From assembly GCA_030668875.1 (NCBI GenBank), contig DAOVER010000025.1, positions 10,895 through 42,894 on the forward strand: DNA of 32,000 nucleotides, written 5' to 3'. Under the pieces are notes generated by a model. It saw nothing but the letters and a program-made list of their open reading frames with translations, made no database searches and was not told the DNA's origin. Position numbers and translations under genes: made by a program. Below, in pieces: positions 1 to 32,000 of the stretch (positions within the stretch are counted from its first letter, which is position 1; each line of letters begins with the position of its first letter). The DNA is from Candidatus Heimdallarchaeota archaeon (lineage in GTDB: Archaea; Asgardarchaeota; Heimdallarchaeia; Heimdallarchaeales; Heimdallarchaeaceae).

Positions 1-790
1 TCTTTACATTTGCACTTTTAGCGACAAAAGCTGCTTCTGTACAAGTAGAATGTTTGTGCTTCTTAGCCCTTTCAGTTTCCATCATTGGATAAGTGGAATC
101 ATGAATAAGCAAATCAGCATTAGCGGAATTATTGATAACATTATCGTCTAATGGAGTATCTCCCGTTATGACAATCTTGGTTTGTTTTTTAGTTGATATA
201 TCTAATATTTCCGAAGGTAATACTGTTTTGTTGTCGATTTCAACAGGATAGCCCTCTTGCAGTTTTTGCCTTTTTATTCCTCTTGGAATATTCTTCTCCA
301 AGGCTCGATCAACATTAAAAACTCCTAAAGGTTTATGCGTAATAATTTTGTACCCTAAACAATCATCTCCATGGGAAACTGGAAATGATTCAACATAAAA
401 ATCAGAATTTGACAGAACCACCCCGCCGTTAGTTTCTATGACTTTTATATCATATGTAGGATATAATCTATATGCCAGTAATTGAAGGAAGATAAATGAG
501 GAGGTCCATGGAGGCCCAATTATGGTTATTGATTTGGAAATACTGTAAAAATTTCTTGTTGTTAAAAGACCTATCAAACCTAAAGTATGATCTGAGTGCA
601 AATGAGTTAATAAGATAGTCAAATTTGAAAAGCCTATCTTGTGTTTTAGCAACTGAACTTGAGTAGCTTCTCCAACATCGACAAGTAAATTATGATTCCG
701 GTACTGTATTGCAATTGAACTTTGCCTTCTTTCTACCTGTGGAGGTGCAGAAGATGTGCCTAGAAAAGTAACAGTGAACTTATTCCCCAT
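1..790 (-). CDS. rnz: Ribonuclease Z (tRNase Z), runs off the window edge
   Basis: Not in the ORF track. Manual translation from ATG at 790 gives MGNKFTVTFLGTSSAPPQVERRQSSIAI...LLVDVGEATQ...LTHLHSDHTLG (HxHxDH metallo-beta-lactamase motif)...VITGDT...LIHDSTY...HKHST, open to position 1. Confidence 0.92.
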   Translation of the reverse strand, partial: MGNKFTVTFLGTSSAPPQVERRQSSIAIQYRNHNLLVDVGEATQVQLLKHKIGFSNLTILLTHLHSDHTLGLIGLLTTRNFYSISKSITIIGPPWTSSFIFLQLLAYRLYPTYDIKVIETNGGVVLSNSDFYVESFPVSHGDDCLGYKIITHKPLGVFNVDRALEKNIPRGIKRQKLQEGYPVEIDNKTVLPSEILDISTKKQTKIVITGDTPLDDNVINNSANADLLIHDSTYPMMETERAKKHKHSTCTEAAFVAKSANVK

Positions 791-794
791 TAAA

Positions 795-1823
795 TCACTT
801 CAGAACTATAATTCTTCTAGTTAAAGATTTATGTAATCGAGTATCTAAAATTTTCTGAATGGAGAATCCAGCTTTTTCAGCTAATAGTTCTGATTTATGC
901 TTTGCTGGGCTACTAAAGACTAAATAACCATCTTTCTTGAGTATTGTTCGAGCTTCTATTAAAAATTCATAAATTAGGTTAATCACATTTTCTCCGTGTG
1001 TTGAAGATTGAATTGCGTAAGGTGGATCTGTGGCTATTGCGTCTACTTCTCTAATAGGTAAATGTCTTGAATCTGAACGGATTATTGCGCAGTAGTTTTC
1101 TTTATAAAACTGCATGTTTTGATTACAACCATATATTGCAAATTTGTCAAGTTCAGAGCCTAAAACGTTGGCTCCTAATGTAGCTGCTTCAATCAAGAAT
1201 CCTCCTCCACCACAGAACGGATCATAGAATATGTCAGATTGTTTTACTCTTGATAGGTTAACAATAGCTCGAGCAAATTCAGTTTTCATTGATCCTGGTC
1301 TGAAGAAGGGTCTATTCCCAGGTTCCCTATTTTCATATTCAATCCGGTCTAAACTCCAAACCTCCAGACCTAGATACAACCTCTTACCAATCAAAATTCC
1401 TTGAACTAAATAGTCTGGATTTTTCAGATTAGCTTTTAGGTTTTGTTCTCTGTAATTGTTAAATATATATTCCCCAAGTTCTCTTTCTAAATCTGGGAGA
1501 TCTTGCCATATTGCTTTTTTACCAACTTTTTTGACTCTAACTGCAAATGTTTTGTTACTCTCAATTTCTGGTAGAGAAATGAATTCTTGTAATTCAAGTT
1601 TATCTTCCTCCACATTACTTATTGATATTAGTGTTAGTATAGAATGAAGAAATGCGCACCTTTTTGCTGCTTTTATGGGGTTTTGTTTAGAAGTGAATAT
1701 GAGAACTTGATTTTCTCTTTTTTCAATAGAATATTGGATGCTTTCAGCTTCCAGAGTTGCAAAGAATTCCTCAAATCCAAAATCTTGATAATGACCTCGA
1801 ACATGAGCCAAATATTTCTTCAT
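795..1823 (-). CDS. trm11: tRNA (guanine-10, N2)-methyltransferase, THUMP plus Rossmann methyltransferase domains
   Basis: THUMP-like TFAVRVKK...NLKNPD segment, RPFFRPGSM, SAM motif DPFCGGGGFLIEA and catalytic DPPY. Start overlaps the prs stop (ATGA). Confidence 0.85.
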   Translation of the reverse strand: MKKYLAHVRGHYQDFGFEEFFATLEAESIQYSIEKRENQVLIFTSKQNPIKAAKRCAFLHSILTLISISNVEEDKLELQEFISLPEIESNKTFAVRVKKVGKKAIWQDLPDLERELGEYIFNNYREQNLKANLKNPDYLVQGILIGKRLYLGLEVWSLDRIEYENREPGNRPFFRPGSMKTEFARAIVNLSRVKQSDIFYDPFCGGGGFLIEAATLGANVLGSELDKFAIYGCNQNMQFYKENYCAIIRSDSRHLPIREVDAIATDPPYAIQSSTHGENVINLIYEFLIEARTILKKDGYLVFSSPAKHKSELLAEKAGFSIQKILDTRLHKSLTRRIIVLK

Positions 1824-2713
1824 AAGTACTTATCCTCAATAAACTCGCTTATAATTGGACTAATGTCAATTTGTCCCATATCATCTCTAGTAATTGTGTT
1901 GGAAGAATAGACCAATAAATTTCCAATTTTTTTCAATTCTGTGATCACTTCAGGTTTAGATAAAACATGCACAAATAATATTGCTACTGACTTAGCTCCT
2001 TTTTCAAGTATCAGAGAACATGCGGTTTTAGCTGTTGTTCCTGAACTCACAACATCATCTATAATTAACACATTTTTATTACTGAAATCGAAATTAGGTT
2101 TCTTAGTTCGGATTTTGTGAGTATCTGGATCTCTGCTCTTCTCTAGTATATAATATGAAATAGAGAACTCATTTGCAATTTGAAGGATATCTTTTTCACT
2201 TCCTTTATCTGGACCAACAATTATCCAATCATTCTTTTCCTTTTCTTTTAAAAACTCCCCAACCATAAATGGCAAGACATTAAAGTTCTGTTTATCGAGC
2301 CCAGAATCTTGAATAAAATATTGTTCCTTATTATGAACATTCACAGTTAAAATACTATCAACACCGGAATTCTGAAGATAAGAGAGTGTAAGATGGTGGG
2401 AAAGAGTTTCACCTTTTAATTTTCTTTTATCCGCTCGTGCATAACAGAGATATGGAATAACAGCTAAGACTCTATCTGCCCCTAATTCTTTCAAAGTTGA
2501 AGCTATCAGCATTGTTTCCAATAAGCTTTTTTCCTGATTTGGATAAGTTGATTGTATAATTAATATATCCTCGTTTTCGACTTGATCATCTATTTGAAGA
2601 TATGTTTCTCCATCATAAAATTGTTTGAAATTAAAATTGACATAAGGCAAATCTAGTTGTTTGGCTATATTTTTACCTAATGAATCAGAATTTGGACCAA
2701 GTAGTATCTTCAT
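1820..2713 (-). CDS. prs: Ribose-phosphate pyrophosphokinase (archaeal type)
   Basis: FYDGETY, VIPYLCYARADK, GPDKGS and the PRPP-binding loop VLIIDDVVSSGTT. Confidence 0.93.
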   Translation of the reverse strand: MKILLGPNSDSLGKNIAKQLDLPYVNFNFKQFYDGETYLQIDDQVENEDILIIQSTYPNQEKSLLETMLIASTLKELGADRVLAVIPYLCYARADKRKLKGETLSHHLTLSYLQNSGVDSILTVNVHNKEQYFIQDSGLDKQNFNVLPFMVGEFLKEKEKNDWIIVGPDKGSEKDILQIANEFSISYYILEKSRDPDTHKIRTKKPNFDFSNKNVLIIDDVVSSGTTAKTACSLILEKGAKSVAILFVHVLSKPEVITELKKIGNLLVYSSNTITRDDMGQIDISPIISEFIEDKYL

Positions 2714-2867
2714 TTTATGTCTGTGTTAAACTAAATCTAAAGACTTTAAAGTTTTTTTCCATTCACTTCTTTTAATGGGGTTTACAAACCAAGTAAATTG
2801 AATATAAACATATATTTATTAAAGCTGGAGGAACATAGCTATTGAAAGATTAGAATGTTTTCTTGTG

Positions 2868-4814
2868 ATGATTATGGTAGCTAAATCCAAAGGTGTTTCT
2901 AAGAAGTCTAAAATAAAAAGAGAGATTCTATTGGACATCGATTTTCACGATACAAGTGAAATTTCTGTTCCTCCCCGATTAATTGATCAAGTAATCGGTC
3001 AAGAAAACGCTACTAAAATTATAAAAAAAGCAGCATTGCAACGTAGACATGTTCTTCTTATTGGTGAACCTGGTACTGGAAAAAGTATGTTAGGACTTGC
3101 AATGTCTGAATTACTACCAAATGAAGAATTAGTTGATGTTTTATGTATAGCAAATCCTAAATATCCAAATCACCCTCGAGTTGCAACACTGCCTGCGGGA
3201 CATGGAGCTAGAAAGGTTGAGATGGACGCAGCAGTAGCTAAGAAAAGCGGAAATAAACGCTTCATTGTTTCTTTAGCAATTCTTTTTGGAATTATCGGTT
3301 ATGCACTTATTGCAACTGCTAGTAATCCAAGTACACAACCCGTTACATTATTGGTTGCTATGTTCGTAGGATTCTTTATTTTCTTTATGCTTAACCAATC
3401 AAGATCAAGAACTGAAATGTTAGTCCCCAAACTTCTAGTAGATAATACTAAAAAAGAAAAAGCACCGTTTCATGATGCAACAGGATCTCATGCTGGAGCA
3501 TTATTAGGAGATGTCAGACATGATCCTTTCCAATCAGGAGGACTTGGAACACCTCCACACGAGAGAGTCGAAAGTGGGTTGATTCACAAATCTCATTTGG
3601 GTGTTCTTTATTGTGATGAAATTGGCACTCTGGAAATGAGAACACAACAAAAATTACTAACCGCCATGCAAGAGGGCAAGTTGCAAATTACAGGACAATC
3701 TGAACTAAGCAGTGGTGCAATGGTTCGCTCTGATCCAGTACCTTGTAGATTTGTTCTTATTGCAGCTGGTAATATTGAAACTACCAGAAACATGCATCCT
3801 GCTCTACGTTCCAGAATTCAGGGTTCTGGTTACGAAGTCTATATGAGAGATATAATGGATGATTCTCTTGAGAATAGACGTAAACTTGCCCGTTTTTGTG
3901 CACAGGAAATTGTTAAAGATCGCAAAATTCCTCATTTCTCTAAAGAAGCGGTTGAAGAAATCATTTATGAAGCTCAAAGAAGAGCAGACAAAAAAGGTCA
4001 ACTAACTCTCAGATTGAGAGAGTTAGGTGGTTTAATTCGTGCAGCAGGAGATCTTGCTAAAGAGAGAAACGAAGACCTTGTTTCAGCTGAAACAATAAGA
4101 TCAGCCAAGAAACTTGCTCGAACACTTGAAAATCAAATAAGCGATTCTTACGCTGAAGATAGAAAACTATACAAGATATTTAACACTGAAATGACCAAAG
4201 TAGGTCGAGTTAATGGACTCGCAGTTATCAATCAAAAATCTGGTATTGTCATGCCTATTGAAGCAGAAGTTGTCCCTGCATTTAGTCGAAGAGAAGGGAA
4301 AATTATTGCAACTGGTCAATTAAGGATTATTGCAAGAGAAGCTGTTCAAAATGTTTCAGCAATTGTTAAAAAGTACGTAGGAAAAGACATATCTGATTTT
4401 GACTATCATATACAATTTGTTGGAGCATATGCTGGAGTGGAAGGAGATTCAGCCTCGATCTCAATTGCTATTTCAATTTTGTCAGCATTAGAAAACGCAC
4501 CCATCAGACAAGATACAGCAATGACTGGCAGTTTAACTGTAAGGGGGGTAGTTCTACCTATTGGTGGAGTTACTGCTAAAATTGAAGCAGCAGTAGAAGC
4601 TGGCATTAAGCGTGTCATTATCCCTTTTCAGAACAAAGATGATGTTAAAATTGAGGAAGAGTACAAGAGTAAGGTTGAGATCATTCCAGTCTCAAATCTG
4701 CTAGAAGTACTTAGAGCTTCATTACCAAAGGAGTATCATTATGTTGCAAACAAATATGAAGAACTAGATTTTGAAGCTCTTGGTAAGAATGATAAAAAGA
4801 AAACCAAAAAATAA
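2868..4814 (+). CDS. lonB: Archaeal membrane-anchored Lon protease (LonB)
   Basis: Walker A GEPGTGKS, two hydrophobic helices inserted in the AAA domain, Walker B YCDEIG, catalytic Ser in EGDSAS and Lys in AKIEAA. Start may be 2865, 2868 or 2874. Confidence 0.95.
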   Translation: MIMVAKSKGVSKKSKIKREILLDIDFHDTSEISVPPRLIDQVIGQENATKIIKKAALQRRHVLLIGEPGTGKSMLGLAMSELLPNEELVDVLCIANPKYPNHPRVATLPAGHGARKVEMDAAVAKKSGNKRFIVSLAILFGIIGYALIATASNPSTQPVTLLVAMFVGFFIFFMLNQSRSRTEMLVPKLLVDNTKKEKAPFHDATGSHAGALLGDVRHDPFQSGGLGTPPHERVESGLIHKSHLGVLYCDEIGTLEMRTQQKLLTAMQEGKLQITGQSELSSGAMVRSDPVPCRFVLIAAGNIETTRNMHPALRSRIQGSGYEVYMRDIMDDSLENRRKLARFCAQEIVKDRKIPHFSKEAVEEIIYEAQRRADKKGQLTLRLRELGGLIRAAGDLAKERNEDLVSAETIRSAKKLARTLENQISDSYAEDRKLYKIFNTEMTKVGRVNGLAVINQKSGIVMPIEAEVVPAFSRREGKIIATGQLRIIAREAVQNVSAIVKKYVGKDISDFDYHIQFVGAYAGVEGDSASISIAISILSALENAPIRQDTAMTGSLTVRGVVLPIGGVTAKIEAAVEAGIKRVIIPFQNKDDVKIEEEYKSKVEIIPVSNLLEVLRASLPKEYHYVANKYEELDFEALGKNDKKKTKK

Positions 4815-4830
4815 ACTTAAGGTATTTCAA

Positions 4831-5151
4831 ATGACAACCTCAGGTTTCTACTTCTATTATTGCGACATCATAGCTCAACCCAATGATGAAGAGCAGTATG
4901 AAGATTTTAATGAGTTTGACATGCATGTTAACTTAGTTGAAAAAGAGATAGCAGAAAAAGAACCAAAACGACAACCAGTTATGGAAACACAATTTTTCAA
5001 CCCAGACTGGGCAGAATTAAGTCTGAGATTCAGAGCTTCTTATCGTGATGGTACAGAGGACATCTACCGATTTATAGATCTTGTTACAGAAACGTTAACA
5101 AGTCAATTAAATGTCACAATTATTGATTTCAACATTAGCAATATAACATGA
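4831..5151 (+). CDS. Small acidic hypothetical protein (106 aa)
   Basis: ATG at 4831, 16 nt after the lonB stop. Protein-like composition with alternating beta-strand and amphipathic-helix patterns; no recognisable family motif. Confidence 0.65.
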   Translation: MTTSGFYFYYCDIIAQPNDEEQYEDFNEFDMHVNLVEKEIAEKEPKRQPVMETQFFNPDWAELSLRFRASYRDGTEDIYRFIDLVTETLTSQLNVTIIDFNISNIT

Positions 5152-5166
5152 AAATTCATTGATGTT

Positions 5167-6198
5167 TTAGGAAAGTACAACGTTTATTTTTGTTTGACAT
5201 TTGTTGCAATTACCTTGTAATGAAATTCTTCTCACTTCTGTAAGATATGAATTTCGATGGATAAGTAATTCATTGCAATTTGGACAATGAGTGTTGAGTG
5301 TTTCATGGTCTGGAATACCGTCAATATATACGTATTGAAGACCAGTTCCTTTAGCAGCTGCATGTGAGGATTCTAGTAATTCCTTGGAAGTTGGGGTGTA
5401 ATTTTTTGTTTTGTACGAGGGAATAAGTCTTGAAAGGTGTAAGGGTACCTCAGCAGATAATTCTTCCTTTATCCATTCTGCTAATTTACCAGCTACTTCT
5501 GCATCATTATTCAAACCTTCATGTATGACAATGTGTAGTTCCAGAAGTTTGCCACTCTCAAAAATAATTTTGATAATTTTCTTAATGTGTTCAAAACTTC
5601 CACCTCCACAGCTTTGTTCATAACCTTCATCATTAATATGTTTTATATCTATAGTAACGGCATCCACATATTCCAACATTTCTCTGACTGGTTGTTCATG
5701 GAAATAACCGTTGGTCCGGAGAAGTACTTTCAATCCTCTCTCCTTTGCAAGTTTGGCTGTATCTCTGACCCATTCAAATGAAATAAAAGGTTCGGCTTCA
5801 CCAAAGATAATGACTCTAGAACCAGAAGCCATACCAAACATAATTGCTTGATCAGGCGCAAATTTCTTTCCTGTGTAAGTTTCTGTGTCTAATTTAGCTT
5901 TATCTGGCATTGAACAATAATCACAATCTAGATTACAATTGTATGTTGAGAATGTTTGTGCTCTTGAATTTGGGAAAAAATGATATACGTGTTGTTTCTC
6001 TATCATGTCTATTTTCATTTCTGTAAAACCATAGTTAAGAGAATAGAGTTTCCCTGCAACATTCATCCGAGCCAAACATTTACCTCTCTCTCCCTGGTTG
6101 ATTATACAATTAAAAGGACAAAGATGGCATTGAATGCTCAAATCCTCTTGATCAAGTATTTCATAATATTCGGCTTCGTGCAAAGTAGAATGTGACAT
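5167..6198 (-). CDS. AmmeMemoRadiSam-type (AmrS/PflA-like) radical SAM enzyme
   Basis: N-terminal QCHLCPFNC...GKC, YHFFP, CxxxCxxC motif CNLDCDYC, RTNGY, LHLSRLIPSY and C-terminal CPNC...CNKC. Likely start is ATG at 6198. Confidence 0.85.
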   Translation of the reverse strand: MSHSTLHEAEYYEILDQEDLSIQCHLCPFNCIINQGERGKCLARMNVAGKLYSLNYGFTEMKIDMIEKQHVYHFFPNSRAQTFSTYNCNLDCDYCSMPDKAKLDTETYTGKKFAPDQAIMFGMASGSRVIIFGEAEPFISFEWVRDTAKLAKERGLKVLLRTNGYFHEQPVREMLEYVDAVTIDIKHINDEGYEQSCGGGSFEHIKKIIKIIFESGKLLELHIVIHEGLNNDAEVAGKLAEWIKEELSAEVPLHLSRLIPSYKTKNYTPTSKELLESSHAAAKGTGLQYVYIDGIPDHETLNTHCPNCNELLIHRNSYLTEVRRISLQGNCNKCQTKINVVLS

Positions 6199-6303
6199 AT
6201 AATCAAAACAAAGTTTGACCTTCATTATTAAATTTTTTTAAACTAACAAGATGTACAAAGCATAAGTATATCAATTAGATAATATTCGGTCTAAAGTCCA
6301 GAA

Positions 6304-6882
6304 TCAGTTTCTTATATCAGTCAGATCAAATGACAATTCCTTAATTTTTCCATTACATTTTGGACAATTTTTGTTATCTTCAGCCCAATCTAAAAGTTCA
6401 TCTCTATGAAAAACATGATCACAAGGTTTGATTATTGCAATATCTTCATGCTGATTTATAATCTTATTACAGAGATTACAGAATGGTGTTTTATTCCCAC
6501 ATTTCATACACACCAAAGCGCCCTTTGAGGTTATTTCAGTAATATTGTCCCCACAAAACATGCAATAATATTGTTTTTGTGCTATCTCTTGATTTTTCCT
6601 AGCTTTGGAAACGAATCCACCTATACTTACTCCCAAAAGTATCAAACCTAAGAAAATAAATGGAAAAAATGCAACAAGGAAAACCCACATATCCTTATCT
6701 GTAAAAAACACAGGCAACGATATTCCAAAGTAGATACCAAGAGCAACTAAACCTCCCACTAATAGGGGGATTCTCATACCAATAAATCTACATCGGGTAG
6801 AGCAGTACTTGCTATCAACCAAGCCAAATTTTTGTTTCTTGATTTTAATCATTTCATTACATACTTTACATCTTAAGCTCAT
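6304..6882 (-). CDS. Membrane-anchored zinc-finger/RING-like protein (putative E3 ligase)
   Basis: CKVC...YCSTRC (TRASH/FCS-like finger), two hydrophobic helices, zinc ribbon CMFC...CMKC, then CNLC-x15-CDHVFHRDE-LLDW...CPKC. ATG at 6882; TTTATAA on the minus strand about 27 nt upstream. Confidence 0.75.
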   Translation of the reverse strand: MSLRCKVCNEMIKIKKQKFGLVDSKYCSTRCRFIGMRIPLLVGGLVALGIYFGISLPVFFTDKDMWVFLVAFFPFIFLGLILLGVSIGGFVSKARKNQEIAQKQYYCMFCGDNITEITSKGALVCMKCGNKTPFCNLCNKIINQHEDIAIIKPCDHVFHRDELLDWAEDNKNCPKCNGKIKELSFDLTDIRN

Positions 6883-6931
6883 TTGTAAGAGCAAATGGTC
6901 ATTCTGAATTATAAACCTATTTTATTTATGA

Positions 6932-6963
6932 ATGTGTTTTTGTCTTTTTGTCTTATTAGCTTG
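6932..6963 (+). repeat. 8-bp-periodic TTGTC motif array, putative left end of the tnpB remnant
   Basis: ATGTGTTT TTGTCTTT TTGTCTTA TTAGCTTG. Positions 6939-6959 match the reverse complement of 27313-27333 at 20/21 nt. Confidence 0.6.
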
Positions 6964-7027
6964 TAAAACTAGTAACATTTTCGAGATAGTACAGGTGTTT
7001 TTATAGTGAACTCTAGGTCAACGAAGG

Positions 7028-7300
7028 ATGGCAAAGGTACTGCGTGCAGAACGTATAGAAGTGACGTATCATCCAGCATTAAGCAGAATCTGTCATCAAG
7101 CAAAAAATCTCTATAATCGAGCAAATTTTCTGATAAAAACTTCTTTGAAACAAACAAACTTCTCTTTTACTACGATCTTGATAGACAATTGAAACAGGAG
7201 GGGTGCTACCGTGTCCTCCCGGCTCATGTTGCTCAACAGACACTCAAACTTCTTTCTAGATGTTGGAAGAGCTATTTTCGAGCTAAACAAGAGTGGAAGA
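7028..7300 (+). pseudogene. tnpB: Frameshifted, 3'-truncated tnpB fragment, same family as 26023-27282
   Basis: MAKVLRAERIEVTYHPALSRICHQAKNLYNRANFLIKTSL, frameshift near 7150, then KLLFYYDLDRQLKQEGCYRVLPAHVAQQTLKLLSRCWKSYFRAKQEWK. Aligns to the first ~90 aa of the intact TnpB; upstream TTTTATA...CTCTAGGT is also shared. Confidence 0.92.
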
Positions 7301-7811
7301 AGAGGAACAATTAGGATGTAAATTTTCTCAAACATCTTTAACAGATTTAACTATGTTTGAAAATGACTTCTTTGATCTAATTGTTTCAAATATCGTCTTA
7401 GTGGATATACAAGACTATCAAAAAGCTTTCTTAGAAATAAATCGTGTACTGAAAAAAGATGGAAGATTTATTTGGTCAAATTCGCATCCCACTTTTGGAA
7501 GATTAGGGTCAATGGATCTTAGATTACCTTTTGATGCGTCTAGAAATGAAGAAAATCTATACAAGATAATCGACAGATATTTTGACAGCGGAGGAACATT
7601 AGTATCTTGGGGGAAAGTTCAACCTCTTTGGCAGTTCGATAGAACATTATCAGAGTATAGCCACGCGTTAAAGGAAGCAGGATTTGCTATAAGAGAGATT
7701 ATAGAACCAAAACCAGATTTGGAACTGATTAGAAAAAACCCAAGATTTTTAGCGTTTGATGCTGATAGATATCCTCATTTCATAATATTCGATTGTATAA
7801 AATTGGAGTGA
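7293..7811 (+). pseudogene. Class I SAM methyltransferase lacking its N-terminal part (no motif I)
   Basis: Retains FDLIVSNIVL...EINRVLKKDGRFIWSNSHP but has no D/E-x-G-x-G-x-G motif. Sequence starts abruptly at the tnpB junction. Confidence 0.75.
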
Positions 7812-7818
7812 ACATTTC

Positions 7819-8385
7819 TTACAGTTTGCTCAATTCAAGTTGATAGACCAACCACGTAAAAGCTTCATAGACACCTTTACCATTTAGAGCACTACAATCG
7901 AACACTGAGAAAGTGCGGTCTTTCAATTCTAAATGAAGGTTCAACAACTGAATCATCAATGGTGCTTGGATAGCATCAGGTAAATCTTGCTTGTTTGCAA
8001 GAATAAGAGTTGGAATCTTTTCGAGATGAGGATTATTAAAAACATGAGTTCTCAATATATCTCGAGCTTCTGGTAATCTTTCGATATCAGCAGCATCTAT
8101 CACGAAAACAGCTGCAGAACAACCTGGATAGTGTACTTCCCACAAAAACCGAAATTGTTCTTGACCAGCTACATCTATTGTTGTTATATCCCATCCTTCG
8201 AAGTTTATTGAGTCAATATTCTGACCTATTGTAGGAGAAGTATCACCTTGATATTCACCTGTATTCATGTATTTTGTCAAGGTAGTTTTTCCTGCTGAAT
8301 CAAGTCCAACGACAAGAATTTTAGCTCTTTTCTCAGCTTTTAGTTTTCTTCTTAACCATAGGGAAAATGAAGTAAAAGCACTCAT
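7819..8385 (-). CDS. Arf-family small GTPase (Asgard Arf-related)
   Basis: G1 GLDSAGKTT, switch I PTIG, G3 DVAGQEQFRFLW, G4 NKQD, G5 CSAL, N-terminal amphipathic segment MSAFTSFSLWLRRKL. SD-like GAGGTG upstream of ATG 8385. Confidence 0.9.
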   Translation of the reverse strand: MSAFTSFSLWLRRKLKAEKRAKILVVGLDSAGKTTLTKYMNTGEYQGDTSPTIGQNIDSINFEGWDITTIDVAGQEQFRFLWEVHYPGCSAAVFVIDAADIERLPEARDILRTHVFNNPHLEKIPTLILANKQDLPDAIQAPLMIQLLNLHLELKDRTFSVFDCSALNGKGVYEAFTWLVYQLELSKL

Positions 8386-8573
8386 CCTGACACCTCTGTT
8401 TATCGACAAATCTAATTTGTTTACTAATCAATCTCAACTAATATATTCTTTGATAGTTAATGGGTATATAAAACTTAATTTGTTTAAGCAATTGTTTTTA
8501 GCAAATTTCATCTCCCAATTAGACATTTTTACTCTCAACAAACTTTTTATTGATACCACTTTATCCCTCTCTT

Positions 8574-10013
8574 ATGACGGAAGCAGAAGAGCGATATGAT
8601 AGGAGATTGCTTTCTGTTGATGTAGTCAAAGGAATAGCTATTATGGGTGTTCTTTTCATCCACCCTACAATCTATGGAATTTGGCAAACAGAAGCTATAG
8701 CGTTAGAAACTGTTAGTTTTTGGGTTGTGATTGGCTTTATTCCTATTATTCTTATGGGTACATGGGGTGGAGGATTTCCTCTTATCAGTTCTTTAATTAA
8801 CACTTATACTGTTTTTAACAGACTTGAACGAGGAATTAAGTTCAGAAGAGCTGTTGTCCCTATTTTAATCAGCAGTACCATCCTTCTACTTCTAGATCCA
8901 CTCAAAGGTTTTCTTTTTGGGAGAACATGGACTAATACCTTCCCAACAGATACAACTATTTATGGAAAATACAATTTCTCAGTACTTACTCATTTGTTAG
9001 AGTATGGAACTTTCAGACTTCCTACAGCTGAAAAAATATTCCAAATAGGAGCCTTACCAGCAATTGGGTTAAGCGGTTTTATGGTTGTTTTTCTTTTGTG
9101 GATACTCTTCAGAAACGGAGGAAGAGAGAAGACAAAACGAAATGTAATTATTTTGATTAGTATTGGACTAGTTTGGGCAGGAATAAATAATTTTGTTTGT
9201 GAATGGACTTACGATTATATTGGTGCTCTATTTCTTAAAGGAGGAATATCCACATTCTTTGCATACATCTTACGCTTATTTTTTGGCGCTCAACTCTCAT
9301 TCTTTCCGATGGGTATCTATGCCATTTTTGGAATGGTTGGAGGTTATCTTGTTGTACAAAAACAGGATATTAAATGGATCAAACGCTATGGATATGGATT
9401 TGGTAGCCTTTTCTTAGGAGGCTTCGTTATTACAACTGCTATTACTCTAGCTAATGCATCAGGTATTGAAGCAGGACTTTTTGGTATTTTAGATTATGAG
9501 ATTTATCCAAGAGAGTTGTTTTTCCTAAGTATAGGTTGTATGATGTTCATTTTCGTTTTTCTTGTTAAGAAATTTGAGTACACTAGTAGTGACAATAAAA
9601 TTCGCTTAGCTAAAAAAACTGCATATATCAGAAGGTTTGGAGTAGCAACTTTAACAATCTACTTCTTTGAACCATTATTCAATGGTATTTTTCCGTTTAT
9701 TTTCCATCGATTATTTGGAGGACCAGTTCAAGAGTTTGGAACCCCTGATCTATTTATGACAAACATTGGAGCTATTTTCCTCTATGAGTTTGTCCTCTTC
9801 ACTTTTTGGGGTTTAGGTGTTTATTTGTGGTCTAAATCAGGATATAAATTTGGTTTAGAACATCTAATAATTGTTACAACGAGACCCTTGCGAAAAGTGA
9901 AAACGAAACGTCTTCAACTATATATTCCGAGCAAGGAAGAACTTGAAGCCTTACCAAAGAAAATAAAACGTAGGAATAGAAGAGACAAAGGAGAAGTTGA
10001 AAAAGAATCATAG
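8574..10013 (+). CDS. Multi-pass membrane protein, DUF1624/HGSNAT-like transmembrane acyltransferase superfamily
   Basis: RLLSVDVVKGIAIMGVLFIH resembles the R-x-x-S-x-D-x-x-RG-x-A motif; about 10 hydrophobic segments; C-terminal GVATLTIYFF. Confidence 0.55.
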   Translation: MTEAEERYDRRLLSVDVVKGIAIMGVLFIHPTIYGIWQTEAIALETVSFWVVIGFIPIILMGTWGGGFPLISSLINTYTVFNRLERGIKFRRAVVPILISSTILLLLDPLKGFLFGRTWTNTFPTDTTIYGKYNFSVLTHLLEYGTFRLPTAEKIFQIGALPAIGLSGFMVVFLLWILFRNGGREKTKRNVIILISIGLVWAGINNFVCEWTYDYIGALFLKGGISTFFAYILRLFFGAQLSFFPMGIYAIFGMVGGYLVVQKQDIKWIKRYGYGFGSLFLGGFVITTAITLANASGIEAGLFGILDYEIYPRELFFLSIGCMMFIFVFLVKKFEYTSSDNKIRLAKKTAYIRRFGVATLTIYFFEPLFNGIFPFIFHRLFGGPVQEFGTPDLFMTNIGAIFLYEFVLFTFWGLGVYLWSKSGYKFGLEHLIIVTTRPLRKVKTKRLQLYIPSKEELEALPKKIKRRNRRDKGEVEKES

Positions 10014-10060
10014 AAAGAGAATTTCATAAAATTCTTAAATTCAAACTATTCTTGTAAAAC

Positions 10061-10657
10061 ATGAACAAAGAGAATCTTGTCAAGGAAGGATATGATAAGA
10101 TTTCAGAGAATTTTCTCAGCTTTAGACATCAATTTGATAATTCTCAGGAGCTAGAAAAGTTTGTTGAATACCTCCCTGAGAACGGAAAAGTGCTTGATGT
10201 AGGGTGTGGAGTGGGGATTCCAATAGCAAGATTTTTTATCGAAAATGACTTTGATTTGACTGGAATAGATATTTCCGAAGGGATGTTAACTAAAGCAAGG
10301 GAAAATGTTCCCGAAGCGCAGTTTTTTCTATATAATATGTCTGAATTAGATTTTCTAGATAACTATTTTGATGGTTTAGTATCTATCTATGCATTGTTTC
10401 ATGTTCCAAAAAATAAGCATGGTGAGATTATTAAAAACTTTCATAGAATGCTAAAAAAAGATTGTCATATGATGCTAGTTTTCAATCCACGAGAAAATGA
10501 AGGAGTGGATGACTTCCTTGGAACAGATATGTATTGGAGTTGTCATAAACCTGAAATATCTAGAAAACTAGTATTAGACGCTGGATTTGAAATCATCTTT
10601 GATGAAATTCTTGATAGAGGAAATGAGTTTATGTATTGGGTAATAGCTAAGAAATAA
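10061..10657 (+). CDS. Class I SAM-dependent methyltransferase
   Basis: VLDVGCGVG, TGIDISEGML, FDGLVSIYALFH. Confidence 0.88.
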   Translation: MNKENLVKEGYDKISENFLSFRHQFDNSQELEKFVEYLPENGKVLDVGCGVGIPIARFFIENDFDLTGIDISEGMLTKARENVPEAQFFLYNMSELDFLDNYFDGLVSIYALFHVPKNKHGEIIKNFHRMLKKDCHMMLVFNPRENEGVDDFLGTDMYWSCHKPEISRKLVLDAGFEIIFDEILDRGNEFMYWVIAKK

Positions 10658-10716
10658 GCACAAATCATGTTCTATATTTTCGAAAAACTTATCACAGTTC
10701 CATAGTTCTTTTGCTT

Positions 10717-11538
10717 ATGTTTGCAAAGAAAGAGGATGAAGTTGTTAAGAAAACGAAAACACCAATCACGCAAAACAGCCTAATTGAAGATTTTAAAAAA
10801 TTGGGTTTGAAAGCAGGTGATGTTGTTATTGTTCATGCCTCTATGAGTAAAATAGGTTGGATTGCTGGAACTTCAGTTGCTGTAGTCAATGCGCTTTTGG
10901 AAGTTCTAACACCTGAAGGAACGCTTGTGATGCCAACAATGACTTCAGATAACACAGACCCAGAAAACTGGAAAAACCCACCTGTTCCCGATGAATGGAA
11001 ACAAATAATTCGGGATAATATGCCAGCCTATCATCCAGATTATTCTACTTCAAGAGGTATGGGTAGAATATCAGAAACATTTCGTAATTACCCAGATGTG
11101 TTACGATCAAATCATCCTCAAAGTTCATTTGCAGCTTGGGGAAAGTATAAGGAAAAGATATGTGGCCGACATGACCTAACACCATGTTTTGGTGAAAATA
11201 CTCCTCTTGAGGAGTTATATAATCTTAAGGCAAAGATTCTTCTACTGGGTATTGAACATTTAAACAACACATCACTCCATTATGCTGAATGCAAAGCCAA
11301 CATAGATGACAAACCCATCCAAAAGCAAGGTGCAGCATTGTTTGACAATGGTAAGAGAGTATGGGTTAGTTTTGAAGATCTTGATTATAATGATGAAGAT
11401 TTTCTCCAAGTAGGTGTAGAGTTTGAAAAAGAAAATCCTATCTTAAAGGGAAAGATTGGTCAAGCAGACTCGAAGTTACTTCCAATCAAAGAACTCATAG
11501 ATTTTGCAATTCCTTGGTTTGAGAAGAATAGGAAATAG
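10717..11538 (+). CDS. AAC(3)/YokD-family N-acetyltransferase
   Basis: GDVVIVHASMSKIGW, GTLVMPT, MGRISETFR, RSNHPQSSFAAWG, NTSLHYAE. Confidence 0.88.
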   Translation: MFAKKEDEVVKKTKTPITQNSLIEDFKKLGLKAGDVVIVHASMSKIGWIAGTSVAVVNALLEVLTPEGTLVMPTMTSDNTDPENWKNPPVPDEWKQIIRDNMPAYHPDYSTSRGMGRISETFRNYPDVLRSNHPQSSFAAWGKYKEKICGRHDLTPCFGENTPLEELYNLKAKILLLGIEHLNNTSLHYAECKANIDDKPIQKQGAALFDNGKRVWVSFEDLDYNDEDFLQVGVEFEKENPILKGKIGQADSKLLPIKELIDFAIPWFEKNRK

Positions 11539-11566
11539 ATTTTTAAATTCTATATTTTACTACTTT

Positions 11567-12751
11567 TTGGTTAGCAAGTTGAAGGAAAAAGTATCTTCAT
11601 TTATAGATGAGAATAGGGAGTTATTATTAGCAGTAAGTAAAGAAATCTTTGACAACCCAGAACTAGGATTTGAGGAGTTCAAAGCATCTAAACTTTTATC
11701 AGAAAAAATTCAGGAAGCAGGCTTTGAGACAAAACTTGGTGTTGCGAATCTTGAAACAGCAATTCACGCCATACATCCAGATATTAGTGATGGTCCAGTT
11801 GTAGCAATTCTTGCCGAATATGATGCCCTACCAGGGCTAGGACATGGGTGTGGTCATAACTTAATAGCTACAGCTGGATTGGGTGCAAGTTTAGCTTTAG
11901 GTTCAATCAAAAAGGATTTGCCAGGTAAATTGGTTTTTATGGGCACTCCAGCGGAGGAATCAGGAGGGGGAAAAATATTCATGATAAATGCTGGATTGTT
12001 TGACGAAGTTGATGCAGCAATAATGTTTCATCCCTCAGCAACTAAGAATTATGTTGGAAGAGGAGGATTAGCTGTTCAAGCAATCAAGATAGAATTTTTT
12101 GGTAAAACTGCTCATGCTTCCTCTGAACCTGAAAAAGGGATTAACGCCTTGGATGCAATTATTCAGACTTTCAATGGTATTAGTGCCTTAAGACAGCACA
12201 TAACCAGCGATGCTAGAATTCATGGAGTTATTATAAATGGAGGAGTTAAACCAAACATTGTTCCTGATTATGCTTCAGCTGAATTTTATGTAAGAGCACA
12301 AGATGATAATTACCTTGAAGAACTTTTAAACAAGGTTGAAAACTGCGCCAAAGGAGCAGCTTTGAGTTCTGGAGCAAGATTAGAATTTAGTGAAGTAGGC
12401 AATGCCTATATGTCTAGAAATGTAAACAAGATTCTAGGGGAAGCCTTCTCAAAGAATATGAATGCAATTGGAGAGGAAACTCATACAGTACCTCATGGAA
12501 AAGGTTTAGGATCAAGTGATATAGGAAATGTTAGTCATGTAGTTCCTACAATTCACCCGTACATAGGAATAAGTAAGATTGAAATCAATGGTCATTCTAC
12601 AGATTTTGCAAAAGCAGCAAATAGTGAATACGGAAACGAACAGATGCTCAAAATAACTAAAGCATTAGCAATGACAGCCATTGATGTGTTTACCACTCCT
12701 AAACTTGTTGAAGAGATGAAAAAGGAATTTGCAATAACAAAAAAAGGATAG
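11567..12751 (+). CDS. M20 family amidohydrolase (PM20D2/ACY1L2-like)
   Basis: PELGFEEFKAS, AEYDALPGLGHGCGHNLI, GTPAEE, NALDA, GSSDIGNVS...PTIHP. Start uncertain (TTG at 11567 or 11579). Confidence 0.9.
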   Translation: MVSKLKEKVSSFIDENRELLLAVSKEIFDNPELGFEEFKASKLLSEKIQEAGFETKLGVANLETAIHAIHPDISDGPVVAILAEYDALPGLGHGCGHNLIATAGLGASLALGSIKKDLPGKLVFMGTPAEESGGGKIFMINAGLFDEVDAAIMFHPSATKNYVGRGGLAVQAIKIEFFGKTAHASSEPEKGINALDAIIQTFNGISALRQHITSDARIHGVIINGGVKPNIVPDYASAEFYVRAQDDNYLEELLNKVENCAKGAALSSGARLEFSEVGNAYMSRNVNKILGEAFSKNMNAIGEETHTVPHGKGLGSSDIGNVSHVVPTIHPYIGISKIEINGHSTDFAKAANSEYGNEQMLKITKALAMTAIDVFTTPKLVEEMKKEFAITKKG

Positions 12752-12876
12752 TTTTTTCTCCAGAATAACAACCTCTTCTCATTTCAATAAGTACTTCAGC
12801 CTCTGGATACTCTAGAAGCTCATCAAAATAAGTTGAGTTTCTCCTTCTATCTAGAAGACTCCTGTATTAACCTAAG
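12749..12876 (-). pseudogene. Decayed 3' fragment of a GNAT gene, homologous to 19253-19771
   Basis: Minus strand reads LRL[1-nt deletion]TGVF ... EYPEAEV ... LEKKL versus LRLDAGPF ... EYPESES ... MEKKL in the intact GNAT. The 12-mer tctggatactct is identical at 12802-12813 and 19311-19322. Confidence 0.75.
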
Positions 12877-12895
12877 AATTAGCCAAATTAATAAC

Positions 12896-15241
12896 TTACT
12901 CTTCTTCAATTGCTTGTGCAAGGTTTTTACCTCCTAAAAATTGAAACTCAGGTATTAAGGAAATTACAACTGTCATAATTGAAAAGGAAATTGTAATTAA
13001 ATAGTCCCAACCAGTGGTACTTGATTCTATTTTGAAAAATATATCAGAAATGAGCGATAACCAGTAACAATTCAAAAATAGTCCTGATATAAATCCTAGA
13101 CATAGAGCAACAAGTGTTAGCATTGCTATTTCCAACCCTAATTGTAGAAGAATCTGAGATTTTGAAAAACCAAAAACCCGTTCTAAAGAAACTTCCCGCG
13201 TTCTTTCAATTGTAATTATAAATGTTGTAGAGAAAATTGCTAAAAATGCAATAATGAAGCCCAAAATCATCATAATTTTAACAATTATTGTTTGAATGTC
13301 AATAATGCTTTCAATTCTATCTTGAAAAATACTTTTCGATAAAGCTAGTCGAATATCCTTATGGGTATTCATTTCGTCCATCAAATCCCCTGATTTGTTA
13401 TTTTGTGAAGACGCTATTATACCATTTACTGGCAAATATCCTAATCTTTCTTCTAAATATGGAAGCTGAATAAACATCGCTATAGGAGATCCGACAGCTC
13501 TACACAATCCCACAATAGAAATATTAACTTGCTCTGTATGAAACCAAAAACTGAAGTTATCACCTGATTTTACATCTAGTTTCTTTGCAATATGAGTTGA
13601 CATTATTACCTCTGCAGCTTTTTCTCCAGAAAAGTCTTGACCTTCTTGAATATCTATTTCTATCAATTGTGAATCACTGACAATCCCTCTTAACTGTACT
13701 ATTAATTCACTACGTATATCAGGTTGAACTATAGCTTCTAAATATGGCTCTGAATGTTCTATCGAATTGAACTGGCTAATTTCATCGTAAATAGCATGAG
13801 TATAATCAAACGTGTTGAAAAGACCTTTCACATCCCACTTCACTTTTGTGTCAAAATACACATTTTGGGTTGTGGATAAGCTTGTTTGAGCAGAGAGAAG
13901 TGAAAAAGACAACATAATAGAACCCATAAAAGCTATAAGGGTTAGCGTAGTTCTAAGTTTATTGCGAGATAAGTTGCGAAAGGCATACTTCAATTGCAAA
14001 GGAAATCTAATTGGTAATGGTTTTTTCTTTGTTTTTGGTTTAAACTCTTTTACTTTACCACGAAGTGCTTCATAGGGTGTCATAGAAACATTTTCCTTGG
14101 CAGCTAAATAAGTAAAAATTAATGAAATAAATAGGGTTATACCTACAACTTCAACTAAAACCCCTATTGAAAAGAAAGATGTTAAATCTAAAATTCCCCA
14201 AAGTGTCGCAAGCATTCCCGACAAAAATTTTAATAAAAACCATGAAGCTACAATCCCAACCCCTATTGCAAATAGAGCAATGACTAATGTTCTTAAGAGA
14301 AACGCTTTCATTATAGTTGAAGAAGAAAATCCAAATGAATAGAGCATGCCCGTCTGTTTTCTCTGTTCGAAAGCATATCTTTTCGTGATTATGAAGACTA
14401 CAAAACCTGCAATAATCATTATTATTATCGCAGATGAATTTAGATATTTGGATGTTAGGTTTAATATATCAGTTAATGAAGCACTTATGCTAATCTCACG
14501 TACTTGCCATATTATAATCAGTGGTAGATGAGCTTCAATGAAAACATCATGTAAATAATCTGAACAGTCATTTATTTCATCTTTTGAAACTTCATCAGAA
14601 AAATATACTAGTACATTATTAAAAAAGGGAAAGGGTATGTTAGCTATACTGCGAAGATCTTTTTCTGAAATATAAATTGCCCCTTCTTGAGTAAAGTCAT
14701 AACTCATAAATTCAATTGATCGAATTATACCAACAATGGTAAATTGTTGAACACCAGTTTCTCCATAAAGAGAGATGGAGTCATCTAAAGATAAATTGAG
14801 ATGATTGGCAAAGGATTCTAAGATGACAGTTTGATTATCAGAAATATCTAGAGTTCCTTCAACTAGTTTTATTTCATTAACATCCATAGTTTTAGAGTCA
14901 TTAACCCCTACGATGTTTACTGGATACCATTCAGTCTCATGAAAAATTTTGTATCCTGAACTAACTCTTGTTGAAATTCTCTCTGGAGCCCATCCAAGGC
15001 AATCAATAATTGAATTATTTATCAATGGAACTATTTCAGTAGTTACATTAGTAAAACGAATGTCTAAATGGGCAAGATGATAATCTTGTGAATTAACATC
15101 TATTGAATAGGTAATTGAAGGTGCTGTAGAAAACATTGCAATTGGAAATGCAACAATTACTAGAATTGTTAGGAATGTGATAAAACTTCTTGATTTATTA
15201 AAATATATTTCGCGTATGACTGCGCGATAAATTTTAGCCAT
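12896..15241 (-). CDS. FtsX/MacB-type ABC transporter permease (two repeats)
   Basis: Two modules of TM helix, large extracytoplasmic domain and three TM helices, with EQRKQTGMLYSFGFS and ERTREVSLERVFGFS motifs. Confidence 0.85.
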   Translation of the reverse strand: MAKIYRAVIREIYFNKSRSFITFLTILVIVAFPIAMFSTAPSITYSIDVNSQDYHLAHLDIRFTNVTTEIVPLINNSIIDCLGWAPERISTRVSSGYKIFHETEWYPVNIVGVNDSKTMDVNEIKLVEGTLDISDNQTVILESFANHLNLSLDDSISLYGETGVQQFTIVGIIRSIEFMSYDFTQEGAIYISEKDLRSIANIPFPFFNNVLVYFSDEVSKDEINDCSDYLHDVFIEAHLPLIIIWQVREISISASLTDILNLTSKYLNSSAIIIMIIAGFVVFIITKRYAFEQRKQTGMLYSFGFSSSTIMKAFLLRTLVIALFAIGVGIVASWFLLKFLSGMLATLWGILDLTSFFSIGVLVEVVGITLFISLIFTYLAAKENVSMTPYEALRGKVKEFKPKTKKKPLPIRFPLQLKYAFRNLSRNKLRTTLTLIAFMGSIMLSFSLLSAQTSLSTTQNVYFDTKVKWDVKGLFNTFDYTHAIYDEISQFNSIEHSEPYLEAIVQPDIRSELIVQLRGIVSDSQLIEIDIQEGQDFSGEKAAEVIMSTHIAKKLDVKSGDNFSFWFHTEQVNISIVGLCRAVGSPIAMFIQLPYLEERLGYLPVNGIIASSQNNKSGDLMDEMNTHKDIRLALSKSIFQDRIESIIDIQTIIVKIMMILGFIIAFLAIFSTTFIITIERTREVSLERVFGFSKSQILLQLGLEIAMLTLVALCLGFISGLFLNCYWLSLISDIFFKIESSTTGWDYLITISFSIMTVVISLIPEFQFLGGKNLAQAIEEE

Positions 15242-15244
15242 TTT

Positions 15245-15973
15245 TTAAGCTCCATCCAAAGAATTTTCAATCAAAATATCAGAAATAATTGTTCCAGAAC
15301 GCAATTCGATTATCCTATCAGCATATTTCTTCAGTTCTGGATCGTGTGTGACAAGAATTACTGTTTTTTGATAACGCTTTGCAATATCTCTTATTAATGA
15401 TACAACACTTTCACCAGTTTCTTGATCCAACTGACCTGTTGGCTCATCTATCAACAAAATTTCTGGGTTTTTTGCTAATGCTCGAGCAATTGCAACTCTT
15501 TGTCTTTCTCCACCTGAAAGCTGTGAAGGAAAATTGTTTGCCCTATCTTCTAAATTAACCATTTTTAGGTAACTTATGGCTTCTTTACGAATTTTTCTAC
15601 GATCCACTCTCATTAATTCCATCGTTAATTCTACATTTTCAACAGCTGTCAATGTTGGTATTAGAGAATAAAATTGAAACACAAATGAAAGTCGAGCCTT
15701 TCGATACTTAGTTAATTTTTTATCGGAATATTCAGAAATATTTTCACCGCAAACATCTATTTCTCCCTTTGTTGGAGAATCAATTCCACCTATTAGGTTT
15801 AGCAAAGTGGTCTTTCCAGAACCACTAGAACCCATTACAAACAACAGTTGACCAGCCGGGATAGTGAAAGATACATTTCTTAAGGCATAAACAGGATTGG
15901 TCTTTAAATTATAGGTTTTTTCTAAGTTAGAGATTAAAATAACAGGTTGAATAGCTAGATGAGTGTTCAACAT
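15245..15973 (-). CDS. ABC transporter ATP-binding protein, LolD/MacB-like
   Basis: GSSGSGKTT, LSGGERQRVAIARAL, LIDEPTGQLD, VTHD. Confidence 0.93.
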   Translation of the reverse strand: MLNTHLAIQPVILISNLEKTYNLKTNPVYALRNVSFTIPAGQLLFVMGSSGSGKTTLLNLIGGIDSPTKGEIDVCGENISEYSDKKLTKYRKARLSFVFQFYSLIPTLTAVENVELTMELMRVDRRKIRKEAISYLKMVNLEDRANNFPSQLSGGERQRVAIARALAKNPEILLIDEPTGQLDQETGESVVSLIRDIAKRYQKTVILVTHDPELKKYADRIIELRSGTIISDILIENSLDGA

Positions 15974-16016
15974 TAATATTTCATTAAGACACTACCAATA
16001 TAAAGGTTTAGTATTC

Positions 16017-16063
16017 AAATAATTTGTTTTTCAAATTATTTTAATTTCACATTATCGGATAAT
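16017..16063. promoter_or_regulatory. Two palindromes in the divergent ABC/marR intergenic region (putative MarR operators)
   Basis: AAATAATTTG-ttttt-CAAATTATTT (16017-16041, perfect 10-bp arms) and ATTATC-g-GATAAT (16051-16063). Confidence 0.55.
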
Positions 16064-16099
16064 CAAAAGAAATAAATAGAGGTAAGAGACAGTATATAC

Positions 16100-16561
16100 A
16101 TGGGTAGAGACTACAATCAAGTTATAGATTTATTTTTCAACTTCCTGTTTAAGATGAAAGTAGAGATATTAAATAAGAGACCCATGGTTCTAGAATTCCT
16201 TAGATTAAATAAACTTGACATTAAAAGAGATCCATTTGGCAAGTATTTGCGAATGATTGATTTTATTGGAGAAAAAAACCAAGTTAATATGAAAGAGTTT
16301 ACAAATCGTTTCAGTTTGGATGCAGGAACAGCTACAGGGATTATTGATAAACTAGTAAAGAAGAAAATTATTGTAAGAGTAACAGATGAATCCGATCGGC
16401 GGAAGGTAGGATTGGAATTAACCAAGTATGGAACAAAAATTTACAATAAACAAAAAGAGATACAGAAGGGAGAAATAAAGAGGATTTTAGATATATTAAC
16501 AGATGAAGATATTGAACATGTGATTAGAATTTTGAAAAAAATAGATGCGATATCAAACTAG
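16100..16561 (+). CDS. MarR-family transcriptional regulator
   Basis: wHTH with TATGIIDKLVKKKIIVRVTDESDRRKVGLELTKYG (DRR wing motif). Confidence 0.9.
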   Translation: MGRDYNQVIDLFFNFLFKMKVEILNKRPMVLEFLRLNKLDIKRDPFGKYLRMIDFIGEKNQVNMKEFTNRFSLDAGTATGIIDKLVKKKIIVRVTDESDRRKVGLELTKYGTKIYNKQKEIQKGEIKRILDILTDEDIEHVIRILKKIDAISN

Positions 16562-16598
16562 TAAAGGATAAAGGAAAAATGAGAGAGGTTAACTCTCT

Positions 16599-17882
16599 TC
16601 ATTCAGGTTTAAAGTGTTTTCGCGAATATAAGAAAAGTCCTAGTGCTAAGAATAATGCCGATAGGACTATTAGTAGGATGAGATCGAATAGATGATTAGA
16701 TAGGGTATTACCGTGAAGGAGAAGTCCTCTAAAAATCCTTATAGCTGGTGCAGCACCAAGTAGATCAAACAAACCTACTGAATTTCCAAGTATATTTGGG
16801 ATAACTGTTGGATTAGGTATGACAAAGAACGCACCAGAGATTAATGCTATGGGTGTTGCAGTAATTGCTGCTAAACCTCTACCTGCTGAAGCATTCCTTA
16901 CTACACCTGCAAAAATGAAACCCATTCCGCTAGTAGCTAGAGACAAGAAAATAGCAGGTAAGAAGGCATAAAGAATTTGTATGGAAAATGGGAAACCAAA
17001 CAACAATGCTGTAGCAAATGTTATAGGAATCTGTATAAACGCAATGACCATTTGACTAGCCAAAATAGAAAATACATACATTGGGGGTGTAACTTTACTG
17101 AGTCTAAGTCGTTTAAGAGTTCCTCTTTCTATATCACTAAGAGCAATATCAGTTGTAGAACCTAGATTGTTTAGTATTGCATAAACAATTAATCCTGGTA
17201 GAACAAAATCAAAGACAGTAAAACCAGAGGTTAATAGACTTCCATATACATCAATAATTACACCTTCAACAGGAGATTCCCCAAAATTAAAGAAATATTG
17301 AGTTATCTTATCGATAATGGTCCCAGTTACGGTGAAATCTTGCAGAGTACTATCGCCTTCAACTAGTAAGACTGTTTTGAAATCTGAACTGGGATAACCT
17401 GACCAGTTTCCTGTCGCAGCAGTAAGTATAGGATCATCTCCAAATTTACTCCTAAAAGCTGCAAGGACACCTGTACTAAAGTTTTCAGGTAGCGTTACCA
17501 GAGCCATGATGTTTCTGCTTTCAAGCAGTTCTTGAGCATCTTCATGTTCTGATTGGTTGAAGACATGAACATCAAATATTGTAACATTACTTTCTGGAAA
17601 CAAAACTGTATCAAGGACTCTGATATACTCCTCGGAATAGAAGGTTTGATTCACAATTGAAGTATTCCAAAAAGCTATAACACTTTCATCAATTCCGGTG
17701 TCATAACTTATGATGCCTATAGTTTTTGATGAAGTAATAGGATCACTCCATTGAAATGCAAAACCGAAAACTCCTACAAAGCATAATGGAAAAATAATCG
17801 TAAAGAAAAATGCTGTCTTGTTTCGTGTTATAGAAAGTATATTTGTTTTCAGTAGGGAGTAAAATAGTTTAATTTTTGACAT
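16599..17882 (-). CDS. ABC-2 type transporter permease
   Basis: N-terminal TM helix, extracytoplasmic domain, DFVLPGLI, ERGTLKRLRLS and several C-terminal TM helices. Confidence 0.88.
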   Translation of the reverse strand: MSKIKLFYSLLKTNILSITRNKTAFFFTIIFPLCFVGVFGFAFQWSDPITSSKTIGIISYDTGIDESVIAFWNTSIVNQTFYSEEYIRVLDTVLFPESNVTIFDVHVFNQSEHEDAQELLESRNIMALVTLPENFSTGVLAAFRSKFGDDPILTAATGNWSGYPSSDFKTVLLVEGDSTLQDFTVTGTIIDKITQYFFNFGESPVEGVIIDVYGSLLTSGFTVFDFVLPGLIVYAILNNLGSTTDIALSDIERGTLKRLRLSKVTPPMYVFSILASQMVIAFIQIPITFATALLFGFPFSIQILYAFLPAIFLSLATSGMGFIFAGVVRNASAGRGLAAITATPIALISGAFFVIPNPTVIPNILGNSVGLFDLLGAAPAIRIFRGLLLHGNTLSNHLFDLILLIVLSALFLALGLFLYSRKHFKPE

Positions 17883-17898
17883 CTAATCACCTTTCTTC

Positions 17899-18900
17899 CT
17901 ATTCTCTTAGGGCTTTCCCTGTAAGACCAATGAACACATCTTCTAATGTACTTCCACGAAGTTGTAAGCTTTTAATATAATCAGTAACATCCAATTTCAC
18001 AGCAATCTCAATTATATCAGGTATAAGAGATGCACCATTCTTTGTGAAAATCTTAATTTTATTTTCATGGAATGTAATCTTCGAAAACTCTTTTCGTAGA
18101 TCTACAATAAATGAATCATTGAGTTTGGCATCTAAACTTTCGTCCATAATAAGTTCTATTAATTCTTCAGCACCATATGTGGTTTTCAATTCATCAGGAG
18201 TTCCTTGAGCTATGATTTTTCCATAATCTATAATCAAAATGCGGTCACAGAGTCGGTCAGCAACTTCCATCAAATGGGTTGTTAGTATTATAGAAATTCC
18301 TTCCTTTTTAGACAATCTTTCAATATTTTCCCAAAGAATATGACGGCTTTGTGGATCCATGCCTGCACTTGGTTCATCTAGAAACAATATTTTTGGAGAA
18401 TGTAACATCCCCAAAACTAAATTTAGTCTTCTTTTCTGACCACCACTTAATTTTTCTGCTCTTCTTCTCTTAAGTTCCGTCAGTTGAAAAAGGTCAAAGA
18501 GTTCATTTATTCTAGCTTTCTTATTTTGTATCTGATAACAATCAGCAAAAAGCTCAGCATTCTCCTGAACAGTTAAAAAGTCATAAAAAACCAATTCTTG
18601 AGGTGTGTAACCAATTAATTCACGGATTGTTTTGTAATCATTAATATCCTTGCCGTAAATTGAAAAATCCCCTTTAGTTTTTTGAATTATTCCAAGTAAA
18701 ATGGAAATGGTAGTAGTCTTTCCAGCTCCATTAGGACCCAGAAAACCTAGAACTTCTCCATCAAATAACTCAAAATTCACACCACGAACTGCATGTACTT
18801 TTCCATCATAGATTTTCTCTAAGTTTTTAGTTTCCACTACTATCTCTTTGAGTGATTTATTTACTGCCTGATTCTTTGCTTCAACAGCTTCTTCAACCAT
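17899..18900 (-). CDS. ABC transporter ATP-binding protein (DrrA-like)
   Basis: GPNGAGKTT, LSGGQKRRL, FLDEPSAGMD, LTTH. True start is likely ATG 18900, with TATATA 24 nt upstream. Confidence 0.93.
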   Translation of the reverse strand: MVEEAVEAKNQAVNKSLKEIVVETKNLEKIYDGKVHAVRGVNFELFDGEVLGFLGPNGAGKTTTISILLGIIQKTKGDFSIYGKDINDYKTIRELIGYTPQELVFYDFLTVQENAELFADCYQIQNKKARINELFDLFQLTELKRRRAEKLSGGQKRRLNLVLGMLHSPKILFLDEPSAGMDPQSRHILWENIERLSKKEGISIILTTHLMEVADRLCDRILIIDYGKIIAQGTPDELKTTYGAEELIELIMDESLDAKLNDSFIVDLRKEFSKITFHENKIKIFTKNGASLIPDIIEIAVKLDVTDYIKSLQLRGSTLEDVFIGLTGKALRE

Positions 18901-18956
18901 AGTTTTCAATTCTTTATACGCTCTTATATACCTAGCTCTTTGATTTCCAATACACG

Positions 18957-19246
18957 AATGCAATAAGAGATGATACTCATGTTGTAGAACATGAAAGGGA
19001 TTTAGGTTCTAAAATATGGGAATCGTGAATCATTTTGTTCCAACAATTCATCTTTGTATGGGGTTAAGCAAAGTTGAAATCAATGGATACTCGACAGATT
19101 TTGCTGAAGTAATAAGCAGTGAATGTGGAAACAAACAGATGTTGAAGGTAACAAAAGCTTTGGCTATGACCGCAATGGATATTTTTGCTGAACCTGAACT
19201 AGTTTAAGAGATGAAAGAAGAATTTGAACAGATAAAGAAGGGATAG
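18957..19246 (+). pseudogene. 3' remnant of an M20 amidohydrolase, diverged copy of 12461-12751
   Basis: NAIRDDTHVVEHERDLGS, frameshift, then VPTIHLCMGLSKVEINGYSTDFA...QMLKVTKALAMTAMDIFAEPELV*EMKEEFEQIKKG*. Aligns with the C-terminus of the intact M20; has an in-frame TAA at 19205-19207. Confidence 0.9.
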
Positions 19247-19252
19247 TCTTCT

Positions 19253-19771
19253 CTAAAGTTTTTTTTCCATATATGTCCAAGTCACACCATCCAGCTTTGG
19301 AGATTCAGATTCTGGATACTCTTCAATTTCAACAAAACCTTCTGATTGATATAATTTTTGAGCAGATTTCATGAAAGGTCCAGCGTCTAATCTTAAAGAA
19401 GAATAACCCAGTCTCTTACCTTTCTCTATTAATCTGTTAAGAAGGGATTTTCCAAGTCCTTTTCCTTGATACTCGGGTTTAACATACATCCGCTTTATTT
19501 CACCAATTTCGGGGCTTATTCTTCTTAGGGCACCCATTCCAACAATGTTACTTTCAACTCGAACAAGATAGAACACTCCTCCTGGAGGTTGGAAAAGCTC
19601 CAGCTCATCAAGGATTCTTGCAGCATAACTATGAGCAGAACCAATGTGTGCTTCAAGATCAATATTCAACTGCTTTTTACACTGATTCACAATCCATTGT
19701 AAATATTCAGTATTCATTTCAAGAAGTATGGATAAGTGTTTTACAATATTCAAAGTAACAAAATCAACCAT
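19253..19771 (-). CDS. GNAT family N-acetyltransferase
   Basis: VGMGALRR...GEIKRMYVKPEYQGKGLGKSLL (acetyl-CoA motif A), LRLDAG...AQKLYQSEGF. Confidence 0.9.
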   Translation of the reverse strand: MVDFVTLNIVKHLSILLEMNTEYLQWIVNQCKKQLNIDLEAHIGSAHSYAARILDELELFQPPGGVFYLVRVESNIVGMGALRRISPEIGEIKRMYVKPEYQGKGLGKSLLNRLIEKGKRLGYSSLRLDAGPFMKSAQKLYQSEGFVEIEEYPESESPKLDGVTWTYMEKKL

Positions 19772-20173
19772 TTTTAAACCTTCACTTTTCCTTTGCGAAT
19801 TTTGATAGTGATAGACTATAAGTAAGTATAGTTTTGTAATATTCTTCGATGCATACCTTATTCTTCTAGTATCTTAAATAATTTTTTTGCATTACTTCTT
19901 TTAACAATTTGTTGAAACAGATTTTGCAAGTGATTTTAATAAGCACAAGAATTTTTCACATACGCTCTAGTATATATTCATAACTTAAACGCTTTAAAAA
20001 CTAAATTTGATTACAAAGTGCTTAGTTTTAGTCTTTATCGATTAATAGTTTCTCCTTGGAAGAAAGTTCAGTACCATCTAGATTATTGTTAGCAGAAATT
20101 GATAAAACATCAATGTCGACCATACTTTCCACACACTTATATATATGATGGAAAACATAGTGCACAGATACTA

Positions 20174-20632
20174 ATGAGGTCTAAGAAAGTATTGAAATTA
20201 CTCTTTATTTTAATGATGGGTGTTTTGCTTGTACCCAATCTTGGTGTAGACGCAAGTACCTATGGTATAAATATTGAACATGTGGAATATTGTGATCTTG
20301 ATGATGACGGGAAAGAGGATGATGTGTATGCTGAAATTCTTGTCACCATGTTTGAAGGCACAAAGAATTTGATTTTTAAAACAACTTTGAAATTTGATGG
20401 AGAGATTCTTCATTCAATATATAGAGATAATCACGTAAGAACTGAAGATGAAATATTGTACAAATTTTATTTCATCAATGTCGCATTCGAGAGTGGGTGG
20501 TACGTTCTATACGCTTGGTTCTATATATACACTGAAGTGCAAAGCGGATTTTACTTTGATATAACAATTTTCGATCCACCAGGAGGTGACCCAGACTATC
20601 CAATAGGAGGAGGGGTAGATCCAGGTCCATAA
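20174..20632 (+). CDS. Secreted hypothetical protein with a DxDDDG Ca-binding-like loop and Pro/Gly-rich tail
   Basis: Signal peptide MRSKKVLKLLFILMMGVLLVPNLGVDA, DLDDDGKEDD, beta-rich core, C-terminal FDPPGGDPDYPIGGGVDPGP. TATA run at 20137-20146. Confidence 0.7.
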   Translation: MRSKKVLKLLFILMMGVLLVPNLGVDASTYGINIEHVEYCDLDDDGKEDDVYAEILVTMFEGTKNLIFKTTLKFDGEILHSIYRDNHVRTEDEILYKFYFINVAFESGWYVLYAWFYIYTEVQSGFYFDITIFDPPGGDPDYPIGGGVDPGP

Positions 20633-20671
20633 ACATTTATCAAATACCTAACAAAATTAGAAACGATCTGG

Positions 20672-21916
20672 ATGAATAACATGAGAGGTTTTACTAAAGA
20701 GATACTGGATATACTTCGAATTCTCGAAAATTATCCATTAGATTCCTTTAGTGATCATGCAAGAAAACTTGGGATATCAACTCAAACGATGATAAGAAAA
20801 GTTGAATATCTTAAGGATGCGGATAAAATAAGAGAGGTTCATTCTACACTCAATCCTGAGAAAATGGGATTGGAGAGATATGTAGTGATCTTCAAAACAA
20901 CAACAGTTGAACAAATTTCATTCCTTGAACTTTCATGTGACATTCATCCATATACAAACTCTAGAAACAGACTCTTTGGTCATATGTATGGGTTATATAC
21001 AGTTTTTGATATCCCAAAGGGAACGAGAAAGTATTTGGAGTCGTTTCTAGAATTCATGCTAGGGAGGGAGTTCTGCTCACATTATCAGATTTATAAATCA
21101 TCAGGGAAGCGAGCATATTATCCTCAACCATTTCACAATAATATTACAGATATGGATGAATTCGATATAGAGGAATATTTTTCTAAAAATGTTAATTGGA
21201 AACCTAAAATAAAAGTTAATGAATCATCAGAATTTTCTATTAATAAGTTTCATCCAATTCATCTTCTTATACTACGAGACATAACAATCAATATGAGAAC
21301 ACCTATGAGTCAGCTTTCTCAAAAGTATAAAGATTATCTAACACTACCAAAAGAAAAGGAAAACTTTGATGGTCTTCCTGAAGGTTTCAAACTGTATATA
21401 GAGGAGTTTTTTGCAGAAGATCGTACAGAAAACGCAATTTATATAGACTTTAAGAAGAAATACCATTTCATTACAAATAATTTCATTGAAGATTATTGGT
21501 GGGGAGTAAATAGAAAATATTTTGAAATGTTCATAAGATTCTCATATATTATCAATAATATCAAGGAAGAAGAAAAATCAAGATTATTCAGATTGTTAAG
21601 TGAGTTTAGACCACCATTTAGCATTTACATGGAAGATTTAGGTCAAGATCTTTTCATCACATTATCGTTACCACCATATTATCAAATAAGAATGTCATAT
21701 TGGATGAGAAGTAATTATGAAAATTTATCGTTCTATATGAGTGATAGTTTCGGTTATAATGCATTAAAATATAGATTTTATGTTCACAATTACAGTATCA
21801 AAGAACAAAAATGGAGGGAGGATAAAGAATGGATGTTTGAAGGGGTTGTCAAAGGTATCCAAGAAAGTATTGCAAAGAAGCAATTTAGAAAAGTAAGTAG
21901 GAAAGAGGAAAAATAA
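20672..21916 (+). CDS. Large Lrp/AsnC-like winged-helix protein, apparently two tandem modules
   Basis: N-terminal ILRILENYPLDSFSDHARKLGISTQTMIRKVEYL...LNPEKMGL and a second module IHLLILRDITINMRTPMSQLSQK. Confidence 0.6.
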   Translation: MNNMRGFTKEILDILRILENYPLDSFSDHARKLGISTQTMIRKVEYLKDADKIREVHSTLNPEKMGLERYVVIFKTTTVEQISFLELSCDIHPYTNSRNRLFGHMYGLYTVFDIPKGTRKYLESFLEFMLGREFCSHYQIYKSSGKRAYYPQPFHNNITDMDEFDIEEYFSKNVNWKPKIKVNESSEFSINKFHPIHLLILRDITINMRTPMSQLSQKYKDYLTLPKEKENFDGLPEGFKLYIEEFFAEDRTENAIYIDFKKKYHFITNNFIEDYWWGVNRKYFEMFIRFSYIINNIKEEEKSRLFRLLSEFRPPFSIYMEDLGQDLFITLSLPPYYQIRMSYWMRSNYENLSFYMSDSFGYNALKYRFYVHNYSIKEQKWREDKEWMFEGVVKGIQESIAKKQFRKVSRKEEK

Positions 21917-21918
21917 GT

Positions 21919-22320
21919 ATGGTAAATATATACATAGTAGAAGATGACAAAAACCTTCAAGAACTATATACTATGTTCTTAACAAAAATGGGTCATCGAA
22001 TTGTTGGACAATCCTTCAACGGGGAAGAAGCTTTAATAGATTTATACTTAAATTTTGAAAGGAAAAAGCCAGAAATATTAATAGTAGACTATCATATGCC
22101 GGTAAAAAACGGTCTAGAATTGATTGCAGATTTATATGAGTTAGACTGGATTAATGAAACGAAAATTCTTTTTATTTCTTCAGCAAATCAATCAGAAATT
22201 AACGCTCATGAAACAAGTATAACAAAATATGTTACGAAACCCTTCAAATTTTCCAATCTGGGAGGTGTCATTAATGAAATAATGAGAACAAATCTAGCAG
22301 GATTGGAACAGTGTACATAA
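21919..22320 (+). CDS. Single-domain response regulator (receiver)
   Basis: IVEDD acidic pocket, phosphoacceptor LIVDYHMP..NG, ILFISS and KPF. Starts 2 nt after the upstream stop. Confidence 0.9.
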   Translation: MVNIYIVEDDKNLQELYTMFLTKMGHRIVGQSFNGEEALIDLYLNFERKKPEILIVDYHMPVKNGLELIADLYELDWINETKILFISSANQSEINAHETSITKYVTKPFKFSNLGGVINEIMRTNLAGLEQCT

Positions 22321-22456
22321 TTAGAAGATAGCAAAACAGAAGGAGAATAATAGAGATTTGTATATTTTTTGCGAAATATATAGTAATACAATAATCGCTC
22401 AGTTTTTTTCTATAAAGAACCTTAATGGTGAGTAGTTCAAGTAATAAGGCGAGGAT

Positions 22457-22532
22457 TTGCAAACGTTTGCAATATATGCAAATGTTTATAAGGGGGACAA
22501 GGAGAGTAATATATAGTTTGCAAAAATTGCAA
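22457..22532. promoter_or_regulatory. Array of five WTGCAA sites around a TATA box (putative operator)
   Basis: TTGCAA at 22457, 22467, 22518 and 22527, ATGCAA at 22476, TTTATA at 22485-22490. The first pair forms the perfect 16-bp palindrome TTGCAAACGTTTGCAA. Confidence 0.6.
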
Positions 22533-22546
22533 AGGCGCGATGAAAA

Positions 22547-23599
22547 ATGCCAAAAGATGAAACAGATATTATCATAAGTTTAAGAAACTTAACAAAAAGG
22601 TTTGGTGATTTTACTGCGGTAAACGATATTACAATGGATGTAAGAAGAGGGGAAATTATCGGTTTACTAGGCCCAAATGGTGCAGGTAAAACAACAACAA
22701 TGAAAATGATATCTAGGCTTCTAAAACCCACAGTTGGAGAAGTCTGGATAAGAGAAAATGGTGAACTAGAACTATTAACAAATAGAAACAAAGATAGTTT
22801 ATTAGATAAAATAGGATTTCTAATTGAAAACCCTACTTTTTATGACCATATGACTCCAAAGCAGATATTGACCTATTTTGCTACATTGAAAGGTTATACA
22901 AGAAAAAAGATTCCAGCTAGAATTGAAGAAGTTCTTGCAATGGTTGGTTTGTCAGCATGGATCAACAAGAAGGTTGGTACTTTTTCCAAAGGGATGAAAC
23001 AGAAATTAGGTATAGTTTCAGCACTTATTCACGACCCTGATTTTCTGGTTTTAGATGAACCTCAAACAGGATTAGATCCTAAAGCGCGCAGAGAGATTCG
23101 AGCTCTGTTACTAAAATTGAAACATTCTGGAAAAACTATTTTCCTTTCAAGTCATCTGCTTTATGAAGTGAGTGAAATCTCAGATCGAATAGCTATTATC
23201 AATTTAGGTCAGATAGTTGCATATAACACGATGGAAAATCTTGAAGCTGAATCTAAAGACAGTCGGTTAGTTATTCAATTGGAAACTATTCCATCGGATA
23301 TTGAACAGAAAAAAGCACAACTAGAAGCAATTGTTAGACCCTATGCTGGAGTCAATAATGGCTCAAATATTGTTGAATTTAGGTATGAAACAAGAACCTT
23401 CGAAATTAGATTCGATGGAAGTATAAAGAATCAAAAGACCATACTAAAGGAATTAACCAAGAGTGATTTTGATGTAATTAATTTTTCAGTTCCACGAACA
23501 AACTCACTTGAAGATTTGTACATTAATCTAGTGAGTGAGGGGGCTATTGGAAAATTAGAAGATCAGATGCAGGAAGAAGTTCCTGTCGCAATGGAGTGA
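22547..23599 (+). CDS. ABC transporter ATP-binding protein
   Basis: GPNGAGKTT, FSKGMKQKLG, LDEPQTGLD, LSSH. Confidence 0.93.
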   Translation: MPKDETDIIISLRNLTKRFGDFTAVNDITMDVRRGEIIGLLGPNGAGKTTTMKMISRLLKPTVGEVWIRENGELELLTNRNKDSLLDKIGFLIENPTFYDHMTPKQILTYFATLKGYTRKKIPARIEEVLAMVGLSAWINKKVGTFSKGMKQKLGIVSALIHDPDFLVLDEPQTGLDPKARREIRALLLKLKHSGKTIFLSSHLLYEVSEISDRIAIINLGQIVAYNTMENLEAESKDSRLVIQLETIPSDIEQKKAQLEAIVRPYAGVNNGSNIVEFRYETRTFEIRFDGSIKNQKTILKELTKSDFDVINFSVPRTNSLEDLYINLVSEGAIGKLEDQMQEEVPVAME

Positions 23600-23604
23600 T
23601 AAAA

Positions 23605-24498
23605 ATGACAGTAACACAAGATGGAAATTTACAATCTAGATTTGAGCAACACGTAGTAGGACATCGTAAGTCCTTAGTTCAAGTTGGAGCAACCGTTAAG
23701 TTTGAATTTCAAAGAAATTTGATGAATATACTTATTTCAGTAGGAATCGCAGCTTTATTCTATGTAATGAATTTAATCATTCAAATAGTAAAAGAAGGCA
23801 GAGGAGTAGAAGCTCCAACTGAAGCAGTAGAGTATTTAGCTTCTTACATGGGGATGACCTTTGGTTTCTTTATCCTTATAATCGCAGCTCAATATGGAGC
23901 TAACATAATTGCGTATGATTATGATAAGCAAACAGGGAATCTTCTATTCCCAAAGATAACTAAAGGCAGGTTATTTGTTGGACGAATGATTGCACGATAT
24001 TTATTATCAGTGCTTGCAGTCATAGTATATTATATAGCACTTGGGATTTCAGTAGCAATCAAATATGGTGAATTACCAACATCAATTTGGACTTCTCTAG
24101 GATGGGCAGCGTTCTATATGCTTGCAGTTCTTTCTTTGGTAGTATTCTTTAGTAGTTTCATGAAGAAGACATCTACAGTTATCGTGTTCAGCATACTAAT
24201 GGTACTGATTGTTTTCCAATTGACAACTACTATTCTACATATTACTGGATCAGAAATTGAACCATTGTTCATATTAACCTATTATTCGAACATAATTTCT
24301 GAAAGCTTAACAGGAATACCTGTAGATCGATTTGTAGAAACTGCACTTAGTGGCCCCGGAATGGGTCCAGGATCAGTTGATGGACCAACTGGTATGGCTT
24401 GGATAACTCCTAGCATTTCTGGAGCAGCAATAGGTTTAGCAATCTATTCAATAAGTCTATTAACAGCTGCTTACGTCATGTTCAGAAGAAGGCAATAA
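23605..24498 (+). CDS. ABC-2 type transporter permease
   Basis: Six or more TM helices, DYDKQTGNLLFPKIT motif; SD-like GGAGTGA just upstream of ATG 23605. Confidence 0.8.
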   Translation: MTVTQDGNLQSRFEQHVVGHRKSLVQVGATVKFEFQRNLMNILISVGIAALFYVMNLIIQIVKEGRGVEAPTEAVEYLASYMGMTFGFFILIIAAQYGANIIAYDYDKQTGNLLFPKITKGRLFVGRMIARYLLSVLAVIVYYIALGISVAIKYGELPTSIWTSLGWAAFYMLAVLSLVVFFSSFMKKTSTVIVFSILMVLIVFQLTTTILHITGSEIEPLFILTYYSNIISESLTGIPVDRFVETALSGPGMGPGSVDGPTGMAWITPSISGAAIGLAIYSISLLTAAYVMFRRRQ

Positions 24499-24514
24499 AG
24501 AAAATTGAAACTAA

Positions 24515-24547
24515 GAAGAGAGCTTTGCAGCTCGCCTTCTTTTTTTT
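24515..24547 (+). terminator. Hairpin followed by a T-tract
   Basis: GAAG-A-GAGC-tttgca-GCTC-GC-CTTC followed by T8, just downstream of the permease stop. Confidence 0.45.
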
Positions 24548-24592
24548 ATTAAACTAGAAAGAAATAAATAGCAAGGAACGCTGTTGATTAAC

Positions 24593-25525
24593 ATGATTGA
24601 AGCTAAATCCACAAAAATTTCTGAAACGAAAACTGATTTTAAAATTAGTTGGCAGTTTCTTAAAGCAAATTATAAATCATTTCTGGCAACAGAACTCTTT
24701 GCGTTTCTTGCATTTATCTTAGTTATTTCGATAATGATGGGAATAATTGTATTGATTTTTGTTCTTTCTCCAGGATTAGAACCTATAGATCTTGTTTTTG
24801 ACAGGGCAAAAGATTTAGACATAACTTTTAGAGTTTGGCTTATAGTTCCGATTTTGGCCTATTTAACAATGGTTGGTTTCCTATACTGTCAATTTGGTTT
24901 AGCTTATGATATTTTCACTTCCGGAGATATGTTTACAGAATTCAAGAAAGCATTTAATTATTTCAAGGAACATTGGTGGAAATACATTCTCTTAACTTTT
25001 GTAACAGGGTTTAGTTTTTTCATACCAGATCACATAATGCAACGAAGGTTAGAAACGAGTCCTTGGGCAAGTTTAGGTTCTCTTATAATAATCCTTGAAG
25101 TTTTAAGATATCTTGTAATCTTCATTATTTTAGTAGTTTTCAGTAATACTCTACCTAGTGTTACTGCGCAAGGTAATCTGAAAAATAGTTTTAAAGAATC
25201 TTTTAGAATCGTAAAGAAAGAATGGAAACGTTTATTGAAAACATGGGGGATCTATTTTTTGATATTTATTGCTCCCTCGTTAATTATATCTGGAGTTTCA
25301 TATCTAACTTTTCCTGTTTTAGAAGGAACAGTTTGGATTGAAGTAATCAGAGGTATTGCAATCATTTTTCAAGTATATAAATTATTTATAGGATTTCCAA
25401 TGCTGGCATTAATTGCAACTCGAATATACAATAGTGTTGAATTTGAGAGATATAAACCTCTTATAAAATATGAAAATCCATCAAAAGTAGATGCTGAAGA
25501 TAAGATTAGTGTTGGTTCAATTTGA
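24593..25525 (+). CDS. Multi-pass membrane protein of unknown function
   Basis: About six hydrophobic helices with an internal repeat pattern (KAFNYFKEHWWKY / KESFRIVKKEWKR). Confidence 0.75.
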   Translation: MIEAKSTKISETKTDFKISWQFLKANYKSFLATELFAFLAFILVISIMMGIIVLIFVLSPGLEPIDLVFDRAKDLDITFRVWLIVPILAYLTMVGFLYCQFGLAYDIFTSGDMFTEFKKAFNYFKEHWWKYILLTFVTGFSFFIPDHIMQRRLETSPWASLGSLIIILEVLRYLVIFIILVVFSNTLPSVTAQGNLKNSFKESFRIVKKEWKRLLKTWGIYFLIFIAPSLIISGVSYLTFPVLEGTVWIEVIRGIAIIFQVYKLFIGFPMLALIATRIYNSVEFERYKPLIKYENPSKVDAEDKISVGSI

Positions 25526-25538
25526 AGTGGTGAATAAA

Positions 25539-25862
25539 ATGTCACAGAAGGATAAACGAAAAGAAGAAAAACTTCAACCAAGAGAGGAAATTACTCTCAC
25601 AGATCCTTCAGCTGTGGCTATAGTTTTCCACGAGAAAAAAGGACAAATTCTCAAATTATTGATTAAGAAAGAAATGACTATAATTGATCTTAAACATGCT
25701 ACAGGTATGAATCCAGGGACAGTAAAACGTCATCTTGACGACCTTTTACAGCATGATTTAATTCTCATTTCTAAAGAGCAGTTGAGCGAGTATAGTATTA
25801 TGATGAAATTTTATCGCGCAGTTGCAAAGAAATTTTTATTCAAAATTGAATGGACTGCTTGA
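25539..25862 (+). CDS. ArsR-like winged-helix regulator
   Basis: KGQILKLLIKKEMTIIDLKHATGMNPGTVKRHLDDLLQHDLI...KFYRAVAK; GGTGA SD before ATG 25539. Confidence 0.8.
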   Translation: MSQKDKRKEEKLQPREEITLTDPSAVAIVFHEKKGQILKLLIKKEMTIIDLKHATGMNPGTVKRHLDDLLQHDLILISKEQLSEYSIMMKFYRAVAKKFLFKIEWTA

Positions 25863-25920
25863 TGAATATATCACTTAACAGTCTACGATAGACTTAATGT
25901 ACAATACATTTATAATAAAA

Positions 25921-27333
25921 TTTTGTCATATTGTCATATAAACTACCATTATATCAGTTTAAATGGACAGTCTTGAGTAAATATTACGGGAGTTTTTATA
26001 AGAATCTCTAGGTAAAGAAGAGATGACTAAAGTTCCTAGGGTGGAATGTATAGAAGTTAACTATCATCCTGCTTTGAGCAAGATTTGCCATCAAGTAAAA
26101 AATCTCTATAATCGAGCGAATTTTCTGATAAAAACATCCTTGAACAAACAGAACAAACTACTCTTCTACAATGATCTCAACAAGCTACTCAACCATGAAG
26201 AATGTTACCGCGTTCTCCCTGCTCACACTGCCCAACATACGCTCAAGCTTATTTGTAGAAACTGGAAGGGTTACTTCCGAGCAATAAAGGAGTGGAAAGT
26301 CAACCCTGGAGATTTCTTTGCTATGCCCCGTCCTCCTAACTACAAAAAGAAGGATGGAGAAGTGGTAGCTATCTTCACTAACCAACAAGCAAGGATCGTC
26401 AATGGGTGGCTGGTTCTGCCAAAGAAGGTGGGATACACATACAAAACGCGGTTGACTTCTCACACGGATTTAAGAGAGGTGAGAATCATTCCAAGAAGAC
26501 CTGGGTATACACTTGAGTTAGTCTATCAGAAAACCTTACCTAAACTCCGTAAAAAGTTTATACGAAAAGGAGGAGTCGATTTAGGGATGATCAACCTTGC
26601 TACCTTTGTGGATAACCTCGGAGGACGACCGATTGTTATCAAAGATGTAGGGAAAGGAATAAAGTCTATAACCCAATATTATCTGAAAAAACAGAAACAA
26701 TTACAGATACAATACGCTCAACAGCAAAGACAAAAACTACAAGTAAAGAACCGATTGACCTATGGTCATACCTACTACAAACTCCGAGAAAAGTGGAGGA
26801 GGAAACTGAAAGACGCTATCCACAAGCTCACCTGTTATTTGGTTGACTTGTGGGTGGAACGAGGTCTCCATGAGGTCATCATCGGCTACAATGAGAAGTG
26901 GAAACAAGGGGTGCAATTCTGGAAGAAGATCACCCAGATGTTCGTCACCATTCCCTTTCTACGTATCATCAACATCTTGAAGTATAAAGGGGCAGAGAGG
27001 GGGATAAAGGTAGATCTGATTCCCGAAAAATACACTTCCAAGTGTAGTTTCCTTGACAATGAATTCCCAAAAGCTAGGAAAAACTACGCTGGTCGTCGAA
27101 TTACAAGAGGGTTATTTAGCTCCGCTCAAGGACATCCCATTAACGCAGATGTCAATGCTGCATACAACATTTTACTCAAAAGCGATCCGAAAGCCTTGCC
27201 TAAACGCAGGGTGAACGGGGTAGGAGGATACGTGATGTATCCACTCAGAGTGAGTATAGAGTGTCTTCGCTCTATATCATGACCTCTAAGCACAACATGT
27301 ACCTAGCTTTGTCTAATAAGACAAGAAGACAAA
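25921..27333 (+). mobile_element. Non-autonomous tnpB-only element, ends approximate
   Basis: tnpB without tnpA, visibly more G/C-rich than its flanks. TTGTCATA x2 on the left (25923-25938) and GACAA-N3-GACAA on the right (27320-27332). Confidence 0.6.
26023..27282 (+). CDS. tnpB: TnpB RNA-guided endonuclease, rearranged RuvC-II type
   Basis: RuvC-I GVDLG (D186), VIIGYN with Gly at the usual Glu position (G288), PEKYTSKCS (E335), RuvC-III NADVNAAYNI (D376). Zinc ribbon reduced to one Cys. Confidence 0.92.
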   Translation: MTKVPRVECIEVNYHPALSKICHQVKNLYNRANFLIKTSLNKQNKLLFYNDLNKLLNHEECYRVLPAHTAQHTLKLICRNWKGYFRAIKEWKVNPGDFFAMPRPPNYKKKDGEVVAIFTNQQARIVNGWLVLPKKVGYTYKTRLTSHTDLREVRIIPRRPGYTLELVYQKTLPKLRKKFIRKGGVDLGMINLATFVDNLGGRPIVIKDVGKGIKSITQYYLKKQKQLQIQYAQQQRQKLQVKNRLTYGHTYYKLREKWRRKLKDAIHKLTCYLVDLWVERGLHEVIIGYNEKWKQGVQFWKKITQMFVTIPFLRIINILKYKGAERGIKVDLIPEKYTSKCSFLDNEFPKARKNYAGRRITRGLFSSAQGHPINADVNAAYNILLKSDPKALPKRRVNGVGGYVMYPLRVSIECLRSIS

Positions 27334-27335
27334 TA
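27200..27335 (+). ncRNA. Putative omegaRNA/reRNA scaffold of the 26023 TnpB, boundaries approximate
   Basis: Consecutive hairpins across the ORF end and 3' flank: GGATAC/GTATCC (27226-27242), TATAGAG/CTCTATA (27255-27276), TTGTCT-aata-AGACAA (27309-27324). This is the usual location for TnpB guide RNAs. Confidence 0.5.
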
Positions 27336-27410
27336 AGCATCATTAATTGTTGTTATATTTCTTCTTCCATTGCTTCGAAATCTATTTATTAGCAGTTTGT
27401 TATATCCCTA

Positions 27411-27719
27411 ATGATGGAAAAAACACTTAATCTCTCAGATATTTTAGAAATATTGAGGAAAAACATGGTGACAATCCAATCATTTGGTATTAAAAGTATA
27501 GGTATTTTCGGTTCCTATGTAAAGGAACTACAAGAAGGTGCAAGTGATCTTGATGTATTGGTTGAATTTGAAATAGGAAAGAAAAATTTTGACAATTTCA
27601 TGGATTTACTTTTTTTCCTTGAAGATTTGCTTCAGGTTAAAGTTGATCTAGTTACTAAAGAAGCTCTTAGTCCTCACATAGGTCCCAATATTCTAAAAGA
27701 TGTTGTTTATATTGAATAA
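27411..27719 (+). CDS. Minimal nucleotidyltransferase (MNT, MntA-like antitoxin) with no adjacent HEPN gene
   Basis: GIFGSYVK...SDLDVLVEF (GS-x10-DxD), FDNFMDLLFFLEDLLQVKVDLVTKEAL. Confidence 0.88.
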   Translation: MMEKTLNLSDILEILRKNMVTIQSFGIKSIGIFGSYVKELQEGASDLDVLVEFEIGKKNFDNFMDLLFFLEDLLQVKVDLVTKEALSPHIGPNILKDVVYIE

Positions 27720-27797
27720 TGATTTCTGTTTTCTTAACAATCTATGAAGAGTTGGTGAAAATTTTTAAAGAGATTATGATTATTTTGATGTTCGTAA

Positions 27798-28391
27798 CTA
27801 GTCAGTTTTTTGAAATACAAAAATATAATTTTTAAATATAAAGTGCCTTCTCTTCTCTTCATATAGTACTTTAAAATTATTTTTTTCCAAAAATCCCTTA
27901 ATATCTTGAGCTGTGTAGACCCCATAGTTCTTCGCAATAGGTCTGAAGATTTTTACTAGAAACTTAGGGTAAGTCATATCGTGGAAAACATAGAACCCCT
28001 TCGATCTTACAACTCGTTTTATCTCCTTTAGAGCCTCTCCCCAATTACTTATGTGATGCATAACATATGTTGATATAGCCAGATCATATGATTCTTCTTC
28101 ACTGAAACTAAGCTTTGTTGCATCAGCTACCATAAATTGTAGATTTTCTTTTTTCTCTTGATTTTCTTTGGCTAGTTCTATTTGTTCTGTGTCTAAATCT
28201 ATTCCAGTTACGTCCAATCCATATCTATCATTTAGATGGTTAGCTAGAACCCCTACACCACACCCTATCTCTAGTACATCCTTTACTCCAGTAAAATCTA
28301 TTTGTTGAGAAAGTTCTTCATACAAATCTATATTTCTTTGACCATGCTTTTTGCTGTTAACAAACTTCTTTTCCATTTTGGACATTTTCAT
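27798..28391 (-). CDS. Class I SAM-dependent methyltransferase
   Basis: VLEIGCGVG, TGIDLD, ADATKL, YVMHHI...EIKRVVRSKG. Confidence 0.88.
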   Translation of the reverse strand: MKMSKMEKKFVNSKKHGQRNIDLYEELSQQIDFTGVKDVLEIGCGVGVLANHLNDRYGLDVTGIDLDTEQIELAKENQEKKENLQFMVADATKLSFSEEESYDLAISTYVMHHISNWGEALKEIKRVVRSKGFYVFHDMTYPKFLVKIFRPIAKNYGVYTAQDIKGFLEKNNFKVLYEEKRRHFIFKNYIFVFQKTD

Positions 28392-28477
28392 TTTGAACCA
28401 GAATAATAGTTATATTAAAAATATAAAAAACTATGGAATCAAAAAGTCAATGTGTAAAAGAGATAAAAGATGAATGA

Positions 28478-30541
28478 TTATACTCTTTTTTTCTTTTTGG
28501 TGTGTTTGGACATAATCAATGCTAATCCTGTAAGACAAATGATTAATCCTCCACTAAATAGAGGAAAATCTGAAGATGTCGCTTCATCTTGTGTTCTTAC
28601 TATTACACCATCTGATTTTATCCCTTCATTTCCACTTGTATCAACAGCAGAGATCTCATAAGTATACAATGTATCCCCATTTAGTTCACTATCAGAATAT
28701 GAGGCGTTAATAGTCTGAGTAATATATGTCCCATCTCTGTAGATATTATAGTGGTCAAAATCAATTTCAGTACTTGGATTCCACGCAAGATTGATTCGAG
28801 AAGAGCTTATCCCTTCACCGCTCACTCCTATGACCTTAGCTGGAGCAGTGAAATCTGTTTTACTTTGTAAAGCATAAACATCAAGGAAGAAATCTACACA
28901 ATAATGATCTGATCCTGTATCAGCAGTTGATGTATCTCCAACTGTTGAGTTAACAAGATAATTTGAAAGGTAGTCGTTTGCTATAATGAAATCGATTCTT
29001 GAATCAAACGTAGGGTTTTGATGCCCATATGTATATCCTAGTTCACTAGGGTTTAACATTCTAAATACATCTGTGAAAATATGAGCTTGCGAGGCATATT
29101 GTCCATAAGTTGTATCTCCTGGTTTCAACATCATGGTTAATGGACCATAACCAAGATCACCTTCTGGTGCTAAAGCTCCTGTGTCGTAGGGAGAAAATGA
29201 ATTTAAGTCCCCCATATAGAGGATTGGTACTTCTCCCAAACTATCCATATAGTTTATTATTCCTTCTTGTTCTCTTTCACGTCTATATTCATTATCTGCT
29301 CCACTCATAGCTTTTAGATGTGCACCGATTAGATACAATTCTGTTCCATTAACATCGACCTTCCAATACATGAAATCATGAGACACATCGAACATTGAAT
29401 CATCATCCAGTGTAACAAGTGGTATTTGAACGGTTTCTAATATTGGATATCTGCTCATTATCGCCTCTCCATCTGTACTATATACAATTCCTTGAGCTGT
29501 ATATCCTGTATATGGTTCTTCATCTACGAAATAGGCATTAAATTCAGCTATATACTGATCTAACAGTTCATTCGAATTATCGTCCCAGTCTCCAGTTTCA
29601 ACGAAGATAACAATATCTGGGTTCTCCTCTTTTACCACGTCTTTCCAATCTGGGTCAATTCCATATTCTATGTTGTAGGACATGATTTTGATTAGATCTG
29701 AAGATGAAATAGTTTCATTATTTTCGACTGTTACAGTAATATTGTGTTCTCCAACATTATTTGCTGGATCTTTGCACTTTGCTAAAATTGTGTGAGAACC
29801 ATTGCTTACAGTTCTAGTATTCCACAAAAAGGGGTTTTGTGTAGCTCTTAGAATTCCATCAATATATATTTCATATCTAGCAATCCCATTTTCATCAGTA
29901 GCATTGATTGAGATTTCTACTGATCCTGTGAGATTTGCTCCTGAAACAGGAGACAAGATATTTACCAAGGGAGGTGTATCATCGGAAAGTATTTCATCAT
30001 AAGGTCCATCTCCTGGATCACCTAAAGAGCCACTATTTTCCCAATCCACTCCTGTATCTGTGTCAACCACATTTATCCTTCTAATTGTTGTATCTATTGC
30101 AGAGACAGACCATCCAGATACATAGTTCTCCCAAGCAACAAAATCAACTTCAGTACTCACATTATTATACAGTACTAATTTGTCTCCTGAATTACTTAGA
30201 GCGAGAGGTGATCCATCTAAATCTGGATCAAATCCATATAATAAATTAAATGCTGCTGATTGCTTTGCAACAACAAAGTAACCCTTTGCAGGAATAGTAC
30301 CTGAAAGACTAAAGGAATCATAATTATCTTCAACTGTCCAACCAGATAGATCTACTGCGGACTCAGTTGGATTAAATAATTCAAACCATTCTTCTGTTGT
30401 ATCAGAATTGGGAGCATCATAAAGAACTTCGGTAATAATGATATTATCTCCAGAGGGTGATGAATTAGTAGTAAATATAACAAAGTTACTCAGTATAAAT
30501 ATAATCAGAAGTAGCAGTTTCTTTGATCTCAGAAAACTCAT
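28478..30541 (-). CDS. Cell-surface protein: lamin-tail domain, Ig-like, endonuclease/exonuclease/phosphatase (EEP), FN3 and C-terminal anchor
   Basis: Signal peptide; IIITEVLYD...EWFELFNP...DLSGWTVED (LTD); TPPLVNILSP...WNTRTVSNGSHTI (Ig); MSYNI, VETG, GAHLKA, GDLNS, RIDFI, SDH (EEP); LAWNPS...YNIYRDG...YEISAVD (FN3); hydrophobic helix followed by KHTKKKKRV. Confidence 0.85.
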   Translation of the reverse strand: MSFLRSKKLLLLIIFILSNFVIFTTNSSPSGDNIIITEVLYDAPNSDTTEEWFELFNPTESAVDLSGWTVEDNYDSFSLSGTIPAKGYFVVAKQSAAFNLLYGFDPDLDGSPLALSNSGDKLVLYNNVSTEVDFVAWENYVSGWSVSAIDTTIRRINVVDTDTGVDWENSGSLGDPGDGPYDEILSDDTPPLVNILSPVSGANLTGSVEISINATDENGIARYEIYIDGILRATQNPFLWNTRTVSNGSHTILAKCKDPANNVGEHNITVTVENNETISSSDLIKIMSYNIEYGIDPDWKDVVKEENPDIVIFVETGDWDDNSNELLDQYIAEFNAYFVDEEPYTGYTAQGIVYSTDGEAIMSRYPILETVQIPLVTLDDDSMFDVSHDFMYWKVDVNGTELYLIGAHLKAMSGADNEYRREREQEGIINYMDSLGEVPILYMGDLNSFSPYDTGALAPEGDLGYGPLTMMLKPGDTTYGQYASQAHIFTDVFRMLNPSELGYTYGHQNPTFDSRIDFIIANDYLSNYLVNSTVGDTSTADTGSDHYCVDFFLDVYALQSKTDFTAPAKVIGVSGEGISSSRINLAWNPSTEIDFDHYNIYRDGTYITQTINASYSDSELNGDTLYTYEISAVDTSGNEGIKSDGVIVRTQDEATSSDFPLFSGGLIICLTGLALIMSKHTKKKKRV

Positions 30542-30716
30542 TAATTGTATTTGTGTAAATAGCTTAAAAATATTCCTTGATTAACATCAATACATTAAAC
30601 TCGTTTTTAAAAAAATACAGAAAAGAGATTGTTTTTCAAATCTCTCATGAATGATTTTTTTGTACAAAACTTAAAAAGTTTGGGTCTTTTTATAATAAAA
30701 TCTGTATAGAAGAATG

Positions 30717-31940
30717 ATGTTAACTAAAGGGAAAAGAACAACAAAGTGGCTAGAAACAACCATCCCTTTAGTACTTAATCCAGGAACAATGAAACAGCTG
30801 TATTTGCGTAAAGCTCAAGCTAAAATATTGGCTTTTGCACAGCAACTTTTACGTTACAAACAACAAGTTAATTCAGCTCTGCAATTCCACCATCTAGTCT
30901 ATAAACAGTTCAAGTATCTAGGTATACAGAGTCAGGTACAAGAAGCGGTACAGAGAAGAGTGTATGCAGCAAAACGAGCTAAAACATTTCATCACTTTCC
31001 TATGGAGTTTAATTTTCCTCGAAGTGGGAATCTTACTTTATCTGAGAGAGGAAATGCCATAGTTAAAATCTCACCACTCAAAAAGCGTATTGCTCTCCCT
31101 ATTGTAATGAATGGGGGATGGAGAAGAGTAGAAGAGCATAGAAAAGGAGGGTGGGTGGCACACAGCTGTAAAGTGTTTAAAAGAAAACAATCCTGGGTAA
31201 TGCATCTTATTATGCGTAAAGCACTTCCCCCGCCCCAAGAGGTGGAAGGGACCATCGGTGTAGACATAGGAAGGAAGATCATGGCAGCTATCACGGTCAA
31301 CCATCCTTCGTTCCCACTGGTGGAACAATATCTTGGGAAAGATCTGGCATGGAAACAGCACCAGTTCTACAATCGCAGAAAAACCTTGCAAAAATATGCT
31401 GCTCAAGGAGATAGACGTGCACGGCGTGCGCTCAAAAGATTAAGAAGAAAAGAAACAAATTATGTTCAAACCCGTTGTGCTCAACTAGCACACGAAATAG
31501 TAGATCTAGCTGTAATATCCCGTTCAGCTATAGTTTTGGAGAACCTCAAGCATTTACGAAGAATGTGGACGAAACAAGCTATGAAAAGAAAAAAAGGAGG
31601 AAAGAAAACCAGACGCTCTCTCAACCGCTGGTCCTATAGCCTCTTCCACTCTACTTTGACAAGAGTAGCACATTTAAATAATATCCCCGTTGTGTTTGTC
31701 CGTCCCCACTATACCAGTCAAACTTGTTCCCACTGTGGGAAACGAAGCAAGAAGTCAAGAAAAACGCGTGATGTGTTCAGTTGTATCTATTGTGGATTTA
31801 CTGTCAATGCAGACCACAACGCCTCACGTAACCTTGCTCTACTTGGACAAGTAGCTCTTGGTCTTCCTTTCTTCAATGCTTACCATTCTTTCCTGCCCGT
31901 TCCTTGTGAGCGAAGAACTTTGTGTTCTTCAGTATCTTAG
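30717..31940 (+). CDS. tnpB: TnpB RNA-guided endonuclease, canonical IS200/IS605 type
   Basis: GVDIG, IVLENL, YTSQTCSHCG...FSCIYCG and NADHNASRNL give an intact D-E-D triad and a 4-Cys zinc ribbon. No tnpA in the window. ATG at 30714 or 30717. Confidence 0.93.
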   Translation: MLTKGKRTTKWLETTIPLVLNPGTMKQLYLRKAQAKILAFAQQLLRYKQQVNSALQFHHLVYKQFKYLGIQSQVQEAVQRRVYAAKRAKTFHHFPMEFNFPRSGNLTLSERGNAIVKISPLKKRIALPIVMNGGWRRVEEHRKGGWVAHSCKVFKRKQSWVMHLIMRKALPPPQEVEGTIGVDIGRKIMAAITVNHPSFPLVEQYLGKDLAWKQHQFYNRRKTLQKYAAQGDRRARRALKRLRRKETNYVQTRCAQLAHEIVDLAVISRSAIVLENLKHLRRMWTKQAMKRKKGGKKTRRSLNRWSYSLFHSTLTRVAHLNNIPVVFVRPHYTSQTCSHCGKRSKKSRKTRDVFSCIYCGFTVNADHNASRNLALLGQVALGLPFFNAYHSFLPVPCERRTLCSSVS

Positions 31941-32000
31941 GCTAAGGTGCGCTCAACCACCTTCTATGGCGCGATGAAAGTTCAATCCCCGTCGATTGAC
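31860..32000 (+). ncRNA. Putative omegaRNA and start of the IS200/IS605-like right-end hairpin, truncated by the window edge
   Basis: Hairpins GAAGAAC/GTTCTTC (31912-31930) and AAGGTG/CACCTT (31944-31963), then ATCCCCGTC-gatt-GAC at the edge. Confidence 0.5.

Follow-up and report, generated by a model that had tools for sequence, protein, structure and literature searches.

Organization of the locus

The stretch of DNA analysed here, referred to as the window, comprises 32,000 nucleotides (10,895-42,894 of the forward strand) of contig DAOVER010000025.1 in assembly GCA_030668875.1 of Candidatus Heimdallarchaeota archaeon, an uncultured member of the Asgardarchaeota (Heimdallarchaeia; Heimdallarchaeales; Heimdallarchaeaceae) represented by a metagenome-assembled genome (MAG) that is 92% complete. 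An intact M20-family amidohydrolase gene, whose orthologues in relatives are 81-94% identical at the amino acid level, and an intact GNAT acetyltransferase gene converge in the window and are separated by an insert of about 6-6.2 kb (12896-18955, below 20 kb), in which Pfam searches found no mobility gene (Table 1). The cargo consists of five genes, all assigned to ABC or MarR families by Pfam, which make up two ABC exporters and a MarR regulator; an earlier note on this DNA had read them as FtsX permease, ATPase, MarR, ABC-2 permease and ATPase, and Pfam bears this out. As the FtsX permease has a MacB periplasmic core domain and adjoins an ABC ATPase, the pair is predicted from Pfam to form a MacB-type exporter. 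For the ATPase of the other pair, the best NCBIfam match was drrA (TIGR01188) at 273.7 bits, which is below the cut-off of 312.45 bits, and it is called DrrA-like.

Table 1. Features of the M20/GNAT locus in window coordinates
Feature	Coordinates	Strand	Remarks
Intact M20-family amidohydrolase	11567-12751	+	394 aa as called; Pfam Peptidase_M20, M20_dimer; NCBIfam TIGR01891
Left repeat copy, last 96 codons of M20	12460-12751	+	Inside the intact gene
Decayed GNAT 3' tail	12752-12895	-	~30-42 codons with stops; G010/L127 allele type; shuffle tests
MacB/FtsX-type ABC permease	12896-15241	-	781 aa; Pfam FtsX (PF02687), MacB_PCD (PF12704)
ABC ATPase, partner of the FtsX permease	15245-15973	-	Pfam ABC_tran (PF00005); LolD/MacB-like by NCBIfam, under equivalog cut-offs
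MarR-family regulator	16100-16561	+	Pfam MarR; divergent from the MacB-type operon
ABC-2 type permease	16599-17882	-	427 aa; Pfam ABC2_membrane_3, ABC2_membrane
DrrA-like ABC ATPase	17899-18900	-	333 aa by public gene calls; Pfam ABC_tran
Upstream stretch of the cassette, its right edge	18901-18955		TATA-like TTATATA; comparison with L126
M20 3' remnant, codons 320-415, pseudogene	18956-19254	+	1-nt deletion, TAA stops
Intact GNAT acetyltransferase	19253-19771	-	172 aa; Pfam Acetyltransf_1; diverged allele in this genome
Tail of lost gene Z (486-aa M20-type peptidase)	19772-19846	-	75 nt, upstream of GNAT; blastn and tblastn

A duplicated gene junction on both sides of the cassette

The claim of the earlier note that a duplicated M20 tail brackets the cassette was confirmed by three kinds of search. 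The two copies are 72% identical over 300 nt in blastn (E 6.5e-43), a repeat search aligned 12519-12759 with 19014-19254 at 73% and 12460-12513 with 18956-19009 at 72%, and tblastn placed M20 residues 320-415 at 18957-19243 in two frames (E 4e-27). The right copy is a pseudogene, interrupted by in-frame TAA stops and shifted in frame by a 1-nt deletion near 18993. When these old copies were inspected for an att core, the longest exact runs between them proved short and not distinctive.

The counterpart on the left, a decayed GNAT tail occupying the entire spacer between M20 and the FtsX permease (about 144-145 nt), is weak as DNA and significant as protein. At the nucleotide level there is one 34-nt match at 79% (12795-12828 with 19304-19337), and tblastn for the GNAT tail in the spacer found nothing. 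The minus-strand reading of the spacer that ends in STYFDELLEYPEAEVLIEMRRGCYSGEKTI aligns with the GNAT C-termini of two relatives, G010 and G009, at z 9.4 and with the GNAT of the window itself at z 4.5; these scores were reached by 0 of 1000 dinucleotide shuffles, and the match is collinear and begins directly after the M20 stop codon. The GNAT-like remnant, on whose alignment the earlier note had made its reading depend, is thus real by this measure, and from 30 residues it looks like a resident sequence of the G010/L127 type. The duplicated part of GNAT amounts to ~90-125 nt beside the 292 nt of the M20 tail, and each is single-copy in the relatives G016 and G002.

Both remnants end at the edges of the cassette, at 18950/18956 on the right and at the stop codon of the FtsX permease on the left. 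The right edge is marked by L126, a contig that carries the ATPase/ABC-2 pair elsewhere and matches the window up to 18950 before diverging; L126 and the cold-seep contigs are fragments only, and no donor-type genome is fully assembled. What had been described as reciprocal gene decay is therefore a misreading, since the remnants are truncations exactly at the cassette borders and not decayed full genes. Pfam searches were uninformative for the gene lying upstream of the cassette in L126 and for those adjoining an orphan MarR/ABC-2 junction in G009.

Empty sites and other cargo in related genomes

The earlier note had suggested that relatives be searched for an empty M20/GNAT junction and for other cargo at the same site, and both were found. 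The junction is empty in five relatives (G016, G002, L133, G012 and G023), so that the occupied state is derived; on contigs G016:C10 and G002:C352, M20 faces GNAT across a gap of ~11 nt with the same neighbours as here, and L133 is alike. Different cargo occupies the junction in G010, G007 and G009, and throughout the genus M20/GNAT acts as a landing site that can be used again. Two full M20-GNAT pairs around the cassette, which the note had named as evidence for plain duplication, were seen in none of 24 genomes of the genus nor in extra contigs.

A more recent case involving this M20 tail is found in G009, where a YbjQ/DUF2085 pair lies between the two copies of a 203-nt repeat (95% identity), both of them G009-like; for the DUF2085-like gene of this pair, no homologue in the genus exceeds 35% identity. 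The exporter operons of the window occur elsewhere as separate modules. A scan of the genome collection with the FtsX protein gave only homologues of 43-68% identity in other contexts, those of 52-68% being in other Asgard MAGs, and a donor search in JGI metagenome contigs recovered no relatives with the M20 tail as query and only matches of at most 65% with the M20 alignment.

A second carrier and a later allele replacement

The same insertion is carried by a second genome, GCA_022096935.1 (contigs L127 and L129). The remnant in L127 has the same M20 codon as its start, and within their first ~15 nt the two remnants have two derived changes in common; since the insertion is common to both MAGs, it is old and inherited. 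The spacer with the GNAT tail is cleanly absent in L129 and in a cold-seep contig, where 12743 is joined to 12889.

On comparing the window with L127, identity falls from 91-98% to 51-72% over 18916-20115 and returns to 84-100% beyond it, and the GNAT proteins of the two are 61% identical, while those of L127 and G010 share 83.7%. The block 18916-20115 is thus a different allele in the two genomes. Of the derived states of the working M20 tails, the L127 remnant has 5/8 and the window remnant 2/8, and the states that are common to the window and L129 and absent in four relatives cluster at 12556-12722, with a change point at 12631. Going by the 8 informative sites and the 30 residues of the GNAT tail, the two copies probably started out alike, and their divergence is secondary. 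Three observations speak against the notion of an incoming molecule with an already diverged junction: the 51-72% block between flanks of 91-100%, the 5/8 derived states in L127 and the resident-type GNAT tail.

It had also been proposed that the M20 remnant evolved under selection before dying. The differences are indeed mostly of the selected type, with dN/dS of 0.18-0.27 for the remnant and 0.05-0.07 for working pairs; as to their origin, a later allele swap is preferred. At sites that are fixed in five working genes, 26 private changes were counted in the remnant, and these are spread evenly over codon positions (13, 13 and 12.5%), which indicates neutral decay of ~13%. The selected-looking divergence is best read, from these sequence comparisons, as a later allele swap with this decay on top. 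As a caution for similar cases, a selected-looking pseudogene may stem from a later allele swap and not from the original event.

In a tree with the window remnant alone, the remnant groups with G021/G016 and the working tail is the outgroup, and the AU test rejects a sister relationship of remnant and working tail (p 0.02). When both remnants are included, the in-situ clade is disfavoured (lnL -12.4, p 0.09); the two remnants lie apart in the best tree, and their grouping is not rejected (p 0.17). The rejection at p 0.02 is attributed to the allele swap, with an originally diverged donor as the alternative.

Window-private sites make up 4.9% in the working tail as against 2.4%, and there is a change point against G021 at 12328. 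An interim reading, by which the working M20 tail was imported and the remnant was the displaced resident, had rested on this change point, the tail tree and the AU tests, and it was dropped once the second carrier showed the swap of the right block.

Mobility genes, assembly support and recurrence

As the earlier note had stated, no integrase lies in or near the cassette according to Pfam. Tyrosine recombinases (PF00589) gave no match anywhere in this 92%-complete genome, whereas 14 of 14 control genomes gave matches, and the five serine recombinases of the genome are all on other contigs. The accompanying statement that no transposase is nearby needs correction, as a TnpB (IS605 OrfB) gene lies at 26023-27282, 6.8 kb to the right of the repeats. 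As the mover it was rejected, being a multi-copy IS605-type gene without TnpA that lies at this distance and outside both repeats.

An assembly artefact was likewise rejected: the right junction is present in five Logan assemblies (one marine-sediment study) and also in the second MAG, and a single 15.8-kb Logan contig spans the whole structure. In the contigs of four runs over 11000-20500, which drop rare forms, neither a circle joint (19254 to 12460) nor an empty-site joint was seen, and the sole bridging joint was that of 12743 to 12889, from the cold-seep relative.

The same geometry recurs at at least 11 loci of this genome, with ~5 loci showing another geometry. The repeats at the tail-duplication loci measure 130-600 nt and have no common sequence, and the remnants are nearly always 3' tails lying downstream. 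With the same scar at so many loci of a genome in which no tyrosine recombinase could be detected, host recombination may be one of the chief ways in which these archaea acquire genes.

Origin of the insertion

The layout is what a single-crossover, target-duplicating insertion would leave, with both host genes preserved, as had been claimed. We consider it somewhat better than an even bet (roughly 0.55) that the cassette was inserted by integrase-free recombination with a ~0.45-kb target duplication, through one exchange and one illegitimate joint, and was later modified by the allele swap. The exporter block, made up of a presumably MarR-controlled MacB-type exporter and a DrrA/ABC-2 exporter, entered the tail-to-tail M20/GNAT junction in a common ancestor with GCA_022096935.1, in this reading by the recombination of the cell itself and not by an integrase. 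Junction sequence of ~0.45 kb, made up of M20 codons 320-415 and the 30-40 terminal codons of GNAT, lies to either side of the cargo, and because the junction was duplicated in this way, both host genes stayed whole. The sequence comparisons show the duplication, the derived state, the lack of an integrase match, the common ancestry of the insertion and the allele swap, and from these the recombination route is inferred.

In the favoured route, one homologous exchange would take place inside the junction, between a version of the locus with the cargo already beside the junction and a version without cargo, and one illegitimate joint would connect the cargo end to M20 codon 320. The illegitimate joint may have come first, giving a circularised fragment that entered by a Campbell-type crossover, or it may have formed during integration, as homology-facilitated illegitimate recombination with the same product. 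Thereafter the orphan tails would decay neutrally and the sister lineage would delete the GNAT tail; in the present genome most of the M20 remnant, GNAT and the upstream spacer have been replaced by a diverged allele, a step that needs homologous recombination with one crossover within the remnant.

A neighbouring possibility, quite unlikely in our estimate, is target duplication in one step, by staggered-break repair or template switching while foreign DNA was being captured; both joints would then be illegitimate, and no homologous exchange would be involved. Copies alike at birth would be its natural outcome, and the younger case in G009, with two G009-like copies around a gene without a homologue above the 35% level in the genus, fits it; it suffers from having no established mechanism for duplications of 0.2-0.6 kb, and it leaves the bias towards downstream 3' tails (11 loci as against ~5 of other geometry) unexplained. 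As both novel joints are old, the favoured route is inseparable from a staggered-break, fill-in duplication. A reading in the line of the earlier note has instead a non-replicating circle carrying the cargo with an already diverged (~72%) junction, which integrated by a single crossover, the remnant having evolved in another lineage, be it that of the circle or of a displaced resident. The geometry would follow, as would the dN/dS of the remnant, its grouping with G021/G016, the AU rejection, the private sites and the change point at 12328. We still regard it as unlikely, because a homologous crossover at 72% over 0.4 kb is hard to expect, the block bounded by well-conserved flanks is a simpler source of divergence, the L127 remnant has derived states in common with the working tails, the left GNAT tail appears resident, the AU p-value rises once both remnants are included, and no circle joint turned up in the run contigs, where rare forms would be invisible.

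Integrase-free insertion by recombination also has to be weighed against a decayed site-specific island, in which an integrase element at the M20 tail supplied a replacement tail and the integrase was lost or acted in trans. The restored target gene with an orphan tail at the far end, the reuse of the site by different cargo and the genome-wide recurrence of the layout would suit such an island. It is made very unlikely by the lack of a tyrosine recombinase match in the genome, the location of the serine recombinases elsewhere, the missing common sequence among the repeats, a cargo of ordinary exporter operons found elsewhere as separate modules, and the duplicated GNAT tail, which a crossover inside M20 does not predict. 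Tandem duplication of the M20-GNAT pair with reciprocal loss, the cassette arriving separately, would give the same gene order, and the in-situ clade is not rejected with both remnants; it is nonetheless highly improbable, as it takes three events where one suffices, no genome or extra contig of the genus has two full pairs, and remnants ending exactly at the cassette edges are not expected from independent decay. A bolder proposal is that Asgard archaea of this group have a dedicated system for gene capture at 3' tails, using an unrecognised enzyme or junction-carrying circles that come and go through host recombination, as the source of the islands. This is distinctly unlikely; if true, such a system and not chance recombination would have made the at least 11 tail-duplication islands, including the one at M20/GNAT.

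Comparison with known systems

Insertion with long target duplication is known from bacterial restriction-modification units with repeats of up to ~420 bp (Nobusato et al. 2000; Furuta et al. 2010, PMC2853133); among the cases that came through the screen of PMC2853133, none was archaeal. Points of likeness are a cargo below 20 kb without transposase or integrase, flanking direct repeats of tens to ~420 bp, often over the 3' end of a gene, that are single-copy in the empty genome, and detection by comparison of related genomes. The locus has an insert that is absent in a collinear relative, repeats above 30 bp that are single-copy at the empty site, and no mobility gene in the insert. The locus differs in carrying ABC exporters and a MarR regulator in an Asgard archaeon in place of a restriction-modification unit, and in that the target, a convergent junction, holds the tails of two genes and the repeat copies, at 72%, are old. 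The scar type itself is known from bacteria.

In displacement arrays, such as Rhs/CdiA tips and the effector-immunity genes of the Vibrio T6SS, the process has been attributed to homology-facilitated illegitimate recombination (PMC5361080). There, as proposed here, a homologous anchor in a conserved gene is combined with one illegitimate joint and no integrase; the anchor gene is kept whole by the incoming DNA, and its old 3' part ends up downstream as an orphan. The genes in those arrays, however, are toxin tips and immunity genes shaped by conflict-driven selection, whereas the anchor here is a housekeeping-type peptidase and the orphan a useless tail, and the polymorphism of donor type that the working tail should show is only weakly seen. 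Homology-facilitated illegitimate recombination itself is reportedly the subject of work by de Vries and Wackernagel (2002) and Prudhomme et al. (2002).

A laboratory method in many bacteria and archaea is Campbell-type insertion-duplication, in which a non-replicating circle is integrated. Its product is identical, with the fragment duplicated around the insert and the flanking genes intact if their 3' ends are spanned, though a natural source of a junction-carrying circle is hypothetical here. Target-restoring islands and prophages, of which e14 at icd is an example, depend on an integrase and on a short att core; they are alike in that the tail is restored by the incoming DNA and the displaced tail lies at the far end, and they differ from the present locus, where no integrase was found and the exact runs between the old copies (72% identity) are short and not distinctive.

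Among Asgard mobile elements, an integrated element with an 11-nt att site has been described (PMC11529989), and in the parts of the literature covered by our search no description of the present scar in Asgard archaea was found. With its empty sites, second carrier, younger case and later remodelling, the locus is a well-documented example of the gain of operons without a mobile-element enzyme in an Asgard archaeon.

A further remnant upstream of GNAT

Upstream of the intact GNAT gene lies the tail of another gene, Z, the full copy of which sits at this place in G010, G016, G002 and L133. Positions 3549-3619 of the G016 contig match the window in blastn, and tblastn puts Z residues 470-486 there at 71% identity.

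Duplicated gene tails at the borders of the cassette

The window, whose gene order is given in the table, lies inside contig C94 of a MAG with a size of 3.2 Mb and a completeness of 92%. Public labels of the nearest proteins and contigs (Heimdallarchaeota or Heimdallarchaeaceae, in some NCBI records Promethearchaeum sp.) assign it to the Asgard archaea. The last 96 codons of the M20 amidohydrolase gene are repeated at 18956-19254 (blastn: 300 nt, 72% identity, E 6.5e-43), confirming the duplicated tail described in the earlier note. tblastn matches this copy in two frames (E 4e-27), and it is therefore frameshifted, carrying a 1-nt deletion as well as in-frame TAA stops. For the GNAT acetyltransferase gene, the corresponding match in the left spacer is weak at the DNA level (34 nt at 79%, p 0.002-0.007 against shuffles). 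Compared with the GNAT C-termini of two related genomes (G010 and G009), the minus-strand reading ...STYFDELLEYPEAEVLIEMRRGCYSGEKTI reached z 9.4, and compared with the GNAT of the window itself z 4.5; 0/1000 shuffles scored as high. At the protein level the spacer is thus clearly a GNAT tail remnant, and the GNAT-like alignment noticed earlier is significant. It is collinear with the right-hand copy, begins immediately past the M20 stop and extends to the FtsX stop, so that the resulting order is full M20, GNAT tail, cargo, M20 tail and full GNAT.

On the other side, a contig carrying the ATPase/ABC-2 pair in another context (L126) matches the window until 18950, and the M20 remnant begins 5 nt later, at 18956. 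Because both remnants end at the cargo, they are truncations at its edges and not whole genes that decayed, and the reciprocal gene decay proposed in the earlier note is not borne out. The same structure was recovered in five independent Logan assemblies from one marine-sediment study, where a single 15.8-kb contig covers everything.

Features of the cassette locus (window positions) and of the other tail-copy loci of the source MAG (contig positions)
Feature	Position	Strand	Remark
AAC(3)-like acetyltransferase gene			leftmost in region, before M20
M20 amidohydrolase gene	11567-12751	+	
Left spacer			144 nt, between M20 and FtsX permease; holds GNAT tail remnant
MacB/FtsX permease	12896-15241	-	
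ATPase of MacB/FtsX permease	15245-15973	-	
MarR gene	16100-16561	+	divergent
ABC-2 permease	16599-17882	-	
DrrA-like ATPase	17899-18900	-	
Right spacer			0.35 kb, between DrrA-like ATPase and GNAT
GNAT	19253-19771	-	
Right of GNAT			uncharacterised 177-aa gene, 414-aa gene, response regulator, second ABC cluster
Tail-copy locus	C3 36033/29324		
Tail-copy locus	C15 12265/12989		
Tail-copy locus	C20 9179/5658		
Tail-copy locus	C29 17088/19829		
Tail-copy locus	C37 17289/9088		
Tail-copy locus	C47 19461/13900/12208		two stacked copies
Tail-copy locus	C57 5350/6257		
Tail-copy locus	C75 37756/33985		
Tail-copy locus	C77 1376/6365		
Tail-copy locus	C92 3779/5815		

A reused insertion site

Both an empty M20-GNAT junction and other cargo at the same site, as envisaged earlier, were found in relatives. 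M20 faces GNAT across a gap of ~11 nt, followed by the 486-aa M20-type peptidase gene Z, in G016, G002 and an ENA contig (L133), and a plain junction occurs in G012 and G023. G010 has a 288-aa beta-helix protein between the two genes, and in G007 and G009 the site is occupied by an ArsR gene together with DrrA-like ABC genes, a cluster orthologous to window 22516-25856. In G009, a 203-nt direct repeat (L013 13536-13738 / 15059-15261; 95% identical) surrounds YbjQ and DUF2085-like genes, the latter lacking any homologue in the genus at more than 35% identity. The repeat consists of the last 160 nt of this genome's own M20 plus 43 nt downstream, both copies being G009-like, and the insert marks a second event like that in the window, younger and at the tail of the same gene. 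In the window, Z is absent except for its last ~75 nt, retained upstream of GNAT. The window insertion is accordingly the derived state at a reused site.

The DrrA/ArsR cluster of the window (22547-25862), made up of a DrrA-like ABC ATPase, an ArsR-type regulator and two membrane proteins, shifts place among relatives: it lies between M20 and GNAT in G007 and G009 and beside GNAT in G021, and in L133 it follows Z. The G009 GNAT (L013 9633-10148) has two internal stop codons and is a pseudogene. In G015, M20 is split over two contig ends (the starts of its C154 and C15) with an overlap of ~17 codons, residues 355-371 of the tail, and GNAT lies 23 kb into the second contig; this assembly break inside the M20 tail could reflect a tail repeat or a large insert.

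The window insertion also occurs in a second MAG, GCA_022096935.1. One of its contigs (L129) reads AAC(3), M20 (94% amino acid identity), 4 nt and FtsX, and another (L127) reads 414-aa gene, 177-aa gene, GNAT, M20 remnant and ATPase (95%). The M20 remnant starts at the identical codon position in both carriers and its first 15 nt are ATAAGAGATGA in both, while all working genes have ATAGGAGAGGAA or a near variant; the two insertions therefore go back to one single event. The 145-nt GNAT tail is absent from this MAG and from a ~90%-identical cold-seep contig of another study, in which 12743 is joined to 12889. Since the spacer in the window is recognisably GNAT, we read the loss as a later deletion in that lineage.

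Mechanism of insertion

The arrangement corresponds to the product of one homologous exchange within the M20/GNAT junction and one illegitimate joint, at which the end of the cargo meets M20 codon 320. This joint may have come first, giving a circularised fragment that entered by a Campbell crossover, or it may have formed during integration, as in homology-facilitated illegitimate recombination, to which orphan arrays have been ascribed (Kirchberger et al. 2017, PMC5361080); the product sequence would fit both alike. The expected donor type would have the cassette beside M20 without the right-hand remnant, and the cold-seep contigs and L126, fragments only, hint at such a locus.

A one-step staggered-break duplication may also have produced the repeats. 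A full tandem duplication with reciprocal loss would leave a similar order but is unlikely, as two full M20-GNAT pairs were found in none of the genomes examined. Also unlikely is a decayed integrase island: the cargo consists of ABC and MarR genes only, and a whole-genome family search of the 92%-complete MAG for tyrosine recombinases (PF00589), which gave matches in 14/14 control genomes, found none, not even of Xer type. Five serine recombinases (open frames of 110-261 aa) are all on other contigs. The lack of an integrase near the cassette, as first noticed from the sequence, is thus corroborated.

A TnpB-only IS605-type element (419 aa, window 25900-27344) lies outside the repeats, 6.8 kb to the right of the cassette, and numerous copies, 65-91% identical, occur in related genomes. 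Window 6924-7300 (~370 nt) shows a like pattern of repetition and is probably one end of this element or a miniature version of it. Inside the cassette, MarR and the ABC-2 permease meet tail to tail (window 16438-16846); this junction recurs in G009 as an orphan 415-nt fragment (L013 2487-2901; 87% identical), with both genes truncated, next to an Arf-family GTPase gene, and also on other contigs from the sediment and cold-seep runs, joined to unrelated sequence.

Divergence between the copies

The dN/dS of the window remnant is 0.18 against the working tail (that of intact M20) and 0.20-0.27 against relatives, compared with 0.05-0.07 for working pairs. A neutral component is also present, namely 26 changes private to the remnant, at sites that do not vary among five working genes, distributed over codon positions as 13/13/12.5%. 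In the tail tree the window remnant groups with G021 and G016, the working tail being the outgroup of the clade, and an AU test with the window remnant alone rejected remnant and working tail as sisters (p 0.02). Because of these two results, an imported working tail and a displaced resident remnant were considered first, a reading dropped after the second carrier genome revealed an allele swap.

Binned at 100 nt, identity between the window and L127 is 91-98% through the ATPase, 51-72% over 18916-20115 (most of the M20 remnant, GNAT and its upstream spacer), and 84-100% through the 177-aa and 414-aa genes. The block is a different allele in the window, because the GNAT proteins of the carriers share 61% identity, whereas that of L127 is 83.7% identical to the G010 protein, as species relations predict; the nearest to the window GNAT is that of G016, at 69%. 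Homologous recombination brought in the diverged allele, its two crossovers falling just inside the M20 remnant and close to where the 177-aa gene begins.

Taking the L127 remnant as unswapped, 5/8 of the states derived in both carriers' working tails occur in it, and 2/8 in the window remnant. The left GNAT tail belongs to the G010/L127 type and not to that of the window's present GNAT, and once the tree includes both remnants, the AU test does not reject the in-situ grouping any more (p 0.09). Together with the identity block and the GNAT identities, these results suggest on thin margins (30 residues and 8 informative sites) that both copies started out alike, and that the present 72% reflects neutral decay and a later allele swap. 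The live rival is a donor whose junction had already diverged before insertion, the view of the earlier note, which took the remnant to have evolved under selection. The mostly synonymous differences and the dN/dS of 0.18-0.27 favour it and these figures hold, but the swapped block, the derived states of the second remnant and the resident-type left GNAT tail make allele swap and neutral decay the better reading. The observation of the earlier note is therefore confirmed and its interpretation upheld in part: insertion without an integrase is supported, and a diverged incoming junction is not.

Precedents and similar loci in the genome

Integrase-free insertion with long target duplication, with repeats up to about 420 bp, was described in bacteria by Furuta et al. 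2010 (PMC2853133), no archaeal case passing their screen. The window scar belongs to this bacterial kind but is in an Asgard archaeon; in the portions of the Asgard mobile-element literature covered here, including PMC11529989, no description of a tail-duplication scar was found. The cassette locus is the scar, old and fixed, of a gain of genes by recombination at a reusable site, and documents one case of a pattern seemingly common in these archaea. Comparison of the MAG with itself gave at least 11 loci with a 3'-end copy 0.6-8 kb downstream, in direct orientation and beyond cargo, against about five of other geometry; at the ten besides the window locus, the copies are 130-600 nt long and 78-92% identical.

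Within the AAC(3)-like gene, window 10923-11122 is 99-100% identical to G021 over 200 nt, with ~89% around it, and looks like a recent between-species recombination tract.

What the first reader, a model, noticed from the sequence alone, without database searches (positions are those of the whole stretch)
25921..27333. TnpB family flanked by inverted arrays of an 8-bp-periodic TTGTC motif rather than classic IS200/IS605 ends
Seen: left of the intact gene is TTGTCATA TTGTCATA (25923-25938). Left of the remnant is ATGTGTTT TTGTCTTT TTGTCTTA (6932-6955). Right of the intact gene is the same motif inverted (27313-27333), 20/21 identical to the remnant's left end. Known: IS200/IS605 ends are subterminal hairpins, whereas IS607-family ends carry short direct repeats bound by a serine transposase. 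Inference: a non-autonomous Asgard TnpB element mobilised in trans by an IS607-like or unknown recombinase that reads these repeats. I could not see the GG crossover dinucleotide typical of IS607, so the mechanism may differ. A host transcription-factor site is the alternative.
Basis: partly seen in the sequence, partly recalled or inferred. Interest (0 to 1): 0.7.

Follow-up and report, generated by a model that had tools for sequence, protein, structure and literature searches.

The report
TnpB-only transposon with inverted TTGTC ends
This is one copy of a large family of small jumping elements in Heimdall (Asgard) archaea that carry only an RNA-guided nuclease gene; the TTGTC repeats are its true inverted ends, most likely docking sites for a transposase that is encoded elsewhere and was not found.

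Summary
TTGTC-N3-TTGTC occurs 3 times in the window (0.14 expected). It occurs 42 times in the genome (about 7 expected), and 38 of those lie at ends of this tnpB family.

The repeats are the core of imperfect terminal inverted repeats about 32 bp long. They bound a 1,430-bp element (window 25914-27343) made of a promoter, tnpB and a guide-RNA scaffold. The left end and the inverted right end co-vary within elements.

Three clean empty sites show insertion after T-T-A-T with no duplication. The AT stands at both junctions but only once in the empty site. The right end stops in TCAT, and right flanks prefer R-A.

No Y1 transposase was found in 24 genomes of the genus. The left end has no hairpin. 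The right end does have a covarying hairpin.

The nearest outside relatives of this TnpB (41-44% identity) sit directly behind IS607-type serine transposases.

No transposase gene with matching ends was found in the genomes, metagenome contigs or viral contigs searched.

Best reading: a non-autonomous element of IS607 lineage, exchanged at AT instead of GG and moved in trans. A cut-and-paste enzyme that duplicates AT is not excluded.

The scan found this family before on other DNA of this genome (e1-5454080) and reached a similar verdict.

The parts
25910..25913 (+). TTAT: target tetranucleotide on the left flank and predicted TAM of the TnpB. Its AT (25912-25913) is the dinucleotide shared with the right junction.
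   Evidence: T at -1 in 39/45 and at -2 in 37/45 left flanks. Empty sites keep ..(T/A)TAT joined directly to the right flank.
25914..25945 (+). Left terminal inverted repeat, about 32 bp, with two TTGTC units 8 bp apart (25923-25935) followed by a TAA/TTA-type box.
   Evidence: Conserved in about 60 copies, with homology ending at TTAT. Aligns with the inverted right end. Co-varies with it within elements.
25993..26001 (+). Archaeal TATA-like box (TTTTTATAA) preceded by a conserved CGGGAG; likely tnpB promoter, about 22-30 nt before the ATG.
   Evidence: Conserved block in the alignment of 63 left ends. Its function is inferred from the known anatomy of archaeal promoters.
26023..27282 (+). 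tnpB, 419 aa, intact. RuvC residues D186, E335 (relocated glutamate) and D376. Glycine at the canonical glutamate position (G288). No zinc finger.
   Evidence: NF040570 guided_TnpB 131 bits against a cut-off of 100. Pfam OrfB_IS605 and Cas12f1-like_TNB. Residue conservation in 67 clade representatives. dN/dS 0.065-0.10 among copies.
27175..27343 (+). Predicted guide-RNA (omega/reRNA) scaffold spanning the 3' end of tnpB and the right end. The guide would start at 27344.
   Evidence: Fold z-score -3.0 with four hairpins. Compensatory changes in stems can be seen among copies. No Rfam family matches. No RNA data.
27307..27325 (+). Right-end hairpin (stem TTTGTCT / AGACAAG, loop AATA). Its 3' arm is the inner inverted TTGTC unit.
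   Evidence: Present in all 50 distinct right ends folded. 81% of cells paired against 37-53% when slid, and 3 pairs show changes on both sides.
27312..27343 (-). Right terminal inverted repeat: two inverted TTGTC units (27320-27332), an A-rich spacer, and the invariant CATCAT end.
   Evidence: Sharp loss of homology after CATCAT in 25 own-genome copies. C-A-T-C-A-T nearly invariant in 59 right ends.
6930..7299 (+). Truncated second copy: left end (TTAT at 6926-6929, arrays at 6940-6952), promoter, and about 92 codons with a frameshift, then unrelated sequence.
   Evidence: tblastn finds two pieces, q1-44 and q44-92, 69-77% identical. Sequence read. Left end aligned.

Best explanation
The locus is a 1,430-bp non-autonomous mobile element of IS607 lineage. 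It carries only a promoter, tnpB and the gene for its guide-RNA scaffold.

Each tip carries the same module of about 32 bp in inverted orientation: AT, then R-A-T-G-like bases, then two TTGTC units 8 bp apart, then a TTA box. I read the TTGTC units as binding sites for the DNA-binding domain of a transposase supplied in trans. The most likely enzyme is a serine recombinase of the IS607 TnpA kind. It would exchange strands at the AT dinucleotide of a T-(T/C)-A-T-(G/A)-A site, which is present at the left junction, the right junction and the target. Insertion and excision would then be seamless.

At the right end, the inner TTGTC unit also serves as the 3' arm of the last hairpin of the guide RNA. 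The scaffold ends in ..CAUCAU, and the flanking DNA supplies the guide. After excision the donor joint would read TTAT plus the guide-matching flank. TnpB could cut that joint, with TTAT as the TAM. TCAT at the integrated right end would protect the element from cutting itself.

Shown: the ends, the inverted repeat and its co-variation, the empty sites, the target preference, the lineage, and selection on tnpB.

Inferred: protein binding to TTGTC, the class of enzyme, the RNA, and the TAM.
For: 1. The ends are sharply defined and shared by more than 40 copies in this genome and by 20 of 23 congeners.
2. The motif is nearly exclusive to these ends: 38 of 42 genomic occurrences. In the 20-contig relative G001, 9 of its 13 exact arrays sit at tnpB or remnant ends and one more is an orphan left end, although the array is barely enriched there (13 against 9 for the reversed-pattern control).
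3. Within an element, the left end and the inverted right end are more alike (16.2 of 22 positions) than across elements (14.6), permutation p < 1e-4. Unit variants TGTCAAT, TTGTCAT and TTGTCTT match at both ends.
4. Three clean empty sites read ...(T/A)TAT joined directly to the right flank, so AT occurs once when empty and at both junctions when filled, with no other duplication. The pairs are L064 against G000 C74, L062 against G000 C58, and L061 against L068. A fourth pair is too diverged to read at the junction.
5. The target is asymmetric: T-T before AT (p about 1e-13 and 1e-11), and R-A after the element (p 3e-4 and 1e-5). This mirrors the element's own first bases, R-A.
6. Of 8 outside relatives examined (41-44% identity), 3 lie directly behind a serine-recombinase gene with an N-terminal HTH (L090, L127-129, L134). 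One lies behind an HTH stub, 4 are solo, and none is next to a Y1 gene. A Y1-linked TnpB of a related genome is only 21% identical.
7. Published IS607 anatomy fits: no duplication, short direct subterminal motifs, an imperfect inverted repeat between the ends, and a dinucleotide shared by ends and target (PMC6188088). In the C. botulinum IStron the TAM is TGGG and the right end stops in TCGG (PMC10690162). This parallels TTAT and TCAT here.
8. The resident IS607 of this genome also has two direct repeats near its right end and inverted copies near its left end (by eye).
Against: - No serine recombinase gene with TTGTC arrays was found. The 35 serine-recombinase loci examined (5 in this genome, 30 across the genus; 33 distinct) show none, apart from one chance neighbour. 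The resident IS607 has different ends.
- The units are 8 bp apart, not phased with the helix at about 10 bp as in IS1535 and in the resident IS607.
- The repeats lie at the same distance from both tips. That is a symmetric inverted repeat of the kind seen in cut-and-paste transposons, whereas IS607 repeats lie at unequal distances.
- AT is a palindrome, so it cannot by itself set the orientation of a serine-recombinase exchange.
- A 44%-identical solo relative (L126) sits in a 23-bp inverted-repeat element with a 9-bp duplication. This clade can therefore be captured by DDE transposons.
- The closest assembled copies in this genome differ by dS of about 0.5, so there is no sign of recent movement.
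Confidence: 0.5

Rival explanations
1. The element is a passenger cassette of a cut-and-paste (DDE) transposon family. The 32-bp inverted repeats bind a DDE transposase encoded elsewhere, and the AT at both junctions is a 2-bp target-site duplication of a T-T-A-T-R-A target, as TA is for IS630/Tc1-mariner.
For: - The inverted repeats are symmetric and equidistant from the tips.
- AT occurs once in the empty site and twice in the filled site, which is formally a 2-bp duplication.
- TnpB branches linked to DDE transposases, with symmetric ends, are published (PMC10691335).
- Fanzor-only SPu-1 has 33-bp inverted repeats and TA duplications (PMC3627910).
- A 44%-identical solo relative lies in an inverted-repeat element with a 9-bp duplication.
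Against: - No DDE_3 (IS630-type) gene in this genome.
- The four DDE_Tnp_1 loci lack the arrays at their ends.
- No other cargo lies between such ends in this genome or in G001.
- Target preference is asymmetric: T-T is almost fixed on the left, while A-A and G-A are equally common on the right. A symmetric staggered cut would not predict this.
- The nearest relatives that have a transposase carry a serine one.
Confidence: 0.2
2. The element is moved by an enzyme that is not a recognisable IS transposase with matching ends. Candidates are one of the two small serine recombinases conserved as single genes across the genus, or a still unknown protein. It would then be a new end type rather than an IS607 derivative.
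For: - No transposase gene with these ends was found in 24 genomes, 11 metagenome loci or viral contigs.
- Two resolvase-type genes are present in nearly every genome of the genus (own copies at G000 C18:25768-26484 and C29:40648-41397).
- The 8-bp spacing and symmetric ends fit no described IS607.
Against: - Nothing links those genes to the elements. Their surroundings lack the arrays.
- They also occur in G013 and G014, where this TnpB family was not found.
- The genomes are 72-92% complete, and plasmids and viruses are often left out of such bins, so a conventional partner may simply be unassembled.
Confidence: 0.15
3. The left-end copy of the repeat is kept for pairing with the right end or with the guide RNA, not for protein binding. 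The first 30 nt of the left end are complementary to the last 30 nt of the RNA scaffold. The left-right co-variation would then reflect base pairing in single-stranded DNA or RNA.
For: - Co-variation extends to spacer positions between the two ends although the element encodes no end-binding protein.
- The right end is an RNA gene under structural constraint.
Against: - The promoter lies downstream of the left repeat, so the tnpB transcript does not contain it.
- No known TnpB mechanism uses such pairing.
- Descent of each subfamily from a different autonomous ancestor explains the co-variation more simply.
Confidence: 0.07
4. It is an ordinary IS200/IS605 (IS1341-type) derivative. A Y1 HUH transposase would move it as single-stranded DNA, cutting 3' of TTAT on the left and of TCAT on the right.
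For: - Insertion is 3' of a fixed tetranucleotide without duplication, and the right end stops in a related tetranucleotide.
- The right end has a subterminal hairpin.
- Database names for family members often say IS200/IS605.
Against: - No Y1_Tnp match in this genome or in 23 congeners, although the search rings in the control genomes.
- No conserved hairpin at the left end.
- The ends are inverted repeats, which that family lacks.
- The right-flank R-A preference is unexplained by this mechanism.
- A Y1-linked TnpB nearby in the order is only 21% identical.
Confidence: 0.05
5. The TTGTC arrays are binding sites of a host transcription factor or a common promoter element.
For: The left array lies about 60 bp upstream of a TATA-like box.
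Against: - 38 of 42 genomic occurrences are at element ends, and the other 4 fit chance.
- The same array lies inverted downstream of the gene, exactly at the right boundary.
- Homology between copies ends about 10 bp outside the arrays.
Confidence: 0.02

Closest known systems
IS607 family (IS607, IS1535, ISC1926; C. botulinum IS607 IStron with TnpB and omega RNA)
   Same: - No target duplication.
- Short direct repeats just inside both ends, with an imperfect inverted repeat between the ends.
- A dinucleotide shared by the left junction, the right junction and the empty target.
- A right end or RNA scaffold that stops in a near-copy of the TAM (TCGG against TGGG there, TCAT against TTAT here).
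- A TnpB lineage whose nearest members sit behind serine TnpA genes.
   Different: - No tnpA in the element, and none with matching ends found anywhere searched.
- The shared dinucleotide is AT, not GG.
- The repeats are 8 bp apart rather than about 10 bp.
- They lie at equal distance from both tips, which gives a true symmetric inverted repeat of about 32 bp.
IS1341-type TnpB-only elements (filed under IS200/IS605 in ISfinder)
   Same: A single tnpB gene, multiple copies, no transposase of its own, no target duplication.
   Different: Those elements are described as lacking inverted repeats (PMC3627910) and are referred to Y1 transposases. Here the ends are inverted repeats and no Y1 enzyme exists in the genus as sampled.
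TnpB carried in DDE transposons (DDE-1 to DDE-6 branches, for example IS630-linked; Altae-Tran et al. 2023) and Fanzor-only elements such as SPu-1
   Same: Symmetric inverted ends around an RNA-guided nuclease gene; solo copies moved in trans; a possible 2-bp duplication. The clade shares the relocated RuvC-II glutamate with a glycine at the old position, as published for RIIr-type branches and Fanzors.
   Different: No DDE partner was found. The junction dinucleotide is AT, not TA. The target is asymmetric. The nearest relatives that have a transposase carry a serine recombinase.
Crossover site of gamma-delta/Tn3 resolvase (site I, central TTATAA cut at AT; half-sites containing TGTC). Recalled from memory, not tested.
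   Same: A serine recombinase that exchanges at a palindromic AT inside TTATAA and reads TGTC-containing half-sites. This shows that an AT core is workable for this enzyme class.
   Different: The TGTC units here point the other way relative to the crossover, and they are tandem rather than one per half-site. No homology of any protein was tested. This is a lead only.

Membership tests
TnpB (RNA-guided endonuclease, NF040570) | Match to the family model above its curated cut-off | tested here: met
   131.2 bits against a cut-off of 100. Pfam OrfB_IS605 and Cas12f1-like_TNB.
TnpB (RNA-guided endonuclease, NF040570) | RuvC catalytic triad | tested here: met
   D186 and D376 are invariant. The canonical Glu position is an invariant Gly (G288), and a relocated Glu (E335) is present in 66 of 67 clade members. 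This is the rearranged type described in PMC10691335 and PMC10711439. Activity was not tested.
TnpB (RNA-guided endonuclease, NF040570) | Guide-RNA scaffold overlapping the 3' end of the gene and ending at the right boundary | tested here: inconclusive
   Structured region with z = -3.0 and a covarying terminal hairpin. No Rfam match and no RNA reads.
IS607 | Serine transposase (N-terminal MerR-like HTH plus resolvase core) in the element or sharing its ends | tested here: not met
   The element has only tnpB. IS607-type tnpA genes exist in the genome but have other ends. None of the 35 serine-recombinase loci examined (5 in this genome, 30 across the genus; 33 distinct) has the arrays.
IS607 | No target-site duplication; one dinucleotide shared by both junctions and the empty target | tested here: met
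   Three clean empty sites. The dinucleotide is AT instead of the usual GG. The same data also fit a 2-bp duplication.
IS607 | Short direct subterminal repeats at both ends, with an imperfect inverted repeat between the ends | tested here: met
   Two TTGTC units at each end, inverted. The spacing is 8 bp, not helically phased.
IS607 | TnpB belongs to a serine-recombinase-linked lineage | tested here: met
   Of 8 outside relatives, 3 have an adjacent serine tnpA, 1 has an HTH stub, and none has Y1. This is a small sample and no tree was built.
IS200/IS605 | Y1 HUH transposase available | tested here: not met
   No PF01797 match in this genome (92% complete) or in 23 congeners. The controls ring.
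IS200/IS605 | Similar subterminal hairpins at both ends on the same strand; ends not inverted repeats | tested here: not met
   There is a hairpin at the right end only. The ends are inverted repeats.
IS200/IS605 | Insertion 3' of a fixed tetra- or pentanucleotide without duplication | tested here: met
   TTAT precedes the left end, and the empty sites agree.
DDE transposons carrying TnpB (for example IS630-linked) | Terminal inverted repeats | tested here: met
   Imperfect inverted repeat of about 32 bp.
DDE transposons carrying TnpB (for example IS630-linked) | Target-site duplication of fixed length | tested here: inconclusive
   AT at both junctions could be a 2-bp duplication or a crossover core.
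DDE transposons carrying TnpB (for example IS630-linked) | A DDE transposase with the same ends | tested here: not met
   No DDE_3 in this genome. The DDE_Tnp_1 loci lack the arrays at their ends. Other DDE families were not searched.

The most novel reading that the evidence does not exclude
Heimdall archaea may harbour a distinct kind of inverted-repeat transposon. It would exchange at AT within T-T-A-T-R-A, read 8-bp-spaced TTGTC units, and carry a Fanzor-like TnpB (relocated glutamate, no zinc finger). Its transposase would be neither Y1, nor IS607 TnpA, nor a known DDE enzyme. It could, for example, be a host-resident recombinase. That would make it a prokaryotic counterpart, in the closest archaeal relatives of eukaryotes, of the inverted-repeat carriers of eukaryotic Fanzors.
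Probability: 0.12. Interest if true: 0.75.

Novelty: new variant of a known kind. Interest (0 to 1): 0.45.

Why it matters
TnpB-only elements are very common, and how they move without a transposase of their own is mostly assumed rather than shown. This family gives an unusually clean case. It has dozens of copies, sharply defined symmetric ends, empty sites, a predicted TAM (TTAT) and a self-protecting right end (TCAT).

The ends combine features of IS607 (subterminal direct repeats, seamless exchange at a shared dinucleotide) with features of cut-and-paste transposons (symmetric inverted repeats).

The family suggests that the IS607-type exchange may not be tied to GG. It also offers compact archaeal TnpB-guide RNA pairs with a relocated catalytic glutamate for testing. 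Finding its transposase would show which enzyme can be borrowed by such elements in Asgard archaea.

Tried and rejected
- Population reads: four marine-sediment runs (contigs only) laid on window 24500-28800 gave no joint across the element. Contigs stop at 25970 and restart at 27314, so no empty allele was seen. No RNA holder was listed.
- Flank gene look-up: this found only two short contigs that break at the element.
- Whole-locus search in the genus: the left and right flanks of the window copy lie on different contigs in relatives, so there is no empty site for this copy.
- Viral contigs: a left-end pattern found four copies of one unrelated phage sequence with no tnpB.
- Metagenome contigs: 4 family members, all TnpB-only with the same ends, and no autonomous form.
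- Rfam: no family for the right end or for RAGATH-18-like RNAs.
- Solved structures by sequence: only a weak hit to a designed nuclease.
- Cas1 (Asgard Cas1-linked TnpB transposons are published): no Cas1 match in this genome.
- DDE_3: none.
- A relaxed end pattern was too noisy to reveal miniature derivatives, and no pair of ends closer than 1 kb was seen.
- Upstream regions of the two conserved small serine recombinases show no arrays.
- RNAalifold on 56 right ends of 230 nt gave a poor consensus because of divergence. The hairpin was therefore tested on a shorter alignment. In one search the window row was mis-set by 5 nt, which does not touch the helix columns.
Full report
**Observation.** The three arrays exist at the stated places: TTGTC-N3-TTGTC at 25923-25935 (+), 6940-6952 (+) and 27320-27332 (-). 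The window has 3 exact matches against 0.14 expected from shuffles. The inverted right end and the two left ends align over about 32 bp.

The window is part of a 3.23-Mb, 99-contig, 34% G+C genome. Public relatives are labelled Candidatus Heimdallarchaeota.

**The thing itself.** The ORF at 26023-27282 is a TnpB (NF040570, 131 bits). tblastn finds more than 40 full or partial copies in this genome, many at contig edges. The family occurs in 20 of 23 congeners, with up to 25 matches per genome among the congeners and 34 in this genome.

Aligning the flanks of all copies shows that homology starts at T-T-A-T-(G/A)-A and ends at C-A-T-C-A-T.

- Left end: about ten bases, then two TTGTC units 8 bp apart, a TTA box, a conserved BRE/TATA-like block and the ATG, about 110 bp in all.
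- Right end: a hairpin whose 3' arm is an inverted TTGTC unit, a second inverted unit, an A-rich spacer and CATCAT.
- The window copy runs from 25914 to 27343 (1,430 bp).
- The second copy (6930-7299) is a truncated left part with a frameshift.

**Is the motif specific?** Of 42 exact genomic matches (about 7 expected), 33 lie beside tnpB. Five more are orphan or contig-edge ends with the same ATGA..TTTGTC signature. Four look like chance. In the best-assembled relative (G001, 20 contigs), 9 of the 13 exact arrays sit at tnpB or remnant ends and one more is an orphan left end; the other three look like chance or a degenerate remnant. The exact array is barely enriched there, 13 against 9 for the reversed-pattern control. 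This removes the host-factor or promoter alternative.

**True inverted repeats.** Within an element the left end and the inverted right end share the same unit variant (TGTCAAT, TTGTCAT or TTGTCTT). Within-element identity (16.2 of 22) exceeds between-element identity (14.6), and 0 of 10,000 permutations reach it.

The right-end hairpin is separate evidence of structure:
- it is present in all 50 distinct right ends;
- on a 21-sequence alignment it is 81% paired against 37-53% when slid;
- three pairs changed on both sides.

The last 169 nt fold with z = -3.0, as expected for a guide-RNA scaffold. No Rfam family matches.

**Boundaries from empty sites.** I joined the flanks of 27 elements and searched this genome and all fetched loci. 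This gave four spanning matches.

Three are clean: L064 against G000 C74, L062 against G000 C58, and L061 against L068. In each, the empty site reads ...(T/A)TAT followed directly by the right flank. The insertion therefore adds everything from just after TTAT through CATCAT. AT stands at both junctions but once in the empty site, and there is no other duplication. The fourth pair is too diverged at the junction.

Flank statistics:

| Position | Count | p |
|---|---|---|
| T at -1 | 39/45 | 1e-13 |
| T at -2 | 37/45 | 2e-11 |
| Purine at +1 | 43/59 | 3e-4 |
| A at +2 | 36/59 | 1e-5 |

The target is thus T-T-A-T-R-A. The element's own first bases after AT are also R-A, and its last bases before AT are T-C. 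Some of these sites may be orthologous between genomes, so the p-values are somewhat generous.

**Which transposase?**

*Y1.* PF01797 has no match in this genome (92% complete) or in 23 congeners, while the controls ring. The left end has no conserved hairpin.

*Serine.* The genome has IS607-type tnpA genes (C48, C15, C87), but their element ends differ. By eye, that element's right end has two direct repeats 10 bp apart, with inverted copies farther from the left tip. This is the published IS607 layout.

Two other small resolvase-type genes are conserved across the genus. None of the 35 serine-recombinase loci examined (5 in this genome, 30 across the genus; 33 distinct) carries TGTC-N4-TGTC arrays, apart from one chance neighbour.

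*Others.* The genome has no Cas1 and no DDE_3. Four DDE_Tnp_1 loci lack the arrays at their ends. Metagenome and viral searches found no autonomous form.

**Lineage.** A search of 1.84 billion representatives gave 590 relatives at E <= 1e-30. In 67 of them the canonical RuvC-II glutamate is an invariant glycine, a relocated glutamate is kept, and the zinc finger is lost. This is the rearrangement published for RIIr-type branches and for Fanzors (PMC10691335, PMC10711439).

| Outside relatives (41-44% identity) | Upstream neighbour |
|---|---|
| L090 (Methanohalobium), L127-129, L134 | Serine recombinase gene with N-terminal HTH, abutting or overlapping tnpB |
| L130 | HTH stub |
| L126, L131, L132, L133 | None (solo) |

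None of the eight has a Y1 neighbour. A Y1-linked TnpB in a related genome is 21% identical.

One solo relative (L126) lies in a 23-bp inverted-repeat element with a 9-bp duplication that splits a histidine-kinase gene. The clade can therefore also ride DDE transposons.

**Comparison with the literature.**
- IS607 elements lack target duplications. They carry short direct subterminal motifs and an imperfect inverted repeat, and they share GG between ends and target. IS1535 TnpA binds 9-bp motifs phased with the helix, two of them at the right end (PMC6188088).
- In the C. botulinum IStron the serine TnpA and TnpB both specify TGGG, and the scaffold ends in TCGG (PMC10690162). TTAT and TCAT here are the exact analogue.
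- TnpB-only elements were described as lacking inverted repeats (PMC3627910).
- TnpBs with symmetric ends are known from DDE-linked branches (PMC10691335).

**Verdict.** The element is a non-autonomous TnpB/guide-RNA transposon of IS607 lineage. Its TTGTC arrays form genuine inverted ends, and it exchanges at AT rather than GG.

The enzyme is inferred, not found. I put a serine recombinase in trans at about 0.5 and a DDE enzyme duplicating AT at about 0.2. An unrecognised enzyme gets 0.15, a left-right pairing role for the left repeat 0.07, IS200/IS605 0.05 and a host-factor site 0.02.

Copies are old (dS of about 0.5 or more between any two assembled copies) yet under strong purifying selection (dN/dS 0.065-0.10). 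Insertions differ between species of the genus.

The same family was examined earlier in this scan on another piece of this genome (e1-5454080), with a similar conclusion. New here are the empty sites, the AT core, the target logo, the left-right co-variation test and the survey of relatives' neighbours.

Noticed in passing
window 27230-27343 compared with G000 C83, C31 and C46 copies: The window copy looks chimeric. Its left end and protein (92% identity) go with the TTGTCAT subfamily (C83, C31). From about the last five codons onward, its 3' scaffold and right end are of the TTGTCTT subfamily (C46). This suggests exchange of the guide-RNA/right-end module between subfamilies.
   Followed up: partly
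L126:2880-4580 (JGI metagenome contig, relative P0122): A solo TnpB 44% identical to this one lies between 23-bp inverted repeats (91% complementary). It is flanked by a 9-bp direct repeat CTCGCTCCC and splits a MASE3 histidine-kinase gene. This is DDE-type capture of the same clade.
   Followed up: partly
G000 C48:36130-38830 and C15:30720-31490 (own genome, outside the window): The resident IS607 (serine tnpA plus a large tnpB-like gene; the C15 copy lacks tnpB) has two direct repeats of CAAGTTT 10 bp apart near its right end. Inverted copies lie about 20 bp from its left tip. This is a local example of the classic IS607 end layout.
   Followed up: partly
G000 C56:19243-19300: One right end carries three tandem TTGTCTTC units instead of two, so the 8-bp unit can expand. 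A second element end lies about 60 bp away, facing it.
   Followed up: no
G000 C18:25768-26484 and C29:40648-41397: Two small serine recombinases with the catalytic domain first (238 and 249 aa) are conserved, roughly one each, in nearly every genome of the genus. That is unusual for mobile-element genes. Their role is unknown.
   Followed up: partly
clade of P0001 (67 representatives): The whole clade lacks the C4 zinc finger. CxxC is replaced by C-S-F-L-D, and the second pair of cysteines is absent. Gly sits at the canonical RuvC-II position.
   Followed up: partly
G000 C18:27330-27430: The CATCAT end of one copy abuts G of the next gene's apparent start, so the element's last AT supplies part of an ATG. 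Several other right flanks also begin with G-A.
   Followed up: no
G021:C42 (L050), downstream of the match to window 24900-25835: In a congener, the region homologous to the window's left flank is followed within about 600 bp by a tnpB of another subfamily (66% identity). This may be an independent insertion near the same place.
   Followed up: no

Follow-up and report, generated by a model that had tools for sequence, protein, structure and literature searches.

Organization of the locus

The window, by which we mean the whole 32,000-nucleotide stretch of DNA that was analyzed, belongs to a Heimdallarchaeota MAG of 3.2 Mb in 99 contigs (92% complete) and carries an element built around a tnpB gene. 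The component parts, together with the evidence that places each of them, are collected in Table 1. The gene differs in base composition from its surroundings, with a G+C content of 0.415 as compared to about 0.33, and is preceded by a left end in which the 109 nt leading to the ATG hold no open reading frame; thus, no IS607 TnpA is encoded upstream of tnpB. The left end contains a conserved TTTTTATAA box positioned ~25 nt upstream of the ATG, a distance that is retained in nearly all copies of the family, and this box likely serves as an archaeal TATA box. When other genomes were scanned with a regular expression for left-end junctions, the scan matched this TTTTTATAA box and not junctions. 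The window also holds a second, truncated copy, which in a blastn comparison of the element against the window displays 76% identity over element positions 68-384.

Table 1. Coordinates of the element, its parts and the truncated second copy, counted from the first letter of the window.
Feature	Position	Strand	Evidence
Second, truncated copy: left end and ~90 codons of tnpB	6939..7298	+	blastn match to the element; tblastn fragments
TTAT target site, probable TAM	25910..25913	+	Empty sites in sister species; left-end flanks
Whole element, 1430 bp	25914..27343	+	Limits of conservation among copies; empty sites
Left end (LE), transposase gene absent	25914..26022	+	Start of conservation among copies; 109 nt without an ORF
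Two direct TTGTCAT units in LE	25923-25929 and 25931-25937	+	Mirrored at the right end
Conserved TTTTTATAA box, likely archaeal TATA box	25993..26001	+	Same distance to the ATG in the family
tnpB, 419 aa: D186 (DLG), G288, E335, D376 (NADVN), zinc finger lost	26023..27282	+	ORF (translation of the window), family, fold, conservation
Putative omegaRNA (reRNA) scaffold	27184..27343	+	Synonymous constraint, covariation, fold z
Terminal hairpin CTTTGTC-TAATAA-GACAAG (omegaRNA and right end)	27307..27325	+	Covariation of helix 6
GACAA units mirroring the TTGTC of LE	27320 and 27328 (span 27320-27332)	+	Right end
Right-end boundary CATCAT	27338..27343	+	Invariant ATCAT in 25 copies, unrelated sequence beyond; empty sites
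Predicted guide segment, begins TAATTGTTGT	27344..27363	+	Analogy with characterized TnpB and IS607 systems

The limits of the element emerge from comparison of its copies. In an alignment of ten own-genome copies with their flanks, conservation extends from ~110 nt upstream of the ATG to 61 nt past the stop codon, where it closes on the invariant ATCAT, and at 11 left-end flanks in the genome the conserved end is immediately preceded by [T/C]TAT. For one paralogous copy (L003), both flanks are adjacent, i.e. the site is empty, in three sister species, reading ..CAGTTAT/ATTTCAA.. in the empty form and ..CAGTTAT[AATAAA...CATCAT]ATTTCAA.. in the occupied form. This demonstrates insertion after TTAT without target duplication, with only the AT being common to the flank and the right tip. 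At the window copy, the last two bases of the TTAT site (AT) recur as the final two bases of the element. No empty site was recovered for the window copy itself, the relatives retaining the gene of the left flank and synteny breaking beyond it, and the search for joined flanks within the own genome yielded two end pairs, neither of which was informative.

Protein family and fold

The gene product reaches 131.2 bits against the NCBIfam model NF040570 (guided_TnpB; cut-off 100) over residues 18-385, and scores above the cut-offs for both PF01385 (OrfB_IS605) and PF07282 (Cas12f1-like TNB) in Pfam. An AlphaFold2 model generated with 106 homologues as input (pLDDT 92.8, pTM 0.89) overlaps solved structures end to end, from residue 2 to residue 392, with ~340-355 residues covered in the case of ISDra2 TnpB and AsCas12f. 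Foldseek returned E-values down to 5e-16 for the model, and the VIA-align Z-scores were 21.8 for AsCas12f, 20.8 for ISDra2 TnpB, 20.2 for ISFba1 TnpB and 17.9 for the Fanzor2 of mimivirus. With the profile scores exceeding the cut-offs and the fold matching solved structures, the window protein is a TnpB by sequence as well as by its WED-REC-RuvC fold, and the family assignment lies far above chance.

The active site and the loss of the zinc finger

A residue read-out of the translation locates D186 in GGVDLGM, G288 and E291 in EVIIGYNE, E335 in LIPEKYTSKC and D376 in INADVNAA. The first-pass annotation had described D186 and D376 as intact, a Gly (G288) where RuvC-II canonically has its Glu, and a Glu (E335) 47 residues downstream, all of which is exact. 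In the structural model, the strand of residues 182-187 ends with D186 and that of residues 284-288 (beta4, the canonical place of the Glu) with G288, while E335 directly follows the strand of residues 329-333 (beta5) and D376 opens the helix of residues 375-387. The modeled positions of the four residues are consistent with those expected in an RNase H fold, and the topology fits that of rearranged TnpBs. We propose a catalytic triad consisting of D186 (end of beta1), E335 (just after beta5) and D376 (start of the RuvC-III helix).

A whole-library search recovered 3875 representatives at E<=1e-3 and 590 at E<=1e-30, and conservation was assessed in an alignment of 127 of those representatives, all <=50% identical to each other. 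D186 and G288 are each found in 127/127 representatives, E335 in 125/127 and D376 in 125/125. Within the Heimdall family, all four residues are invariant in 25/25 copies.

The first-pass annotation also considered the zinc ribbon to be gone save for one Cys, and this withstood closer inspection. The cysteines of the protein are confined to positions 9, 22, 61, 78, 271, 341 and 414, hence a CxxC pair is absent, and in a pairwise alignment to AsCas12f only C341 falls on a ligand position, namely that of the first zinc ligand, the remaining three being represented by L344, a gap and Q369. In the same alignment, E335 coincides with the Pro of the canonical DPxYTSQ motif. A CxxC occurs anywhere in 8/127 representatives and as a pair at the zinc-finger position in 1/127; C341 is kept in 80/127, with Ser in its place in 8/25 Heimdall-family copies. 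The zinc finger between RuvC-II and RuvC-III is lost in the whole clade. Aggregated, the protein is confirmed as a TnpB of 419 residues with a rearranged RuvC-II, in which G288 replaces the canonical acid and E335 resides in an ExYTS loop, six residues before the former first Cys of the zinc finger. The name Ealt has been given to a Glu that lies six residues ahead of the zinc finger (Yoon et al. 2023, PMC10711439).

A structured RNA at the 3' end of tnpB

Among the family copies, codon identity given the same amino acid is ~0.5 along the gene and 0.68-0.78 from codon 376 on. The putative omegaRNA scaffold covers the last 33 codons of tnpB and extends to the right end. Its 5' limit is uncertain, with the synonymous-site constraint beginning near 27148. 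When the final 195 nt were aligned across 25 copies, the consensus structure comprised 28 pairs in six helices, 8 of the pairs displaying compensatory changes. As many as 97% of the cells are paired, compared to 33-46% with the partners slid one to three columns, and the covariation score amounts to 0.172 as opposed to 0.016-0.051 after sliding. Of 500 shuffles, not one was as good as the observed structure, and the window's own 160 nt, folded as a single sequence, yield the same helices at z = -3.47. Helix 6, the terminal hairpin, has changed on both sides in 4/6 pairs, with GAC/GTC, TTGTG/CACAA and TAGTC/GACTA as variants, and is followed on its 3' side by a short single-stranded stretch that closes in CATCAT. 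Rfam holds no family for this RNA at the gathering threshold nor at E up to 1.

Congruent with these patterns, a structured omegaRNA is predicted to overlap the 3' end of tnpB and to end at the right end of the element. The right flank beyond it differs in every copy, as expected of a guide. By analogy with characterized systems, the guide would be supplied by read-through into this flank, over ~16-20 nt.

Copies, selection and mobility

The genome contains ~44 matches to the element family, about nine of which are full-length and intact, and many of the matches lie at contig ends. Between own-genome copies, and outside the RNA overlap, dN/dS is 0.05-0.08, with dS ranging from 0.56 to >2 (saturation); ratios this low at high dS point to long-lasting strong purifying selection on TnpB. 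The empty sites in sister species indicate that copies were gained after speciation. Mobility of the element is thus supported by the copy number and the empty sites.

The Heimdall copies inspected are devoid of tnpA: none emerged from the alignment of own-genome copies, which took in their left ends, and the two upstream ORFs examined in Heimdall contigs are unrelated genes. A Y1 (HUH) TnpA (PF01797), as expected of an IS200/IS605 family element, gave no match in the 92%-complete genome, nor in the element. Serine recombinases are represented by five matches in the genome, three of which are IS607-type TnpA genes. The elements of these genes were considered as mobilizers and set aside, for their ends are unrelated and lack the TTGTCAT motif; no transposase matching the ends of the window element was found. 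The ends of the elements in Thermoplasmatota relatives are also unlike those of the window element. Relatives at 37-40% identity, on four Thermoplasmatota contigs and one Lachnospiraceae contig, possess a TnpA with MerR-HTH and serine-recombinase (resolvase) parts that overlaps the start of tnpB, which makes the clade IS607-associated and the Heimdall family a tnpB-only derivative.

Distribution and descent

The origin from a probable Asgard genome, deduced previously from the window alone, proved right: every one of the closest database proteins and genome contigs bears the name Heimdallarchaeota. In a scan of genome contigs for relatives, with a 14-sequence alignment as query, the contigs at 55-92% identity all carry that title, barring one 'Thorarchaeota' bin, and matches at 37-47% identity stem from Thermoplasmatota, other Asgard archaea, methanogens and Altarchaeum, along with a few from Bacillota, WOR-3 and Dehalococcoidia. 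For one close database relative, the source record gives the label IS607 family ISTvo1.

Nesting among ordinary bacterial homologues, as after a recent transfer, had been named in the first-pass annotation as an outcome that would speak against its reading. In a maximum-likelihood tree of 59 proteins (clade-internal), the window TnpB instead falls in a Heimdall-only clade of 22 rows, with an SH-aLRT support of 100 and a branch length of 0.55, and such a long, well-supported branch argues against recent bacterial transfer. In a sample of 150 genomes from the phylum, 8/12 genomes of the window's own family have matches at E<=1e-100, and outside that family three genomes only are represented, at 46-50% identity. 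This narrow spread looks like a family-level expansion rather than Asgard-wide inheritance.

Proposed function and alternative interpretations

We interpret the element as an intact, non-autonomous and IS607-derived unit of tnpB and omegaRNA, the TnpB being an RNA-guided RuvC nuclease of the rearranged type, and assign this reading a probability of roughly 85%. In the mechanism we envisage, the 3' end of the tnpB transcript (~27184-27343) would fold into the omegaRNA scaffold, and the transcript would continue into the right flank, thereby providing the guide. The resulting TnpB-omegaRNA ribonucleoprotein would recognize TTAT next to a match to the guide, a combination that may be encountered at the joint left by excision of the element or at an unoccupied homologous site. 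A cut at such a site could then be repaired from an occupied copy, which would restore the element. That the TnpB cleaves is suggested by the conservation of the residues, the dN/dS of 0.05-0.08, the covarying omegaRNA and the empty sites. TTAT, as read from the insertion site, presumably constitutes the TAM, and collateral cleavage by the window TnpB is probably absent.

It is unlikely that the protein is instead nuclease-dead or domesticated, for example as an RNA-guided regulator, or that the element is a decaying relic. Such a state could explain the absence of both the canonical Glu and the zinc finger, and why no transposase adjoins any copy. However, D186, E335 and D376 do not vary and purifying selection is strong, and the multiple copies, each with a right flank of its own, together with the clean empty sites, indicate mobility rather than fixation at one locus. 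Moreover, a published enzyme with the same relocation of the Glu is active (PMC10530073).

The first-pass annotation further hinted at a link to the eukaryotes. We find it very improbable that the Heimdall TnpB is located on the Fanzor stem or is the closest prokaryotic sister, with the rearranged site having reached eukaryotes via the Asgard host lineage. The Ealt arrangement is indeed common to the Heimdall TnpB and Fanzors (PMC10530073), the wider clade is IS607-associated, as is Fanzor2, and the host is a Heimdallarchaeote. Nevertheless, RuvC-I reads DLG in 25/25 family copies and DPG in only 3/127 representatives, while Fanzors are tied to cyanobacterial TnpBs that combine DPG, Ealt and a zinc finger (PMC10711439). 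The finger is retained by Fanzors and lost clade-wide here, marking the clade as derived and not ancestral. Moreover, the close family was found in one Heimdall family only (8/12 genomes, with 150 sampled), and the Z-score of Fanzor2 is lower than the 20-22 of ordinary TnpBs and Cas12f. Sequence searches of the PDB with the TnpB did not reach Fanzor chains. We attach equally little credence to the broader proposal that the finger-less Ealt clade is the archaeal sister of Fanzors and pro-Fanzors, in which case the eukaryotes' Asgard ancestor would already have possessed a relocated-Glu, non-collateral TnpB. Taken together, DLG, the lost finger, the Fanzor2 score and the narrow spread are indirect evidence against a special relation to Fanzors, leaving the suggested eukaryote link unsupported, and as far as this evidence goes the element has no bearing on Fanzor origin.

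Finally, E291 (GYNE), three residues past the canonical position and previously listed as an alternative acid, is hardly conceivable as the second catalytic acid with E335 being incidental: a gapped HMMER alignment to AsCas12f happens to set the clade's E291 position under the Cas12f catalytic Glu, but position 291 is Glu in just 8/127 representatives, with Lys the commonest residue, and in the 25 Heimdall-family copies it is most often Pro (12), followed by Glu (5), Lys (4) and Ala (3), so that the counts at 335 as against 291 single out E335 as the conserved alternative Glu and led us to drop E291.

With the element read as an intact tnpB and omegaRNA unit, the relocated-Glu type of TnpB is abundant, intact and strongly selected in Heimdallarchaeota, and the Heimdall family does entirely without the zinc finger, even the last Cys being optional. 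In this fully delimited system, a protein of 419 aa is accompanied by a scaffold of ~160-195 nt, and the TTAT site and the predicted position of the guide are mapped. The window TnpB is a candidate for a compact, possibly non-collateral and zinc-independent nuclease.

Comparison with known systems

Relocation of the Glu has been reported before, as has the absence of the zinc finger from large TnpB branches (PMC10530073, PMC10711439, PMC10691335), and the element adds a Heimdall member. The monophyletic 'TnpB2' group has the RuvC-II Glu changed to Gly or Pro and an alternative Glu ~45 residues downstream (Jiang et al. 2023, PMC10530073). Within the Ealt clade, two branches are distinguished, one with D-hydrophobic-G (DphiG) and one with DPG, the latter comprising Fanzors and cyanobacterial pro-Fanzors (PMC10711439). 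Branches in which Gly replaces the Glu and a compensating Glu follows beta5 rather than beta4 have likewise been described, as have branches that are RuvC-II-rearranged (RIIr) or associated with serine recombinases (Altae-Tran et al. 2023, PMC10691335), with archaeal rearranged branches and with the zinc finger lost in some large branches (PMC10691335). Matched by its described features (Ealt, DLG, NADVN and no finger), the window TnpB is evidently of the published TnpB2 / Ealt-DphiG type. In common with that type, it has Gly for the canonical Glu, the alternative Glu ~45-47 residues further along, within the ExYTS loop that follows beta5, D-hydrophobic-G in RuvC-I and NADxN in RuvC-III, and it shares the length of ~400 aa, the omegaRNA over the 3' end and the mainly archaeal distribution. 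In contrast to the type, the window TnpB keeps only one of the four Cys zinc ligands, with Ser there in 8/25 family copies, and its element is without a transposase. A member of that type from Thermoplasma volcanium, TvTnpB (E323), cleaves DNA with NTGAC as its TAM and shows no collateral activity (PMC10530073), whereas the insertion site and probable TAM of the window element is TTAT. The absence of collateral ssDNA cleavage has been reported for both TvTnpB and Fanzors (PMC10530073).

Fanzor2 (ApmFz2, PDB 9B0L) and the cyanobacterial pro-Fanzors resemble the window TnpB in the placement of the alternative Glu and the IS607-type background, and Fanzor2 also in the overall TnpB fold (Z 17.9 over 357 residues). 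However, the window TnpB has DLG and not DPG, no zinc finger, no N-terminal extension or NLS, and an archaeal host, and is structurally nearer to ISDra2 TnpB and AsCas12f than to Fanzor2.

ISDra2 TnpB (8H1J/8EXA), the IS607 TnpB of ISFba1 (8IAZ) and AsCas12f (8J12) are alike in fold (Z 20-22) and in logic, the TAM bordering the left end and the flank of the right end supplying the guide, but have the canonical Glu after beta4 as well as a zinc finger, and ISDra2 TnpB shows collateral ssDNA cleavage. ISFba1 TnpB, with its canonical triad D194/E290/D371 (PMC11061315), was rejected as a model of the active site on account of that Glu. As for the IS607 family, the window element shares the lack of target duplication, the AT dinucleotide at both junctions and the short repeated motifs in inverted orientation at the two ends, yet differs in that the Heimdall copies inspected have no tnpA.

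Base bias past the right end and synonymous conservation within tnpB

Of 27 right-end flanks of element copies in the same genome, about 17 carry A as the second base past the element, compared with a proportion of A of roughly a third. This excess suggests either that the target preference reaches beyond TTAT or that the first positions of the guide are constrained. Within tnpB itself, synonymous-site conservation among paralogues rises to 0.61-0.70 over codons 181-225 (window 26563-26697), against about 0.5; this segment, which surrounds RuvC-I, represents a second, weaker rise in the gene.

Related and neighbouring loci

The second copy in the window is truncated (see the table); it retains a left end bearing TTTGTC repeats followed by approximately 90 codons of tnpB, the copy ending abruptly at about 7298.

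Features related to or neighbouring the element copies
Feature	Location	Strand	Remark
Truncated copy, same family as the intact element (25914-27343)	window 6939-7298	+	76% identical to the intact copy at the DNA level
Small ORF, 102 aa	window 27411-27719	+	directly right of the intact element
Serine recombinase gene, 238 aa (L015)	G000:C18:25780-26562		convergent to element copy L009
IS607-type TnpA, then TnpB-like gene (L014)	G000:C48:36397-38760		
Partial copy similar to L014 (L017)	G000:C87:1-1809		

The small ORF looks, by eye, like a minimal nucleotidyltransferase, possibly of toxin-antitoxin type. Elsewhere in the genome, the serine recombinase gene sits just past the right end of L009, probably by coincidence.

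The IS607-type TnpA of L014 is of the MerR-HTH serine type (196 aa), and its TnpB-like protein comprises 635 aa, of which about 430 form an N-terminal extension. The latter protein carries a canonical RuvC-II Glu (LKIEQL) and a single CxxC. Its RuvC-III reads NTHTNAAHN, with His at the expected position of the catalytic Asp; the protein may represent a RuvC-III-rearranged form.
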